Sequence record: OZ035792.1
Source of the DNA: Vectrevirus T205P5
Length of the DNA stretch: 43,663 nt
Reading direction: 5' to 3' (one strand)
Shown: piece after piece, positions 1-43,663 of the stretch
Layout of the letters: every line of letters starts with the position of its first letter
How positions within the stretch are numbered: the stretch's first letter is position 1
Notes under the pieces: model-generated
What the model was told of the DNA's origin: nothing
The model's input: only the letters and a program-made list of their open reading frames with translations
Database searches by the model: none
Position numbers and translations under genes: made by a program

Positions 1-29
1 TAATAAGTTCAAGATTTGGAGGGAGAAGC

Positions 30-329
30 GTGAGCGTACACAATAAACATGCAGCTACAGAGGATGAGGTTGGCATTCTGCATGGGGCTATTACCAAAAT
101 CTTCAATAAGAAAGCACAGGCAATACTGGACACTATAGAAGAAGACCCTGATGCAGCATTACATTTAGTGTCTGGTAAGGATATTGGTGCGATGTGTAAG
201 TGGGTTCTTGATAACGGCATTACCGCCACACCTGCTGCACAGCAGGAAGAGTCCAAGTTATCTAAGCGCCTCAAGGCTATCCGAGAGGCATCCAGTGGTA
301 AGATAATTCAATTCACTAAGGAGGATTGA
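30..329 (+). CDS. Terminase small subunit (T7 gp18-like), GTG start
   Basis: 99-aa ORF directly upstream of and overlapping (ATGA) the large terminase; GGAGGG RBS at 18-23; position and size match T7-group small terminase. Sequence similarity to T7 gp18 is only weak, from memory. Confidence 0.6.
   Translation: MSVHNKHAATEDEVGILHGAITKIFNKKAQAILDTIEEDPDAALHLVSGKDIGAMCKWVLDNGITATPAAQQEESKLSKRLKAIREASSGKIIQFTKED
121..144 (+). promoter_or_regulatory. SP6-type phage RNAP promoter embedded in the small terminase coding sequence
   Basis: ACTGGACACTATAGAAGAAG matches the 20-nt core of the promoter family found at 13 other sites in the window; upstream ATTT replaced by CAAT. Confidence 0.5.
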
Positions 330-2227
330 TGGCTAAGGCAAGAGAATCACAAGCGGAGGCTCTTGCCAGATGGGAGATGCTACAGGAGTTACAGCAGACC
401 TTTCCTTACACAGCGGAAGGTTTGCTTCTCTTTGCAGATACAGTTATTCATAACTTAATTGCAGGCAACCCTCATCTGATTCGTATGCAGGCTGATATCT
501 TGAAGTTCCTATTTTACGGACACAAGTACCGCCTCATCGAAGCGCCTCGTGGTATCGCTAAGACAACACTATCAGCAATCTATACGGTATTCCGTATTAT
601 TCATGAACCGCATAAGCGTATCATGGTTGTGTCCCAAAACGCCAAGCGAGCAGAGGAAATCGCAGGTTGGGTAGTTAAAATCTTCCGTGGCTTAGACTTT
701 CTTGAGTTTATGCTGCCGGATATCTACGCTGGGGACCGTGCATCCGTTAAGGCGTTTGAGATTCATTACACCCTCCGTGGTAGTGATAAGTCTCCTTCTG
801 TATCCTGTTACTCAATCGAAGCAGGTATGCAGGGTGCTCGTGCTGATATTATTCTAGCGGATGACGTAGAGTCGATGCAGAATGCTCGTACGGCAGCGGG
901 CCGTGCCTTGCTTGAGGAACTGACTAAGGAGTTTGAATCTATCAACCAGTTTGGGGATATCATTTACCTTGGTACACCTCAGAACGTAAACTCTATCTAC
1001 AACAACCTACCTGCTCGTGGTTACTCTGTTCGTATCTGGACTGCGCGTTACCCTTCAGTAGAGCAAGAGCAATGTTATGGCGACTTCCTTGCACCTATGA
1101 TTGTTCAAGATATGAAGGACAACCCAGCACTTCGCTCAGGGTACGGGTTGGATGGTAATAGTGGTGCACCTTGTGCCCCTGAAATGTATGATGATGAAGT
1201 CCTGATTGAGAAGGAAATCTCTCAGGGTGCTGCTAAGTTCCAGCTTCAGTTCATGCTTAACACTCGCATGATGGATGCTGACAGATACCCATTACGCCTG
1301 AACAATCTAATCTTCACCTCGTTTGGTACAGAGGAAGTCCCTGTGATGCCTACGTGGAGTAATGATTCCATAAACATCATTGGTGATGCACCTAAGTATG
1401 GTAACAAGCCTACGGATTTCATGTACAGACCTGTAGCTCGCCCATACGAATGGGGTGCTGTCTCCCGCAAGATTATGTATATTGACCCTGCGGGTGGTGG
1501 TAAGAATGGGGACGAGACGGGTGTAGCCATCGTATTCCTGCACGGCACATTCATTTATGTGTATCAGTGCTTTGGTGTACCTGGCGGATACCGAGAATCG
1601 TCCCTGAATCGCATTGTGCAGGCCGCAAAGCAGGCTGGTGTTAAAGAGGTATTCATTGAGAAGAACTTTGGTCATGGCGCGTTTGAGGCGGTAATTAAGC
1701 CGTACTTTGAACGAGAGTGGCCTGTAACTCTGGAAGAGGATTACGCCACCGGACAGAAAGAGTTGCGTATCATTGAGACGCTGGAGCCGCTCATGGCAGC
1801 CCATAGGCTTATCTTCAATACAGAGATGGTGAAGTCAGACTTTGAGTCGGTACAGCACTATCCGCTTGAACTACGCATGTCCTACAGTCTTTTCAATCAA
1901 ATGTCGAACATAACGATTGAGAAGAACAGCCTCCGGCACGATGACCGCCTAGACGCCCTGTATGGTGCTATACGGCAATTAACTTCTCAGATAGACTATG
2001 ACGAGGTTACACGGATTAATCGCCTCAGAGCGCAGGAGATGCGCGATTACATCCATGCTATGAACACACCTCATCTACGCAGGGCAATGCTATATGGAGA
2101 TTACGGTACTGAGCGAAGAGTGACCAACACTTCCGTAGCGATGCAGCAGCGAGTTTACGGGCAGAACTACCGAAATAAATCGGCAAGCAGAAATACACTT
2201 TCTGCAAGGATTTCAAGGGCTTATTAA
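329..2227 (+). CDS. Terminase large subunit (T7 gp19-like)
   Basis: 632 aa; Walker A-like RGIAKTT; size and position typical of T7-group large terminase; AGGAGG RBS; start overlaps the small terminase stop. Confidence 0.9.
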   Translation: MAKARESQAEALARWEMLQELQQTFPYTAEGLLLFADTVIHNLIAGNPHLIRMQADILKFLFYGHKYRLIEAPRGIAKTTLSAIYTVFRIIHEPHKRIMVVSQNAKRAEEIAGWVVKIFRGLDFLEFMLPDIYAGDRASVKAFEIHYTLRGSDKSPSVSCYSIEAGMQGARADIILADDVESMQNARTAAGRALLEELTKEFESINQFGDIIYLGTPQNVNSIYNNLPARGYSVRIWTARYPSVEQEQCYGDFLAPMIVQDMKDNPALRSGYGLDGNSGAPCAPEMYDDEVLIEKEISQGAAKFQLQFMLNTRMMDADRYPLRLNNLIFTSFGTEEVPVMPTWSNDSINIIGDAPKYGNKPTDFMYRPVARPYEWGAVSRKIMYIDPAGGGKNGDETGVAIVFLHGTFIYVYQCFGVPGGYRESSLNRIVQAAKQAGVKEVFIEKNFGHGAFEAVIKPYFEREWPVTLEEDYATGQKELRIIETLEPLMAAHRLIFNTEMVKSDFESVQHYPLELRMSYSLFNQMSNITIEKNSLRHDDRLDALYGAIRQLTSQIDYDEVTRINRLRAQEMRDYIHAMNTPHLRRAMLYGDYGTERRVTNTSVAMQQRVYGQNYRNKSASRNTLSARISRAY

Positions 2228-2252
2228 TTACTGGACACTATAGAAGGAAGGC
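2227..2252 (+). promoter_or_regulatory. SP6-type phage RNAP promoter
   Basis: AATTACTGGACACTATAGAAGGAAGG directly after the terminase stop; transcription start predicted at the G of TATAG. Confidence 0.8.
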
Positions 2253-2382
2253 CCAGATAATAAGATAAAATAATAGGTAATATAGGTTAACCTAGGTTAT
2301 ATAGGTACACCTTAGTATGGGTGTACTCCTGTACACCCTATTCCTTACTACCTTACTATATTTACATAATAGGAGAGAGACA

Positions 2383-2661
2383 ATGGCTAATGATTATAGT
2401 AGTCAACCATTAACAGGTAAGTCTAAGAGAAAGCAGGTACAACCTGTAAGTGAAGAACTAATGCTTCCGGTACTCAAAAAAGAGGAAGTTAGTAAGAAAA
2501 GCAATGTTATTAATGATGCCACCAAATCAGGTAAACAGAAAGGGGCCATGGTGTGCCTTGAAGTGGAAGGTGGTGTATTGAAGATTGCTATCGCGGTTGA
2601 TGGCAAAGAAGATTCAGAGTGGAAGTTATTAACAGTGGAACCAACTGTTAACCCAGTTTAA
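2383..2661 (+). CDS. Hypothetical protein, paralog A of a tandem pair
   Basis: AGGAGAGAG RBS 6 nt before the ATG (internal Met of ORF 2317-2661); shares an SGKQKGAMVxLE...IAxA core with the next gene. Confidence 0.5.
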   Translation: MANDYSSQPLTGKSKRKQVQPVSEELMLPVLKKEEVSKKSNVINDATKSGKQKGAMVCLEVEGGVLKIAIAVDGKEDSEWKLLTVEPTVNPV

Positions 2662-2679
2662 GATAAGGAGGAAGATTAC

Positions 2680-2970
2680 ATGGCTAAATATGGTACTACA
2701 GGTTCTGTTACGGGTCAGGCTTTTCGAGTGAAAGCAGTACAAACTATTGCAACGGCAATTCCTATGCCTGTTGTTAAGGAAGCAGACCTTAAGAAGAAAG
2801 ACCACCCTATCAACATCAAGCATTTATCAGGTAAACAGAAAGGTGCAATGGTTGCTCTTGAGAAAGGTGACACAACCTTACATATTGCTGTTGCACGTGG
2901 TAGTGAACCCACAGACCCTTGGGATGTAACTGGTATGGAAGAGGACGCTGTTACTCCAGCAGGGGAATAA
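2680..2970 (+). CDS. Hypothetical protein, paralog B of a tandem pair
   Basis: AAGGAGG RBS; contains LSGKQKGAMVALE...LHIAVA, paralogous to 2383-2661. Confidence 0.5.
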   Translation: MAKYGTTGSVTGQAFRVKAVQTIATAIPMPVVKEADLKKKDHPINIKHLSGKQKGAMVALEKGDTTLHIAVARGSEPTDPWDVTGMEEDAVTPAGE

Positions 2971-2975
2971 TAATA

Positions 2976-3320
2976 ATGCTTAATAAATACTTCAAGCGTA
3001 AAGAGTTTGCTTGCCGTTGTGGCTGCGGTACATCCACTGTTGATGCTGAATTACTACAGGTAGTCACAGATGTGCGTGAGCACTTTGGTTCTCCTGTAGT
3101 TATCACTTCGGGGCACCGCTGTGCTAAGCACAATGCTAATGTAGGAGGAGTTAAGAACTCCATGCATCTTACTGGTAAGGCTGCTGACATTAAGGTACGA
3201 GGCATCTTACCTTCTGATGTACATAAGTATCTTACTGATAAGTACCAAGGCAAATATGGGATTGGTAAGTATAACTCCTTTACTCATATTGATGTACGTG
3301 ACGGGTGTGCACGATGGTAG
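2976..3320 (+). CDS. Endolysin, peptidase M15 family (zinc peptidoglycan peptidase)
   Basis: SGHRCAKHN...D...FTHID gives the H-x-D ... H zinc-binding signature of M15 peptidases; about 114 aa; next to the spanin genes. Start taken at an internal ATG. Confidence 0.7.
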   Translation: MLNKYFKRKEFACRCGCGTSTVDAELLQVVTDVREHFGSPVVITSGHRCAKHNANVGGVKNSMHLTGKAADIKVRGILPSDVHKYLTDKYQGKYGIGKYNSFTHIDVRDGCARW

Positions 3321-3428
3321 GTTGTGTTGCATGGTGTGAACGCATGGTTGCTAAGGCTTCAGAGGAAGGCAACTATGAAGATTGGCAGAACTACTCAACT
3401 TTATTAGCTCAATGGAAAGGGAGATGCA

Positions 3429-3578
3429 ATGAAAAAGCTGTTCAAATCTAAGAAGGTTGTAGGTGCACTAGTTGCATTGGCAATTGCTCTTGTTTCTGTA
3501 GGTCTTGGTATAGACCTTGGCTCTGGCACGGAATCCTCTGTGACAGATGTGGTCTGCCAAGTGATCACCTGTGAATAA
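3429..3578 (+). CDS. Small membrane protein (49 aa), possible holin or antiholin-like lysis accessory
   Basis: AAGGGAGA RBS; single hydrophobic helix VVGALVALAIALVSVGLGI; lies between endolysin and spanins. Shorter than the 60-aa cutoff of the ORF track. Confidence 0.4.
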   Translation: MKKLFKSKKVVGALVALAIALVSVGLGIDLGSGTESSVTDVVCQVITCE

Positions 3579-3792
3579 GTTTCTAGAAGTGCTGGCAGGT
3601 CTTATTGGCCTGCTTGTCTCTGCTAAGAAGAAACAAGAAGAGAAGGAGGCACAAAGTGAAGCGAATCATGTTAGTGACAACCCTTCTGATTGGTTCGCTG
3701 ACCACTTCCGGGTGTCAGACGGCGTTACCAGAGAGTCCAAAGGTAAAGCCTCTGAGGCCGACGTTGACGGAAGTTTACGAGGTAGACGATAA
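3571..3792 (+). CDS. i-spanin (Rz-like)
   Basis: N-terminal transmembrane segment FLEVLAGLIGLLVSA followed by a charged domain; contains the embedded o-spanin gene in the +1 frame. Confidence 0.5.
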   Translation: MNKFLEVLAGLIGLLVSAKKKQEEKEAQSEANHVSDNPSDWFADHFRVSDGVTRESKGKASEADVDGSLRGRR

Positions 3793-3865
3793 GGTCTGCT
3801 TTAGTAAGCCTGACGCTACAAAATTAGGTTTGTATATTCTTTCGCTAGAACGCGGATATAATTAA
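3668..3865 (+). CDS. o-spanin (Rz1-like outer-membrane lipoprotein), nested in the +1 frame of the i-spanin
   Basis: Signal peptide with lipobox MLVTTLLIGSLTTSGC, then a proline-rich mature part; classic overlapped Rz/Rz1 layout. Confidence 0.5.
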   Translation: MLVTTLLIGSLTTSGCQTALPESPKVKPLRPTLTEVYEVDDKVCFSKPDATKLGLYILSLERGYN

Positions 3866-3892
3866 TACATAGCTTTATGTATCAGTGTCTTA

Positions 3893-3918
3893 CGATTTAC
3901 TGGACACTATAGAAGAGG
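3893..3918 (+). promoter_or_regulatory. SP6-type phage RNAP promoter upstream of the tailspike genes
   Basis: CGATTTACTGGACACTATAGAAGAGG, about 80 nt upstream of the tailspike 1 start. Confidence 0.8.
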
Positions 3919-3996
3919 TAAGATAGCGCCGTTCTTTTGAGCGGCCTATTACTAGCCAATCTTCATAGGGAGGGTTGGAAAGTAATAGGAGATAGC

Positions 3997-5895
3997 ATGG
4001 CTAAATTAACCAAACCTAATACTGAAGGAATCTTGCATAAAGGACAATCTTTGTATGAGTACCTTGATGCGAGAGTTTTAACATCAAAGCCGTTTGGTGC
4101 TGTAGGTGACGCCACTACTGATGATACGGAGGTTATAGCTGCTTCATTAAACTCTCAGAAAGCTGTCACAATCTCAGACGGTGTATTCTCTAGCTCTGGT
4201 ATTAATAGTAATTACTGTAACTTAGACGGTAGAGGTAGTGGGGTGCTAAGTCACCGTTCCAGTACAGGTAACTACTTAGTATTTAACAATCCACGTACAG
4301 GTCGCTTAAGTAATATTACGGTAGAAAGTAATAAGGCGACTGATACAACTCAGGGACAGCAGGTATCTCTTGCCGGTGGAAGTGATGTTACTGTAAGTGA
4401 CGTTAACTTCTCAAACGTTAAAGGTACTGGTTTCAGTTTAATCGCATACCCTAATGATGCGCCACCTGATGGACTTATGATTAAAGGCATTCGAGGTAGC
4501 TATTCCGGCTATGCTACTAATAAGGCAGCCGGATGCGTACTTGCTGACTCCTCAGTTAACTCCCTCATAGATAACGTCATTGCTAAGAACTACCCTCAGT
4601 TCGGAGCAGTAGAGTTGAAAGGTACAGCCAGTTACAACATAGTCAGTAATGTTATAGGGGCAGATTGCCAGCATGTAACTTACAACGGCACCGAAGGGCC
4701 AATAGCTCCTTCTAATAACCTTATCAAGGGGGTGATGGCTAATAACCCTAAGTATGCAGCGGTTGTTGCAGGCAAAGGAAGTACGAACTTAATCTCAGAC
4801 GTGCTTGTAGATTACTCAACTTCTGATGCTAGGCAGGCTCATGGTGTTACCGTAGAAGGGTCTGATAACGTCATAAATAATGTGCTTATGTCAGGATGTG
4901 ATGGTACTAACTCTTTAGGACAAGGGCAGACCGCTACAATTGCACGCTTTATAGGTACAGCTAATAACAACTATGCGTCTGTATTTCCTAGCTACAGTGC
5001 TACAGGTGTTATTACTTTCGAATCCGGCTCTACCCGTAACTTCGTAGAGGTAAAGCACCCTGGCAGGAGAAACGACCTTCTCAGTTCTGCTAGTACTATT
5101 GACGGTGCAGCTACTATTGACGGCACTAATAATAGTAACGTAGTACACGCACCTGCATTAGGGCAGTACATAGGTAGTATGTCAGGTAGGTTCGAATGGC
5201 GGATTAAGTCCATGTCACTCCCTTCAGGCGTTCTTACTTCTGCTGATAAGTACAGAATGCTTGGGGATGGTGCTGTATCATTAGCTGTAGGTGGGGGTAC
5301 TTCTTCTCAAGTTCGCCTATTTACTTCTGATGGTACTTCTCGGACAGTGGCCCTCACCAACGGTAACGTGCGTCTTTCTACCAGTAGCACAGGCTATTTG
5401 CAGTTAGGTGCTGATGCAATGACCCCAGATAGTACTGGTACATACGCATTAGGTTCCGCCAGTCGAGCATGGTCTGGCGGTTTTACTCAAGCAGCATTCA
5501 CTGTTACCTCAGATGCTAGGTGTAAAACAGAACCTCTTACTATCTCAGATGCCTTACTGGATGCTTGGTCTGAAGTTGACTTTGTGCAGTTTCAGTATTT
5601 GGATCGTGTTGAGGAGAAGGGTGCAGACTCAGCTAGATGGCACTTTGGCATCATCGCTCAGCGAGCTAAGGAGGCTTTCGAACGTCACGGTATAGATGCA
5701 CATCGCTATGGCTTCTTGTGCTTCGACAGTTGGGATGATGTATACGAGGAAGATGCCAATGGCTCTCGTAAACTGATTACACCAGCAGGTTCCCGCTACG
5801 GTATTCGTTACGAGGAAGTGCTGATATTAGAGGCTGCGTTGATGCGGAGGACTATTAAGCGTATGCAGGAAGCACTAGCTTCCCTGCCTAAGTAA
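3997..5895 (+). CDS. Tailspike 1: right-handed beta-helix polysaccharide lyase-like depolymerase with C-terminal self-cleaving intramolecular chaperone domain (K5-lyase/KflA-like)
   Basis: AGGAGA RBS before the internal ATG (MAKLTKPNTEG); pectate-lyase-type N-terminal motif FGAVGDATTDDTEVIAAS; C-terminus matches the peptidase S74 chaperone domain of endosialidase-type tailspikes. KflA assignment is from recall, not a search. Confidence 0.85.
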   Translation: MAKLTKPNTEGILHKGQSLYEYLDARVLTSKPFGAVGDATTDDTEVIAASLNSQKAVTISDGVFSSSGINSNYCNLDGRGSGVLSHRSSTGNYLVFNNPRTGRLSNITVESNKATDTTQGQQVSLAGGSDVTVSDVNFSNVKGTGFSLIAYPNDAPPDGLMIKGIRGSYSGYATNKAAGCVLADSSVNSLIDNVIAKNYPQFGAVELKGTASYNIVSNVIGADCQHVTYNGTEGPIAPSNNLIKGVMANNPKYAAVVAGKGSTNLISDVLVDYSTSDARQAHGVTVEGSDNVINNVLMSGCDGTNSLGQGQTATIARFIGTANNNYASVFPSYSATGVITFESGSTRNFVEVKHPGRRNDLLSSASTIDGAATIDGTNNSNVVHAPALGQYIGSMSGRFEWRIKSMSLPSGVLTSADKYRMLGDGAVSLAVGGGTSSQVRLFTSDGTSRTVALTNGNVRLSTSSTGYLQLGADAMTPDSTGTYALGSASRAWSGGFTQAAFTVTSDARCKTEPLTISDALLDAWSEVDFVQFQYLDRVEEKGADSARWHFGIIAQRAKEAFERHGIDAHRYGFLCFDSWDDVYEEDANGSRKLITPAGSRYGIRYEEVLILEAALMRRTIKRMQEALASLPK

Positions 5896-5903
5896 GCAAC
5901 AGG

Positions 5904-5924
5904 CAGTGCGTAAGCACTGCTTTT
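5904..5924 (+). terminator. Hairpin plus T-tract in the 85-nt gap between the two tailspike genes
   Basis: GCAGTGC-gtaa-GCACTGC followed by TTTT. Confidence 0.4.
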
Positions 5925-5980
5925 CACGCAACTTTTCTTAAAGGTTATCATGGTGGTAGCCTTTCAGAAAAGGAGGTTAC

Positions 5981-7639
5981 ATGCTACAACGATTAAGTTC
6001 TTCACTAGTGAAGCACAAGAGCAAGCTAATAGGCGCTACCTATAGGCTGCTTGGTGATAAGCTTTTAGAGCTAAATAGTGTATCAGATTTTGGTGCAATA
6101 CCAAATCTTGAAACAGATAGTACTAATTCCATTCAAGCTGCAATTGATGCGACCCCGTCTGGTGGTACTCTAGGCTTCTATGGTGGGCCTTATAGATTTG
6201 GTACTGTTACAGTGGATAAACCAATTACACTAGTTGGAGATGCAGATTTGCAGTTTGAGTGCATTCGTATCAAGACAAGTAAGTTTCGTAGTTTCTTGAC
6301 AGGAACACTAACTGCTGCGAGATACGACAGTGCATGTCGTGCATTTCAAATCTTAGCCTATGAAGATGGGCAAGACTATGAGGACATCAAAGTACATGGT
6401 GCACGTTTCGAGGGTTTCTTCTATAACACAGACTTCCGAGGTCGTTCTTACGATGCGTCAGAAAGTGATCCTGCTAACCGAGTAGTTCGGGACACCTCTA
6501 TTATGGGCTGTACTTCAGTTCAACCTAAAGATGGTAAAGACAGAGGGCACTTTCAACACGTAGGTGTTACCAATGCCAAGTGCATAGGTAACTCAACGTA
6601 TGGTGGTAAGAATGCTACTTCTTATAACTTCATTAATGGTAATGGTTCTTTGGTGGTTATGGGTAACTATGACCATGACAATGAATATGGTTCCTTAGAG
6701 ATTGAGAATAACAAGATAAGCTACGGTGTTGTTACTGGTAATATCTTCCATAAACAGCTATGGATAGATGATACTAGCAACATTAACGTAACAGGTAACA
6801 CCTGCACAGATAGGATTTACATTACTGCACAATCTAACAACTCTGAGAACGTATCAGTAGTGGGAAACAATGTACCACGCATCTACGTCAGTAAGTTTGG
6901 TCAAAGCCCAACAGGGCGTCACCGTAACTTGACTATACGTGGTAATCATGTCACGGGCAAGGATGTTCCTAATTGTATATTCTTAGATGATTCTGTTGAT
7001 TCCGCTTCTATTGAAGGTAATGATTGTTATGGTGTGTCTGGTGTTAAAGGCATAGCCATTACTCGTCATGCAGATGCTAACCATACAGTGCGTCATAATA
7101 ACTTACATGGCACTAACTTACTCTTTAGTGGTTCGGGCGGAAAAGTTTATAGTTATGACAACTTTGATGTTGGAGTTGATGAATCCCCTGTGGCAGACAG
7201 AACTGACGCAGTGCACATTGACAACCTTCTTCGTGTAAATGATGAGTACCTTGATTTGCCAGGAAAGTACCTATACAAATCTAAGTATACAAGAGACATT
7301 ACACAAGGTGGCTCAACCACTATTGAGTTACCTGTAACCACAAGTGGTTCTTTGGCTTTTCGTGGTATTAGTTTATGGGTTCTTATCCGTAACACTTCTA
7401 CGGGGAACTTGTCTTCTTATCGTGTAGATGGAAGACATGCAGTAAGTGGTTCTTCTGTGACTGTTAGCTTTGGAGAGAAGTATGGGGTATTAGGAGTGAA
7501 TACTGGTGATGTTACTGTTAGTAATGATGCCTCTACGACTAATCTTATTCGTATCAAGGTAAGCAATGAGCATGTAAGTCAGACAATGCAGGTTACAGTT
7601 GTACCAGAGGTAACAAGCAGATTAGGGACTGAAGAGTAA
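5981..7639 (+). CDS. Tailspike 2: beta-helix depolymerase of unknown specificity
   Basis: AAGGAGG RBS; N-terminal motif SDFGAIPN...TDSTNSIQAAIDA; Asn/Gly/Thr/Val-rich repeats typical of parallel beta-helix tailspikes; no C-terminal chaperone domain and no sialidase Asp-boxes. Confidence 0.8.
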   Translation: MLQRLSSSLVKHKSKLIGATYRLLGDKLLELNSVSDFGAIPNLETDSTNSIQAAIDATPSGGTLGFYGGPYRFGTVTVDKPITLVGDADLQFECIRIKTSKFRSFLTGTLTAARYDSACRAFQILAYEDGQDYEDIKVHGARFEGFFYNTDFRGRSYDASESDPANRVVRDTSIMGCTSVQPKDGKDRGHFQHVGVTNAKCIGNSTYGGKNATSYNFINGNGSLVVMGNYDHDNEYGSLEIENNKISYGVVTGNIFHKQLWIDDTSNINVTGNTCTDRIYITAQSNNSENVSVVGNNVPRIYVSKFGQSPTGRHRNLTIRGNHVTGKDVPNCIFLDDSVDSASIEGNDCYGVSGVKGIAITRHADANHTVRHNNLHGTNLLFSGSGGKVYSYDNFDVGVDESPVADRTDAVHIDNLLRVNDEYLDLPGKYLYKSKYTRDITQGGSTTIELPVTTSGSLAFRGISLWVLIRNTSTGNLSSYRVDGRHAVSGSSVTVSFGEKYGVLGVNTGDVTVSNDASTTNLIRIKVSNEHVSQTMQVTVVPEVTSRLGTEE

Positions 7640-7788
7640 TGCCATTAATCAAATCAGTTAAGCAAAGTGCTGTACGCCAGAACACAGAAGAACTCATCAA
7701 GTCAGGACGTGACCCTAAGCAGGCTTATGCCATTGCCAAGGATGTACAACGTCGTGCCTTGAAGAAACCTTCTGCATCTTCTGCGTAA
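7639..7788 (+). CDS. Small basic protein (49 aa), hypothetical
   Basis: ATG overlaps the tailspike 2 stop; weak RBS; not in the ORF track because it is under 60 aa. Confidence 0.3.
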   Translation: MPLIKSVKQSAVRQNTEELIKSGRDPKQAYAIAKDVQRRALKKPSASSA

Positions 7789-7858
7789 GCAGGTTAATAT
7801 CTTAGTATAAACAAGGGCAGACTTAGGTTTGTCCTTAGTGTATTCCAAAGGAGGTAAC

Positions 7859-7987
7859 ATGCTGAAAGATGGTTGGGTTTCATATGACCCTACAGACCCT
7901 AAGAATTGGCTACAGGTTATCGCTATAGCTTGTGCAGGTAGCCTATTGGCTGCCCTGATGTATTCATTATGGATGTACACAAAGTAA
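7859..7987 (+). CDS. Small membrane protein (42 aa), hypothetical
   Basis: Strong AAGGAGG RBS 6 nt upstream; hydrophobic helix LQVIAIACAGSLLAALMYSLWMY. Confidence 0.4.
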   Translation: MLKDGWVSYDPTDPKNWLQVIAIACAGSLLAALMYSLWMYTK

Positions 7988-8154
7988 CCAAAGTCAAAAT
8001 TTTGATGTAGGCGTGTGTCAGCTCTCTCGCCCTCGCCCTCGCCGGGTTGCCCCCCATAGGGTGGCCTGAGGGAATCCGTCTTCGACGGGCAGGGCTGATG
8101 TACTCCTTCGCTAGTACAAGGGAGGCGGAGGGAGCGCCTAGGGAGGCCTAGGAA

Positions 8155-8445
8155 TGGCTTAGTGGTGGACAAGGTGATTACCTTAGTGAAGCCTCTTAGT
8201 GCATTCCTGAGGCCATTCAGGGCGTTTATGAGGTATTGACAGGGTGGATGGGCGTGGGCTATCTGTTCGTTTCGTTCACTCCGCTTGCGCTCCGTTCACT
8301 CGCTCACGTGTACCTTAGGTTATTACTTGATGGATAGCTTAGGTTAACCTTAGTGGAATGCCTTAGTTAAAGACTTAGTGCTTATCTTAGTAACAGCTTA
8401 GTAGTGTACCTTAGTTGGTCTTAGTGAATAGCCTTAGTGATTGCA
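8155..8445. repeat. Array of CTTAGT(G) short direct repeats in the genome-terminus region
   Basis: At least 13 copies of (C)CTTAG(T/G) at about 10-14 bp spacing (densest 8313-8440), in non-coding sequence between the right-end and early genes; resembles the CCTAAAG repeat array near the T7 left end. Confidence 0.7.
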
Positions 8446-8635
8446 CATGCAAGCATGTAAGATGCCAATAGGTCGCGGTCGGTAGACCGCTAAAGAAAGA
8501 GAATAGTAATAAGATGCAGTAGGAGGAACACCAGAAACCTAGCCAACCTAGCCTATCCTAGCTCTGTATCTATTGCTTTTCCTTAGTCTAACATGTGAGA
8601 CAACCTAGATTTATCTTAGTGATGATATCTTAGTG

Positions 8636-8664
8636 TTGACAAGGCCATCTCAATATAATACTAT
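8636..8664 (+). promoter_or_regulatory. Candidate host sigma70 early promoter
   Basis: TTGACA, 17-nt spacer, TACTAT; about 140 nt upstream of the first early gene. Confidence 0.3.
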
Positions 8665-8807
8665 TCATCACGTAGGCAGCACTGAGGTGCTTAGTAGCCA
8701 GCTAGTAAGGCATACGAAGAGACTAGCGCTTACATTGCTCTTTAACAATTTGCTTAGTGTAACCTATGTATGCCGTGGTTAATTACTTATTGAATGAGGG
8801 ATTAACT

Positions 8808-8987
8808 ATGACATTAAACAACCGTGAACTATCCGTTCTCTTCACTCTGTTGTGCTACATGATTCGTAACAACGAATTGCTTACAGATGACGAGTTGGCA
8901 CTGTATCACCGCTTTCTTAACGAAGGTTGGACCGATACAGTTAATCAATACCGTAACATGATAGATGAGTTGAGGGAGGGTAAATAA
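8808..8987 (+). CDS. Early hypothetical protein
   Basis: GAGGGA RBS before the internal ATG of ORF 8766-8987; first gene after the terminal region. Confidence 0.4.
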   Translation: MTLNNRELSVLFTLLCYMIRNNELLTDDELALYHRFLNEGWTDTVNQYRNMIDELREGK

Positions 8988-9211
8988 TGTATCAACATGA
9001 GGTATTCTTTGAATCAGCTAGCGAAGCTATTCGCTTCCGTGATGATATGATGCAAGCTGGTGTAGGCGTTGATGTGTATCACTATTTGATAGATTACGAC
9101 ACTGAATATCACCGAGTTACCTTAGTATCTGAGTATGACAACCAAGTCATTACTGAGTATCTAGGCAGTGAAGATTACGATTACGATGAAGTAATCACGA
9201 CAAATCTCTAA
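8987..9211 (+). CDS. Early acidic protein (74 aa), hypothetical
   Basis: GGAGGG RBS; start overlaps the upstream stop; strongly acidic, ending SEDYDYDEVITTNL. Confidence 0.45.
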   Translation: MYQHEVFFESASEAIRFRDDMMQAGVGVDVYHYLIDYDTEYHRVTLVSEYDNQVITEYLGSEDYDYDEVITTNL

Positions 9212-9219
9212 ATTAACTG

Positions 9220-9248
9220 TTGACAGCCACGGCATACAAGGTTACATT
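9220..9248 (+). promoter_or_regulatory. Candidate host sigma70 early promoter
   Basis: TTGACA, 17-nt spacer, TACATT, in an early intergenic region. Confidence 0.3.
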
Positions 9249-9340
9249 AAGCATCAAGACGGCGACGTCTTTAAACATCCTGCTCTTTAACAATACGGTT
9301 TGTGTCTTGATAGGCTAACTAACTAACTAAGGTAATTATC

Positions 9341-9451
9341 ATGAAAGGTTTAATTTGTGTAGAACGTATGGTCAATGGTAAACTTGAAATATTACCACTG
9401 GAAAACCAATCTAGCTTCAAAGAGTGGTATGGCTGTTTCTCACTGATTTAA
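9341..9451 (+). CDS. Small early ORF (36 aa), hypothetical
   Basis: TAAGGT RBS; fills an early intergenic gap; no homology recognised. Confidence 0.25.
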   Translation: MKGLICVERMVNGKLEILPLENQSSFKEWYGCFSLI

Positions 9452-9602
9452 GGTAAAGGCTGGCACTAGTCAGCCTATCAAGGCGCAAACCAAGCTCTTT
9501 AACAATTTGGATGGTAGCTTCTTAGTCTGGATAGGTTAAACCTAGGAGATTCTCTTGAGTCTCCTATAATGTAACCTAACTAACTAAATGAGGATTAATA
9601 AC

Positions 9603-9959
9603 ATGGCTATGTCTAATATGACTTACTCTCAGGTTTACAACACCGCTCATGCTGCATTAGTTGAACGTATCTGGAATGATGCTATTGAGTGTATCGATAA
9701 CGCACATGATGCAATCCATGAGGTAGCGGACAGTGCTGTACCAATTTATTATGCTGACATCTTCTCAGTGATGGCGAGTGAAGGCATTGATCACTTCTTC
9801 GAAGACTCCGGCCTGATGCCAGATACTAGGGATGTAACGGTCGTACTACAAGCCCGTATTTATGAACAACTCACCATTGATTTATGGGAACGTGTTCAAG
9901 ATATGATTGTTGCGTACACCAATTACGCTGAGGATTCAGAAGAAGAAGAGGAAGAATAA
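9603..9959 (+). CDS. ocr: Ocr (gp0.3-like) DNA-mimic anti-restriction protein
   Basis: [47 protein letters not shown] closely matches T7 Ocr as recalled; polyacidic C-terminus; GAGGA RBS before the ATG at 9603. Confidence 0.88.
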
Positions 9960-10065
9960 GGATGGAAAAGCAATATAACTTTATCTTTTCAGACGGTGTA
10001 ACCCTGAAGTGTTCCCTACGATTCGCACAAATTCGTGAGGAAGTACTAGGCACTACATACAAACT

Positions 10066-10090
10066 ATTTAGCTGACACTATAAGAGAAGG
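10066..10090 (+). promoter_or_regulatory. Variant SP6-type promoter-like sequence (TATAAGAG) in the early region
   Basis: ATTTAGCTGACACTATAAGAGAAGG; A replaces G at the predicted start site. Confidence 0.35.
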
Positions 10091-10151
10091 CTTAACAAGG
10101 CGTTGCTACGGTAGCGCCTGATTAAACTTTCACTTACTAGAGGTTAAGATT

Positions 10152-10277
10152 ATGAAACTATCGCCATCCGCTAAAGGCCTCATTGCAGAACTTAAAGACT
10201 CTTTGAGGAATCCAATCATTTGGGCACTTATCTACATACCTTATGGTATCTACCTATTTCACCTCATCACTGAGTAG
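10152..10277 (+). CDS. Small membrane protein (41 aa), hypothetical
   Basis: GAGG RBS; hydrophobic IIWALIYIPYGIYLFHLI. Confidence 0.3.
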   Translation: MKLSPSAKGLIAELKDSLRNPIIWALIYIPYGIYLFHLITE

Positions 10278-10311
10278 CTAGCCTATAGCCTACCTGAGTG
10301 GGCTATGTGAT

Positions 10312-10333
10312 ATTTACTTACACTATAAGGTGA
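10312..10333 (+). promoter_or_regulatory. Variant SP6-type promoter-like sequence (TACACTATAAGG)
   Basis: ATTTACTTACACTATAAGGTGA directly upstream of the 294-aa early gene; deviates from the consensus at two positions. Confidence 0.3.
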
Positions 10334-10338
10334 TTAAT

Positions 10339-11223
10339 ATGACTACTGAAAACATCCTTCTGTCTGTTCGTGAAGCTGCAACCGCTGAAATCAAGCAGCA
10401 CTTAGACAATATCGGCACTTCTTACATCAAAGTTGGCGCTTGTCTGAATGAATTACGCGGTGATTTCGAAGGTCAAAAAGACTTTTTAGCTTATGTAGAA
10501 TCAGAGTTCGGCATCAAGAAGGCACAATGCTACAAGCTGATGAGTGTAGCCCGTGTCTTTGAAGGAGACGAACGCTTTAAAGGTGTGGCTATGCGTGTAA
10601 TGCTGGCGCTTGTTCCTTTCGCTGATGAAAATATCATCATGGAGAAAGCCGCAGAACTTGCCGCAGCGGGCAAGCTGGACACTAACGCCGTGAACGCCCT
10701 GATTGAGCCTAAGAAAGAGCCAAAGTCTGAGACGGTACAATCCAAGGCTGAGCCTGTAAAACCGCAGGAGAACGCGACTGCGGCCGCAGAATCCCAGGAA
10801 ACGCAAGCGCCGCAGGAAGTGCCGCCAGCAAGTGAGTCGGATGACGACAAATCAGCACCGTGGGAAGAGGAAAGCAAGCCGGAAGCGCCAAAGGCCGCGC
10901 CACTGGACAACACGGCTAACACTGAAAACGCCGCTATGGCTGGCCTACTGGCACAAATTAAGGCACTGACTGAGCAATTACAGGCAGCTAACGACCGCAT
11001 CGCCGCCCTAACCAGTGCACGTGAAAGCAAGAAGGCAGCCGCGCCTATGCTTCCCCAATTCAAATCTAAATGTTTCTATGCTCGCTTGGGTTTAAGCGCT
11101 GAGGAGGCAACGAAGAAAACAGCAGTTAACAAGGTACGCCGCGAACTGGTTAAGCTAGGCTATGGTGAAGGCCATGAAGCATGGGCCTTAATCTCTGAGG
11201 CAGTAGAAGAATTAACTAAGTAA
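10339..11223 (+). CDS. Early protein (294 aa) of unknown function, in the gp0.7 position
   Basis: AAGGTGA RBS; globular N-terminal domain, acidic Pro/Ala/Glu-rich linker, C-terminal coiled coil; directly precedes the RNAP gene; no kinase motifs seen. Confidence 0.6.
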   Translation: MTTENILLSVREAATAEIKQHLDNIGTSYIKVGACLNELRGDFEGQKDFLAYVESEFGIKKAQCYKLMSVARVFEGDERFKGVAMRVMLALVPFADENIIMEKAAELAAAGKLDTNAVNALIEPKKEPKSETVQSKAEPVKPQENATAAAESQETQAPQEVPPASESDDDKSAPWEEESKPEAPKAAPLDNTANTENAAMAGLLAQIKALTEQLQAANDRIAALTSARESKKAAAPMLPQFKSKCFYARLGLSAEEATKKTAVNKVRRELVKLGYGEGHEAWALISEAVEELTK

Positions 11224-11286
11224 CCTTATCGGTGGCATCTTCTTAGGTGTCACCTATTAAGGTTTCTTTCACTAGGAGTAAACAAG

Positions 11287-13914
11287 ATGCAAGACTTACA
11301 CGCTATTCAACTTCAACTTGAAGAAGAAATGTTTAACGGCGGTATCCGTCGCTTTGAAGCGGACCAACAGCGCCAGATTGCATCCGGTAATGAATCAGAC
11401 ACGGCATGGAATCGCCGCTTATTGTCCGAGTTAATCGCGCCAATGGCTGAAGGTATTCAGGCATACAAGGAAGAGTATGAAGGTAAAAGAGGCCGTGCAC
11501 CGCGTGCATTAGCTTTCATTAACTGCGTAGAAAACGAAGTGGCAGCATATATCACGATGAAAATCGTTATGGATATGCTGAACACGGATGTAACCTTGCA
11601 GGCTATAGCCATGAATGTAGCTGACCGCATTGAGGACCAAGTACGTTTTAGCAAGCTGGAAGGTCACGCCGCCAAATACTTTGAAAAAGTTAAGAAGTCA
11701 CTTAAGGCAAGTAAGACTAAATCATATCGCCATGCGCACAACGTAGCGGTAGTGGCTGAGAAGTCAGTAGCTGACCGTGACGCTGATTTCTCCCGCTGGG
11801 AGGCATGGCCTAAAGACACCTTGCTGCAAATTGGGATGACCTTGCTTGAAATCTTAGAGAATAGCGTATTCTTCAACGGGCAACCTGTCTTCCTCCGCAC
11901 CTTGCGCACTAATGGCGGCAAACATGGTGTTTACTACCTACAGACTAGTGAACACGTAGGTGAGTGGATAACTGCATTTAAAGAACATGTAGCGCAACTT
12001 AGTCCAGCCTATGCACCTTGCGTTATTCCTCCGCGTCCGTGGGTATCACCCTTTAACGGTGGGTTTCATACTGAGAAAGTAGCAAGCCGTATTCGTCTGG
12101 TAAAAGGCAATCGTGAGCACGTCCGCAAGCTGACCAAAAAGCAAATGCCAGCGGTTTACAAGGCTGTTAACGCTTTGCAGGCGACTAAGTGGCAGGTTAA
12201 TAAAGAGGTTTTACAGGTTGTGGAGGACGTTATACGTCTAGACCTCGGCTATGGTGTACCTTCCTTTAAACCACTCATCGACCGTGAGAACAAGCCAGCT
12301 AATCCGGTGCCGTTAGAGTTCCAGCACCTGCGAGGCCGTGAACTGAAAGAAATGCTTACGCCGGAACAATGGCAAGCCTTTATCAACTGGAAAGGTGAAT
12401 GTACTAAGCTGTACACCGCTGAAACTAAGCGCGGAAGCAAATCGGCGGCAACCGTTCGCATGGTTGGTCAGGCCCGTAAATATAGCCAGTTCGACGCAAT
12501 CTACTTCGTGTATGCACTGGACAGCCGCAGCCGTGTATACGCGCAATCTAGCACACTCTCACCGCAATCAAATGACTTGGGCAAGGCCTTGCTCCGTTTT
12601 ACCGAAGGGCAGCGTCTTGATAGCGCTGAGGCGCTTAAGTGGTTTTTGGTGAACGGGGCTAATAACTGGGGTTGGGATAAGAAAACTTTTGACGTGCGCA
12701 CCGCTAACGTGCTGGATAGTGAATTTCAAGACATGTGCCGCGACATTGCAGCGGATCCGCTGACCTTCACTCAATGGGTAAATGCCGATTCCCCTTATGG
12801 CTTCCTTGCATGGTGCTTTGAATATGCGCGTTATCTGGATGCACTGGATGAAGGCACGCAAGACCAATTCATGACGCACCTACCCGTCCATCAAGACGGC
12901 AGTTGCTCTGGTATTCAGCACTATAGCGCGATGTTACGCGATGCAGTAGGTGCGAAAGCAGTAAACCTTAAGCCTTCTGACTCTCCTCAAGATATTTATG
13001 GTGCCGTTGCGCAGGTAGTAATTCAGAAGAATTATGCATACATGAATGCAGAGGATGCGGAAACCTTCACTTCTGGCAGCGTGACTTTAACAGGTGCGGA
13101 GCTGCGTAGTATGGCTAGTGCGTGGGATATGATAGGAATCACTCGCGGCCTGACCAAAAAGCCCGTAATGACACTACCTTATGGCAGCACACGTCTAACC
13201 TGCCGTGAGTCAGTGATTGATTATATCGTTGATTTAGAAGAAAAAGAGGCCCAACGGGCTATTGCGGAAGGGCGTACCGCCAATCCTGTACACCCTTTTG
13301 ATAATGACCGTAAGGACAGCCTGACACCTAGCGCAGCTTATAACTATATGACAGCTTTAATCTGGCCTTCTATTTCGGAAGTGGTTAAAGCTCCTATAGT
13401 GGCAATGAAAATGATTCGTCAGCTTGCACGTTTCGCAGCTAAAAGGAATGAAGGCTTAGAGTACACCTTGCCTACTGGCTTCATCTTGCAACAAAAGATA
13501 ATGGCGACAGATATGCTCCGCGTATCTACTTGCTTGATGGGAGAAATCAAGATGAGTCTACAGATTGAAACGGACGTAGTGGATGAAACGGCTATGATGG
13601 GCGCTGCTGCCCCTAACTTTGTGCACGGTCATGATGCCAGTCACCTTATCTTAACGGTCTGCGACCTTGTTGATAAAGGGATTACATCTATCGCAGTAAT
13701 TCATGATTCTTTTGGCACTCATGCAGGTCGCACCGCAGACCTACGTGATAGTCTAAGGGCAGAAATGGTGAAGATGTATCAAGGCCGTAACGCTCTGCAA
13801 AGCCTGTTAGATGAGCATGAAGAACGCTGGTTAGTAGACACCGGAATCCAAGTGCCAGAGCAAGGAGAGTTTGACCTTAACGAAATCTTAGTATCTGACT
13901 ATTGCTTCGCATAA
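11287..13914 (+). CDS. Single-subunit DNA-dependent RNA polymerase (T7 gene 1 family)
   Basis: 875 aa; matches T7 RNAP motifs as recalled (PWxxxx[25 protein letters not shown]-terminal DYCFA). Confidence 0.97.
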
Positions 13915-13922
13915 TATTAATA

Positions 13923-13953
13923 GGCCATTCCTTAGGGAGTGGCCTTTTCTTTT
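13923..13953 (+). terminator. Intrinsic terminator after the RNAP gene (early terminator, TE-like)
   Basis: GGCCATTCC-ttag-GGAGTGGCC stem-loop followed by TTTTCTTTT. Confidence 0.6.
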
Positions 13954-13988
13954 ACCTATTACCTGTAACATTTAATTAACATAACCGT

Positions 13989-14004
13989 GTCTCACACGTG
14001 AGAC
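13989..14004 (+). repeat. Conserved palindrome GTCTCAC-AC-GTGAGAC, copy 1 of 6
   Basis: Identical 7-bp arms shared with the copies at 14171, 16381, 17526, 22622 and 39188; sits immediately upstream of a phage promoter. Confidence 0.8.
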
Positions 14005-14027
14005 TTATTTACCGGACACTATAGGAT
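14005..14027 (+). promoter_or_regulatory. SP6-type phage RNAP promoter, first after the RNAP gene
   Basis: TTATTTACCGGACACTATAGGAT. Confidence 0.7.
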
Positions 14028-14030
14028 AAC

Positions 14031-14160
14031 CGTCGGAGACGGAAAGAAAGGGAAGATAAAGGATATAAAAGGAAGTAATAGGTATTAAAGGTTATATAGG
14101 TTTACCTAGGAATACCTATTACCTTCTTCCTTCCTCTTATTACTACTTAGAGGAAGGGCA
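14031..14160. other. AT-rich structured spacer between tandem promoters, candidate primary origin of replication
   Basis: Purine-rich arm (GGAAAGAAAGGGAAGATAAAGG...GGAAGTAATAGGTA) and complementary pyrimidine-rich arm (TACCTATTACCTTCTTCCTTCC) flank an AT-rich core; the location after the RNAP gene with flanking phage promoters parallels the T7 primary origin. Confidence 0.4.
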
Positions 14161-14170
14161 GACCTAAGTT

Positions 14171-14186
14171 GTCTCACATGTGAGAC
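14171..14186 (+). repeat. Conserved palindrome GTCTCAC-AT-GTGAGAC, copy 2 of 6
   Basis: Exact arms; followed by a degenerate promoter. Confidence 0.8.
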
Positions 14187-14190
14187 TTCG

Positions 14191-14216
14191 TATTTACCGG
14201 ACAGTATAGATAAGAC
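14191..14216 (+). promoter_or_regulatory. Degenerate SP6-type promoter (CAGTATAGAT)
   Basis: TATTTACCGGACAGTATAGATAAGAC; the upstream half is perfect, the core has C-to-G and spacing changes. Confidence 0.3.
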
Positions 14217-14239
14217 TAACTTACTTTGGAGATTTAACC

Positions 14240-14368
14240 ATGCGTAACTTTGAGAAGATGACCCGTAAAGCTAACCGTTTTGACATGGAAGAAGGGCAGA
14301 CGAAAGGCAAGAAGCTGAATAAACCTGTCCGTGACCGTGCATCTAAACGCGCTGCGTGGGAGTTCTAA
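14240..14368 (+). CDS. gp1.1-like small basic protein (42 aa)
   Basis: MRNFEKMTRKANRF...KGKKLNK...RDR.SKR..WE resembles T7 gp1.1 as recalled; GGAG RBS; under 60 aa so absent from the ORF track. Confidence 0.65.
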   Translation: MRNFEKMTRKANRFDMEEGQTKGKKLNKPVRDRASKRAAWEF

Positions 14369-14371
14369 GTT

Positions 14372-16360
14372 ATGGCTATTATTCAGAATGTACCGTGTCC
14401 TGCCTGTCAAAAGAATGGACATGATATTACTGGCAACCATCTTATGATATTTGAGGATGGCGCTGGTTACTGTAACCGTGGTCACTTCCATGATAATGGG
14501 AAGCCTTATTACCATAAGCCAGAGGGTGGTATCGAGATAACCGAATTGCCTATTACTGGCAATATCAAATATACACCCTCTCAATTCAAAGAAATGGAGA
14601 AGGAAGGGAAGATAAGCGACCCTAAGCTACGCGCCATCGCACTTGGTGGTATGCGTATGAAAGACCGTTGGGAGGTTATGAATGAGCAAGAAAGGGCAGA
14701 CCAAGAAGCAGAGTGGAAACTTGATGTTGAATGGTTCCTCACGCTTAAGCGTAAGAACCTTGTATCCCGTCACATTCGAGGTGACATCGCAGCAATGTAC
14801 GATGTGCGCGTTGGACACGATGAAGAGGGAAGAGTCAACCGTCACTATTATCCACGATATGAAAAGGGTGTGCTTGTTGGAGCAAAATGCCGGACGTTGC
14901 CGAAGGATTTTAAGTTCGGACACCTAGGTAAACTCTTTGGTATGCAAGACCTTTTCGGTATGAACACTTTGTCTCACGTGTTAGACAAGGGGAGACGAAA
15001 GGATTGCTTGCTTATTGTAGGCGGTGAACTTGATGCACTAGCAGCGCAGCAGATGCTCCTTGATTCTGCCAAGGGTACTAAGTGGGAGGGTCAGCCATAC
15101 CATGTATGGTCTGTCAACAAAGGCGAGTCTTGCCTTGAAGAGATAGTGCAGAACCGCGAGCATATCGCCCAATTCAAGAAGATTATATGGGGTTTTGATG
15201 GAGATGAGGTAGGGCAGAAGCAGAATCAGCAAGCGGCTCGCCTGTTTCCTGGCAAATCCTATATCCTTGAATATCCCTCTGGTTGCAAAGATGCTAACAA
15301 GGCATTGATGGCTGGCAAGGCTAAAGAGTTTGTAGATGCATGGTTTAATGCCAAGTCATCTGATGAAGTCTTTGGTAGCCAGATTAAATCTATCGCATCT
15401 CAAAGGGATAAGCTCAAGGCTGCACGTCCAGAGCAAGGACTATCATGGCCTTGGCCTAAGCTGAACAAGGTAACGCTAGGTATTCGTAAGAATCAGCTTA
15501 TCATTGTAGGTGCAGGGTCTGGTGTAGGTAAGACTGAGTTCCTTCGTGAAGTAGTTAAGCACCTCATTGAAGAACACGGTGAATCTGTAGGCATCATTTC
15601 TACAGAAGACCCGATGGTCAAGGTGTCCCGTGCTTTTATCGGCAAGTGGATTGATAAGCGTATTGAGTTACCGCCAACCAACGACCCGAAAGAAGATGGA
15701 TACCGTGAGGTGTTCGACTACACCGAGGAAGAAGCTAACGCCGCCATTGATTATGTAGCTGATACAGGTAAGCTGTTTGTAGCTGACCTAGAGGGTGACT
15801 ATTCGATGGAAAAGGTAGAGCAAACTTGCCTAGAGTTTGAGGCTATGGGCATTTCTAATATCATCATTGATAACTTAACGGGGATTAAATTAGATGAGCG
15901 TGCTTTTGGTGGGAAGGTTGGTGCACTTGATGAATGCGTCAAGCGGATTGGTACTATCAAAGACCGACACCCGGTTACTATATTCCTTGTATCACACCTT
16001 ACACGTCCTCCGGCAAACCGTACCCAACACGAAGAAGGTGGCGAAGTTATCCTTTCTGACTTCCGAGGCTCAGGCGCTATCGGATTCTGGGCATCTTACG
16101 CCTTGGGGATTGAGCGTAATACAAGAGCTGAAACGCTTGACGAAAGGACTACCACGTACATCTCATGTGTCAAAGACCGCGACCAAGGTATCTGGACTGG
16201 AACCAAGGTCATGCTTAAGGGTGACATTCAAACCGGACGTTTAATGGAACCACAAGCCCGTACTAAGTCATTTGACACCGGCGAAGCAAGGCAACAAGAA
16301 GTACCGGATTTACCGGACACTATAGAAGAGACTAACTTCGATGAAGAAAGTGAGTTCTGA
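14372..16360 (+). CDS. DNA primase/helicase (T7 gp4-like)
   Basis: N-terminal Cys4 zinc ribbon (CPACQ...CNRGH), TOPRIM-like VGGELDALA, Walker A GAGSGVGKTEF, acidic C-terminal tail ending EESEF. Confidence 0.95.
   Translation: MAIIQNVPCPACQKNGHDITGNHLMIFEDGAGYCNRGHFHDNGKPYYHKPEGGIEITELPITGNIKYTPSQFKEMEKEGKISDPKLRAIALGGMRMKDRWEVMNEQERADQEAEWKLDVEWFLTLKRKNLVSRHIRGDIAAMYDVRVGHDEEGRVNRHYYPRYEKGVLVGAKCRTLPKDFKFGHLGKLFGMQDLFGMNTLSHVLDKGRRKDCLLIVGGELDALAAQQMLLDSAKGTKWEGQPYHVWSVNKGESCLEEIVQNREHIAQFKKIIWGFDGDEVGQKQNQQAARLFPGKSYILEYPSGCKDANKALMAGKAKEFVDAWFNAKSSDEVFGSQIKSIASQRDKLKAARPEQGLSWPWPKLNKVTLGIRKNQLIIVGAGSGVGKTEFLREVVKHLIEEHGESVGIISTEDPMVKVSRAFIGKWIDKRIELPPTNDPKEDGYREVFDYTEEEANAAIDYVADTGKLFVADLEGDYSMEKVEQTCLEFEAMGISNIIIDNLTGIKLDERAFGGKVGALDECVKRIGTIKDRHPVTIFLVSHLTRPPANRTQHEEGGEVILSDFRGSGAIGFWASYALGIERNTRAETLDERTTTYISCVKDRDQGIWTGTKVMLKGDIQTGRLMEPQARTKSFDTGEARQQEVPDLPDTIEETNFDEESEF
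16307..16330 (+). promoter_or_regulatory. SP6-type phage RNAP promoter embedded in the 3' end of the primase/helicase gene
   Basis: GATTTACCGGACACTATAGAAGAG; encodes PDLPDTIEE. Confidence 0.7.
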
Positions 16361-16380
16361 TTAGTGTATTTATCAGGGCT

Positions 16381-16396
16381 TGTCTCACATGTGAGA
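16381..16396 (+). repeat. Conserved palindrome GTCTCAC-AT-GTGAGAC, copy 3 of 6 (extended stem 16377-16402)
   Basis: Flanks extend pairing to about 11 bp with one G-U wobble; lies after the helicase stop. Confidence 0.8.
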
Positions 16397-16436
16397 CAGG
16401 CTCTTATTAAGTACATTAAATAACTGGAGATTGATT

Positions 16437-17120
16437 ATGTATAACTTAGTGTTGAATGTAGGTGACTTTGTACGCAACATCAAGAAAGATTCAAGTCGCT
16501 ATCTTTGCCGTGGTGTTGTAACCTTTGTAGATGAGAACCTGTATTATGTAGAATATCGCAGTGGTGTTAAGCAATATTACCACAAGAAGACAGCACATAA
16601 ATATCTTGAAAAGATTGTAGAGATAAACAATCAATGTAAGTGCATACATGATGAGGTTTGCGATAAATGTGCTCGCCAGATGCTTAAGAATTTCCTAGCT
16701 CCTCTTTATTATGGTGCTGGTCCTCAAACACTAGCAGAGTACATGGCAGAAAAGAAAACCACACTCAAGAAAGAGCGTCGCAATGTAATCACTGGTAAGA
16801 CTCAAAGTGAGATGATTAAGCAATGTGGCACTGCATTAGGTGTTACACAGTTTAATACTCGTGCATTGGGTAAATCCACAGGACAAGCTATGGTAAAGAT
16901 TGGAGAAGCCATGATGCATCCAAATGTACCTGTACGAATCATGGATGTTGACCATGCAATCACAGAACACGGTACGCAACGACGTGTAATTAATAAGCAT
17001 TTTGCCGACACTATAGAAGGTATTATTCGTAAGCAAGAGTTGAAAGGTCTTCACATCTTGAATGGTGAAGAGTTACTGTACCTACCTATCGTTACTGAAG
17101 AAACATACGTGAATATCTAA
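16437..17120 (+). CDS. Hypothetical protein (228 aa) with Cys-rich segment
   Basis: GGAG RBS before the ATG at 16437; CKCIHDEVCDKC motif; contains an internal promoter. Confidence 0.55.
   Translation: MYNLVLNVGDFVRNIKKDSSRYLCRGVVTFVDENLYYVEYRSGVKQYYHKKTAHKYLEKIVEINNQCKCIHDEVCDKCARQMLKNFLAPLYYGAGPQTLAEYMAEKKTTLKKERRNVITGKTQSEMIKQCGTALGVTQFNTRALGKSTGQAMVKIGEAMMHPNVPVRIMDVDHAITEHGTQRRVINKHFADTIEGIIRKQELKGLHILNGEELLYLPIVTEETYVNI
16998..17020 (+). promoter_or_regulatory. SP6-type phage RNAP promoter embedded in coding sequence
   Basis: CATTTTGCCGACACTATAGAAGG; core GACACTATAGAAG is perfect; encodes FADTIEGI. Confidence 0.55.
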
Positions 17121-17130
17121 GGAGTTAATC

Positions 17131-17349
17131 ATGACTAAGGTATTAATTTATATGCGTGGACCTCATAAATGCTATGCAGTTGTAGCACCAAATGGTGTTA
17201 AGCCCTATAGAACTTCAAAAAGATTGGCATTAGTAGGTGCTAGTAGTAGTGCAAGTTTCCAAATGGAACTTTTTGGTCATTGGACTGAACGGCAATTCCG
17301 TGAGGATTTTAAAGTCATTGGCAGCTTCATGGTGAAACATGCAGAGTAA
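17131..17349 (+). CDS. Hypothetical protein (72 aa)
   Basis: AAGGAG RBS; ORF-track ORF in a coding-dense region. Confidence 0.5.
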   Translation: MTKVLIYMRGPHKCYAVVAPNGVKPYRTSKRLALVGASSSASFQMELFGHWTERQFREDFKVIGSFMVKHAE

Positions 17350-17516
17350 ACATAGTCTTAAAATGTTCGATGGTCATGAAGACCTGCAAGCCAAGATTAC
17401 TAACCAAGCCTTCCTGTTTGCACAGTTAACTATGGCTGAAGCAAAGAAGAATAGCCTGACGCGTGAACAGGTTATCAAGGAAAGTGAAGTGAAACGTAAG
17501 ATTCGCAGTCGATAAG
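17339..17516 (+). CDS. Small hypothetical protein (59 aa)
   Basis: ATG overlaps the previous gene end; terminates just before palindrome copy 4. Confidence 0.3.
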
Positions 17517-17525
17517 TCAAGGGTT

Positions 17526-17541
17526 GTCTCACGTGTGAGAC
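17526..17541 (+). repeat. Conserved palindrome GTCTCAC-GT-GTGAGAC, copy 4 of 6 (extended stem 17521-17545)
   Basis: Exact arms; flanks pair with one G-U wobble. Confidence 0.8.
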
Positions 17542-17567
17542 AGCCTTTCATCATATTGATTGGAGGT

Positions 17568-17675
17568 GCATTATGCCACGTGATTATGATTCTGATTGGG
17601 ACTATTATGACTCAATGAATCCAAAACCCGAACGTTCAGATGATTACTACGAAACAGAGGCAATGTATGAATACT
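17568..17675 (+). CDS. Small acidic ORF (35 aa), hypothetical
   Basis: GGAGGT RBS; overlaps the DNA polymerase start. Confidence 0.3.
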
Positions 17676-20213
17676 ATTGATTGGAAGAAGGAAGCGGAAG
17701 GGCGGATCCTAGTTATGGACGCCGAAGCAAAAGGCTTGCTTGATGCCATACGCTATGGTCATCGTGAAGATGTGCACATCATTTGCTGCATGGATTTACT
17801 CACCACTGAGGAGTTCCTATTCTTCGACCCATATGAGATGCGTGACCCTGAGGCAAGGGAGCGCCTGAAGGAGTGGGAAGGCCATCAAGACGGAACCTTG
17901 GTTGATGGTGTTAACTTCCTGAAGCATTGTGAAGCTATTGTGTCACAGAACTTCCTAGGGTATGACGGACTTCTCTTTGAGAAAGCATTCCCTGATATTT
18001 GGAAAGGCTTTAACTATACCGAGAAGCGCGGTAAGGGCAGACTCCGTGCTGACCTGTGTCCGGTGCGAGTCATGGATACGCTGGTGATGAGTCGCCTGTT
18101 AAACCCCGATAGACGCCTCCCTCCGCAAGCATATGCCAAAGGTATGGGTAACGTCGCCCCTCACTCAATTGAGGCGCACGGCATCCGTATAGGCCGCTAT
18201 AAACCGGAGAACGAGGACTGGTCTAAACTAACTGACCACATGGTTCACCGTGTACGTGAGGACGTGGCGATTGGTCGTGACTTGTTCCTCTGGCTCTTTA
18301 ACGGGGAATGGATGGAGCACAAACGCCGTGGCGTGAATAAACGCACTGGCCTAGGTATTGAGACAGCCTTCCACATGGAGTCCATTGTGGCGCTGGAGAT
18401 GAGCCGTCAGGCAGAGCGTGGATTCCGTCTGGATATTGACAAAGCTTTGGCCCGATGCGAAGAATTGGACGCTAAGATTGATGAGACAGTCGCAGCGTTC
18501 CGCCCTCACATGCCTATGCGTATCAAGTCTAAACCTTTTAAACCGGAAGAAAAGAATGAAGTATGCCAACGCGCAAATGAGTATGGAGCTAGCAACAATA
18601 TACCTACTGTCCTTGACCCCTCACACTTTCTTCATGCCGAGAGACGAGGAGATCGCAAGACAGTATGGAGTGTCACTACTAAGTCTGGTGATTGGTCGGC
18701 TAGTGTCAAGAAAGACTTTCCTCACCTTAGAGGAAACCGTAATGACACGCCAAGCATCAAGTGGATTGGCGCTTACTCGCCTGTTACTTTCGAAGAGATT
18801 CCCTTGGGTAACAGGGATACAGTTAAGCAAGTGCTCTATGATTATGGATGGAAAGGTGTTGAATTTAACGATACCGAGCAAGCGCATCTCGATGAGTATG
18901 GCGTATTACCAAAACCTTGGAGTGGAAAGATAAATGAAAAGTCTCTTACTTTATGGCAAGAGAGAGCCGCACGTGAAGGTAAAACAGTACCCGATTGGTG
19001 CTTGGGTATCGCTGCATGGTACATACTCGTATCCCGTCGTGGTCAGATACTTAACCGTGGTGACGTTGAAGCCTTCAACGAGAAGGGAACGTGGCCCTCG
19101 CAGGCTGGTGTACGAAAGTGTCGCGGCCTTGTACCTGTAGCATTCAACAAGGAGCTAGGAATCAATGCGCAGCAATACTACGAAAGGTACGGATGCTGGC
19201 CTACGTCAGACAAGGATGACGGGGAGTGGCGTGTTCCAGCTGTTGCTATTAGCATTGGCACTTCTACGTTCCGTATGCGTCATCGTAACGTGGTTAATAT
19301 TCCTGCCCGTGGCTTGTATCCTTTACGTGATTTATTCATAGCAGGTAAAGGCAAGCTAATCCTTGGTTGTGACGGTGCAGGTCTTGAACTGCGCGTCCTG
19401 TCTCACTTCATGAATGACCCTGAGTACCAAGAGATTGTATTGCATGGTGACATCCATACACATAACCAGATGAAGGCTGGTCTTCCTAAGCGTGACATGG
19501 CGAAGACGTTTATATACGCTTTCCTCTATGGCTCTGGTATAGCTAACCTTGCAGCAGTCTGCGGTGTTACTGAGGAAGAAATGAAGGAAGTTGTGGCAAG
19601 ATTCGAGATTGAACTACCGTCTCTTGCACGTCTTCGTGAGAATGTTATCGCACAAGGTAACAAGTTTGGCTACCTGCAAGCACCTGATGGGCATTGGGGT
19701 CGCATCCGCATGTCTGGTGGTGAACTTAAAGAGCACACGATGCTTAACGTATTACTCCAGATGACTGGCTCTTTGTGTATGAAATATGCATTAGTCAAGG
19801 CATTTGCAGTAATGCGCAAGGAAGGTGTAGCTTTGGATGCTATGGGAAATCCTTGTGGTGTGGCTAACGTGCATGATGAAATCCAGATGGAAGTTCCTGA
19901 AGAGGAGGTCTTGTATCTTAACTACGACCTACCTTTCACCTTAGATGGGTTCGAAACAGAGAAGGCTGCCGTGCAAGCAGTGTTCGATGCAGAGGAGAAA
20001 CGTGTTCATGTGGATTCTGAAGGACGTATGTGGTCCGCTGCAAACCTCGTTAGTGTTGATGCTGATGCTGGTGTATTGCATTGCCAGCGCCGTTATCACC
20101 GTGCAGGTCATATCATTGCCGACGCCATGACTTGGGCAGGGCAGTATCTGAAGATGCGTTGCCCGATGGCAGGCGAATATAAGATTGGCGCAAGTTGGAA
20201 GGAAACACACTGA
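17667..20213 (+). CDS. DNA polymerase, family A, with N-terminal 3'-5' exonuclease domain
   Basis: Motif A DGAGLELRVLSHF, motif B RDMAKTFIYAFLYGSG, motif C VHDE; AGAGG RBS before the internal ATG at 17667. Confidence 0.9.
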   Translation: MNTIDWKKEAEGRILVMDAEAKGLLDAIRYGHREDVHIICCMDLLTTEEFLFFDPYEMRDPEARERLKEWEGHQDGTLVDGVNFLKHCEAIVSQNFLGYDGLLFEKAFPDIWKGFNYTEKRGKGRLRADLCPVRVMDTLVMSRLLNPDRRLPPQAYAKGMGNVAPHSIEAHGIRIGRYKPENEDWSKLTDHMVHRVREDVAIGRDLFLWLFNGEWMEHKRRGVNKRTGLGIETAFHMESIVALEMSRQAERGFRLDIDKALARCEELDAKIDETVAAFRPHMPMRIKSKPFKPEEKNEVCQRANEYGASNNIPTVLDPSHFLHAERRGDRKTVWSVTTKSGDWSASVKKDFPHLRGNRNDTPSIKWIGAYSPVTFEEIPLGNRDTVKQVLYDYGWKGVEFNDTEQAHLDEYGVLPKPWSGKINEKSLTLWQERAAREGKTVPDWCLGIAAWYILVSRRGQILNRGDVEAFNEKGTWPSQAGVRKCRGLVPVAFNKELGINAQQYYERYGCWPTSDKDDGEWRVPAVAISIGTSTFRMRHRNVVNIPARGLYPLRDLFIAGKGKLILGCDGAGLELRVLSHFMNDPEYQEIVLHGDIHTHNQMKAGLPKRDMAKTFIYAFLYGSGIANLAAVCGVTEEEMKEVVARFEIELPSLARLRENVIAQGNKFGYLQAPDGHWGRIRMSGGELKEHTMLNVLLQMTGSLCMKYALVKAFAVMRKEGVALDAMGNPCGVANVHDEIQMEVPEEEVLYLNYDLPFTLDGFETEKAAVQAVFDAEEKRVHVDSEGRMWSAANLVSVDADAGVLHCQRRYHRAGHIIADAMTWAGQYLKMRCPMAGEYKIGASWKETH

Positions 20214-20329
20214 TGGATAGGCTTGACATTGTTTACCTATTCTTCACTTTCTTTCTTACACTCCTTATGCTTGCTTGTTATGGGAGTATGAGACTAGATA
20301 TACCTGATGAAGAAGAGGGTTACGACTAA
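20213..20329 (+). CDS. Small membrane protein (38 aa), hypothetical
   Basis: ATG overlaps the polymerase stop; hydrophobic VYLFFTFFLTLLMLACYG. Confidence 0.3.
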   Translation: MDRLDIVYLFFTFFLTLLMLACYGSMRLDIPDEEEGYD

Positions 20330-20427
20330 TGCAAACTGCTTTTATTATTCTTGGTATCATATTATTTATGGTAGTATTCTGGGCTTTCTCTGGCATTGAC
20401 CCAGATTGTGATGGTAACTACGACTGA
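20329..20427 (+). CDS. Small membrane protein (32 aa), hypothetical
   Basis: Start overlaps the upstream stop; hydrophobic FIILGIILFMVVFWAF. Confidence 0.25.
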   Translation: MQTAFIILGIILFMVVFWAFSGIDPDCDGNYD

Positions 20428-20486
20428 GTTATACTCAAGGTCACTTACGAGTGGCCTTTATGAATAACTTAACTGGAGGAAATATA

Positions 20487-21044
20487 ATGGATGAACTGAA
20501 CACTAAGATGCTCAAGAAAGTTTATAATCTTGTATATAGTATCACGGGCCTACAATTCTACCCTGTAGGCGGTGCGGTTCGTGACACCCTGTACGGATTA
20601 ACACCTAAAGACTATGATATGGTGTTGCCTGTAGGGTCTATGGCAGATTCTCAGGCGCACGAAATCATGGAAAATATCTCTGAAGAGATGGCAATTATGG
20701 GATTTAGTACCAAACTCTACCAATCATACGGTATCAATTTAGGTTATGAAATCAACCCTACCTCTTTTCAGGCTATGTTCCTTAGCTGCATGAAAGTGCA
20801 GATGCGTAATTGCCAACTTGATTTGCTTCTTTCTAAGGCTGAAACCATCCAAGATCATGTACGTAAGCACGATTGCAATATGAATATGGTGTGGTTCGAT
20901 GGTAAAGATATCAAGTGGGAGCACGGCGGTGTTACTCCTTTCGTTCCTGTGTTAGAGTTCAACCCTGACGGATGTGATCGTCGCATTGCTTACATGGACA
21001 AGAAGCGCCATGAACTTATCCGTCACAAATTAATGCATCTTTGA
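20487..21044 (+). CDS. Nucleotidyltransferase, CCA-adding/poly(A) polymerase head-domain family (pol beta superfamily)
   Basis: YPVGGAVRDTLYGLTPKDYDMVL matches the catalytic head motif of class II tRNA nucleotidyltransferases (E. coli CCA: [23 protein letters not shown]); only about 185 aa, so head domain only; GGAGGA RBS before the internal ATG. Confidence 0.6.
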   Translation: MDELNTKMLKKVYNLVYSITGLQFYPVGGAVRDTLYGLTPKDYDMVLPVGSMADSQAHEIMENISEEMAIMGFSTKLYQSYGINLGYEINPTSFQAMFLSCMKVQMRNCQLDLLLSKAETIQDHVRKHDCNMNMVWFDGKDIKWEHGGVTPFVPVLEFNPDGCDRRIAYMDKKRHELIRHKLMHL

Positions 21045-21068
21045 TTTACCGGACACTATAGAAGGAAG
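21043..21068 (+). promoter_or_regulatory. SP6-type phage RNAP promoter
   Basis: GATTTACCGGACACTATAGAAGGAAG; followed by an AT-rich TAGGT-repeat leader. Confidence 0.8.
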
Positions 21069-21130
21069 TCCTAGGTAATCTAGGTTTATAAGGTAGTATA
21101 GGTAATTAAGTAAATATAGGAGATATAAAC

Positions 21131-21508
21131 ATGTCTATGGTAACTACTCTGGTATTTGTAGCTCAATACTTTCGTGGTCTGGCTAATAAGTTCAAGTCCA
21201 AGGCTATCAAAGCTATTGAGTCTCGCATCGAGGCAGTACAGGCAGAGCAAGTTAAAGTTGAAGAACATCGTAGTTCTCAAATGATTGACTGCCATAACCG
21301 CTACTATGCATCTCGTGATGACCTTAATGCACGCCAAGTCAAAGAGGTTGAAGAGATGCTGGCACGTCACCAGCAAGAGCGCGACAGCCTGAAAGCTGAA
21401 TTTGAAGAGAACAAGGCATCCATCGCCCTTGTACATCAAGCCGCATCTGACAACCTGAAGAAAGAGATTGTTATGCTGGAAATTGAGTTAGACAACCTGA
21501 CCAAATAA
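21131..21508 (+). CDS. Hypothetical coiled-coil protein (125 aa)
   Basis: AGGAGA RBS; heptad-like charged sequence. Confidence 0.55.
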   Translation: MSMVTTLVFVAQYFRGLANKFKSKAIKAIESRIEAVQAEQVKVEEHRSSQMIDCHNRYYASRDDLNARQVKEVEEMLARHQQERDSLKAEFEENKASIALVHQAASDNLKKEIVMLEIELDNLTK

Positions 21509-21530
21509 TTACTGGACACTATAGAACAAT
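21507..21530 (+). promoter_or_regulatory. SP6-type phage RNAP promoter (TATAGAAC variant)
   Basis: AATTACTGGACACTATAGAACAAT. Confidence 0.7.
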
Positions 21531-21585
21531 AGGTCGGCTTAGTTCGGCCTATGATTGTGTAGTGTAACAATAGGAGACTAAATAA

Positions 21586-22392
21586 ATGGCACGTGGTGAT
21601 TTTGATTTTGGTGCTCAGGTTACTAAAGCTGAAGGTAAGGTTTTTAAGAACCCTGAAGTTGGTGATCATGAAGCAGTAATCTCTGGCATCATTCATGTGG
21701 GTTCCTTCCAAGATATCTTTAAGAAAGGTAATACCACTGAAGTTAAGAAGCCAGCAAACTTTGTTCTTGTTAAGATTGTACTGATGGGTGACGATGACAA
21801 GAACGAAGATGATTCTCGCATGGAACAGTGGATGGCTGTGCCTCTTAAGTCTGGTGACAAGGCAACCTTGACTAAGTTCCTGAATGCAGTTGACCCTAAA
21901 GAGCTGCTTGGTGGTTTCGATGACTTCATCGGTGAATGCCTGACTGCAACTATGGTTGGCTCTGGAGACAAGAATGATGATGGTACTTTCAAGTATGTTA
22001 ACTGGAAAGGCTTTGGCGGTATGCCTGATAAGTTGAAGAAGCTTGTACTGGCTCAGGTAGAAGAGGAAGGTCTGTCTATGACAGGTCATATCACCTTCGA
22101 CAAGCTGACCAAAGAAATCCTTGATGACATCCCAGCTAACTTGGTGCGTCAATACTTCCTTAATGAAACACCTCGTGGTAAGAACCTGTCTGTTGCTGGT
22201 TCTCACGTAGAAGCAATCATTAAAGCTGCTCGTGAAGAAGACCCAGAATGGAAGAAGGCTAAGAAGAAAGATGACGAGGATGCTACTCCAGCTAATCGTA
22301 AATCTCTGGATACTGGTGAGTCTGTTCCACAGGAAGTACCTGAAGCAGAAGACACTCCTGCACCGGAGATGGATGAGGACGCGGAATATTAA
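21586..22392 (+). CDS. Acidic-tailed protein (268 aa), possible single-stranded DNA-binding protein
   Basis: High-expression codon usage; C-terminal acidic tail ending EMDEDAEY, like the polymerase-docking tails of T7 gp2.5 and gp4; no direct sequence match recognised. Confidence 0.4.
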   Translation: MARGDFDFGAQVTKAEGKVFKNPEVGDHEAVISGIIHVGSFQDIFKKGNTTEVKKPANFVLVKIVLMGDDDKNEDDSRMEQWMAVPLKSGDKATLTKFLNAVDPKELLGGFDDFIGECLTATMVGSGDKNDDGTFKYVNWKGFGGMPDKLKKLVLAQVEEEGLSMTGHITFDKLTKEILDDIPANLVRQYFLNETPRGKNLSVAGSHVEAIIKAAREEDPEWKKAKKKDDEDATPANRKSLDTGESVPQEVPEAEDTPAPEMDEDAEY

Positions 22393-22401
22393 GGAGAAAG
22401 G

Positions 22402-22620
22402 ATGAAAGTACAAATCGTAACCCTGCACTGCAAGAAAGGTATCACAACGCTCGGAGGTGGCACTTTCCACTCTTTCTCCGAAGGGGAGATTTATGCTGAC
22501 CTGCACTACATCTGGCGCGACGGACAGCACGTGGTGAACTACAGCGACCCAGCTACGGGGAAACGCCACGGCGTATCGCTTCCGGCGCATGACATTGCTC
22601 AGGTGAACACAGTTTTATAA
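22402..22620 (+). CDS. Hypothetical protein (72 aa)
   Basis: AAGGAGA RBS; ORF-track ORF. Confidence 0.5.
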   Translation: MKVQIVTLHCKKGITTLGGGTFHSFSEGEIYADLHYIWRDGQHVVNYSDPATGKRHGVSLPAHDIAQVNTVL

Positions 22621-22621
22621 A

Positions 22622-22637
22622 GTCTCACGTGTGAGAC
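22622..22637 (+). repeat. Conserved palindrome GTCTCAC-GT-GTGAGAC, copy 5 of 6
   Basis: Exact arms; directly after a stop codon and 15 nt upstream of a strong promoter. Confidence 0.8.
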
Positions 22638-22652
22638 AAATCGGTGTCCGGT

Positions 22653-22676
22653 ATTTACTGGACACTATAGAAGAGA
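22653..22676 (+). promoter_or_regulatory. SP6-type phage RNAP promoter (consensus)
   Basis: TATTTACTGGACACTATAGAAGAG. Confidence 0.85.
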
Positions 22677-22725
22677 AGAATTTTAATCGGCGATAATGCC
22701 ATAACCAACAAAAGGAGAATTTAAT

Positions 22726-23097
22726 ATGTTCAAGATTGAAACTATCGTAAACCGTGTTGTTAAAGGTGCTGCTCTGGTATCCGTTGAGTCTTTCATTATC
22801 GTCGATGAAGCTGATCAACTGGTAGCTGGTACTAAGGCTTACGATACCCGTGAAGAGGCTCAGGCTAAGATTGACAGCATGGGTAACTTCGCTGCTGGTC
22901 TGGAGTTCGCTCGTGCTTGCTTCCCTGAGCAGGCTGACAAAGCTCAGATTGGTAAGGCTAATATCGTAGCTGAATATCTGGATTGGGTTGCTGCTGGTAA
23001 ACCAGTGAAAGAAGTTAAGGCTGCTGAAGAAGCTGAAGCTCCAGCAGAAGAAGTAGCTGCACCGGAAACTCCGGTAAGCGAAGAGGAAGAATTTTGA
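22726..23097 (+). CDS. Highly expressed small acidic-tail protein (123 aa), unknown function
   Basis: AAGGAG RBS; strong codon bias; own consensus promoter upstream and terminator downstream; C-terminus ends VSEEEEF. Confidence 0.65.
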   Translation: MFKIETIVNRVVKGAALVSVESFIIVDEADQLVAGTKAYDTREEAQAKIDSMGNFAAGLEFARACFPEQADKAQIGKANIVAEYLDWVAAGKPVKEVKAAEEAEAPAEEVAAPETPVSEEEEF

Positions 23098-23156
23098 TAA
23101 TAGCAGGTGTTGCCTCTGTTAGTCCTGGTTGACTATCACGCTCACCTCATCTAATG

Positions 23157-23190
23157 CCCTGTCTGCCTTAGTGTAGGCAGGGTCTTTTGC
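23157..23190 (+). terminator. Tphi-like terminator hairpin with U-tract
   Basis: CCCTGTCT...AGGCAGGG stem followed by TCTTTTG; paralogous in sequence to the terminator after the capsid gene. Confidence 0.55.
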
Positions 23191-23214
23191 GTAATAGTTA
23201 TTGGAGAATGAATT

Positions 23215-23454
23215 ATGCCGACTATTGAAGAACGTATCGTTTTGGACACTTACTTTGACTATAAGACCCTTATGCATGTCGGAGTTGCGTATGACTTTAA
23301 TAGCCATGAGGTGTATGTAAGGGTGGAGCAAAGAGATAAATCTCGCCTCATGCAGAACTTATACGAGAAAGTGTCCTCCTTAATGAAGGGGTGGCCTACA
23401 TGTCAAGACCAAACTTCAACTTCGGAGCTACAGTCTCGGAGGACAGCAATTTAA
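23215..23454 (+). CDS. Hypothetical protein (79 aa)
   Basis: GGAGAA RBS; its 3' end overlaps the exonuclease start in another frame. Confidence 0.3.
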   Translation: MPTIEERIVLDTYFDYKTLMHVGVAYDFNSHEVYVRVEQRDKSRLMQNLYEKVSSLMKGWPTCQDQTSTSELQSRRTAI

Positions 23455-24431
23455 TATTGTGGCCGACTGAGGGTAATCGAATCGCTTTAATAGATGCCGA
23501 TATGTTACCTTACATCGTCGGGTATACAATCAGTGACATGACTTATGTACGAGCCACAACTCGTGTTAAGTCAGGACAAGTCCCATCAATCAAAGATACC
23601 CCTGAGTGTAAGCAAGCGTGTGACCGTGTGAACTCCTTGCTTAACTCTTGGGTGTATGCAGCAGAGTGTGATGCAGCTAAGTTATTCATGACGAAATCAG
23701 AAGCTAACTTCCGTGTTCGCCTAGCCTTCACCAAGCCTTATAAAGGTCAACGTAAGACCGAGAAGCCTCCGTTCTTCTATGAATTGCGAGAGCATCTCTT
23801 AGAGGTTCATGGTGCAATCTTGGCAGATGGAGAAGAGGCTGATGACCTCATGAGCATTGCACAATGGGACAGCCACCGCCGCTTCCAGCAAGATACAGGT
23901 AACGAGTTCCCTATCGGTAGTCCAGAGCATAAAGCATTCTCTGATACTTGCATCGTTTCCTTGGATAAGGATTTGATGATTGTTCCCGGTTGGCACCTTC
24001 AGCCGGGACAAGAGAAGAAATGGGTAGAGCCTATGGGTTGGCTTGAGTTACGCCGTAAGGCTAATGGTCAGGTTAAAGACCTTAAAGGTGCTGGCCTCAT
24101 GTTTCATTATGCACAGATGATTATCGGTGATGATATTGATAACTATGCTGGCATACCTGGACGTGGTGCTAAATACGCCTATGACCTTCTCAAAGATTGT
24201 AAGACAGAGAAAGAGTTGTACATGGCAGTGCTTGGTGCTTACAAGGCTAAGTTCGGACATGGACAAGTTAAGATTAAGAATTACCGAGGTGGTTATCGTA
24301 TCGGCAAGGCTTTTGACCTGATGCTCGAATGTGGTCGCCTAGCTCACATGGCAAGATTCAAAGGTGATATATGGCGAGCCGATAAGAACCCAATCTTGTG
24401 GGGAGATGATGCGGAATGGTTAGTAAATTAA
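23400..24431 (+). CDS. 5'-3' exonuclease (T7 gp6-like, FEN family)
   Basis: LIDADMLPYIVGY and GEEADDLMSI acidic metal-binding clusters typical of FEN/T7 gp6 exonucleases; start could instead be the GTG at 23391. Confidence 0.8.
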   Translation: MSRPNFNFGATVSEDSNLILWPTEGNRIALIDADMLPYIVGYTISDMTYVRATTRVKSGQVPSIKDTPECKQACDRVNSLLNSWVYAAECDAAKLFMTKSEANFRVRLAFTKPYKGQRKTEKPPFFYELREHLLEVHGAILADGEEADDLMSIAQWDSHRRFQQDTGNEFPIGSPEHKAFSDTCIVSLDKDLMIVPGWHLQPGQEKKWVEPMGWLELRRKANGQVKDLKGAGLMFHYAQMIIGDDIDNYAGIPGRGAKYAYDLLKDCKTEKELYMAVLGAYKAKFGHGQVKIKNYRGGYRIGKAFDLMLECGRLAHMARFKGDIWRADKNPILWGDDAEWLVN

Positions 24432-24826
24432 AATCATCGGAGGTAGCAGCTTATAAGAGGGAATTGCTAGAGAAGCAAGGATGGAAGTGCCCCCTATGTG
24501 GCGGCAGTCTCAAGGCTGTTACTCCTATAAACCGTGTACTTGACCATGACCATGAGACAGGATTCTGCCGCGCTGTTGTATGTCGAGGTTGCAATGGTGC
24601 AGAAGGAAAGATTAAGGGTGTTATCTCTGGTTATGGTAAGGCTGGTAACAACCGTTACTTTCAGCTTCAATGGTTAGAGCGACTATATGAATACTGGAAG
24701 TTACATAGTACGCCTCAGACAGATAAGTTATATCACAAACATCAAACGGAGGCAGAGAAGCGCGAGGCTAAGAACCGTAAGGCACGCCTTGCTTATGCAA
24801 GAAAGAAGGAGGTTAAAGTTGGGTAA
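24416..24826 (+). CDS. Endonuclease VII-type Holliday junction resolvase
   Basis: CPLCGG...LDHDHETG...CRGCNGAEG...WLERLYEY matches T4 endonuclease VII (CLICQ...LDHDHE...CNLCNAAEG...WLENL) as recalled. Confidence 0.85.
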   Translation: MVSKLKSSEVAAYKRELLEKQGWKCPLCGGSLKAVTPINRVLDHDHETGFCRAVVCRGCNGAEGKIKGVISGYGKAGNNRYFQLQWLERLYEYWKLHSTPQTDKLYHKHQTEAEKREAKNRKARLAYARKKEVKVG

Positions 24827-25826
24827 GCTTCGCAGCTTGTACAAAGACTCCGAGGTACTTGATGCAATCGAGCAAGCTACCGACGAGAAAGGTAATGTTA
24901 ATTACAATGAGATGGCACGTGTATTATCGTGTCACCCTGTGGGTAAGAAGATTACCCGCCAGTTGGCTCGATACTGGCATGGTCAATTCAAGAAGACCAA
25001 GAAGAATGGTGATTATTACCAGACCCTTCTGCAAGAAGATAAGCGTATCAAAGAAGAGCGTAAGCTCAGGACTCCTGACCGCTACGAGGATTTGGCTATT
25101 GTTCCATTGCCTGACTCGCCTCATCGAAGTGTACTGGTGATACCTGATACTCATGCACCTTATGAGCACCCAGATACCCTAGAGTTCCTTGCAGCCGTGG
25201 CAGCACGTTACCGTCCAGACACAGTGGTACACCTAGGAGATGAGGCAGACAAACATGCCTTGTCATTCCACGATTCGGACCCAAATCTGGATAGTGCTGG
25301 CATGGAGTTAGAGAAGGCTCGTATCTTCATGCACAAATTGCACAAGATGTTCCCTGTGATGCGCCTGTGTCACTCCAACCACGGCTCTATGCACTTCCGT
25401 AAGGCAAGCGCCAAGGGCATCCCTGTGCAATACCTGCGCACCTACCGTGAAGTTTTCTTCCCGCAGGGAGGTGGCGACCAGTGGGATTGGCAGCATACGC
25501 ACGTCCTTGAGTTGCCGAATGGTGAACAAGTGGCATTCAAGCATCAACCTGCTGGCTCTGTCCTAGCAGATGCAGCGCATGAGCGTATGAACCTGGTGTG
25601 TGGTCACTTGCACGGTAAGATGTCTGTGGAGTACGCACGTAATACACATGAACAGTATTGGGCTGTGCAGGGTGGCTGCTTAATTGATGAGTCATCCCGT
25701 GCATTTGCCTATGGGCGTGAGTCTAAATACAAGCCAGCATTAGGTTGTGTGGTTATTCTGGAAGGTGTGCCTCATATTGTCCCGATGCAAACCAATAGCG
25801 ACAACCGTTGGATTGGCAAGATTTAG
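24819..25826 (+). CDS. Calcineurin-like metallophosphoesterase (Ser/Thr phosphatase family)
   Basis: Motifs PDTHAP, HLGDEADKH, SNHG, GHLHG; probable TTG start 6 nt after AGGAGG, overlapping the endonuclease VII stop. The start is uncertain; internal ATGs exist. Confidence 0.75.
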   Translation: MGKLRSLYKDSEVLDAIEQATDEKGNVNYNEMARVLSCHPVGKKITRQLARYWHGQFKKTKKNGDYYQTLLQEDKRIKEERKLRTPDRYEDLAIVPLPDSPHRSVLVIPDTHAPYEHPDTLEFLAAVAARYRPDTVVHLGDEADKHALSFHDSDPNLDSAGMELEKARIFMHKLHKMFPVMRLCHSNHGSMHFRKASAKGIPVQYLRTYREVFFPQGGGDQWDWQHTHVLELPNGEQVAFKHQPAGSVLADAAHERMNLVCGHLHGKMSVEYARNTHEQYWAVQGGCLIDESSRAFAYGRESKYKPALGCVVILEGVPHIVPMQTNSDNRWIGKI

Positions 25827-25846
25827 TTGACACTATAGAACAAAGG
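25821..25846 (+). promoter_or_regulatory. SP6-type phage RNAP promoter (ATTTAGTTGACACTATAGAAC)
   Basis: ATTTAGTTGACACTATAGAACAAAGG, close to the canonical SP6 promoter ATTTAGGTGACACTATAGAAG. Confidence 0.75.
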
Positions 25847-25926
25847 GCTAGGTAAGACTTTATCGGCTGGCGTATCCAAATGATATTGCACTAGCCCTTG
25901 ATTGTATAGTGAATGGAGGATTCAAT

Positions 25927-26430
25927 ATGTCACACTATGAATGTAAGAAGTGTCATAAGCGTTATGATTACTGTACTTGTGGTCAAGAGAAAACATCTTT
26001 TAAAGTTGGAGACAAGGTATTTCGTAATGAAAAAGATTCTATTCCTTGGAATCAATACTGCAAAGAAGCTGGTATTGACCCTGATAGCCCTGTAACCATA
26101 GATGATATTGATGGCATTAACTTGTGCTTTCGTGAGGTGAGGGGTACAGGTTGGGATTCCAAAAAATTCAAACTTGCATCTGATAAGTTAGACAACAATA
26201 TGGTAACTCAGCCTAAGCACTACGAGTTCTTTGATGGTGTAGAGGCAATCACTATCATTGCCCGCAGTATGACTGAAAAGCAATTCGCTGGGTACTGCAT
26301 GGGTAATGCCCTTAAGTATCGCCTGCGTGCAGGTAAGAAGTTCAATACTGAAGAAGACTTGAAGAAGGCAGACTATTATAAAGAGTTATTCCAGAAGCAT
26401 CGTCACGAATGTATTGATGAGGATATTTAA
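25927..26430 (+). CDS. Hypothetical protein with N-terminal zinc-ribbon-like CxxC...CxC
   Basis: GGAGGA RBS; YECKKCHKRYDYCTCG motif. Confidence 0.55.
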   Translation: MSHYECKKCHKRYDYCTCGQEKTSFKVGDKVFRNEKDSIPWNQYCKEAGIDPDSPVTIDDIDGINLCFREVRGTGWDSKKFKLASDKLDNNMVTQPKHYEFFDGVEAITIIARSMTEKQFAGYCMGNALKYRLRAGKKFNTEEDLKKADYYKELFQKHRHECIDEDI

Positions 26431-26431
26431 T

Positions 26432-26605
26432 ATGGAAGGTAAACTGTATAGAGGGTACTTCGGTAACTTATATAAAGTAAGCTCTCGCGGTTTTGTATTG
26501 ACCTCTGATGATGAAGGTGCAATGTGGCACCTAAGTGCATATGGTTCTAACTTAGCATACTTTAAAGAGGCAATAGTCAAAGGTGTGATGAAGGAGGTGA
26601 AATGA
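26432..26605 (+). CDS. Small hypothetical protein
   Basis: GAGGA RBS; translationally coupled between neighbouring genes. Confidence 0.4.
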   Translation: MEGKLYRGYFGNLYKVSSRGFVLTSDDEGAMWHLSAYGSNLAYFKEAIVKGVMKEVK

Positions 26606-27549
26606 ACATCTTCCAATTCCTAGGTCTTCCAGAAGACCACCGCAATCATCCATTCATGCTGGTGAAGCATCGCGGTGAAGTTCCTGAGAAGAAACTTACT
26701 TTTCCATGTTATGCACAGGTGAAACGAGATGGAATATTCAGTGCTGTTGTGGTGCGCAATGATGGTGCTGTTGCCGTCTTTGGTCGTACTGGTAAGAAGC
26801 TCGCAAATGTTGAAGCCTTGGAAAAGACATTTAGTGTATTTCCTGTCGGGTTGTATCTTGGTGAGTTGCAATCTATGGCTGTTGATGTTTATCTTGAAGC
26901 TCTGTCAGGAGTGGTAAACCCTAATCGTACAGAGCCACTTGACTTCATAGGCCAGCAGATTAAAGACAACCTGTATATCGACTTCTTCGATATGTTAACT
27001 ATTAAGGCATTCCATGATGGATTCACTGATGTTTCTTATCTCAAACGTTACGATGCTTTACATCGTCGTATCGGCACTCATCTTAGCGGGTGCAACGCTA
27101 TCCTTCCTATCACTCCTTGCCATAATGAGCGAGAAGTTGAAGCGTTTGCGCAAGAGCAAATAGATGCAGGACGTGAGGGTGCTGTATTCAAACTGGACTG
27201 CGATTATGAAGCAGGACACAAAGGTTATCGTCAGACTAAAGAAGTCCGTAAGGTAACTTATGACCTTACTTGTATTGGCTTTGAAGAAGGTAAAGGTAAA
27301 TACAAAGGTAAGGTAGCTAACCTCATTTTCAAGTGGAAAGGGGGCAAGACAATCAAAGCTATGCTCGGTAAAGGGTGGACTCATGCAGATGCAGAACAGA
27401 TGTTCCACGACATTAAACATGGTGGACGATTGAATGTCATTGGTAAAATCTTTGAAGTCAAAGGTCTTCAGGATTCAAGCAAGGGCAACATTCGTCTGCC
27501 CAAAGCGGGAGAATTAAGACATGACAAAGATGAACCAGATTTCTTTTGA
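26602..27549 (+). CDS. ATP-dependent DNA ligase (T7 gp1.3-like)
   Basis: Motif I KRDG in CYAQVKRDGIFSAVVV, motif IV-like EGAVFKL, C-terminal OB-domain motif LPKAGELRHDK. Confidence 0.8.
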   Translation: MNIFQFLGLPEDHRNHPFMLVKHRGEVPEKKLTFPCYAQVKRDGIFSAVVVRNDGAVAVFGRTGKKLANVEALEKTFSVFPVGLYLGELQSMAVDVYLEALSGVVNPNRTEPLDFIGQQIKDNLYIDFFDMLTIKAFHDGFTDVSYLKRYDALHRRIGTHLSGCNAILPITPCHNEREVEAFAQEQIDAGREGAVFKLDCDYEAGHKGYRQTKEVRKVTYDLTCIGFEEGKGKYKGKVANLIFKWKGGKTIKAMLGKGWTHADAEQMFHDIKHGGRLNVIGKIFEVKGLQDSSKGNIRLPKAGELRHDKDEPDFF

Positions 27550-27736
27550 TAGCATGAAGGCAACTCGTGCAGTTGAGGTAGCAGAAGCTATCTTTGAAAC
27601 TTTATCCTGTGGCATGGAAGTGCCATATACTTTACTTGCTGATGCAGAAGAACTTGGTCTTTCTGTAGAAGCTATCCAAGAGAAGGTTGACGAATTATAT
27701 GGTACAGACGAAGAAGAAACCGACGATTTCATTTGA
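27521..27736 (+). CDS. Small acidic hypothetical protein (71 aa)
   Basis: GGGAGAA RBS; overlaps the ligase 3' end; acidic C-terminus EEETDDFI. Confidence 0.4.
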   Translation: MTKMNQISFDSMKATRAVEVAEAIFETLSCGMEVPYTLLADAEELGLSVEAIQEKVDELYGTDEEETDDFI

Positions 27737-27746
27737 AGGAATGGAG

Positions 27747-27869
27747 ATGCTTGAGATGATTCTCAAGCCTTCTTCTCCGAAGGTGACTAAGACTCATGAA
27801 GAGTTAATCGTTGATGAAGTGAAGCGTTACATCATGGATTGTGTCAGAGCACAACTGGTGGTCCAATGA
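27747..27869 (+). CDS. Small hypothetical protein (40 aa)
   Basis: AGGA RBS; its stop overlaps the GNAT start (ATGA). Confidence 0.3.
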   Translation: MLEMILKPSSPKVTKTHEELIVDEVKRYIMDCVRAQLVVQ

Positions 27870-28327
27870 TACGTCCAGCTTCCTTCCTAGATATTCCTGA
27901 GATTATAAACCTTGGGAATAAATATGTGGAAGAGGAAGTCAAGGTAGTGGCCCATCACTCAGCCTCATGGAATGCAGAACAAAGCGCACATAACCTTTGC
28001 GCATCTCTTAGTAGGGAAGATTTATTCCTATGGGTTGCTGTAGATGAAGGGCGGATTGTAGGGTTCCTGTGGGCTGGCTATCACGAGTTGGCCCCTTGGA
28101 CACCTGTAAGGGTTGCCTCTGACATTCTCTTTTATATTATACCAGAGAAGCGAGGAACACTACTTGGTATGCGTCTCATCAAAGCCCTAAAGCAATGGGC
28201 TAGTGATAATGAATGCTCTGAGGTTCGCCTGTCTATCGCCTCTGGTATTAATGAAGAACGTGTCGGACGTATGTATAAGCGACTTGGCTTTGAACCGTTT
28301 GGCACTGTGTATAACCTGAAGTTCTAA
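27866..28327 (+). CDS. GNAT-family N-acetyltransferase
   Basis: IVGFLWA...ILFYIIPEKRGTLLGMRLIKAL...VRLSI...RMYKRLGFEP contains the acetyl-CoA-binding motif of the GNAT fold; about 153 aa. Confidence 0.75.
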   Translation: MIRPASFLDIPEIINLGNKYVEEEVKVVAHHSASWNAEQSAHNLCASLSREDLFLWVAVDEGRIVGFLWAGYHELAPWTPVRVASDILFYIIPEKRGTLLGMRLIKALKQWASDNECSEVRLSIASGINEERVGRMYKRLGFEPFGTVYNLKF

Positions 28328-28336
28328 GGAGACAAC

Positions 28337-28546
28337 ATGGGTGTTGTAAAGAAAGCATTTAAGGCTATCGGTCTTGCTCAAGATGCACCACGTATTGAAG
28401 CCAAAGTCCCAGCACAGCAGCTTGAGCGTAAGCCTGAGACTGAAGCTGAAGATATTCAAATTGGTGCAGGTGGTGATGATGCGACTGCATCTGCAAAAGG
28501 TAAGCGCGGCCTTGTCCGTCCGGTAGCTTCTAGCTTGAAGGTGTAA
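28337..28546 (+). CDS. Small virion-associated protein candidate (gp6.7/gp7.3-like)
   Basis: AAGGAGA RBS; immediately precedes the portal gene; charged and Gly/Ala-rich like T7 gp6.7 and gp7.3. Confidence 0.4.
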   Translation: MGVVKKAFKAIGLAQDAPRIEAKVPAQQLERKPETEAEDIQIGAGGDDATASAKGKRGLVRPVASSLKV

Positions 28547-28547
28547 T

Positions 28548-30098
28548 ATGAAACAGAGCACAGATTTGGAGTATGGAGGTAAGCGGTCTAAGATACCTAA
28601 GCTATGGGAGAAGTTCTCCACTAAACGTAGCTCTTTCCTTGATAGGGCGAAGCATTACTCCAAATTAACCTTGCCCTATCTGATGAATGACAAAGGTGAT
28701 AACGAGACTTCGCAGAATGGATGGCAAGGTGTAGGTGCTCAGGCAACTAATCATCTAGCCAACAAGCTAGCGCAAGTACTATTCCCTGCACAGCGTTCCT
28801 TCTTCCGTGTAGACTTAACTGCACAAGGTGAGAAGGTTCTTAATCAGCGTGGCCTGAAGAAGACAGAGCTAGCTACCATCTTCGCTCAAGTGGAAACACG
28901 GGCAATGAAAGAGTTAGAGCAACGTCAATTCCGGCCTGCTGTAGTGGAAGCATTCAAGCATCTTATTGTTGCTGGTAGCTGTATGCTATACAAGCCGAGC
29001 AAAGGTGCAATCAGTGCTATCCCAATGCATCACTACGTAGTTAACCGTGATACCAATGGCGACCTGTTAGACATTATCTTGCTACAAGAGAAAGCCTTAC
29101 GTACCTTTGACCCAGCTACACGTGCTGTAGTAGAGGTTGGCCTGAAAGGTAAGAAGTGCAAGGAAGATGACAGCGTTAAGCTGTACACACATGCTAAGTA
29201 TCTTGGTGATGGATTTTGGGAACTCAAGCAATCTGCTGATGATATTCCTGTAGGTAAGGTTAGTAAGATCAAATCAGAAAAGCTACCTTTCATCCCATTA
29301 ACTTGGAAGAGAAGCTATGGTGAGGATTGGGGTCGCCCTCTTGCAGAGGATTACTCCGGTGACTTATTCGTTATCCAATTCTTATCTGAAGCAGTTGCCC
29401 GTGGTGCTGCACTGATGGCAGATATTAAGTACCTGATTCGTCCGGGTGCTCAAACTGATGTTGACCACTTTGTTAACTCTGGCACTGGTGAAGTTGTCAC
29501 TGGTGTAGAAGAAGATATCCATATTGTACAGTTAGGTAAGTATGCAGACCTCACACCTATTAGCGCGGTTCTAGAGGTATACACTCGCCGTATCGGTGTT
29601 GTCTTCATGATGGAGACAATGACACGCCGTGACGCCGAACGTGTTACTGCTGTAGAAATCCAGCGAGATGCGTTAGAGATTGAGCAGAACATGGGTGGGG
29701 TATACTCCCTCTTTGCTACTACTATGCAATCGCCAGTAGCGATGTGGGGTCTGCTGGAGGCAGGGGAGTCCTTCACTAGTGACTTAGTGGACCCTGTGAT
29801 TATCACAGGTATTGAAGCTTTAGGACGCATGGCTGAGTTGGATAAACTGGCTAACTTTGCTCAGTATATGTCACTGCCATTACAATGGCCTGAGCCTGTC
29901 CTAGCTGCTGTGAAATGGCCTGACTATATGGATTGGGTGCGTGGTCAAATCTCTGCTGAACTGCCGTTCCTTAAATCAGCTGAAGAGATGGCACAAGAAC
30001 AGGAAGCACAGATGCAAGCACAGCAAGCACAGATGCTTGAAGAAGGTGTGGCTAAGGCCGTGCCGGGTGTAATTCAACAAGAACTTAAGGAGGCGTAA
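28548..30098 (+). CDS. Portal (head-to-tail connector) protein, T7 gp8-like
   Basis: 516 aa; matches T7 gp8 as recalled (GVGA..NHLANKL..LFP, VEAFKHLIVAGS, YTHAKYL, RVTAVEIQR, GGVYS). Confidence 0.9.
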   Translation: MKQSTDLEYGGKRSKIPKLWEKFSTKRSSFLDRAKHYSKLTLPYLMNDKGDNETSQNGWQGVGAQATNHLANKLAQVLFPAQRSFFRVDLTAQGEKVLNQRGLKKTELATIFAQVETRAMKELEQRQFRPAVVEAFKHLIVAGSCMLYKPSKGAISAIPMHHYVVNRDTNGDLLDIILLQEKALRTFDPATRAVVEVGLKGKKCKEDDSVKLYTHAKYLGDGFWELKQSADDIPVGKVSKIKSEKLPFIPLTWKRSYGEDWGRPLAEDYSGDLFVIQFLSEAVARGAALMADIKYLIRPGAQTDVDHFVNSGTGEVVTGVEEDIHIVQLGKYADLTPISAVLEVYTRRIGVVFMMETMTRRDAERVTAVEIQRDALEIEQNMGGVYSLFATTMQSPVAMWGLLEAGESFTSDLVDPVIITGIEALGRMAELDKLANFAQYMSLPLQWPEPVLAAVKWPDYMDWVRGQISAELPFLKSAEEMAQEQEAQMQAQQAQMLEEGVAKAVPGVIQQELKEA

Positions 30099-31018
30099 TG
30101 TCTTTCTCATTTACTGAACCGTCAACCACTCACCCTACTGCTGAAGAGGGTCCGGTAGAAACCAAGGAGGTAACAACTGATGCTGCTACTACTGATGCTC
30201 CTGCTGACGCTGGCACTGCTGTACAAGATGACAATGCTGGTGCACAACCTACTGAAGACACCGGAGGAGAAGCTTCTGGACAGCCTTCAGAAAAAGGAGA
30301 CAATGGCGGAGAGAATGGTGAACCTAAGCCAGATGATACCGCGACCGACACTGAGGAAGTGCAATACTTCTTCGGAGAACACGAAGTAACAGTAGACATC
30401 CCACAGGATGTAACTGACAGCCTTAAAGAGAAAGGCATTGATGCCAAGCAGGTTGCCAAGGAACTCTATTCCAAAGGTGGCAAGTTTGAACTGTCAGATG
30501 CAACCAAGCAGAAATTGTATGATGCTTTTGGCAAGTTTGCGGTAGATGCTTACCTGTCAGGTCTAAAGGCTCAAAATGAAGCCTTCTTCCTGAAAGAAGC
30601 CAACGCAGCTAAAGAGTTGGAAGCAGCTAACACCCAACGCTTCTCTGATGTTTCTAAGGAAATTGGTGGCGAAGAAGGTTGGTCCCGTCTTGAGGAGTGG
30701 GCACTTGAAGCGCTGTCTGATGACGAACTAATGGCATTCAATGCGGTGATGGAGTCTGGCAACCAGTACCTCCAGCAGTACGCTGTGCGTGAACTGGAGA
30801 GCCGCCGTAAGGCTGCACAGGGTGATGATAAGCCGTCCCTGATTGAGCCATCAGCACCTGCTAAGGCTAATGAAGAGAATGGCCCACTGACGCGAGATCA
30901 GTACGTTCAAGCAATCGCAACTCTTAGCCAGAAGTACGGCAATGACCGTAAAGCTATGGCAGAAGCTCAGGCTAAACTGGACGCCCGTCGCCGTGCTGGC
31001 ATGGCTCGCGGTATCTAA
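30098..31018 (+). CDS. Capsid assembly (scaffolding) protein, gp9-like
   Basis: 306 aa, acidic and low-complexity at the N-terminus, helical at the C-terminus; between portal and major capsid genes. Confidence 0.7.
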   Translation: MSFSFTEPSTTHPTAEEGPVETKEVTTDAATTDAPADAGTAVQDDNAGAQPTEDTGGEASGQPSEKGDNGGENGEPKPDDTATDTEEVQYFFGEHEVTVDIPQDVTDSLKEKGIDAKQVAKELYSKGGKFELSDATKQKLYDAFGKFAVDAYLSGLKAQNEAFFLKEANAAKELEAANTQRFSDVSKEIGGEEGWSRLEEWALEALSDDELMAFNAVMESGNQYLQQYAVRELESRRKAAQGDDKPSLIEPSAPAKANEENGPLTRDQYVQAIATLSQKYGNDRKAMAEAQAKLDARRRAGMARGI

Positions 31019-31023
31019 TTCAG

Positions 31024-31048
31024 TATTTACTGGACACTATAGAAGGGA
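31024..31048 (+). promoter_or_regulatory. SP6-type phage RNAP promoter (consensus) upstream of the major capsid gene
   Basis: TATTTACTGGACACTATAGAAGGGAG. Confidence 0.85.
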
Positions 31049-31097
31049 GAAAAGTTCTCCCTAGTTATCAATTTGATTTATAAGGAGATTATAATAC

Positions 31098-32306
31098 ATG
31101 TCTACACCGAATACTCTGACTAACGTTGCTGTATCTGCATCCGGTGAGGTTGACAGCCTTCTCATTGAGAAGTTTAATGGTAAGGTCAATGAGCAGTACC
31201 TGAAAGGTGAGAACATTCTGTCCTACTTTGATGTACAAACTGTTACTGGAACTAACACAGTGAGCAACAAATATTTGGGCGAAACTGAGTTGCAGGTGCT
31301 AGCACCGGGTCAGTCTCCTAATGCCACCCCTACTCAGGCGGATAAAAACCAGTTGGTAATTGATACCACTGTCATTGCTCGTAACACTGTGGCTCACATC
31401 CACGATGTACAAGGTGACATCGATAGCCTGAAACCAAAACTGGCTATGAACCAAGCCAAGCAACTGAAACGTCTGGAAGACCAGATGGCAATTCAGCAGA
31501 TGCTGTTAGGCGGTATTGCTAACACCAAGGCCAAACGTAACAAGCCGCGTGTTAAAGGGCATGGCTTCTCTATCAACGTTAACGTAACTGAGAGTGAAGC
31601 ACTGGCTAACCCTCAGTATGTTATGGCTGCGGTAGAGTATGCTCTGGAGCAACAGCTTGAGCAGGAAGTGGACATCTCTGATGTAGCTATCATGATGCCG
31701 TGGAAGTTCTTCAATGCTCTGCGTGATGCAGACCGAATTGTAGATAAGACTTACACTATCAGCCAGTCTGGTGCAACCATTAATGGCTTCGTTCTCTCTT
31801 CTTATAACTGCCCTGTGATCCCGTCTAACCGATTCCCTACCTTCGCTCAGAATCAGGCTCACCACCTGTTGTCTAATGAAGATAACGGATACCGTTATGA
31901 CCCTATCGCAGAGATGAATGGTGCAGTTGCTGTTCTGTTCACTGCCGACGCACTGCTGGTGGGTCGTACCATTGAAGTGACTGGTGACATCTTCTATGAG
32001 AAGAAAGAGAAGACTTATTACATTGACACCTTCATGGCTGAGGGTGCAATCCCTGACCGTTGGGAAGCAGTGTCTGTAGTTACCACTAAACGTAATGCAA
32101 CTTCTGGTGCTGCTGAAGGTTCTGGTGATGATCACGCAACCGTACTGGCTCGTGCACAGCGTAAGGCTGTATATGTCAAAACCGAAGGTGCTGCGGCTGC
32201 ATTCTCTGCTGCCCCAGCAGGTATCCAAGCGGAAGACCTTGTAGCGGCGGTACGTGCTGTAATGGCAAATGACATTAAGCCGACTGCAATGAAACCTACT
32301 GAGTAA
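31098..32306 (+). CDS. Major capsid protein
   Basis: 402 aa; strong codon bias; consensus promoter upstream and Tphi-like terminator downstream; position after the scaffold gene. Confidence 0.85.
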   Translation: MSTPNTLTNVAVSASGEVDSLLIEKFNGKVNEQYLKGENILSYFDVQTVTGTNTVSNKYLGETELQVLAPGQSPNATPTQADKNQLVIDTTVIARNTVAHIHDVQGDIDSLKPKLAMNQAKQLKRLEDQMAIQQMLLGGIANTKAKRNKPRVKGHGFSINVNVTESEALANPQYVMAAVEYALEQQLEQEVDISDVAIMMPWKFFNALRDADRIVDKTYTISQSGATINGFVLSSYNCPVIPSNRFPTFAQNQAHHLLSNEDNGYRYDPIAEMNGAVAVLFTADALLVGRTIEVTGDIFYEKKEKTYYIDTFMAEGAIPDRWEAVSVVTTKRNATSGAAEGSGDDHATVLARAQRKAVYVKTEGAAAAFSAAPAGIQAEDLVAAVRAVMANDIKPTAMKPTE

Positions 32307-32313
32307 CACCTAT

Positions 32314-32350
32314 GCCCTATCTACCTTGCGTAGGTAGGGTTCTTTTTGTT
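32314..32350 (+). terminator. Tphi-like terminator after the major capsid gene
   Basis: CCCTATCTA-ccttgcg-TAGGTAGGG hairpin with one G-U wobble, followed by TTCTTTTTGTT. Confidence 0.65.
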
Positions 32351-32360
32351 AGGAGGATTC

Positions 32361-33098
32361 ATGCCTGTAATTAGACAAACCAGTAAATTAGGACATATGA
32401 TGGAAGATGTGGCCTTCCAGATTATTGATAGTAAGCTGGAAGCGGTAAACTTGTGTATGCGAGCTATTGGTCGTGAGGGTGTGGATTCCCTCGACTCAGG
32501 GGACTTGGACGCAGAAGATGCAAGCAAAATGATCGACATCGTATCCCAGCGGTTCCAGTACAACAAAGGAGGTGGCTGGTGGTTCAATCGTGAACCAAAC
32601 TGGCAACTTGCACCAGACACTAACGGTGAAGTTAATTTACCTAACAACTGCCTAGCAGTATTGCAGTGTTATGCTTTAGGTGAAAAGAAAGTACCTATGA
32701 CTATGCGAGCAGGTAAGCTCTACTCTACTTGGAGTCACACCTTTGATATGCGTAAGCATGTTAATGCTAATGGTATGATTCGTCTTACCTTACTCACCTT
32801 ACTACCCTACGAGCATCTACCTACAAGTGTAATGCAGGCTATTGCCTATCAAGCTGCTGTAGAGTTTATTGTGTCTAAGGATGCAGATCAGACTAAGCTA
32901 GCCACTGCGCAGCAGATAGCCACTCAGCTTCTTATGGATGTACAATCTGAGCAAATGTCACAGAAGCGATTAAACATGCTGGTACATAACCCCACTCAGC
33001 GTCAGTTTGGTATCATGGCTGGTGGCTCTCAGAATGTACCTGCTTACTCTCATTCACCTTATGAGAGTTGGGCGCTCCGTCCGTGGGAGGATCGTTAA
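32361..33098 (+). CDS. Tail tubular protein A (gp11-like)
   Basis: AGGAGGA RBS before the ATG at 32361; position between capsid and tail tube B. Confidence 0.7.
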   Translation: MPVIRQTSKLGHMMEDVAFQIIDSKLEAVNLCMRAIGREGVDSLDSGDLDAEDASKMIDIVSQRFQYNKGGGWWFNREPNWQLAPDTNGEVNLPNNCLAVLQCYALGEKKVPMTMRAGKLYSTWSHTFDMRKHVNANGMIRLTLLTLLPYEHLPTSVMQAIAYQAAVEFIVSKDADQTKLATAQQIATQLLMDVQSEQMSQKRLNMLVHNPTQRQFGIMAGGSQNVPAYSHSPYESWALRPWEDR

Positions 33099-35500
33099 TG
33101 GAAGTACAAGGTTCATTAGGTAGACAAATCCAAGGGATTAGCCAGCAGCCGCCAGCGGTACGCTTGGATGGTCAGTGCACAGCTATGGTTAATATGATAC
33201 CTGATGTAGTGAATGGTACTCAATCACGCATGGGTACAACTCATATTGCAAAGATACTTGATGCGGGGACTGATGACATGGCTACTCATCATTATCGCAG
33301 AGGTGATGGTGATGAAGAGTATTTCTTCACGTTGAAGAAAGGACAAGTTCCTGAGATATTTGATAAGTATGGGCGCAAATGTAATGTGACTTCACAAGAT
33401 GCACCTATGACCTACCTCTCTGAGGTTGTTAATCCAAGGGAAGATGTGCAATTCATGACGATAGCTGATGTTACTTTCATGCTTAATCGTAGGAAAGTAG
33501 TTAAAGCTAGTAGCAGGAAGTCACCTAAAGTTGGAAACAAAGCCATTGTGTTTTGTGCGTATGGTCAATATGGTACATCTTATTCCATTGTAATTAATGG
33601 GGCCAACGCTGCTAGTTTTAAAACACCGGATGGTGGAAGTGCAGACCATGTTGAACAAATTCGAACTGAACGTATCACTTCTGAATTGTACTCTAAGTTG
33701 CAGCAATGGAGCGGTGTGAGTGACTATGAAATACAAAGAGACGGTACTAGTATATTTATCGAGAGACGGGATGGTGCTAGCTTTACAATAACAACCACCG
33801 ATGGTGCAAAAGGTAAGGACTTAGTGGCTATCAAGAATAAAGTTAGCTCTACTGACCTACTCCCTTCTCGTGCGCCTGCTGGTTATAAAGTACAAGTGTG
33901 GCCTACTGGCAGCAAACCTGAGTCTCGTTACTGGCTGCAAGCTGAGCCTAAAGAGGGAAACCTTGTGTCTTGGAAAGAAACAATAGCTGCTGATGTATTA
34001 CTTGGGTTTGATAAAGGCACAATGCCTTACATTATTGAACGTACAGATATCATCAACGGCATAGCTCAATTCAAGATAAGACAAGGTGATTGGGAAGATC
34101 GTAAAGTAGGGGATGACTTGACTAACCCTATGCCCTCTTTTATTGATGAGGAAGTACCCCAGACAATAGGTGGAATGTTCATGGTGCAGAACCGCCTATG
34201 CTTTACAGCAGGTGAAGCGGTTATTGCTTCTCGTACATCATACTTCTTCGATTTCTTTCGTTATACGGTTATCTCTGCATTGGCAACTGACCCCTTTGAT
34301 ATTTTCTCAGATGCTAGTGAAGTTTACCAGCTAAAACATGCAGTGACCTTAGATGGCGCTACCGTGTTGTTCTCTGATAAGTCACAATTCATACTGCCAG
34401 GCGATAAGCCTTTAGAGAAGTCAAATGCACTGCTTAAGCCTGTTACAACATTTGAAGTGAACAATAAAGTGAAGCCAGTAGTAACTGGTGAATCGGTAAT
34501 GTTTGCCACTAATGATGGTTCTTACTCTGGTGTACGAGAGTTCTATACAGACTCTTATAGTGACACTAAGAAGGCACAAGCAATCACAAGTCATGTGAAT
34601 AAACTCATCGAAGGTAACATTACCAACATGGCAGCAAGCACCAATGTCAACAGGTTACTTGTCACTACCGATAAGTATCGTAACATAATCTACTGCTACG
34701 ATTGGTTATGGCAAGGAACAGACCGTGTACAATCAGCATGGCATGTATGGAAGTGGCCTATAGGTACAAAGGTGCGAGGTATGTTTTATTCTGGTGAATT
34801 ACTTTACCTGCTCCTTGAGCGAGGAGATGGCGTGTATCTGGAGAAGATGGACATGGGTGATGCACTAACCTACGGTTTGAATGACCGCATCAGAATGGAT
34901 AGGCAAGCAGAGTTAGTCTTCAAGCATTTCAAAGCAGAAGATGAATGGGTATCTGAGCCGCTCCCTTGGGTTCCTACTAACCCAGAACTTTTAGATTGCA
35001 TCTTAATCGAGGGTTGGGATTCATATATTGGCGGCTCTTTCTTATTCAAGTACAACCCTAGTGACAATACTTTGTCTACAACCTTTGATATGTATGATGA
35101 CAGCCATGTAAAGGCGAAGGTTATTGTTGGTCAGATTTACCCTCAAGAGTTTGAACCTACGCCTGTGGTTATCAGAGACAATCAAGACCGTGTATCCTAC
35201 ATTGATGTACCAGTTGTAGGATTGGTTCACCTTAATCTTGACATGTACCCCGATTTCTCCGTAGAAGTTAAGAATGTGAAGAGTGGTAAAGTACGTAGAG
35301 TATTAGCGTCAAACCGTATAGGTGGTGCTCTCAATAATACAGTAGGCTATGTTGAACCGAGAGAAGGTGTCTTCAGATTTCCACTGAGAGCTAAGAGCAC
35401 GGATGTTGTTTATCGTATTATTGTAGAGTCACCTCACACATTCCAGCTTCGTGATATTGAGTGGGAGGGGAGCTACAATCCAACCAAAAGGAGGGTCTAA
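33098..35500 (+). CDS. Tail tubular protein B (gp12-like)
   Basis: About 800 aa; N-terminal GISQQP motif as in T7 gp12; GGGAGGA RBS; start overlaps the upstream stop. Confidence 0.85.
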   Translation: MEVQGSLGRQIQGISQQPPAVRLDGQCTAMVNMIPDVVNGTQSRMGTTHIAKILDAGTDDMATHHYRRGDGDEEYFFTLKKGQVPEIFDKYGRKCNVTSQDAPMTYLSEVVNPREDVQFMTIADVTFMLNRRKVVKASSRKSPKVGNKAIVFCAYGQYGTSYSIVINGANAASFKTPDGGSADHVEQIRTERITSELYSKLQQWSGVSDYEIQRDGTSIFIERRDGASFTITTTDGAKGKDLVAIKNKVSSTDLLPSRAPAGYKVQVWPTGSKPESRYWLQAEPKEGNLVSWKETIAADVLLGFDKGTMPYIIERTDIINGIAQFKIRQGDWEDRKVGDDLTNPMPSFIDEEVPQTIGGMFMVQNRLCFTAGEAVIASRTSYFFDFFRYTVISALATDPFDIFSDASEVYQLKHAVTLDGATVLFSDKSQFILPGDKPLEKSNALLKPVTTFEVNNKVKPVVTGESVMFATNDGSYSGVREFYTDSYSDTKKAQAITSHVNKLIEGNITNMAASTNVNRLLVTTDKYRNIIYCYDWLWQGTDRVQSAWHVWKWPIGTKVRGMFYSGELLYLLLERGDGVYLEKMDMGDALTYGLNDRIRMDRQAELVFKHFKAEDEWVSEPLPWVPTNPELLDCILIEGWDSYIGGSFLFKYNPSDNTLSTTFDMYDDSHVKAKVIVGQIYPQEFEPTPVVIRDNQDRVSYIDVPVVGLVHLNLDMYPDFSVEVKNVKSGKVRRVLASNRIGGALNNTVGYVEPREGVFRFPLRAKSTDVVYRIIVESPHTFQLRDIEWEGSYNPTKRRV

Positions 35501-36222
35501 TGGCTATAGGTTCAGCCGTTATGGCTGGTATGTCTTCTATTGGTAGCATGTTTGCAGGCAGTGGTGCAGCAGCCGCTGCTGGAGGTGCTGCCGCAGGTGG
35601 CGGAGGTTTGCTAGGTTCACTAGGTGGATTCCTAAGTGGCTCTACTGCTGGTTTCTCTAATGCTGGCCTTCTTGGTGCTGGCCTTCAAGGGTTAGGCTTG
35701 ATTGGTGATCTATTTGGTGGAAGTGATGAAGCCAAGGCGATGAAGAAAGCACAAGAAGAGCAATGGCGGCAGCAGCTTATTGCTACACAAGAGGCGTACA
35801 AGACAGTGGCAGACGCAGAACGTTCTGCTGCTAAACAATATCATGCAGATGCAATCAGCAATCAGGCTTCACTGCTACAGCAGCGAGCACAGGTTGCATT
35901 ACTTGCTGGGGCTACTGGTACTGGTGGTAACTCTGTGTCTTCTATGCTGAATGACTTAGCAGCAGAAGGCGGAAGGAACCAGAGTACAATTATCGATAAC
36001 TATGAGAATCAGAAGATTAACTTCACAAACCAGCTTAAGTCCATCCAACGTGGTGGTCAGGTGCAGATGCGTGAGTTTAAGAAACCTTCTGCCGTGAGCA
36101 CCTTGGTGCAAGGTATACCGAGTCTGGCATCTGCCTATGTAACAGGTAGTAAGTCCGGCATGGCTTTAGGTAAAGCTTTAACTGATTCTCGTACATATTC
36201 ATCTGGAACAAGAGGTATTTAA
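35500..36222 (+). CDS. Internal virion protein (gp14-like), Gly/Ala-rich
   Basis: AAGGAGGG RBS; Gly/Ala-rich N-terminal half; between tail tube B and the large internal virion proteins. Confidence 0.6.
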   Translation: MAIGSAVMAGMSSIGSMFAGSGAAAAAGGAAAGGGGLLGSLGGFLSGSTAGFSNAGLLGAGLQGLGLIGDLFGGSDEAKAMKKAQEEQWRQQLIATQEAYKTVADAERSAAKQYHADAISNQASLLQQRAQVALLAGATGTGGNSVSSMLNDLAAEGGRNQSTIIDNYENQKINFTNQLKSIQRGGQVQMREFKKPSAVSTLVQGIPSLASAYVTGSKSGMALGKALTDSRTYSSGTRGI

Positions 36223-39170
36223 TGGCAATTGAGCGACAAGCAGTACAAGGTCTGCCACAAGTGCAGGCCACTTCTCCTAATGTCATGACCTTTGCACCTC
36301 AGCAAGTTGGAGGTGTGGAGGCTGGCGTAGCTTCTACCTCCGGTAGTCGATTTATCGAAGACCTTATTCGAGCAGCCAGTAGTGTAGCTGATGTAACCAC
36401 TGGTATCCTTAATCAAAAGATTGAGGAAGATAAGGTTGTTCAAATGGAACGGGCATATAACGGATTAATGCCCTCTGAGGATGCAACTCGTGGTGGCGCT
36501 CGTGCTAACATGCTTGTCAAAGCTCAACTGCTAGCTAATGATGAAGCAGCACGAATGAAAGACATGGCTACTCGTTTCCAAGGAACGGATGACGAGTGGA
36601 CACAACTTATGGTTGACTCTCGTAATGAGATGCAGAATAAGCTGTTCCAGCAATACCCTGAGTTGCAAGGTGACAAAGATACCATGCGTATGGTCACTAA
36701 TGTCTTCCAAGAACAGCAGCCTCAGATTTGGGCTACACGAACCCAGCATAAACTTGACCGTGAACAAGCAGACCGTGAGGATACCTTTGACGGGCGAGTG
36801 GCTTCTACTTGGGATTCTAATATTGACCCTGAAGCCTCTGGCTATGCTTTACAGGAACGAATCCGCGAAGGTCTTACTCAAGGATTACTACCTGAACAGA
36901 TGCACAAGAAGTTAGTCCAGCGAGCAATTTCACTTGCACAAGGCGGTGATGTTAGCATGGCTGAAGCCTTGAAGTATGTGAAGGACGATAAGGGTGTTTC
37001 TGTTTATGCTAAGAATCCACAGCTTATCACAGCCATCACTAGTGGTAATGCAGTTTGGGCTAGGAATAATGTAGCTGATGTAACTCGTATGTCTTTCGAA
37101 GTTAAAGAATCATACCTTGCAGGTGATTTAACTGATGAAGAATTGTTGGAACGAGCACAGCACATTAATAATCTGACAGGTAATTCTGTCTTCTCTAACC
37201 CAGAACTAGAGGCACTGATGCGCCAACGAGCTAAGCAGAATGCAGAGCTAGGTGCAATGCAGGATATGCGCCGTGAGCTTTACTCCGACCGCCTGACTGG
37301 CTTCCAAGGTAAGACTGATAAAGAGAAGAAGGCTTACATTGATGTTATCAAACAAGATAGCCAACTTTATGCAGACCAGCAAATCAAACAACGTGGCTTG
37401 GACCCTTACAGTCAAGAGGCTGAAGCTATTCGTGGTGCAGTGGAAGTGCAGCGCCTGCAATTCATGAACTCCAAAGGCTTAGTGGATGATACCTTTGAGT
37501 CTCGTATCAAAGCCATGGAATCTATGCTATCGCCTGAGCACTTTGCCAAGGGCGAACCACAGGAGTTGATGACTATTCGCCAGTTGTGGGAACAGTTGCC
37601 AGAAGAGAGCCGAGGTGTCTTTGGTGACACGGTGAATGGCTACATGGATAACTACAACACTGCACTACAAATGGGAGAGACACCTTTGCAGGCTGCAAGG
37701 TTTGCGCGTGAAGCACAGCAGAAATTCTCTCGTACTGAGAAGGAAACCAAGAAGTTCAACTCAGCTATTGGAGATGCACTGGATGAGGTATCTGGTGCTG
37801 GCTGGTTTGATGGTAAAACCGAAGTGTCAGACTTAGGTAAAGCTATTGCGGAAGAAGAGTTACGAGCTAAGGCCAATATGTTGTGGTCTAGTGGTATGCG
37901 TAACATGGATTCTATCAAGAAGGCTTTAATTACTTGGGGCAATAAACGCTACACTCAAACAGAGGATGCAAAGACTTCCGGTGGCTATTTCATTAAAGGT
38001 GATTACACTTCTGCATCTGATATGCTTATGTCAGTTGGGAAAGGCGTAAACCCTACCGATGTACCTCTGGCGCTTGGTAGGTATGTAGAAACACAGATGC
38101 CAGAATTGAAGAAGGAGCTTCAAGAGTGGGAAACTAAAGATGATATATACATTGATTACAATGAACAGAAAGGTACTTTCGTGATTCGTGCTGGTGCAGC
38201 AGGTCGCCCTCTTTCTGGAGTAATCCCTGTAACCTCTTTAGATACCACTTCACTACTAGATTCTGCCTATCAGAAGAAAGTAGAGGAACGAGATAAAGGC
38301 GAGTATGTTCACCCTTATCGTACAGATATTGGTGCACAAGAGCCTATGCCAGCTAAACCAACTGCCAAAGATATTGGTAAATTTGGACTAGCTAACTTCC
38401 TCATGTCTTCTGCTTTTGCTTCTGGTGAGAATCTGCCTTCTAACTTCGAGATTAACTATCGAGGTAATATGCAACAATTCTATGACAAGCTAGCTATGGA
38501 TGAGAATAAAGATAAAGTTGGCTTTAATAAGGCAACTGGAACCTTTACTCCATATAAAGATGCTCACGGTGAGTCTATCGGTTACGGTCATTTCTTAACG
38601 GAAGAAGAGAAGCGAAACGGGTATATTAAGATTGGTGATGAACTAGTTCCCTATCGAGGGTCTATGTCTCAGCTTACAGAGAGCAAGGCTCGCGCTCTTA
38701 TGGAGCAAGATGCCAAGAAGCATGTGCCTCCTACTCGTGACTGGAAGATTCCGTTTGACCAGATGCATCCTGCACAGCAACGTGGCTTGATGGATTTAAC
38801 CTACAATTTAGGTAAAGGTGGAATCCAGAACTCACCGCGTGCTCTTGCTGCATTCAAAGCTGGTAAGCTTACGGAAGGCTTTATCGAAATGCTGGGCACT
38901 GCATCAAGTGAAGGTAAGCGTATCCCTGGTCTACTGAAGCGACGCGCTGAGGCATACAATATGGCATCTGCTGGTGGTGTGCCTAAGATTACCGAAGTGG
39001 AGACTCGTGAAGATGGCTCCATGTGGGTTAGGTTTGGTGGACCTATGCCAGCAGGTTCTGTCTCGGCATGGATTCATAAACGTATTGGTGCGGATGGTTG
39101 GTATCAGGTTTATGAGGCTGCACCTACCAAGTTAGCTAAAGGTTCTAAGGTAGGTAAATTTAAGTTGTAG
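36222..39170 (+). CDS. Internal virion protein with C-terminal lysozyme-like (GH24-type) peptidoglycan hydrolase domain
   Basis: 982 aa; the C-terminal region contains YKDAHGESIGYGH, resembling the T4 lysozyme motif YKDTEGYYTIGIGH. Confidence 0.7.
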   Translation: MAIERQAVQGLPQVQATSPNVMTFAPQQVGGVEAGVASTSGSRFIEDLIRAASSVADVTTGILNQKIEEDKVVQMERAYNGLMPSEDATRGGARANMLVKAQLLANDEAARMKDMATRFQGTDDEWTQLMVDSRNEMQNKLFQQYPELQGDKDTMRMVTNVFQEQQPQIWATRTQHKLDREQADREDTFDGRVASTWDSNIDPEASGYALQERIREGLTQGLLPEQMHKKLVQRAISLAQGGDVSMAEALKYVKDDKGVSVYAKNPQLITAITSGNAVWARNNVADVTRMSFEVKESYLAGDLTDEELLERAQHINNLTGNSVFSNPELEALMRQRAKQNAELGAMQDMRRELYSDRLTGFQGKTDKEKKAYIDVIKQDSQLYADQQIKQRGLDPYSQEAEAIRGAVEVQRLQFMNSKGLVDDTFESRIKAMESMLSPEHFAKGEPQELMTIRQLWEQLPEESRGVFGDTVNGYMDNYNTALQMGETPLQAARFAREAQQKFSRTEKETKKFNSAIGDALDEVSGAGWFDGKTEVSDLGKAIAEEELRAKANMLWSSGMRNMDSIKKALITWGNKRYTQTEDAKTSGGYFIKGDYTSASDMLMSVGKGVNPTDVPLALGRYVETQMPELKKELQEWETKDDIYIDYNEQKGTFVIRAGAAGRPLSGVIPVTSLDTTSLLDSAYQKKVEERDKGEYVHPYRTDIGAQEPMPAKPTAKDIGKFGLANFLMSSAFASGENLPSNFEINYRGNMQQFYDKLAMDENKDKVGFNKATGTFTPYKDAHGESIGYGHFLTEEEKRNGYIKIGDELVPYRGSMSQLTESKARALMEQDAKKHVPPTRDWKIPFDQMHPAQQRGLMDLTYNLGKGGIQNSPRALAAFKAGKLTEGFIEMLGTASSEGKRIPGLLKRRAEAYNMASAGGVPKITEVETREDGSMWVRFGGPMPAGSVSAWIHKRIGADGWYQVYEAAPTKLAKGSKVGKFKL

Positions 39171-39187
39171 TATCTAACTCAAGGCTT

Positions 39188-39203
39188 GTCTCACATGTGA
39201 GAC
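39188..39203 (+). repeat. Conserved palindrome GTCTCAC-AT-GTGAGAC, copy 6 of 6 (extended stem 39182-39208)
   Basis: Exact arms; between the two large internal virion protein genes. Confidence 0.8.
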
Positions 39204-39234
39204 AGGTCTTTATGATAGGCACTATGGAGGAATT

Positions 39235-42200
39235 ATGGAACAAGACATTAAGACTAATTGGGCTGGATATGTCCAGTCTACTCCTGAGCCGTTTTCTATT
39301 GAGGCGGCTCCGGTATCGGCTCCTACGATACGCCAGCGTAATGAGTTACAAGAGCAAGTTCTTGAAGCTAAAGCTGATGCTGATATCTTAGGTGCTGTAG
39401 GTGCTGCCTTCCAGAATGAGTGGTTGGCATTCGGAGGCAAGCGGTGGTATGACCGTGCCACTGCTGATTTCACACCTCAACCAGACTTCGAGATACAACC
39501 TGAGCAACGTGAAGCACTACGTTTCAAATATGGTACAGATATGATGCAGACAATCACTGAGGGTGTTCGTTCTGAGGATGAATTGAACTTCCGTATTCAG
39601 AATGCTGATGAAGACCTTGAGCGCAATAAGCGCATTGCTCAGGCTGGCTGGGTTGGCTCTGTGGCGACGATTGGCGCTGCTGTGCTTGACCCTGTGGGAT
39701 GGGTTGCCTCTATTCCAACCGGTGGTGCCGCTAAAGTTGGACTCGTAGGCCGTGCTGTGCGTGGCGCTATCGCCGCTGGCGTAAGTAATGCCGCTATTGA
39801 ATCCGTATTGGTCCAAGGTGACATGACTCGTGATTTAGATGACATTATGGTAGCACTAGGCTCCGGTATGGCTATGGGTGGCGTTATTGGAGCTGTAGCG
39901 CGTGGTAGGGCCACTAAGCTCAGTGAGCAAGGAGATGACAGGGCTGCGAGCATTGTGCGCAGTGCAGACGCAGGGGACCGCTATGTGCGTGCTGTTGCTG
40001 ATGATAGTATCGGTGCGATGCGTGTTAAGGGTGAAGAGGTACTCACTGAGGGTGCATTTGATATCTCTAGCAAAGGTGAAGATTTGCTGAAAACCCTACA
40101 GCGGGAAGGTAATGCAATTGATATGACCCCTCGCCGCTGGGCCGGAACTCTGTCTGCCCTTGGTACTGTCGTACATTCCTCTCAGGATGCAAGTGTACGC
40201 GGCCTTGGTGCTCGCCTGTTTGAGTCCCCCCAAGGCTTAGGTATGCAGAAGGCATCTGCTAGTCTCATGCAGAATACTAACTTGAACCGTCTGAAATCTG
40301 CTGATATGAATCGTTTCAACGATGGGTTCGATTTATGGCTCAAAGAGAATAATATCAATCCGGTTGCAGGTCATACTAACTCTCACTATGTGCAGCAATA
40401 TAATGAGAAGGTATGGGAAGCTGTACGCATCGGTATGGATGAGTCTACGCCTAAGTCTATCCGTATGGCAGCAGAGGGGCAGCAAGCTATGTATCGTGAA
40501 GCATTAGCATTACGTCAACGCTCTGGTGAATCTGGGTTTGAAAAGGTTAAAGCAGATGATAAGTACATGCCTGATATTTTTGACAGTATGAAGGCTCGTC
40601 GTCAATTCAGTATGCACGATAAAGAGGACATCATTGAGTTATTCTCTCGTGCATACCAGAATGGTTCTCGTAAGGTTCCAAAGGAAGTGGCTGATGATAT
40701 TGCACGAGCACAAGTAAACCGCGTTGCTGATGCCACCTTGACCGGACAGCTTAGCTTTGAAAAGGCTATGTCTGGTCAAACCAAAGCAGAATATGAAGCA
40801 CTAATGCGCAAAGCAGGCTTTAGTGATGAAGAGATTGAAAAGATGGTAGAAGCTCTGGATAATAAAGAAACCAGAGATAATATCTCTAACCGAGCTAAGA
40901 TGAGTTTAGGCTTAGATGTTACTCAAGAGTACAATGGCATTCGTATGCGTGACTTTATGAACACTAACGTGGAAGAGTTAACAGATAACTACATGAAGGA
41001 AGCGGCAGGTGGTGCTGCCTTGGCTCGTCAAGGTTTCTCTACCTATCAGGCTGCACTTAATGCAATTGATCTTGTAGAGCGAAATGCACGAAATGCAGCT
41101 AAAGATACAAAAGCACACGCACAATTTGAAGCGGAGTCGGCTAAGATCCGTCAATCAGAGCCTGATTACAAGAAGGCACAAGAGAAGATTGAAGAGTTAA
41201 AGAAGCGACTTAAATTGAAAGAGAAAGATGAAGCAGCTGGTCTGGCTATTGATGAAGAAATCCGTCAGATGCGAGAAGGGCTTCGCTTGATTATGGGTAA
41301 ATCTATTGATTCAAACCCACAAGATTTGTCTACTAAAATGCTGCGTCGTGGGCGTGACATTACAGGTGTACTTCGCTTAGGTCAGATGGGCTTCGCACAG
41401 CTAGGTGAACTTGCTAACTTCATGGGTGAGTTTGGTATTGCTGCCACCACTATGGCTTTAGGTAAGCAATTCCGCTTCACCTCTAAGGCGTTGCGTAATG
41501 GCGATGGCTTCTTTCGAGATAAGAATTTAGCTGAGGTTGAGCGAATGGTAGGTTACATCGGTGAGGATAACTGGCTGACAACTAAGGGTGCGCGTCCCGA
41601 TGAGTTTGGTGATGTAACCACAGTGCGAGGTATGATGGCCCATTTTGACCAGTCCATGAACTCTATACGACGTGCTCAGACAAACCTATCCCTCTTCCGC
41701 ATGGCACAGGGTTCTCTGGAGCGAATGACCAATAGGCAAATAGCTTTGTCTTTCATTGACCACCTTGAAGGCAAGAAGATTATTCCTCAGAAGAAACTGG
41801 AGGAACTTGGTCTTACTCAGGAGTTCATGACTAACCTACAGAAGCACTATGATGCTAACTCTAAAGGTTCTGGCTTGCTTGGCTTTGATACAATGCCTTA
41901 TGCCATGGGTGAAACTTTAGCTAATGCTATTCGTCGTAAGTCAGGTCTAATTATCCAACGTAACTTCATTGGTGATGAAGGTATCTGGATGAACAAAGCA
42001 CTAGGTAAGACATTTGCACAGCTTAAGTCATTCTCTCTTGTATCTGGTGAGAAGCAATTTGGTCGAGGGATTCGCCACGATAAAATTGGTCTTGCTAAGA
42101 AGACAGCTTATGGTTTTGCTTTGGGTTCAATAGTGTATGCGGCAAAAGCCTATGTGAACTCTATTGGTCGAGAAGACCAAGATGAATATTTGGAAGAGAA

Positions 42201-42543
42201 GTTATCGCCTAAAGGGTTGGCCTTTGGTGCAATGGGTATGATGAGTACAACTGCTGTATTTAGTCTAGGTGGAGATTTCTTAGGTGGCCTAGGTGTTCTA
42301 CCTTCTGAGTTAGTACAATCCCGTTATGAGGCTGGCTTTCAGACTAAGGGTTTGATAGACCAAATACCACTAGTAGGTGTTGGTCAAGATGCATATCGTT
42401 TAGCAGATTCTATAACTAAATACGCAGAGGGTGATACAGAAGGTGTAGATGTGGCACGTAGGGCTTTACGCTTAGTGCCTCTAGCTAATGTAATAGGAAT
42501 CCAGAACGCATTGCGTTATGGCTTAGATGAACTGGAGGATTAA
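39235..42543 (+). CDS. Large internal virion (core) protein, gp16-like
   Basis: 1102 aa; GGAGG RBS; final and largest gene of the internal virion protein block. Confidence 0.75.
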   Translation: MEQDIKTNWAGYVQSTPEPFSIEAAPVSAPTIRQRNELQEQVLEAKADADILGAVGAAFQNEWLAFGGKRWYDRATADFTPQPDFEIQPEQREALRFKYGTDMMQTITEGVRSEDELNFRIQNADEDLERNKRIAQAGWVGSVATIGAAVLDPVGWVASIPTGGAAKVGLVGRAVRGAIAAGVSNAAIESVLVQGDMTRDLDDIMVALGSGMAMGGVIGAVARGRATKLSEQGDDRAASIVRSADAGDRYVRAVADDSIGAMRVKGEEVLTEGAFDISSKGEDLLKTLQREGNAIDMTPRRWAGTLSALGTVVHSSQDASVRGLGARLFESPQGLGMQKASASLMQNTNLNRLKSADMNRFNDGFDLWLKENNINPVAGHTNSHYVQQYNEKVWEAVRIGMDESTPKSIRMAAEGQQAMYREALALRQRSGESGFEKVKADDKYMPDIFDSMKARRQFSMHDKEDIIELFSRAYQNGSRKVPKEVADDIARAQVNRVADATLTGQLSFEKAMSGQTKAEYEALMRKAGFSDEEIEKMVEALDNKETRDNISNRAKMSLGLDVTQEYNGIRMRDFMNTNVEELTDNYMKEAAGGAALARQGFSTYQAALNAIDLVERNARNAAKDTKAHAQFEAESAKIRQSEPDYKKAQEKIEELKKRLKLKEKDEAAGLAIDEEIRQMREGLRLIMGKSIDSNPQDLSTKMLRRGRDITGVLRLGQMGFAQLGELANFMGEFGIAATTMALGKQFRFTSKALRNGDGFFRDKNLAEVERMVGYIGEDNWLTTKGARPDEFGDVTTVRGMMAHFDQSMNSIRRAQTNLSLFRMAQGSLERMTNRQIALSFIDHLEGKKIIPQKKLEELGLTQEFMTNLQKHYDANSKGSGLLGFDTMPYAMGETLANAIRRKSGLIIQRNFIGDEGIWMNKALGKTFAQLKSFSLVSGEKQFGRGIRHDKIGLAKKTAYGFALGSIVYAAKAYVNSIGREDQDEYLEEKLSPKGLAFGAMGMMSTTAVFSLGGDFLGGLGVLPSELVQSRYEAGFQTKGLIDQIPLVGVGQDAYRLADSITKYAEGDTEGVDVARRALRLVPLANVIGIQNALRYGLDELED

Positions 42544-43505
42544 TGAGTTATACTTTCACAGAACATATAGCCAACGGTACGCAAGTAACCTATCCCTTTA
42601 GCTTTGCTGGTAGGGATAAAGGTTATCTTCGTGCCTCAGATGTGATAGTGGAGTCTCTTCAAGGTAACACTTGGATTGAGGTTACATCTGGCTGGCAACT
42701 AACTGGCACGCACCAGATTACTTTTGATGTAGCACCAGTTGCAGGTTTGAAGTTCCGTATTAGAAGGGAAGTACAAAAGGAGTATCCATACGCTGAGTTT
42801 GACCGTGGTGTTACCTTGGATATGAAGTCTTTAAATGGTTCTTTCATTCATATACTGGAGATTACACAGGAGTTACTTGACGGGTTTTATCCAGAAGGAT
42901 ACTTCATTAAACAGAATGTAAGCTGGGGCGGCAATAAGATTACTGATTTGGCTGATGGCACAAATCCGGGAGATGCAGTAAATAAAGGGCAGCTTGATGC
43001 CATCGACAAGAAGCATACAGATTGGAACGCCAAACAGGACATTGAGATTGCTGGCCTTAAGGCTGGTATGACTTCTGGTATTGCGCACAGAACTGTTCCT
43101 TGGTACACGATAGCCCAAGGTGGTGAGATTTCCGTAAAACCACCTTATGAATTTCAAGATGCACTAGTTTTCCTTAATGGGGTGTTGCAGCACCAAATTG
43201 TAGGCGCATACTCTATAAGCAACAACACTATCACTTTCGCAGAGCCGCTTGTGGCTGGTACAGAGGTGTATGTGCTGATTGGTAGTCGTGTGGCTACATC
43301 TGAACCTAATATTCAGTTAGAGTTGAACTTTGACTTAGTAGAAGGCCAACAAGTAGTACAGATTGGCTCTGCATTTAAGTACATTGAGGTCTACCTTGAT
43401 GGATTATTACAACCTAAACTTGCTTATCAGGTAGACGGTGACATTGTTACTTTCTCAGAGGGAGTGCCAGAATGCCGGATGACTGCTAAGATTATCACAG
43501 CATAA
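42543..43505 (+). CDS. Tail-fibre adaptor protein (T7 gp17 N-terminal domain-like), anchor for the tailspikes
   Basis: 320 aa resembling the N-terminal tail-attachment domain of T7 gp17, with no distal receptor-binding part; the two tailspikes encoded at 3997-7639 lack this domain. Confidence 0.7.
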   Translation: MSYTFTEHIANGTQVTYPFSFAGRDKGYLRASDVIVESLQGNTWIEVTSGWQLTGTHQITFDVAPVAGLKFRIRREVQKEYPYAEFDRGVTLDMKSLNGSFIHILEITQELLDGFYPEGYFIKQNVSWGGNKITDLADGTNPGDAVNKGQLDAIDKKHTDWNAKQDIEIAGLKAGMTSGIAHRTVPWYTIAQGGEISVKPPYEFQDALVFLNGVLQHQIVGAYSISNNTITFAEPLVAGTEVYVLIGSRVATSEPNIQLELNFDLVEGQQVVQIGSAFKYIEVYLDGLLQPKLAYQVDGDIVTFSEGVPECRMTAKIITA

Positions 43506-43514
43506 GGAGGTAGG

Positions 43515-43663
43515 ATGATTAACTCCGAACTGGTAGATAGTGGTGTGAAGCTTGCGCCACCTGCACTCGTATCAGGTGGGTACTTCCTCGGTATCAGTTG
43601 GGATAATTGGGTGTTAATAGCAACATTCATTTATACCGTGTTGCAAATTGGGGACTGGTTTTA
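43515..43663 (+). CDS. Class II holin (T7 gp17.5-like), 3'-truncated at the window end
   Basis: AGGAGG RBS; LVSGGYFLGISWDNWVLIATFIYTVLQIG resembles T7 gp17.5; the frame continues into positions 1-46 if the window is circularly joined. Confidence 0.6.
   Translation, partial: MINSELVDSGVKLAPPALVSGGYFLGISWDNWVLIATFIYTVLQIGDWF

What the first reader, a model, noticed from the sequence alone, without database searches (positions are those of the whole stretch)
22653..23190. Monocistronic high-expression unit for an unknown 123-aa acidic-tail protein
A consensus promoter, strong RBS, heavily biased codon usage and a Tphi-like terminator bracket a single small gene whose product ends in VSEEEEF. 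This is the same arrangement as the major capsid gene, whose terminator (32314-32350) is a sequence paralog (CCCTRTCT...TAGGYAGGG-TTCTTTT). The protein is probably very abundant, yet I recognise no homolog; the acidic tail with terminal aromatic residue resembles the polymerase-docking tails of T7 gp2.5 and gp4.
Basis: partly seen in the sequence, partly recalled or inferred. Interest (0 to 1): 0.5.

Follow-up and report, generated by a model that had tools for sequence, protein, structure and literature searches.

The report
Abundant acidic-tailed phage replication-module protein
A small, uncharacterised gene of a K1-5/SP6-like phage has signals for very high expression, and its product ends in the same acidic, phenylalanine-tipped tail as the phage's own helicase and probable DNA-binding protein, which suggests an unrecognised partner of the DNA replication machinery.

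Summary
The window is a Vectrevirus (K1-5/SP6-like). The gene at 22726-23097 is K1-5 gene 18 / SP6 gene 20 (phrog_4429, function unknown).

Expression signals:
- A consensus phage-RNAP promoter, a strong Shine-Dalgarno and three in-frame stop codons.
- The strongest codon bias of 39 genes (CAI 0.66; capsid 0.49).
- One of only three strong terminators in the window. It is a sequence paralog of the capsid terminator.

The terminator, and in most relatives the promoter, flank orthologs in other subfamilies, with each phage's own sequences. "Monocistronic" is only partly right, because no terminator separates the gene from two upstream promoters.

The protein has a confidently modelled non-OB alpha/beta core (residues 1-95). 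It matches no solved fold. A variable, disordered Ala/Glu/Pro linker and a conserved acidic-Phe tip follow.

New here: in seven divergent phages the primase-helicase and the neighbouring 268-aa protein end in the same kind of tip. The tips appear to track each other by lineage.

Best reading (about 0.5): an abundant replication/recombination accessory protein that docks through this tip on a site shared with the helicase and p268, probably on the DNA polymerase. It is not a gp2.5-type SSB; p268 is the better SSB candidate. Function is untested.

The parts
22653..22675 (+). SP6/K1-5-type phage RNA polymerase promoter ATTTACTGGACACTATAGAAGAG. The inferred start is G22670, by analogy with the SP6 promoter (my own knowledge).
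   Evidence: It is one of 12 full sites on the + strand and is identical to the capsid promoter from -17 to +3.
22670..22725 (+). 56-nt 5' untranslated leader with a small hairpin (GGCGATAATGCC) and the Shine-Dalgarno AAGGAG at 22712-22717.
   Evidence: The leader is nearly identical in K1-5 and SP6. A similar small hairpin is seen in the KL01 leader.
22726..23010 (+). Codons 1-95: the folded alpha/beta core. Strands at 3-13 and 16-26; helices at 42-51, 55-65 and 71-89. K37, A45, G58, K77, A78, N79, A82, W87 and G91 are invariant or nearly so.
   Evidence: pLDDT about 90 for residues 1-95 with alignment A2. for conservation; no significant fold match outside its own family.
23011..23076 (+). 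Codons 96-117: a low-complexity Ala/Glu/Pro/Val linker, predicted disordered and variable in length.
   Evidence: residues 101-106 and 108-114 have pLDDT below 50, and the 10-residue block means from residue 101 on are 48-56; indels among otherwise 87-97% identical homologs.
23077..23094 (+). Codons 118-123: the conserved tip SEEEEF, acidic residues followed by a C-terminal Phe.
   Evidence: all 120 close homologs end in (E/A)EEEF. Of 26 representatives of 50%-identity clusters, 17 end in an aromatic residue and 19 have one in the last three..
23095..23103 (+). Three consecutive in-frame stop codons, TGA TAA TAG.
   Evidence: read directly from the sequence; the same in K1-5.
23156..23190 (+). 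Intrinsic (class I, T-phi-like) terminator: 11-bp hairpin GCCCTGTCTGC/GTAGGCAGGGT followed by CTTTTG.
32314..32350 (+). Capsid-gene terminator, a sequence paralog of the terminator above (context).
21586..22392 (+). p268 (K1-5 gene 16 / SP6 gene 18). It co-inherits with the 123-aa gene and ends in the acidic tail ...EMDEDAEY. It is the candidate SSB/annealing protein (context; inferred).
   Evidence: No family assignment.
16340..16357 (+). C-terminal tip DEESEF of the primase-helicase (CDS 14372-16360). It is the same kind of tip (context).
21044..21066 (+). Upstream phage promoter. With the promoter at 21507-21529 it also feeds transcription into the 123-aa gene, since no terminator lies between.

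Best explanation
The gene encodes an abundant middle-class (DNA-metabolism) accessory protein of the SP6-like phage replication/recombination machinery.

Expression. A consensus phage-RNAP promoter adds to read-through from two promoters upstream. Strong translation signals and optimal codons follow. An efficient terminator then cuts transcription before the exonuclease and endonuclease genes. This should make the product one of the most abundant non-structural phage proteins.

Protein. A small, slightly acidic alpha/beta domain of a fold not seen before is joined by a flexible Ala/Glu/Pro linker to an acidic tip that ends in Phe.

Proposed mechanism. The same kind of tip ends the phage's primase-helicase and its probable SSB (p268). 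I infer that all three tips bind one shared basic, hydrophobic receptor site. By analogy with T7 gp4 and gp2.5, that site is most likely on the phage DNA polymerase, with the exonuclease or p268 itself as alternatives. The 123-aa protein would then be recruited to replication or recombination intermediates, or would compete there.

Shown: the expression signals, conservation, synteny, domain layout and shared tips. Inferred: abundance, the docking partner and the biochemical role.
For: Expression:
- Promoter, SD, CAI rank 1 of 39, Nc rank 1 of 39 and terminator.
- Orthologs rank 7/40, 1/43 and 4/49 by Nc, similar to their capsid genes.
- Each ortholog examined is followed by a GC hairpin plus T-run. 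In SP6, phiEa100, Vp670 and Nerthus it is preceded by a consensus copy of that phage's own promoter (checked against the promoter family in the last three). KL01 and MR4 show promoter-like elements by eye only, and CB5A has no recognisable promoter.

Core-gene status in the replication module:
- The order DNAP, p268, (small gene), this gene, exonuclease, endonuclease VII holds in Molineuxvirinae, Colwellvirinae and Gajwadongvirus, on hosts from Escherichia to Vibrio, Pseudomonas and Marinomonas.
- It holds even on metagenomic contigs carrying the most distant homologs.
- The gene co-occurs with p268: 212 versus 215 phage records, with nearly identical genus counts.

Domain layout:
- Core pLDDT is about 90 and the tail is disordered.
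- The linker has indels while the core is invariant.
- Window versus SP6 core: 18 synonymous and 6 non-synonymous codon differences.

Tip:
- 120 of 120 close homologs end EEEF, and 17 of 26 distant representatives end in an aromatic residue.
- Helicase, p268 and p123 all end in an acidic (or partly acidic) stretch followed by F/Y in 7 of 7 phages.
- By eye, the tips share lineage-specific features. In phiEa100 all three are weakly acidic (GASEF, DDKEF, AGEDF). In CB5A all three are Ser-rich (SQEF, ESEF, EESF). In Nerthus, p268 (EEQEFGE) and p123 (EEETFE) both carry residues after the F, while the helicase (DEKETY) does not.

Precedent:
- The acidic tail and terminal Phe of T7 gp2.5 dock on the gp5 basic patch and also engage gp4 and gp6 (PMC12339929; PMC4124056).
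Against: - There is no experimental evidence of any kind for this family. It is listed as 'unknown' in SP6-like genome papers (PMC4837284).
- The T7 polymerase elements that bind such tails are not alignable in this phage's polymerase. The front basic patch falls in a gap, and the thioredoxin-binding domain is replaced by a longer, unrelated insertion.
- An abundant protein with the same tip would compete with the helicase and the SSB. That needs a rationale.
- The tips are short and compositionally simple. The lineage trends rest on seven phages and were judged by eye, without a statistical test.
- About a quarter of the most distant homologs lack the aromatic tip.
- The first AlphaFold2 run, with a shallow alignment, gave low confidence.
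Confidence: 0.5

Rival explanations
1. It is itself the phage's single-stranded DNA-binding protein, with a non-OB fold. It would coat ssDNA at high copy number and use the acidic-Phe tip like the tails of gp2.5 or E. coli SSB. On this reading p268 is a single-strand annealing or recombination protein that partners the exonuclease.
For: - It has the highest expression signals in the replication module. SSBs are needed stoichiometrically.
- No recognisable SSB is annotated in these phages.
- The layout of disordered acidic linker plus aromatic tip is typical of SSBs (PMC12339929).
- Conserved Lys, Tyr and Trp sit in helix 3 (K77, Y84, W87).
- p268 shares an N-terminal motif with the exonuclease, as might be expected of an annealase-exonuclease pair.
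- There are weak BFVD hits to small proteins labelled SSB (E 0.3).
Against: - The model is not an OB fold. It has no significant similarity to any solved SSB or to gp2.5.
- The folded core is net negative (about -3; pI 4.9).
- By eye, the p268 sequence looks beta-rich in its N-terminal part, and p268 has the size and tail expected of a gp2.5 analogue.
- The BFVD SSB hits are not significant.
Confidence: 0.15
2. It is a host-directed decoy or inhibitor. One version is a mimic of the host SSB C-terminal tip that titrates host SSB-client enzymes. Another is an acidic DNA mimic or antagonist of a nucleoid protein, a positional analogue of T7 gp5.5 or gp5.9, which also lie between the polymerase and exonuclease genes.
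For: - It occupies the same genome position as T7 genes 5.3-5.9.
- T7 gp5.5 is likewise a small class II protein (its abundance is from my own knowledge).
- The protein is acidic overall (pI 4.3).
- Very high expression would suit titration of an abundant host target.
- The tip resembles, in outline, the acidic-Phe end of bacterial SSB.
Against: - It is conserved as a syntenic core gene across phages of very different hosts. Host-takeover genes are usually variable.
- The tip lacks the Ile-Pro-Phe of the host SSB tip. It also appears to vary by phage lineage along with the phage's own helicase and p268 tips. The SSB tip of these gammaproteobacterial hosts is essentially invariant (my own knowledge).
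- There is no similarity to gp5.5 or to any PADLOC model.
- The core charge is only mildly negative, unlike Ocr-type DNA mimics.
Confidence: 0.17
3. It is a phage-encoded polymerase cofactor (processivity or exchange factor). It would bind the large SP6-type insertion that replaces the T7 thioredoxin-binding domain, taking the place of host thioredoxin.
For: - The folded core (about 95 aa) is close to thioredoxin in size (109 aa; my own knowledge).
- SP6-like polymerases carry a longer insertion (about 110-140 residues) at the thioredoxin-binding position that is unrelated to T7's.
- The gene is inherited together with this polymerase type.
Against: - The model is not a thioredoxin fold.
- A 1:1 cofactor would not need expression far above that of the polymerase (CAI 0.66 versus 0.28).
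- Nothing here tests binding.
- I could not establish from the literature whether these phages depend on thioredoxin.
Confidence: 0.08
4. It is a virion or assembly component, such as a decoration or scaffold-like protein. This would explain expression signals that match the capsid gene.
For: - The promoter is identical to the capsid promoter from -17 to +3, and the terminator is a paralog of the capsid terminator.
- Codon bias is like that of the capsid gene.
Against: - The gene lies in the DNA-metabolism block, about 5 kb upstream of the portal, scaffold and capsid genes, in every relative.
- No PHROG structural category applies.
- No fold match to structural proteins is significant.
- The one 'head protein' annotation under this locus belongs to an UNVERIFIED record whose feature table is offset from its sequence.
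Confidence: 0.04

Closest known systems
T7 gp2.5 (ssDNA-binding protein) and its acidic C-terminal tail
   Same: - An abundant class II protein.
[quoted passage not shown] In T7 the tail docks on the DNA polymerase basic patch and also engages the helicase and the gene 6 exonuclease (PMC12339929, PMC4124056).
- Both genes have their own phage promoter.
   Different: - No sequence relationship (hhalign probability below 1%).
- The predicted core is a beta-hairpin plus three helices, not an OB fold.
- The core is half the size and net negative.
- The gene lies between polymerase and exonuclease, not before the helicase.
- The phage has a second, better gp2.5 analogue (p268).
T7 gp4 primase-helicase C-terminal tail (...SNDTDF)
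   Same: This phage's own helicase ends ...NFDEESEF, and the 123-aa protein ends ...SEEEEF. This matches the T7 situation in which several replisome proteins carry interchangeable acidic-Phe tips for one polymerase.
   Different: Here the tip sits on a small stand-alone protein with no recognisable enzymatic domain. There are three tail-bearing proteins rather than two.
Bacterial SSB C-terminal tip (...DDDIPF) as an interaction hub
   Same: The architecture is a folded domain, a low-complexity linker and a conserved acidic tip with a terminal Phe whose role is protein recruitment (PMC3936761, listed; otherwise my own knowledge).
   Different: - No OB fold.
- The tip lacks Ile-Pro.
- The linker is Ala/Glu/Pro-rich rather than Gly/Gln/Pro-rich.
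- The oligomeric state is unknown.
T7 gp5.5 / gp5.9 (small proteins encoded between DNA polymerase and exonuclease)
   Same: The genomic position is equivalent, and the proteins are small middle-gene products.
   Different: - No sequence similarity.
- T7 gp5.5 and gp5.9 target host H-NS and RecBCD.
- They are not conserved as core genes across subfamilies and carry no acidic-Phe tip.
phrog_4429 / SP6 gp20 / K1-5 gp18 family
   Same: Full-length match (E 7.6e-58), with 92-99% identity to the SP6 and K1-5 proteins.
   Different: Nothing differs. This is the family, and it has no assigned function.

Membership tests
phrog_4429 (SP6 gp20 / K1-5 gp18, unknown function) | Full-length profile match | tested here: met
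   E 7.6e-58, residues 1-123 against profile positions 1-121 of 121; 92% identity to SP6_20.
T7 gp2.5-like SSB | Sequence or profile homology to gp2.5 | tested here: not met
   hhalign of the 27-sequence alignment A2 against T7 gp2.5 gives probability 0.15%; no PDB sequence hit, although the PDB should include T7 gp2.5.
T7 gp2.5-like SSB | OB-fold core | tested here: not met
T7 gp2.5-like SSB | Acidic C-terminal tail ending in an aromatic residue | tested here: met
T7 gp2.5-like SSB | Binds ssDNA and the phage DNA polymerase | not testable with these tools
   This needs biochemistry.
Bacterial (E. coli-type) SSB | OB fold plus a ...D-D-D-I-P-F tip | tested here: not met
   Pfam, NCBIfam and PDB searches find nothing significant; the only rows returned are sub-threshold and unrelated. 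The tip is SEEEEF, without Ile-Pro.
T7 gp5.5 (H-NS antagonist, DUF2675) | Sequence or profile homology | tested here: not met
   hhalign probability 0.1%; no Pfam hit.
DUF1508 / UPF0339 (YegP-like beta-beta-beta-alpha unit) | Structural match of the N-terminal half | tested here: inconclusive
SP6-type single-subunit RNAP promoter | Match to the phage's own 23-nt consensus, in the correct orientation upstream of a gene | tested here: met
   exact core, and identical to the capsid promoter from -17 to +3.
Class I (T-phi-like) intrinsic terminator for phage RNAP | Stable GC-rich hairpin followed by a U-run, downstream of a stop codon | tested here: met
   Termination efficiency was not measured here. 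An SP6 class I terminator (t5) gave about 85% termination in vitro (PMC11347151), but I could not establish which SP6 terminator t5 is.
DNA-mimic proteins (Ocr, gp5.9 type) | Folded surface with a dense, DNA-like array of negative charge | tested here: inconclusive
   the core has pI 4.9 and a net charge of about -3, which is only mildly acidic. The charge is concentrated in the disordered tail. The surface of the model could not be inspected.

The most novel reading that the evidence does not exclude
SP6-like phages (Molineuxvirinae, Colwellvirinae and allies) run a replisome built around three proteins with the same acidic-Phe tip: the primase-helicase, p268 and this 123-aa protein. Two more proteins, p268 and the 5'-3' exonuclease, share an N-terminal F-[DN]-[FY]-G peptide. 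On this reading the 123-aa protein is a new kind of abundant hub or exchange factor with a novel fold. It could be the receptor for the N-terminal peptide, or a non-OB SSB. Either way it would organise polymerase, SSB and exonuclease traffic in a replisome that has neither a clamp nor thioredoxin.
Probability: 0.15. Interest if true: 0.75.

Novelty: new variant of a known kind. Interest (0 to 1): 0.55.

Why it matters
SP6/K1-5-like phages supply a standard laboratory RNA polymerase and are used as therapeutic phages. Their replication proteins other than polymerase and helicase are nevertheless unassigned, and no SSB is annotated.

This gene has the strongest expression signals in the DNA-metabolism module and is conserved across subfamilies and hosts. 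It carries the short docking-type tip that in T7 is essential for coupling the SSB and helicase to the polymerase. If the inference holds, it identifies a missing and abundant replisome component with a new fold. It also gives a simple handle for mapping the interaction network: tip peptides and a Phe123 deletion.

The compact promoter-leader-gene-terminator cassette, with tandem stop codons, is also a natural high-expression module for SP6-type polymerase systems.

Tried and rejected
Searches on the 123-aa protein that found nothing useful:
- Pfam, NCBIfam and PADLOC: nothing significant. The best is ODAD1_CC at E 0.036-0.1.
- PDB sequence search with the single sequence and with the profile: nothing.
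- Foldseek against BFVD: only a member of the same family (Pseudomonas phage BUCT553, E 6.6e-7).
- The AFDB50 library was unavailable.
- hhalign of the family against T7 gp2.5, T7 gp5.5 and the p268 family: no signal.
- Rfam on 22300-23500: no RNA family.

Other dead ends:
- The first AlphaFold2 run, with 20 near-identical sequences, gave pLDDT 56 and was discarded. The run with the diverse 27-sequence alignment replaced it.
- Two long repetitive proteins among the profile hits (P0138, P0146) were dismissed by eye as low-complexity artefacts.
- The search for related loci with the diverse alignment failed because no stretch was conserved enough. I used tblastn against the phage collection instead.
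- The 'major head / scaffolding protein' annotation under this locus in OR594181 comes from an UNVERIFIED record whose feature table is offset from the sequence. I rejected it.

Attempts to identify p268 as an SSB:
- No Pfam domain, no PDB hit and no gp2.5 similarity, even with a 34-sequence profile.
- The only hit is a sub-threshold NCBIfam match to a 'phage replication initiation protein, NGO0469 family' (E 9e-4, 18.8 bits against a cutoff of 75).

Attempt to map the T7 tail-binding sites onto this phage's polymerase:
- The regions are not alignable.

Literature:
- Searches for proteomics, transcriptomics or functional work on SP6 gp20 / K1-5 gp18 found only 'unknown function' tables.
- The primary SP6 paper (Dobbins 2004) is not held. 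I did not try to retrieve the K1-5/SP6 paper (Scholl 2004).
Full report
**What the window is.** The region 22400-23400 is 96-99.8% identical to Vectrevirus phages (K1-5, K1E, LL11 and others) and about 94% identical to Citrobacter phage CrRp3. The ORF at 22726-23097 (+, 123 aa) is K1-5 gene 18 and SP6 gene 20. It is annotated 'hypothetical' everywhere and belongs to phrog_4429, whose function is unknown. A published SP6-like genome table lists Gp18, Gp19 and Gp20 as 'Unknown'. It also notes that terminators lie after genes of unknown function and after the capsid gene (PMC4837284).

**Check of the observation.**
- Promoter. The 23-mer ATTTACTGGACACTATAGAAGAG at 22653-22675 matches the phage's own promoter family. 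The 12-nt core occurs 17 times with up to 2 mismatches, against 4.9 expected, and 12 sites have the full context. The -17 to +3 part is identical to the capsid promoter.
- Translation signals. AAGGAG lies 8 nt before the ATG.
- Codon bias. CAI is 0.66, using Sharp-Li E. coli weights typed in from memory. This is the highest of 39 genes, ahead of p268 (0.51) and the capsid gene (0.49). Wright's Nc, which needs no host table, also ranks the gene first.
- Stop codons. The ORF ends with three in-frame stops, TGA TAA TAG.
- Terminator. An 11-bp hairpin plus CTTTTG lies at 23156-23190. My strict scan finds only three strong intergenic + strand terminators in 43.7 kb, after discounting one hit inside a coding sequence: after the RNA polymerase gene, after this gene and after the capsid gene.
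- Paralogy. The p123 and capsid terminators are 79% identical over 62 columns. A G-C to A-T compensatory change sits in the stem.

One caveat applies. Promoters at 21053 and 21516 lie upstream with no terminator in between. The gene is thus also the 3'-most gene of longer transcripts, and 21.0-23.2 kb is better described as a high-expression island that this terminator closes.

**Is this selected or accidental?** I examined SP6, Erwinia phiEa100, Vibrio Vp670, Pseudomonas Nerthus and MR4, Klebsiella KL01 and Marinomonas CB5A.
- Every ortholog is followed by a GC hairpin plus T-run, and the hairpin sequence differs between phages.
- In SP6, phiEa100, Vp670 and Nerthus the ortholog is preceded by that phage's own promoter consensus. 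For phiEa100, Vp670 and Nerthus I confirmed that the element belongs to a family of 7-11 copies per genome. In Vp670 the identical 23-mer also precedes the capsid gene.
- KL01 and MR4 show promoter-like elements by eye only. CB5A has no recognisable promoter directly upstream.
- Two short metagenomic contigs that carry the most distant homologs show the same pattern: p268 tail, gene, terminator, exonuclease.
- The orthologs rank 7/40, 1/43 and 4/49 by Nc. Their capsid genes rank 1, 3 and 5.

High, insulated expression is therefore a conserved property of the family.

**The protein.**
- Close homologs (78-99% identical) have an almost invariant core of residues 1-95. The Ala/Glu/Pro/Val segment has indels, and the tip SEEEEF is nearly invariant.
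- A full-library profile search found 29 representatives of 50%-identity clusters, down to about 25-30% identity. In their alignment, K37, A45, G58, K77, A78, N79, A82, W87 and G91 are invariant or nearly so. The most recognisable stretch is GLEFAxA...GKANxVAxYLxW..GKP.
- With this alignment AlphaFold2 gives mean pLDDT 82, and about 90 for residues 1-95. The model has a long beta-hairpin (3-13, 16-26) and helices at 42-51, 55-65 and 71-89. The tail is disordered, with pLDDT below 50 at residues 101-106 and 108-114.
- It is not an OB fold. hhalign shows no relation to T7 gp2.5 or gp5.5.
- The core is mildly acidic (pI 4.9) and the whole protein has pI 4.3.
- Window versus SP6 in the core: 18 synonymous and 6 non-synonymous codon differences.

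**Context and the key new observation.** The gene order DNA polymerase, p268, (small gene), p123, 5'-3' exonuclease, endonuclease VII, phosphoesterase is conserved across Molineuxvirinae, Colwellvirinae and Gajwadongvirus. p123 and p268 co-occur in 212 and 215 phage records, with nearly the same genus counts.

I listed the C-termini of the window's genes. The primase-helicase ends ...NFDEESEF, p268 ends ...EMDEDAEY and p123 ends ...SEEEEF. The same holds in all seven divergent phages examined. By eye the tips also share lineage-specific features:
- phiEa100: GASEF, DDKEF, AGEDF (all weakly acidic).
- CB5A: SQEF, ESEF, EESF (all Ser-rich).
- Nerthus: p268 EEQEFGE and p123 EEETFE both carry residues after the F, while the helicase ends KETY.

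Across database homologs, 120 of 120 close p123 proteins end in (E/A)EEEF. Of 26 distant representatives, 17 end in an aromatic residue. In the p268 family, 119 of 120 have an aromatic residue in the last three positions.

In T7, the acidic tails of gp2.5 and gp4 both end in Phe. The gp2.5 tail docks on a basic patch of the polymerase. The tail, and its terminal Phe, are functionally essential, and it also engages the helicase and the gene 6 exonuclease (PMC12339929; PMC4124056).

**Interpretation.** The most economical reading is that the three tips address one receptor site in the phage's replication/recombination machinery. p123 would then be an abundant accessory factor of that machinery.
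- The receptor is most likely the polymerase, by analogy with T7. This is inference only. The T7 front basic patch falls in an alignment gap in SP6-like polymerases, and the thioredoxin-binding domain is replaced by a longer, unrelated insertion.
- p268 is the better candidate for the gp2.5 analogue. It has the right size, apparently beta-rich sequence in its N-terminal part (by eye), an acidic tail, its own promoter and the second-highest CAI.
- No search could assign p268 to any family.

**Rivals.**
- p123 as a non-OB SSB. This is plausible on abundance. The fold and the net-negative core argue against it.
- A host-directed decoy or DNA mimic. The position matches T7 genes 5.5/5.9. Core-gene conservation across very different hosts argues against it, as does the apparent tracking of the tip with phage rather than host proteins.
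- A thioredoxin-replacing polymerase cofactor. This is attractive given the different thumb insertion, but the fold is not thioredoxin-like and the expression level looks too high for a 1:1 cofactor.
- A virion component. The genome position and the lack of any structural-family match argue against it. The one 'head protein' annotation comes from an UNVERIFIED record with an offset feature table.

**Comparison with what is known.** In working principle this is closest to the acidic-tail docking system of T7 gp2.5/gp4 and to the C-terminal tip of bacterial SSB. It is not a member of either family, because the tests for fold and for sequence homology both failed. It is a member of phrog_4429, which has no function assigned. 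I rate it a new variant of a known kind: a known interaction device carried on a new, small, very highly expressed domain.

**Limits.**
- Abundance, binding partner and activity are all untested.
- The CAI weights were typed in from memory, although Nc agrees.
- Tip co-variation rests on seven phages and was judged by eye, without a statistical test.
- The AlphaFold2 model is a monomer built from a 27-sequence alignment.

Noticed in passing
window 21586-21621 (p268 N-terminus MARGDFDFGAQV) and 23400-23435 (exonuclease N-terminus MSRPNFNFGATV); also L008, L009, L010, L011, L012, L013: p268 and the 5'-3' exonuclease share an N-terminal peptide, F-[DN]-[FY]-G-[AG]-x-[VIL], in all seven phages examined. 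The peptide varies in parallel: FDYGGEV-type in both proteins of Vp670, Nerthus and CB5A, and FDFGA/FNFGA-type in the window, KL01 and MR4. By eye, comparison with the T7 gp6 sequence as I remember it places the motif in an N-terminal extension that T7 gp6 lacks. It may be a shared docking peptide for a common partner.
   Followed up: partly
window 21586-22392: The 268-aa protein (K1-5 gene 16 / SP6 gene 18) has its own promoter (21507-21529), the second-highest CAI (0.51) and a conserved acidic tail ending in F/Y. No family could be assigned by Pfam, PHROG function, PDB or hhalign against gp2.5. It is probably the missing SSB/annealing protein of SP6-like phages, but this is unproven.
   Followed up: partly
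window 22626-22646 and 13989-14005: A perfect small hairpin, GTCTCAC-NN-GTGAGAC, lies just upstream of two phage promoters: the p123 promoter, and the promoter with core at 14016, whose upstream end it abuts. The copy before the p123 promoter, with its AAATC flank, is conserved with compensatory changes in SP6, in Vibrio phage Vp670 and on a metagenomic contig (L015). It could be an RNA processing or stability site or a protein-binding site. No Rfam match in the copy scanned (22300-23500).
   Followed up: partly
window 26602-27549 (ligase C-terminus ...RHDKDEPDFF): The DNA ligase C-terminus ...HDK-x-x-x-D-[FY] is conserved in all seven phages and ends in an aromatic residue. It may be another terminal docking motif.
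   Followed up: no
window 27521-27736 and 9588-9959: Two more small acidic proteins. A 71-aa protein ends ...TDEEETDDFI and has CAI 0.43, fifth highest. A 123-aa protein ends ...DSEEEEEE.
   Followed up: no
window 21131-21508: A 125-aa coiled-coil-like protein with its own promoter (21044-21066) and CAI 0.49. Databases annotate it as 'polysaccharide chain length determinant protein', on a weak match only (TIGR03007, E 7e-5, 21 bits against a cutoff of 279). The name is probably a compositional artefact.
   Followed up: no
window 17640-20213 (DNA polymerase) versus T7 gp5 (L006 5354-7468): SP6-like polymerases lack the T7 front basic patch (KWKRRW). In place of the roughly 70-aa thioredoxin-binding domain they carry a longer, unrelated insertion of about 110-140 residues. 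A short basic insertion (RIRMSGGELKEH; RIRKKGGK in relatives) lies just after the position of the missing patch.
   Followed up: partly
L002 (OR594181.1, Escherichia phage vB_EcoM_SHAK7704): This UNVERIFIED record labels the DNA homologous to p123 as 'head scaffolding / major head protein', and its taxonomy says Kayfunavirus. The feature table appears shifted relative to the sequence.
   Followed up: no

Follow-up and report, generated by a model that had tools for sequence, protein, structure and literature searches.

Gene organization at the acetyltransferase locus

In the 43,663-nt genome of Vectrevirus T205P5 (K1-5/K1E group; OZ035792.1), the whole of which formed our analysis window, positions 27866–28327 of the plus strand encode a GNAT-fold N-acetyltransferase of 153 aa (T205P5 GNAT; phrog_1249), the orthologue of K1-5 gene 27 and SP6 gene 28. 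The gene starts with ATG at 27866 and stops with TAA at 28325–28327. Since its homologues all begin with MIR.A and most are 153 aa long, a 162-aa, TTG-extended ORF from 27839 was rejected as an artefact of mechanical ORF calling. Annotation as an acetyltransferase is already public in the K1-5, K1E, SP6 and many other records, and a protein identical to T205P5 GNAT is on deposit as "GNAT family N-acetyltransferase". The RefSeq/GenBank "acetyltransferase" orthologues (K1-5 gene 27, K1E gene 27, SP6 gene 28) share its neighbors and its ATGA overlap. Protein identity is 96–100% within Vectrevirus and 76% to SP6, and the K1-5 protein differs by a 22-aa tandem duplication in the α1-α2 loop that T205P5 GNAT lacks. 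A literature search for functional work on SP6 gp28 or K1-5 gp27 came back empty.

Two small plus-strand ORFs lie directly upstream. The first, of 71 aa (27521–27736; phrog_5860), is the equivalent of K1-5 gene 25, and its 3′ end overlaps the second (27699–27869; phrog_6507), the counterpart of K1-5 gene 26 and SP6 gene 27, which likely encodes 56 aa. The TGA stop of this second ORF (27867–27869) overlaps the acetyltransferase ATG (27866–27868) to give ATGA at 27866–27869, confirming the start-stop coupling to an upstream ORF described in the original prediction, and some 35 of the 39 related loci in IMG/VR have an ATGA or GTGA overlap as well. The coupling partner had been given as a 40-aa ORF; its overlap is real, but its length needs revision. 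Only ATG 27699 is shared by K1-5, SP6 and Era103, where TGG or ATC stands in place of the internal ATGs; because no other ATG is conserved, we prefer the 56-aa start, and the 40-aa ORF (27747–27869) is probably the C-terminal part of the longer product. The 56-aa ORF had no significant Pfam match to any domain, and neither it nor its counterparts matched a gp6.7 or ribbon-helix-helix (RHH) domain. Within the ORF, a stable RNA hairpin (27730–27785, plus strand; MFE −23.1 kcal/mol, z = −4.25), also found by a terminator scan, buries the internal ATGs and a GAAGGA Shine-Dalgarno-like sequence. The hairpin is lineage-specific, occurring in K1-5 and not in SP6.

Downstream, a plus-strand gene at 28337–28546 encodes a 69-aa gp7.3-like small virion or ejection protein ("wedge" or nozzle-assembly factor). 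It matched phrog_1320 (the T7 gp7.3 family; E = 1.9e-11), which T7 gp7.3 itself also matches, and phrog_9033 (E = 1e-12); BLASTP of the 69-aa ORF against LUZ19 gp29 gave no alignment. The protein has a basic N-terminus beginning MG, an A/Q/P-rich center, an acidic stretch and a basic C-terminus (GKRGLVRP), features that agree with those described for gp7.3 orthologues (bioRxiv 10.64898/2026.05.18.726046), and its gene has a dN/dS of 0.06 against SP6. The portal (head-tail connector) gene, whose K1-5 counterpart is annotated as a head-tail adaptor, follows at 28548–30098 on the same strand, 2 nt past the gp7.3-like stop. The acetyltransferase gene heads the virion-gene block, as predicted; it does not directly adjoin the portal gene, from which the 69-aa gene separates it.

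No promoter lies immediately 5′ of the acetyltransferase gene. The phage-RNAP promoter core CACTATAG occurs 13 times in the genome against 1.9 expected. The nearest upstream promoter (25821–25843, plus strand) reads ATTTAGTTGACACTATAGAACAA, a variant of the genome's consensus ATTTACTGGACACTATAGAAGAG, and the next consensus promoter, ATTTACTGGACACTATAGAAGGG (31025–31047, plus strand), precedes the major capsid gene and closes the promoter-less stretch on its downstream side. The acetyltransferase gene is thus placed in a long unit between these two promoters (about 25.83 to 31.03 kb) that the phage RNA polymerase would transcribe. The promoter at 25821–25843 probably starts this transcript, which would also carry the nucleotide-kinase-like gene, ligase, the small ORFs, the gp7.3-like gene, portal and scaffold. 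We set aside sigma-70-like and terminator-like matches near the acetyltransferase gene, as well as a 144-aa ORF on the opposite strand (28187–28621), as chance-level or lacking other support.

The acetyltransferase gene is retained under purifying selection

Although ordinary in being already annotated, the gene is retained across the SP6-like genomes that we examined. It is under purifying selection, with dN/dS about 0.1 (0.11 against K1-5; 0.135 against SP6, at a dS of 1.36). Among 141 SP6-like records, 132 cover at least 80% of positions 27500–28600. The partial matches listed to this region are the most divergent SP6-like records (64–72% DNA identity); a deletion variant is thus not apparent, and we saw no sign of loss of the gene among the 141 genomes. 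A phmmer search with the protein returned 180 clusters (50% identity) at E ≤ 1e-10. SP6/K1-5-type phages are in therapeutic use against K1 E. coli, Klebsiella and Salmonella.

T205P5 GNAT has a complete GNAT fold and conserves much of the acetyl-CoA motif region

The assignment to the GNAT fold, made originally from the letters of the sequence, was confirmed. T205P5 GNAT scored above the Pfam cut-offs for PF00583 Acetyltransf_1 (E = 1.2e-9; 38.9 bits, cut-off 20.7), PF13508 Acetyltransf_7 (E = 7e-9; 36.3 bits, cut-off 27) and PF13673 (25.6 bits, cut-off 23.6), and its residues 1–151 matched phrog_1249, "acetyltransferase", over the full length (E = 1.1e-53). An AF2 model (pLDDT 95.5) shows the order β1-α1-α2-β2-β3-β4-α3-β5-α4-β6-β7, the full GNAT topology, with a very short β6-β7 hairpin. 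In Foldseek, the model matched GNAT enzymes at E = 5.6e-9 with TM-scores up to 0.79; 805 PDB chains matched at E ≤ 1e-3, and the best 50 are all GNAT enzymes.

The acetyl-CoA motif region appears largely intact. Across 81 phrog_1249-type family members, the conserved positions are Y90-V/I91-x-P93-E94-x-R96-G97, S/T126-G127, Y137 and L140-G141. After β4, the acetyl-CoA loop region of T205P5 GNAT reads Y90-I-I-P-E-K-R96-G97-T-L-L-G101, in which R96 is conserved in 99%, P93 in 93% and G97 in 84% of the 81 members. Position 4 of motif A (Q/R-x-x-G-x-G/A) is Leu, not Gly (R96-G-T-L-L-G101), and Gly there is not conserved in the family. The acetyl-CoA loop of GNATs contacts its cofactor via backbone amides, so Leu at this position does not imply loss of binding. 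The canonical Tyr137 is Tyr in 75% and Phe in 16% of the family. We infer that T205P5 GNAT is most likely catalytically competent, a prediction that forms part of the functional reading favored below.

A gene 7 slot shared across Autographiviridae

The original prediction took the gene to lie outside the T7 core set, a view that comparison of gene orders does not support. The order small ORF, GNAT, gp7.3-like gene, portal is shared by K1-5, SP6, Era103, phi-A318, uligo, ECBP5 and LUZ19, and the same slot order occurs in the Ghunavirus phages KNP and Henninger, in phiB1_1, MR8, Axy23 and LIMEzero, and in T7 itself. There, the genes run 6.7, 7, 7.3, 8, and the position of gene 7 matches that of T205P5 GNAT. 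In IMG/VR, an ORF of 58–77 aa follows the GNAT gene in 39 of 39 loci, and the portal start lies 185–245 nt past the GNAT stop. A related-loci search with a narrower family alignment returned Autographiviridae only. T205P5 GNAT is therefore not foreign to the T7 layout, given the shared slot, the Rac-family sequence links and the GNAT-fold model of T7 gp7 described below; it is what the SP6/K1-5 group carries in the "gene 7 slot" of T7-like podophages.

Two characterized or named families occupy the same position. Rac of phiKMV, a host-transcription shut-off factor, is likewise a phage GNAT (about 155 aa) and has overlapping neighbors, and T7 gp7 ("host range"; host specificity protein A; phrog_2746), for which Pfam has no family, sits between 6.7 and 7.3, ahead of gene 8. 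T205P5 GNAT has the positional hallmarks of both. At the sequence level, identity to Rac is about 15%, the two belong to different PHROGs (3986 and 1249), and BLASTP gave no alignment with LUZ19 Rac, so the relation exists at the profile level only. Aligned by hhalign, the T205P5 GNAT and Rac families matched with a probability of 95.8% (E = 7e-9, 130 columns). Eight of nine Rac-family proteins matched phrog_1249 (best E = 2e-6), ahead of other acetyltransferase PHROGs, and seven of nine matched phrog_2746, the T7 gp7 family (best E = 3e-8); conversely, 7 of 11 gp7-family proteins matched the Rac PHROG. The T7 gp7 model (pLDDT 90.6) has a GNAT fold, and the viral structures nearest to it, outside the gp7 family, come from the Rac family and from other proteins of Autographiviridae. 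The hhalign comparisons with the gp7 family were weak (P 0.008 against the Rac family, P 0.015 against the T205P5 GNAT family) because the gp7 alignment is shallow, with 11 close sequences; the link to gp7 instead comes from per-member PHROG scans and structure. T205P5 GNAT is thus distantly but specifically related to Rac and, via Rac, to T7 gp7, and the three families seem to belong to a single syntenic group with a GNAT fold.

The members of this group also differ. T205P5 GNAT had no match to phrog_3986 (Rac; LUZ19 gp28) at E ≤ 0.01 and none to phrog_2746, and by sequence it is a member of neither family. The motif D-x-H-x-G, invariant in the Rac (D-x-H-V-G) and gp7 families, is absent from T205P5 GNAT, which has PW[ST] there. 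Helix α4 is present in T205P5 GNAT, absent from the T7 gp7 model and, from the alignment, apparently absent from Rac. T7 gp7 is shorter, at 133 aa, lacks a Pfam match, and has a degenerate acetyl-CoA loop (PEADSKG). Upstream neighbors differ as well: the phiKMV Rac gene comes after the RNAP gene and T205P5 GNAT after ligase, and where the gp6.7 gene precedes the T7 slot, T205P5 has an ORF with no detectable gp6.7 likeness. Our literature search found no paper tying T7 "host specificity protein A" to acetyltransferases.

Acetylation of host proteins as the favored function

Rac is the sole characterized relative of T205P5 GNAT. Expressed alone, it is toxic to the host; host lysine acetylation rises with Rac, RNA polymerase alpha is cleaved at its linker, and the action of Rac requires acetyl-CoA pocket residues (PMC7552054). 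By analogy, we tentatively favor, at a little under even confidence, the reading that T205P5 GNAT is a non-virion, acetyl-CoA-dependent protein acetyltransferase of the middle/late switch that targets host proteins, in the manner of Rac. The enzyme would use host acetyl-CoA to acetylate amino groups on proteins of the infected cell as the middle phase passes into the late one. Its main targets, by likeness to Rac, would be host proteins, whose acetylation may aid take-over of the cell, and the gene would then be expected to be needed conditionally, depending on the host ("host range"), and not absolutely. Cleavage of RNA polymerase alpha should not be assumed for T205P5 GNAT, since it is genus-specific even among Rac homologues, being absent in LKA1 despite a syntenic homologue (PMC7552054). 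If host proteins are modified, this would be a second case in which a phage takes over its host by acetylation.

With respect to the virion, the virion proteome of phiPsa17 contained gp6.7 and gp7.3 but not the Rac-like "gp7" of this phage (PMC4517105), and the 14 structural proteins listed for the phiKMV-like phage Ar-KM include no acetyltransferase. For an anti-defense role, the precedent is AcrVA5, a phage/prophage GNAT and anti-CRISPR that acts on a host protein by acetylating Cas12a (cited in PMC7552054); unlike that comparison case, T205P5 GNAT is fixed in the late-gene block of a lytic phage and not in an accessory anti-defense island. Several points weigh against the host-protein reading. 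T205P5 GNAT shows neither BLASTP similarity to Rac nor a match to the Rac PHROG, its sequence lacks D-x-H-x-G, alpha cleavage is absent in LKA1, small-molecule enzymes (PAT/BAR, TM 0.78) are the best global structural matches by TM-score, and loop position 4 is Leu. Since it keeps α4, unlike the T7 gp7 model and apparently Rac, T205P5 GNAT could have been acquired separately and only share the slot, without being a true orthologue. In addition, phage host take-over genes are usually early, whereas this gene lies among virion genes.

Possible modification of virion proteins

The position of the gene within the virion-gene block favors a virion-related role, as do the unrelated podophages YeP5, Piluca and SIO1, whose homologue lies between tail and internal-virion-protein genes, directly 5′ of an "internal virion protein" gene (phrog_418) of the tail/ejection module. 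T205P5 GNAT might acetylate or acylate the N-terminus or lysines of adjacent small ejected proteins (the gp7.3-like "wedge", for example) and perhaps of further internal proteins. In this way it could tune assembly, membrane insertion or binding of the DNA end, and through these how infectious the progeny are on particular hosts. Tight packing and translational coupling of the GNAT with small virion-protein genes across Autographiviridae fit this proposal, as does the "host range and adsorption" annotation common to T7 genes 7 and 7.3. The second residue of gp7.3-like proteins is always small (G, S, A or T), those of SP6-like, T7, gh-1-like, MR8 and LIMEzero phages share MG and a polybasic run, and the N-terminal acetyltransferases (NATs) Naa60, Naa10 and Naa50 are among the best fold matches.

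Other points count against it, and we consider virion modification rather unlikely. A small second residue is common among proteins generally, NAT enzymes have a closed peptide tunnel unlike the short β6-β7 hairpin of T205P5 GNAT, and gene order is conserved overall, so adjacency may be mere ancestry. Rac, moreover, is toxic and active without other phage proteins, which points to host targets, and the papers that we read yielded no acetylated phage virion protein, although the N-terminal 83 residues of T7 gp7.3 are unresolved in cryo-EM and so speak neither for nor against. If ejection proteins are modified, the reaction would constitute a new kind of virion maturation step.

Possible acetylation of small molecules

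The closest sequence matches in the PDB and NCBIfam are phosphinothricin, methionine-sulfoximine, arsinothricin and diamine (SSAT) acetyltransferases, and the top TM-scores belong to BAR/PAT (0.78–0.79; rmsd 2.8–3.1), with the polyamine acetyltransferase DpA at 0.75. T205P5 GNAT might accordingly acetylate a polyamine or an amino-acid analogue, in a detoxification of the PAT/MddA/ArsN type or, with co-expressed head genes in mind, by adjusting spermidine/putrescine pools for DNA condensation and packaging. The best cellular matches by sequence and TM-score, namely BAR, PA4866, ArsN1, SSAT, SpeG and DpA, are likewise compact single-domain GNATs of about 150–175 aa, yet they share only 18–24% identity with T205P5 GNAT, which missed the curated cut-offs by far (for example, ArsN1a 27.5 against 170, ArsN1b 23.9 against 210 and PRK03624 27.9 against 124 in NCBIfam). 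Membership in the PAT/ArsN/MddA families is not supported at these cut-offs, and the structural likeness is general only: fold matches do not discriminate, with NATs equal by E-value. Rac works through proteins, and a small-molecule substrate offers no obvious cause for fixation in one slot across phages of very different hosts. A small-molecule substrate is therefore unlikely.

Possible dedicated modifiers and non-catalytic roles

Virion modification can also be extended to the slot as a whole, with the GNATs of T205P5, the Rac type and T7 gp7 acting as dedicated modifiers of the adjacent small ejected proteins. The exposed N-terminal Gly, Ser or Ala, or the lysines, of the polybasic gp7.3-type "wedge" would then be acetylated or acylated, perhaps along with the N-terminal Cys of gp6.7-type proteins, and the modification would control DNA-end binding or envelope insertion of the ejected proteins. 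Under this generalization, the "host range" label that T7 gene 7 has carried for fifty years would be explained as a virion-modification phenotype; we rate it as decidedly doubtful.

The degenerate pyrophosphate loop (PEADSKG) and missing α4 of T7 gp7 prompt a further possibility, in which the GNAT fold would bind or chaperone the small, highly charged proteins of the virion, with no part for acetyl transfer. The lack of a conserved Gly at loop position 4 in the T205P5 family would agree with such a role. Against it, the family keeps the complete fold, α4 included, together with R96-G97, the β4 YVxPE motif and Tyr137, and Rac function needs acetyl-CoA pocket residues. We regard a purely non-catalytic protein as very unlikely.

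Unsupported toxin and enzyme identities

The least probable reading, a toxin-antitoxin-like pair in which T205P5 GNAT acetylates aminoacyl-tRNA as TacT, AtaT and ItaT do and the coupled small ORF is the antitoxin, recalls the GNAT-RHH operon layout in its ATGA overlap and fits the toxicity of Rac expressed alone, but it is highly improbable: Pfam gave no significant match, RHH or other, for the upstream ORF, the coupled upstream gene in T7 and gh-1-like phages is the virion core protein gp6.7, AtaT and TacT are not among the best 50 PDB fold matches, and NCBIfam and PADLOC searches found no toxin family (PADLOC gave one sub-threshold match, E = 0.015). TacT/AtaT-type toxins are also typically about 175 aa, longer than the 153 aa of T205P5 GNAT. 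The suggestion that the protein might be a tRNA-acetylating toxin is thus not borne out, and the companion comparison with aminoglycoside acetyltransferases fared no better, as AAC(6′) models in NCBIfam scored 13–24 bits against cut-offs of 140–320 (best 24.2 against 140). An identity as the ribosomal-protein N-terminal acetyltransferase RimI likewise found no support (TIGR01575, 22.6 bits against a cut-off of 86.4). Finally, we dropped O-acetylation of the K1 capsule as a role, because the gene is common to phages of Salmonella, Klebsiella, Proteus, Erwinia, Vibrio and Pseudomonas.

Results

The GNAT gene of the window opens with an ATG at 27866 and ends at 28327, encoding 153 aa. Homologues start with MIR.A and are mostly 153 aa long, which rules out a mechanically called 162-aa ORF with a TTG start at 27839. 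The product exceeds the Pfam Acetyltransf_1 cut-off of 20.7 bits with a score of 38.9 (E 1.2e-9) and also matches Acetyltransf_7, Acetyltransf_10 and phrog_1249, 'acetyltransferase' (E 1e-53). An AlphaFold2 model based on 81 family sequences (pLDDT 95.5) displays the full GNAT topology, including helix α4 and the β6–β7 hairpin, and Foldseek matched it to 805 PDB chains at E<=1e-3, the best 50 all being GNAT enzymes. The GNAT fold named in the original prediction is therefore confirmed.

The acetyl-CoA motif region, whose loss on alignment would have refuted the original prediction, is largely preserved. Within the family, conservation centers on the β4/motif-A stretch Y90-V/I-x-P93-E-x-R96-G97, with S/T126-G127, Tyr137 (75% Y, 16% F) and L140-G141 further along the chain. 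The Q/R-x-x-G-x-G/A loop reads R96-G-T-L-L-G101, its sole departure being Leu for Gly at position 4. Because this loop binds acetyl-CoA through backbone amides, we do not take the Leu to mean that the site is lost.

This is a genuine, intact gene under selection. Comparison with K1-5 gives a dN/dS of 0.11, and comparison with SP6 one of 0.135 (dS 1.36), near that of the neighboring ligase and looser than that of the portal. At least 80% of the 1.1-kb GNAT block is covered in 132 of 141 SP6-like records; among the matches listed, the partial coverers are the most divergent records (64–72% DNA identity), so no deletion variant is evident among the 141. Across 1.84 billion representatives, phmmer found 180 clusters of relatives at E<=1e-10, almost all of ~150 aa. 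Proteins 100% identical to the product are on deposit as 'GNAT family N-acetyltransferase' or 'putative acetyltransferase' (e.g. vB-Eco-KMB14, ULINTec7), and its orthologues, K1-5 gene 27, K1E gene 27 and SP6 gene 28, are all annotated 'acetyltransferase'; we found no functional study of these three in the literature searched. This is a conserved, previously annotated gene of a known phage genus and not a new element. K1-5 gene 27 (3367-3894 of L001, our K1-5 locus) has 22 aa inserted in frame in the α1–α2 loop, a duplication of HHSASWNAEQSA. Among the records listed in DNA searches, only K1-5 records split their alignment there, and the insertion could reflect either a duplication confined to this strain or an error in sequencing.

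Positions 27500-28600 share 99.9% identity with Vectrevirus LI10P5 and 97–98% with K1-5 and K1E, all SP6-like podophages (Autographiviridae, Molineuxvirinae). The window is a circularly permuted SP6-like genome, with the GNAT gene at 27.9 kb versus 19.6 kb on the K1-5 map; its first positions lie near the large terminase gene, a start set by assembly convention rather than by a genome end. There are 13 copies of the K1-5/K1E-type promoter core CACTATAG, where 1.9 would be expected, and ATTTACTGGACACTATAGAAGAG is the consensus of the window promoters. The closest promoter upstream of the GNAT gene (25821-25843) is a variant that reads ATTTAGTTGACACTATAGAACAA and may be weaker or otherwise timed; the following one (31025-31047) lies ahead of the capsid gene. 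The promoter-less stretch between them holds a nucleotide-kinase-like gene, DNA ligase, two small ORFs, the GNAT gene, a 69-aa gene, portal and scaffold, which places the GNAT gene at the middle-to-late boundary. Genes around it overlap or are separated by gaps of 1–10 nt.

Start-stop coupling, as originally predicted, is present: the TGA of the upstream ORF (27867-27869) overlaps the GNAT ATG. The proposed 40-aa length of that ORF is probably too short. Only the ATG at 27699 is kept in K1-5, SP6 and Era103, and those at 27741 and 27747 become TGG or ATC in SP6 and Era103, so that, judged by start-codon conservation, the ORF (27699-27869; phrog_6507) is more likely 56 aa. It overlaps the preceding 71-aa ORF (27521-27736; phrog_5860) by 38 nt in a different frame. 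Within it, a strong RNA hairpin (27730-27785; -23.1 kcal/mol, z -4.25) hides an internal SD-like GAAGGA together with three ATGs in both the window and K1-5. The hairpin is kept in K1-5, not in SP6, and might serve for RNase III cleavage or for control of translation.

Downstream, the portal gene (28548..30098) is close, as predicted, but not directly adjacent: a 69-aa gene (28337-28546) intervenes. Its product matches phrog_1320, the T7 gp7.3 family (E 1.9e-11), and shares the basic ends, A/Q/P-rich center and acidic stretch described for gp7.3 orthologues (bioRxiv 10.64898/2026.05.18.726046). gp7.3 is a small virion protein of the tail channel, ejected at infection and needed for infective, adsorbing particles (PMC11784390). 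The 69-aa product is a gp7.3-type ejection or nozzle-assembly protein. Across subfamilies, such proteins show a recurrent N-terminal MG plus polybasic run and a C-terminal GKRxLVRP...SL.

This gene order recurs widely. A small ORF overlapping the GNAT start, a GNAT-like gene (133–157 aa), a small gp7.3-type gene, portal and scaffold follow one another in Molineuxvirinae (K1-5, SP6, Era103), Colwellvirinae (phi-A318, uligo), Gajwadongvirus (ECBP5), Krylovirinae and relatives (LUZ19, phiB1_1, MR8, Axy23), Waewaevirus (LIMEzero) and, within Studiervirinae, the genus Ghunavirus (KNP, Henninger). In all 39 IMG/VR loci retrieved by a family motif, the next ORF after the GNAT is 58–77 aa long and the portal match starts 185–245 nt past the GNAT stop; at roughly 35 of these loci the GNAT start lies in an ATGA or GTGA. 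The T7 equivalents are genes 6.7, 7, 7.3, (7.7 HNH) and 8, and the LUZ19 occupant of the slot is gp28, or Rac. In the non-Autographiviridae podophages YeP5 and Piluca, homologues immediately precede an 'internal virion protein' gene (phrog_418), and SIO1 is similar; in all three the homologue follows a large tail protein gene (phrog_376 or phrog_8094), in the structural module and not among early genes.

[quoted passage not shown] Its action requires acetyl-CoA pocket residues, and the cleavage was not seen with its syntenic LKA1 homologue (PMC7552054). BLASTP gave no match between the window GNAT and Rac; profile–profile comparison of their families gave 95.8% probability (E 7e-9, 130 columns). 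When nine diverse Rac-family proteins were scanned against all PHROGs, every one matched its own PHROG (3986), eight matched phrog_1249, to which the window GNAT belongs (best E 2e-6), eight phrog_5167 and seven phrog_2746, the T7 gp7 family (best E 3e-8); other acetyltransferase PHROGs were matched, weakly, by at most two. Reciprocally, 7 of 11 gp7-family proteins matched the Rac PHROG and 10 of 11 phrog_5167.

T7 gp7, labelled 'host range' (gene at 1631-2032 of our T7 locus, L011), has no Pfam match. The AlphaFold2 model of a 98%-identical relative (pLDDT 90.6; topology β1-α1-α2-β2-β3-β4-α3-β5-β6) confidently predicts a GNAT-like core lacking helix α4. Nearly all of its best 50 PDB fold matches are annotated GNAT-superfamily acetyltransferases (best E 8e-6, TM up to 0.70). 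In a viral structure library, T7-type 'host specificity protein A' entries are nearest, followed by Lidtsur GNAT, K1F gp6.8, Axy23 (a Rac-family member), phiNV3, PPpW-4, PP90, KP-Rio and LIMElight, all from podophages of the same family. The literature searched contained no paper linking gp7 to GNATs.

T7 gp7, the Rac-type proteins and the SP6-type GNAT therefore appear to belong to a single syntenic group of loosely related proteins. The window family is its most canonical member: it keeps α4, missing from the gp7 model, and lacks the D-x-H-x-G of the β3–β4 region that is invariant in the Rac and gp7 families. Given that difference, it may instead be a distinct GNAT that entered this slot independently. 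Placement in the T7 gene 7/Rac slot family is what this analysis adds, and it corrects the earlier view of a gene outside the T7 layout.

Discussion

Global similarity does not settle the GNAT substrate. The nearest solved or curated families by sequence are phosphinothricin/MSX/arsinothricin acetyltransferases, diamine acetyltransferases and RimI, all far under family cut-offs. By structure, the best E-values belong to Naa60, a protein N-terminal acetyltransferase, and the best TM scores to BAR/PAT (0.78–0.79) and the DpA polyamine acetyltransferase. In gh-1-like phiPsa17, the Rac-like 'gp7' went undetected in a virion proteome that included gp6.7 and gp7.3 (PMC4517105), and the structural atlas of phiKMV-like Ar-KM lists 14 structural proteins, a gp7.3 orthologue among them and no acetyltransferase; by this analogy the slot-7 protein appears non-structural. 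Tentatively, we favor a protein acetyltransferase that works inside infected cells around the middle/late switch. If Rac is a guide, it would act mainly on host proteins, with a host-dependent phenotype expected.

The main rival, to which we give a rather low probability, is that the enzyme modifies the small ejected proteins encoded beside it. Tight coupling with their genes, the position of the YeP5 and Piluca homologues (and similarly SIO1) in a tail/ejection module, and the 'host range and adsorption' label shared by T7 genes 7 and 7.3 speak for it. The second residue of gp7.3-type proteins, always small and often within MG plus a polybasic run, is consistent with such modification, not diagnostic of it. 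A small-molecule substrate, as in the diamine and polyamine acetyltransferases among the matches, is less likely again. A non-catalytic role is improbable for a family that conserves P93, R96-G97 and Tyr137. The originally suggested comparison with aminoglycoside acetyltransferases came to little, AAC(6') models scoring 13–24 bits against cut-offs of 140–320. The suggested toxin role is very improbable, and a toxin–antitoxin pair with the upstream ORF unlikely, since tRNA-acetylating toxins are absent from the best 50 PDB fold matches, the coupled ORF has no significant match to any Pfam domain, and the corresponding coupled gene in T7 and gh-1-like phages encodes gp6.7, a core protein of the virion. 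Proteins of the gp6.7 or internal virion type begin with MC in T7, KNP, YeP5 and Piluca.

Follow-up and report, generated by a model that had tools for sequence, protein, structure and literature searches.

The sequence record of the coliphage Vectrevirus T205P5 opens inside a holin gene, about 8 kb from the predicted ends of the virion DNA

A short reading frame runs off the 3′ end of the sequence record OZ035792.1 (Vectrevirus T205P5), which raises the question of whether the ends of this record are the ends of the phage DNA or a cut made elsewhere in the genome. The window, i.e., the whole stretch of DNA analysed here, is 43,663 nt long and comes from a K1-5-like coliphage of the genus Vectrevirus (Molineuxvirinae, Autographiviridae; the taxonomy of the K1-5-like group is taken from database records). 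Such a phage is a lytic coliphage of the SP6/K1-5-like branch of the T7 supergroup. Our analysis indicates that the window is almost certainly one unit length of a K1-5-like Vectrevirus, i.e., the virion genome minus one copy of its terminal repeat, opened in the holin gene by a convention of the record; the true ends are most likely located about 8 kb away at a direct terminal repeat (DTR) of around 235 bp.

The holin gene across the ends of the record

The original prediction stated that the holin frame leaves the 3′ end of the window, resumes in frame at position 1 and stops at positions 44–46. Joining 43515..43663 to 1..46 indeed yields an uninterrupted ORF of 64 codons, and retranslation of the joined ends, the check proposed with the prediction, reveals no frame disruption. 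The ORF starts with an ATG (43515..43517) and its codon 50 (TA/T, Tyr; here and below the slash marks a junction) is completed by base 1 of the window. The joined product of 64 amino acids reads MINSELVDSGVKLAPPALVSGGYFLGISWDNWVLIATFIYTVLQIGDWF/YNKFKIWREKRERTQ, in full MINSELVDSGVKLAPPALVSGGYFLGISWDNWVLIATFIYTVLQIGDWFYNKFKIWREKRERTQ. The Shine-Dalgarno sequence of the gene overlaps the TAA stop codon (43503..43505) of the upstream tail-fibre gene (Table 1).

We did not retain the continuity of the frame as evidence for the join. Fifteen more stop-free codons would be found by chance with a probability of about 49%, which makes frame continuity uninformative, and we therefore relied on homology instead. 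The joined holin has the same length as K1-5 gp38 and is identical to it at 63 of 64 positions. It matches the T7 holin family PF10746 (E = 1.5e-27, 95.5 bits for a cut-off of 25.4; residues 4–59 aligned to profile positions 1–61 of 61) and the holin family PHROG 920 (E = 5.8e-28 over residues 1–63), and both matches cross the join at residue 49/50. At the nucleotide level, a 693-nt query with the join at its centre was matched in one piece, over 80% or more of its length, by 54 phage records, five of them at 99.9% identity. In the whole-genome BLAST alignment, K1-5 positions 35367/35368 correspond to window positions 43663/1, with zero bases lost or duplicated. We found no overlap or repeat of 8 nt or more between the two ends of the window, be it a k-mer remnant or a DTR.

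The split ORF is predicted to encode a T7 gp17.5-type holin (K1-5 gp38) in which a basic cytoplasmic tail follows one main transmembrane helix. Its match to the family HMM exceeds the curated threshold over the full length of the profile. According to hydropathy calculation (no topology predictor being involved), the product has the features of a small membrane protein: its Kyte-Doolittle profile peaks at residues 32–46, in a hydrophobic helix, and the charged C-terminal tail (residues 50–64) contains six K/R and two D/E residues. The break in the record falls three residues past this hydrophobic core and severs the tail. In T7, gene 17 (tail fibre) is followed by gene 17.5 (holin). Once the window is joined, the order is likewise gp37-like gene (42543..43505), holin (43515..46) and terS (30..329), i.e., the holin gene lies between the tail-fibre and small terminase genes. 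The T7 gp17.5 protein (PF10746, 'Phage holin T7 family, holin superfamily II') resembles the joined product in its size of about 64–67 amino acids, in its hydrophobic helix with a basic tail and in the location of its gene between those for the tail fibre and the small terminase.

The relationship between the holin and small terminase genes is the reverse of the one originally proposed, in which the holin stop codon was placed 14 nt upstream of the terS GTG. The GTG (30..32) in fact precedes the holin stop codon by 14 nt, so that the two genes overlap by 17 nt (30..46). An identical overlap is present in the K1-5 annotation (holin 35219..35413, terS 35397..35696). The Shine-Dalgarno sequence of terS, GGAGGGAG (18..25), is located within the holin coding sequence. 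The 17-nt overlap, with the putative ribosome-binding site of terS inside the holin gene, suggests translational coupling of the two genes. The start of terS agrees with its PHROG profile, whose position 1 falls on residue 1, and the nuclease domain of the terL protein is of the T7 type (PF22530, E = 1.6e-35).

By inference from its family, the holin would permeabilise the inner membrane late in infection and let the endolysin and the spanin lyse the cell; the holin function of gp38 in K1-5-like phages is an annotation. In the SP6-like phage KBNP1315, the homologously placed holin has a single transmembrane domain, and its co-expression enhanced endolysin-mediated lysis (PMC4640515). Separated lysis genes have been described in SP6-like phages (PMC4640515). 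We observed a second lysis cluster (2976..3865) after terL in the window, so that two holin-annotated genes are present in two places. The SP6/K1-5 group differs from T7 in its endolysin, an M15-type peptidase in contrast to the amidase gp3.5 of T7, and in the location of the endolysin and spanin genes after terL.

Table 1. Coordinates of features in the 43,663-nt window
Feature	Position	Strand	Basis or remark
Tail fibre/adaptor gene, K1-5 gp37 homologue, directly upstream of the holin gene	42543..43505	+	Profile and homology matches; 99.4% aa identity
Holin Shine-Dalgarno AAGGAGG, 4 nt before the ATG	43504..43510	+	Read from the sequence
Holin, 5′ part: codons 1–49 and two bases of codon 50; N-terminus and main hydrophobic segment (about residues 32–46)	43515..43663	+	63/64 to K1-5 gp38; PF10746, PHROG 920; hydropathy
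Holin, 3′ part: third base of codon 50, codons 51–64 and TAA (44..46); basic C-terminal tail YNKFKIWREKRERTQ	1..46	+	Joined ORF, homology
Small terminase subunit terS, 99 aa, GTG start	30..329	+	PF11123; PHROG 891; 100% aa identity to K1-5 gp39
SP6-type promoter core GACACTATAGAAG inside terS, 129 nt past the record start	129..141	+	Conserved at K1-5 35496
Large terminase subunit terL, 632 aa	329..2227	+	T7-type terminase RNaseH-like nuclease domain; 99.7% aa identity to K1-5 gp40
Endolysin	2976..3320	+	PHROG 894
Second holin-annotated ORF, 49 aa	3429..3578	+	PHROG 4712
Rz-like spanin	3665..3865	+	PHROG 8971
First tailspike	3997..5895	+	98.7% to K1-5 gp46 K5 lyase
Second tailspike, 552 aa	5981..7639	+	PHROG 20231
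Single collapsed DTR copy, 235 bp (K1-5 1 at 8027, 44385 at 8261)	8027..8261	+	228/236 identical to the K1-5 DTR (97%)
Ocr-like anti-restriction protein	9588..9959	+	PHROG 2568 (E = 1.3e-47)
RNA polymerase, 875 aa	11287..13914		99.8% identical to the K1-5 enzyme
Nucleotidyltransferase-like ORF, 197 aa	20451..21044	+	PHROG 1614 (E = 2.4e-39)
gp36-homologue internal virion protein, 1102 aa	39235..42543	+	93% identity to K1-5
SP6-type promoter cores	129..141, 2234, 3903, 10074, 14015, 16316, 17007, 21052, 21515, 22661, 25829, 31033	+	Core scan

Gene content and collinearity with K1-5

The window is collinear with the genome of K1-5 (NC_008152 / AY370674), the type phage, once it is rotated. In BLAST comparisons, positions 1..35367 of K1-5 correspond to 8027..43663 of the window and positions 35368..44385 to 1..8261, in order, and the rotated window is covered by eleven collinear segments with 89–98% nucleotide identity. 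Collinearity and nucleotide identity with the type phage, by which membership was judged, thus place the window in the K1-5-like group. Its RNA polymerase is accompanied by 12 SP6-type promoter cores (GACACTATAGAAG, at most two mismatches) on the plus strand, for 1.2 expected by chance, and these cores are common to K1-5. The window therefore combines the single-subunit phage RNA polymerase and the promoter set of its own by which SP6-K1-5-like phages are recognised.

The expectation that each module of a T7-supergroup phage would be present once is borne out by the gene content, 48 of the 52 K1-5 CDSs having a counterpart, each in a single collinear position. Among these are the genes for the RNA polymerase (99.8%), primase/helicase, DNA polymerase, portal, scaffold, capsid, tail tube A and B, the three internal virion proteins, the gp37 fibre and the holin, as well as those for terS (100%), terL (99.7%), the endolysin, the spanin and the K5 lyase tailspike (98.7%). 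Four K1-5 genes have no counterpart: genes 5, 12 and 15.5, which are small accessory ORFs, and the one for the K1 endosialidase, in place of which a different tailspike gene is present. Gene order, the holin (63/64), the 17-nt overlap of holin and terS and the DTR (97% identical) are all shared with K1-5. The two sequences differ in that the K1-5 record begins at the physical left end and contains both copies of the DTR, whereas the window starts about 8 kb from that end and contains one. Collinearity with the rotated window, together with the gene content, supports the proposal that the window is a whole genome opened inside the holin gene and not at its true termini, the termini themselves being placed by homology.

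A few genes depart from the K1-5 pattern. The Ocr-like protein, encoded by a variable early gene, is only around 60% identical to its K1-5 counterpart, for more than 95% in most genes. The gp36-homologue internal virion protein is longer than in K1-5 (1061 aa) through an insertion of about 41 amino acids; a protein of equal length is present in phage 6949. The window also contains an extra gene, encoding the 197-aa nucleotidyltransferase-like protein, within some 570 bp of inserted sequence that K1-5 lacks between its genes 14 and 15. Besides its PHROG match, this protein has a Pfam match to the PolyA_pol head domain that is right at the cut-off (E = 8e-5), and a hypothetical protein is encoded at the same place in phage 6949.

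The tailspike region contains two genes. The first encodes a protein with a C-terminal Peptidase_S74 chaperone domain, in addition to its similarity to the K5 lyase. The second occupies the place of the K1 endosialidase gene of K1-5. Its product shares 98.7% amino acid identity with the second tailspike of Vectrevirus T205P4, 88.6% (aa 18–552) with a tail protein present in St11Ph5 and ShWW44, two unrelated phages of 72 kb, and about 46–50% with those of several phages of Aeromonas and E. coli; a weak pectate-lyase-like Pfam match was also detected. The phage is thus predicted to pair a K5-capsule depolymerase with a second spike of non-K1 type, and the second tailspike looks like a putative receptor-binding module swapped between phage families.

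The terminal repeat and the predicted ends of the virion DNA

The sequence of K1-5 was deposited with an exact DTR of 234 bp. We found a single copy of the homologous repeat in the window and no second copy. To its left lies the homologue of the unique sequence from the right end of K1-5 (...GTGTCAGCTCTC/TCGCCCTCGCC...), and to its right the homologue of the unique sequence from the left end (...GGGCTA/TCTGTTC...). As judged from this homology, the arrangement is that of a putative concatemer junction, which is also the arrangement of an assembly in which two copies have been collapsed. One repeat copy between right-end and left-end unique sequence, together with a terminase of the T7 type, is a likeness to T7-type genome ends; the repeat sequence, in contrast, is specific to Vectrevirus, and its duplication at packaging is inferred here.

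The boundaries of the repeat agree with those of several related records, although some of these records may themselves have been oriented by homology: at the left, the records of EEc2 and EEc4 start at window position 8025, that of VEc3 at 8026 and that of K1-5 at 8027; at the right, those of K1-5 and AAPEc6 end at 8261, and the EC120 and AAPEc6 records begin at 8262. DTRs have also been reported in other SP6-like phages, with lengths of 179 bp in UAB_Phi78, for which the methods describe a Bal31 test for DTR ends (PMC4837284), and 208 bp in KBNP1315 (PMC4640515). On the basis of the T7-type terminase, the conserved DTR, the agreeing record boundaries and the DTRs of relatives, the virion DNA is predicted to be linear and unpermuted with fixed ends, running from 8027 through 43663/1 to 8261, for a length of about 43,898 bp. 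The left end is most likely located at 8027 (8025–8027 in relatives) and the right end at 8261. The term 'circular permutation' used in the original prediction is therefore appropriate for the record and not for the virion DNA, which, from homology to K1-5, is expected to be linear with DTRs.

Several short repeats are present in the DTR and its flanks. Inside the DTR, the motif CTTAGTG occurs three times, a 21-mer (AGGGAGGC...) occurs twice and TCGCCC recurs at the far left end. Two copies of CGTTCACTC lie close to the DTR on its right side. These repeats are reminiscent of the short repeat arrays near the ends of T7. A scan for sigma-70 promoters and terminators around the DTR produced no more candidates than expected by chance. 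We also considered a minus-strand ORF (7702..8172, 156 aa) as a possible gene; it is probably spurious, as it has no Pfam match and lies across part of the DTR and the plus-strand homologues of gp48 and gp49.

A shared opening point and its meaning

A search with the opening 300 nt of the window gave 77 matching phage records, 17 of which are ENA 'Vectrevirus' records (OZ0357xx/OZ0358xx). In all 17, record position n corresponds to window position n, i.e., they start at the homologous base of the holin gene; they comprise OZ035727 (T205P4), OZ035769 and OZ035804 (PDP21P3), OZ035816 (LI10P5) and 13 others. The break site is internal in each of the other 60 records, which lie outside this series. 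Direct inspection of T205P4, PDP21P3 and LI10P5 revealed an identical break (...GGTTTTA/T...), and joining the ends of each restores a holin of 64 amino acids; LI10P5 keeps the break although the 17 nt that follow it differ. The resemblance of these records to the window extends to the DTR region, which gives a single match in 16 of the 17 (one collapsed copy) and matches two places in NIC06P3, and to the lack of a terminal overlap; the first 300 nt of PDP21P3 are identical to those of the window. None of them is the same genome, however: the best overall identities are around 96–97%, and the accessory genes and tailspike regions differ. Other start choices exist, since the record of phage 6949 begins at the holin ATG and that of phage 6948 at the terS GTG.

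The common cut interrupts codon 50 of the 64 in the holin gene, and terS starts 29 nt further on. We considered a codon boundary or an alternative start codon as the reason for this choice and rejected both, since position 1 falls in third place of a holin codon and in second place of a codon in the terS frame.

Three readings would give the ends of the window another significance. If they were the physical ends of the virion DNA, the genome would truly start and end inside the holin gene. The sole fact in favour of this is that 18 independent sequences (the window and the 17 ENA records) end at one point. The two halves of the gene would then be truncated fragments, yet joined they are identical to K1-5 gp38 at 63 of 64 positions; moreover, the window ends carry no terminal repeat, whereas relatives have DTRs of 179–234 bp, the conserved DTR is intact and internal at 8027..8261, and the break site is internal in the 60 other records. 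We consider it next to impossible that the ends are physical. Headful packaging, by contrast, would produce a population of circularly permuted and terminally redundant virion DNA without fixed ends. The window closes into a circle with no leftover bases, an outcome equally expected from the assembly of a permuted genome. This mode of packaging is nevertheless very improbable, given a terminase of the T7 type (PF22530; identity to K1-5 of 99.7% for terL and 100% for terS), the linear deposition of K1-5 with an exact DTR whose sequence and both flanks are conserved at 97% in the window, and the DTR ends reported for SP6-like relatives (PMC4837284, PMC4640515). As judged by homology only, the genome displays neither of the marks of a headful-packaged one, the absence of fixed termini and a headful terminase.

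The circle could also be an artefact of assembly, with sequence missing or duplicated at the join and the genome incomplete or mis-closed, since the k-mer overlap of circular contigs can be mis-trimmed by assemblers. Such an error is hardly credible here: K1-5 35367/35368 aligns to 43663/1 without a gap, five records agree with the window at 99.9% identity over the 693-nt query around the join, the joined ORF is neither longer nor shorter than its homologues and the K1-5 modules are all present once. There remains the idea that a physical or coverage discontinuity, e.g., a site-specific nick or a secondary terminase cut in the holin gene, made all 18 sequences open at one base, to which we assign very little probability. 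The ordinary alternative would be that the authors rotated all genomes to one start. The opening point is a convention of the record, of bioinformatic origin, and not a DNA end, because the cut is common to the whole ENA Vectrevirus series.

The phage names of these ENA records match, by name, those of a collection described in a preprint (bioRxiv 10.1101/2023.11.22.567924; PRJEB69283). The passages of this preprint retrieved by keyword indicate that the collection was assembled with SPAdes into single contigs, and these passages do not mention the determination of termini or the choice of a genome start. A circular unit that is opened by convention could have arisen as follows. The DNA packaged by K1-5-like phages would be linear, with a DTR of about 235 bp at its fixed ends. 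Assembly from short reads would merge the two DTR copies, and replicative concatemers would likewise hold one copy between units. With the copies collapsed, the assembly graph would close into a circle, and a linear record would then need a cut somewhere.

The split holin gene is thus the product of an ordinary and already known assembly convention and reveals no new phage biology. Its consequences are practical ones. Read linearly, the record loses the holin gene, which is reduced to two fragments, neither of them in the ORF list; it also conceals where the genome truly ends and falls short of the virion DNA by one repeat copy (about 235 bp). The 17 ENA Vectrevirus records are all unannotated, and linear gene calling would miss the holin in each of them. 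For annotation, engineering and comparison, the T205P5 sequence should be re-opened at position 8027, with 8027..8261 appended at the right end and the holin gene annotated across the join.
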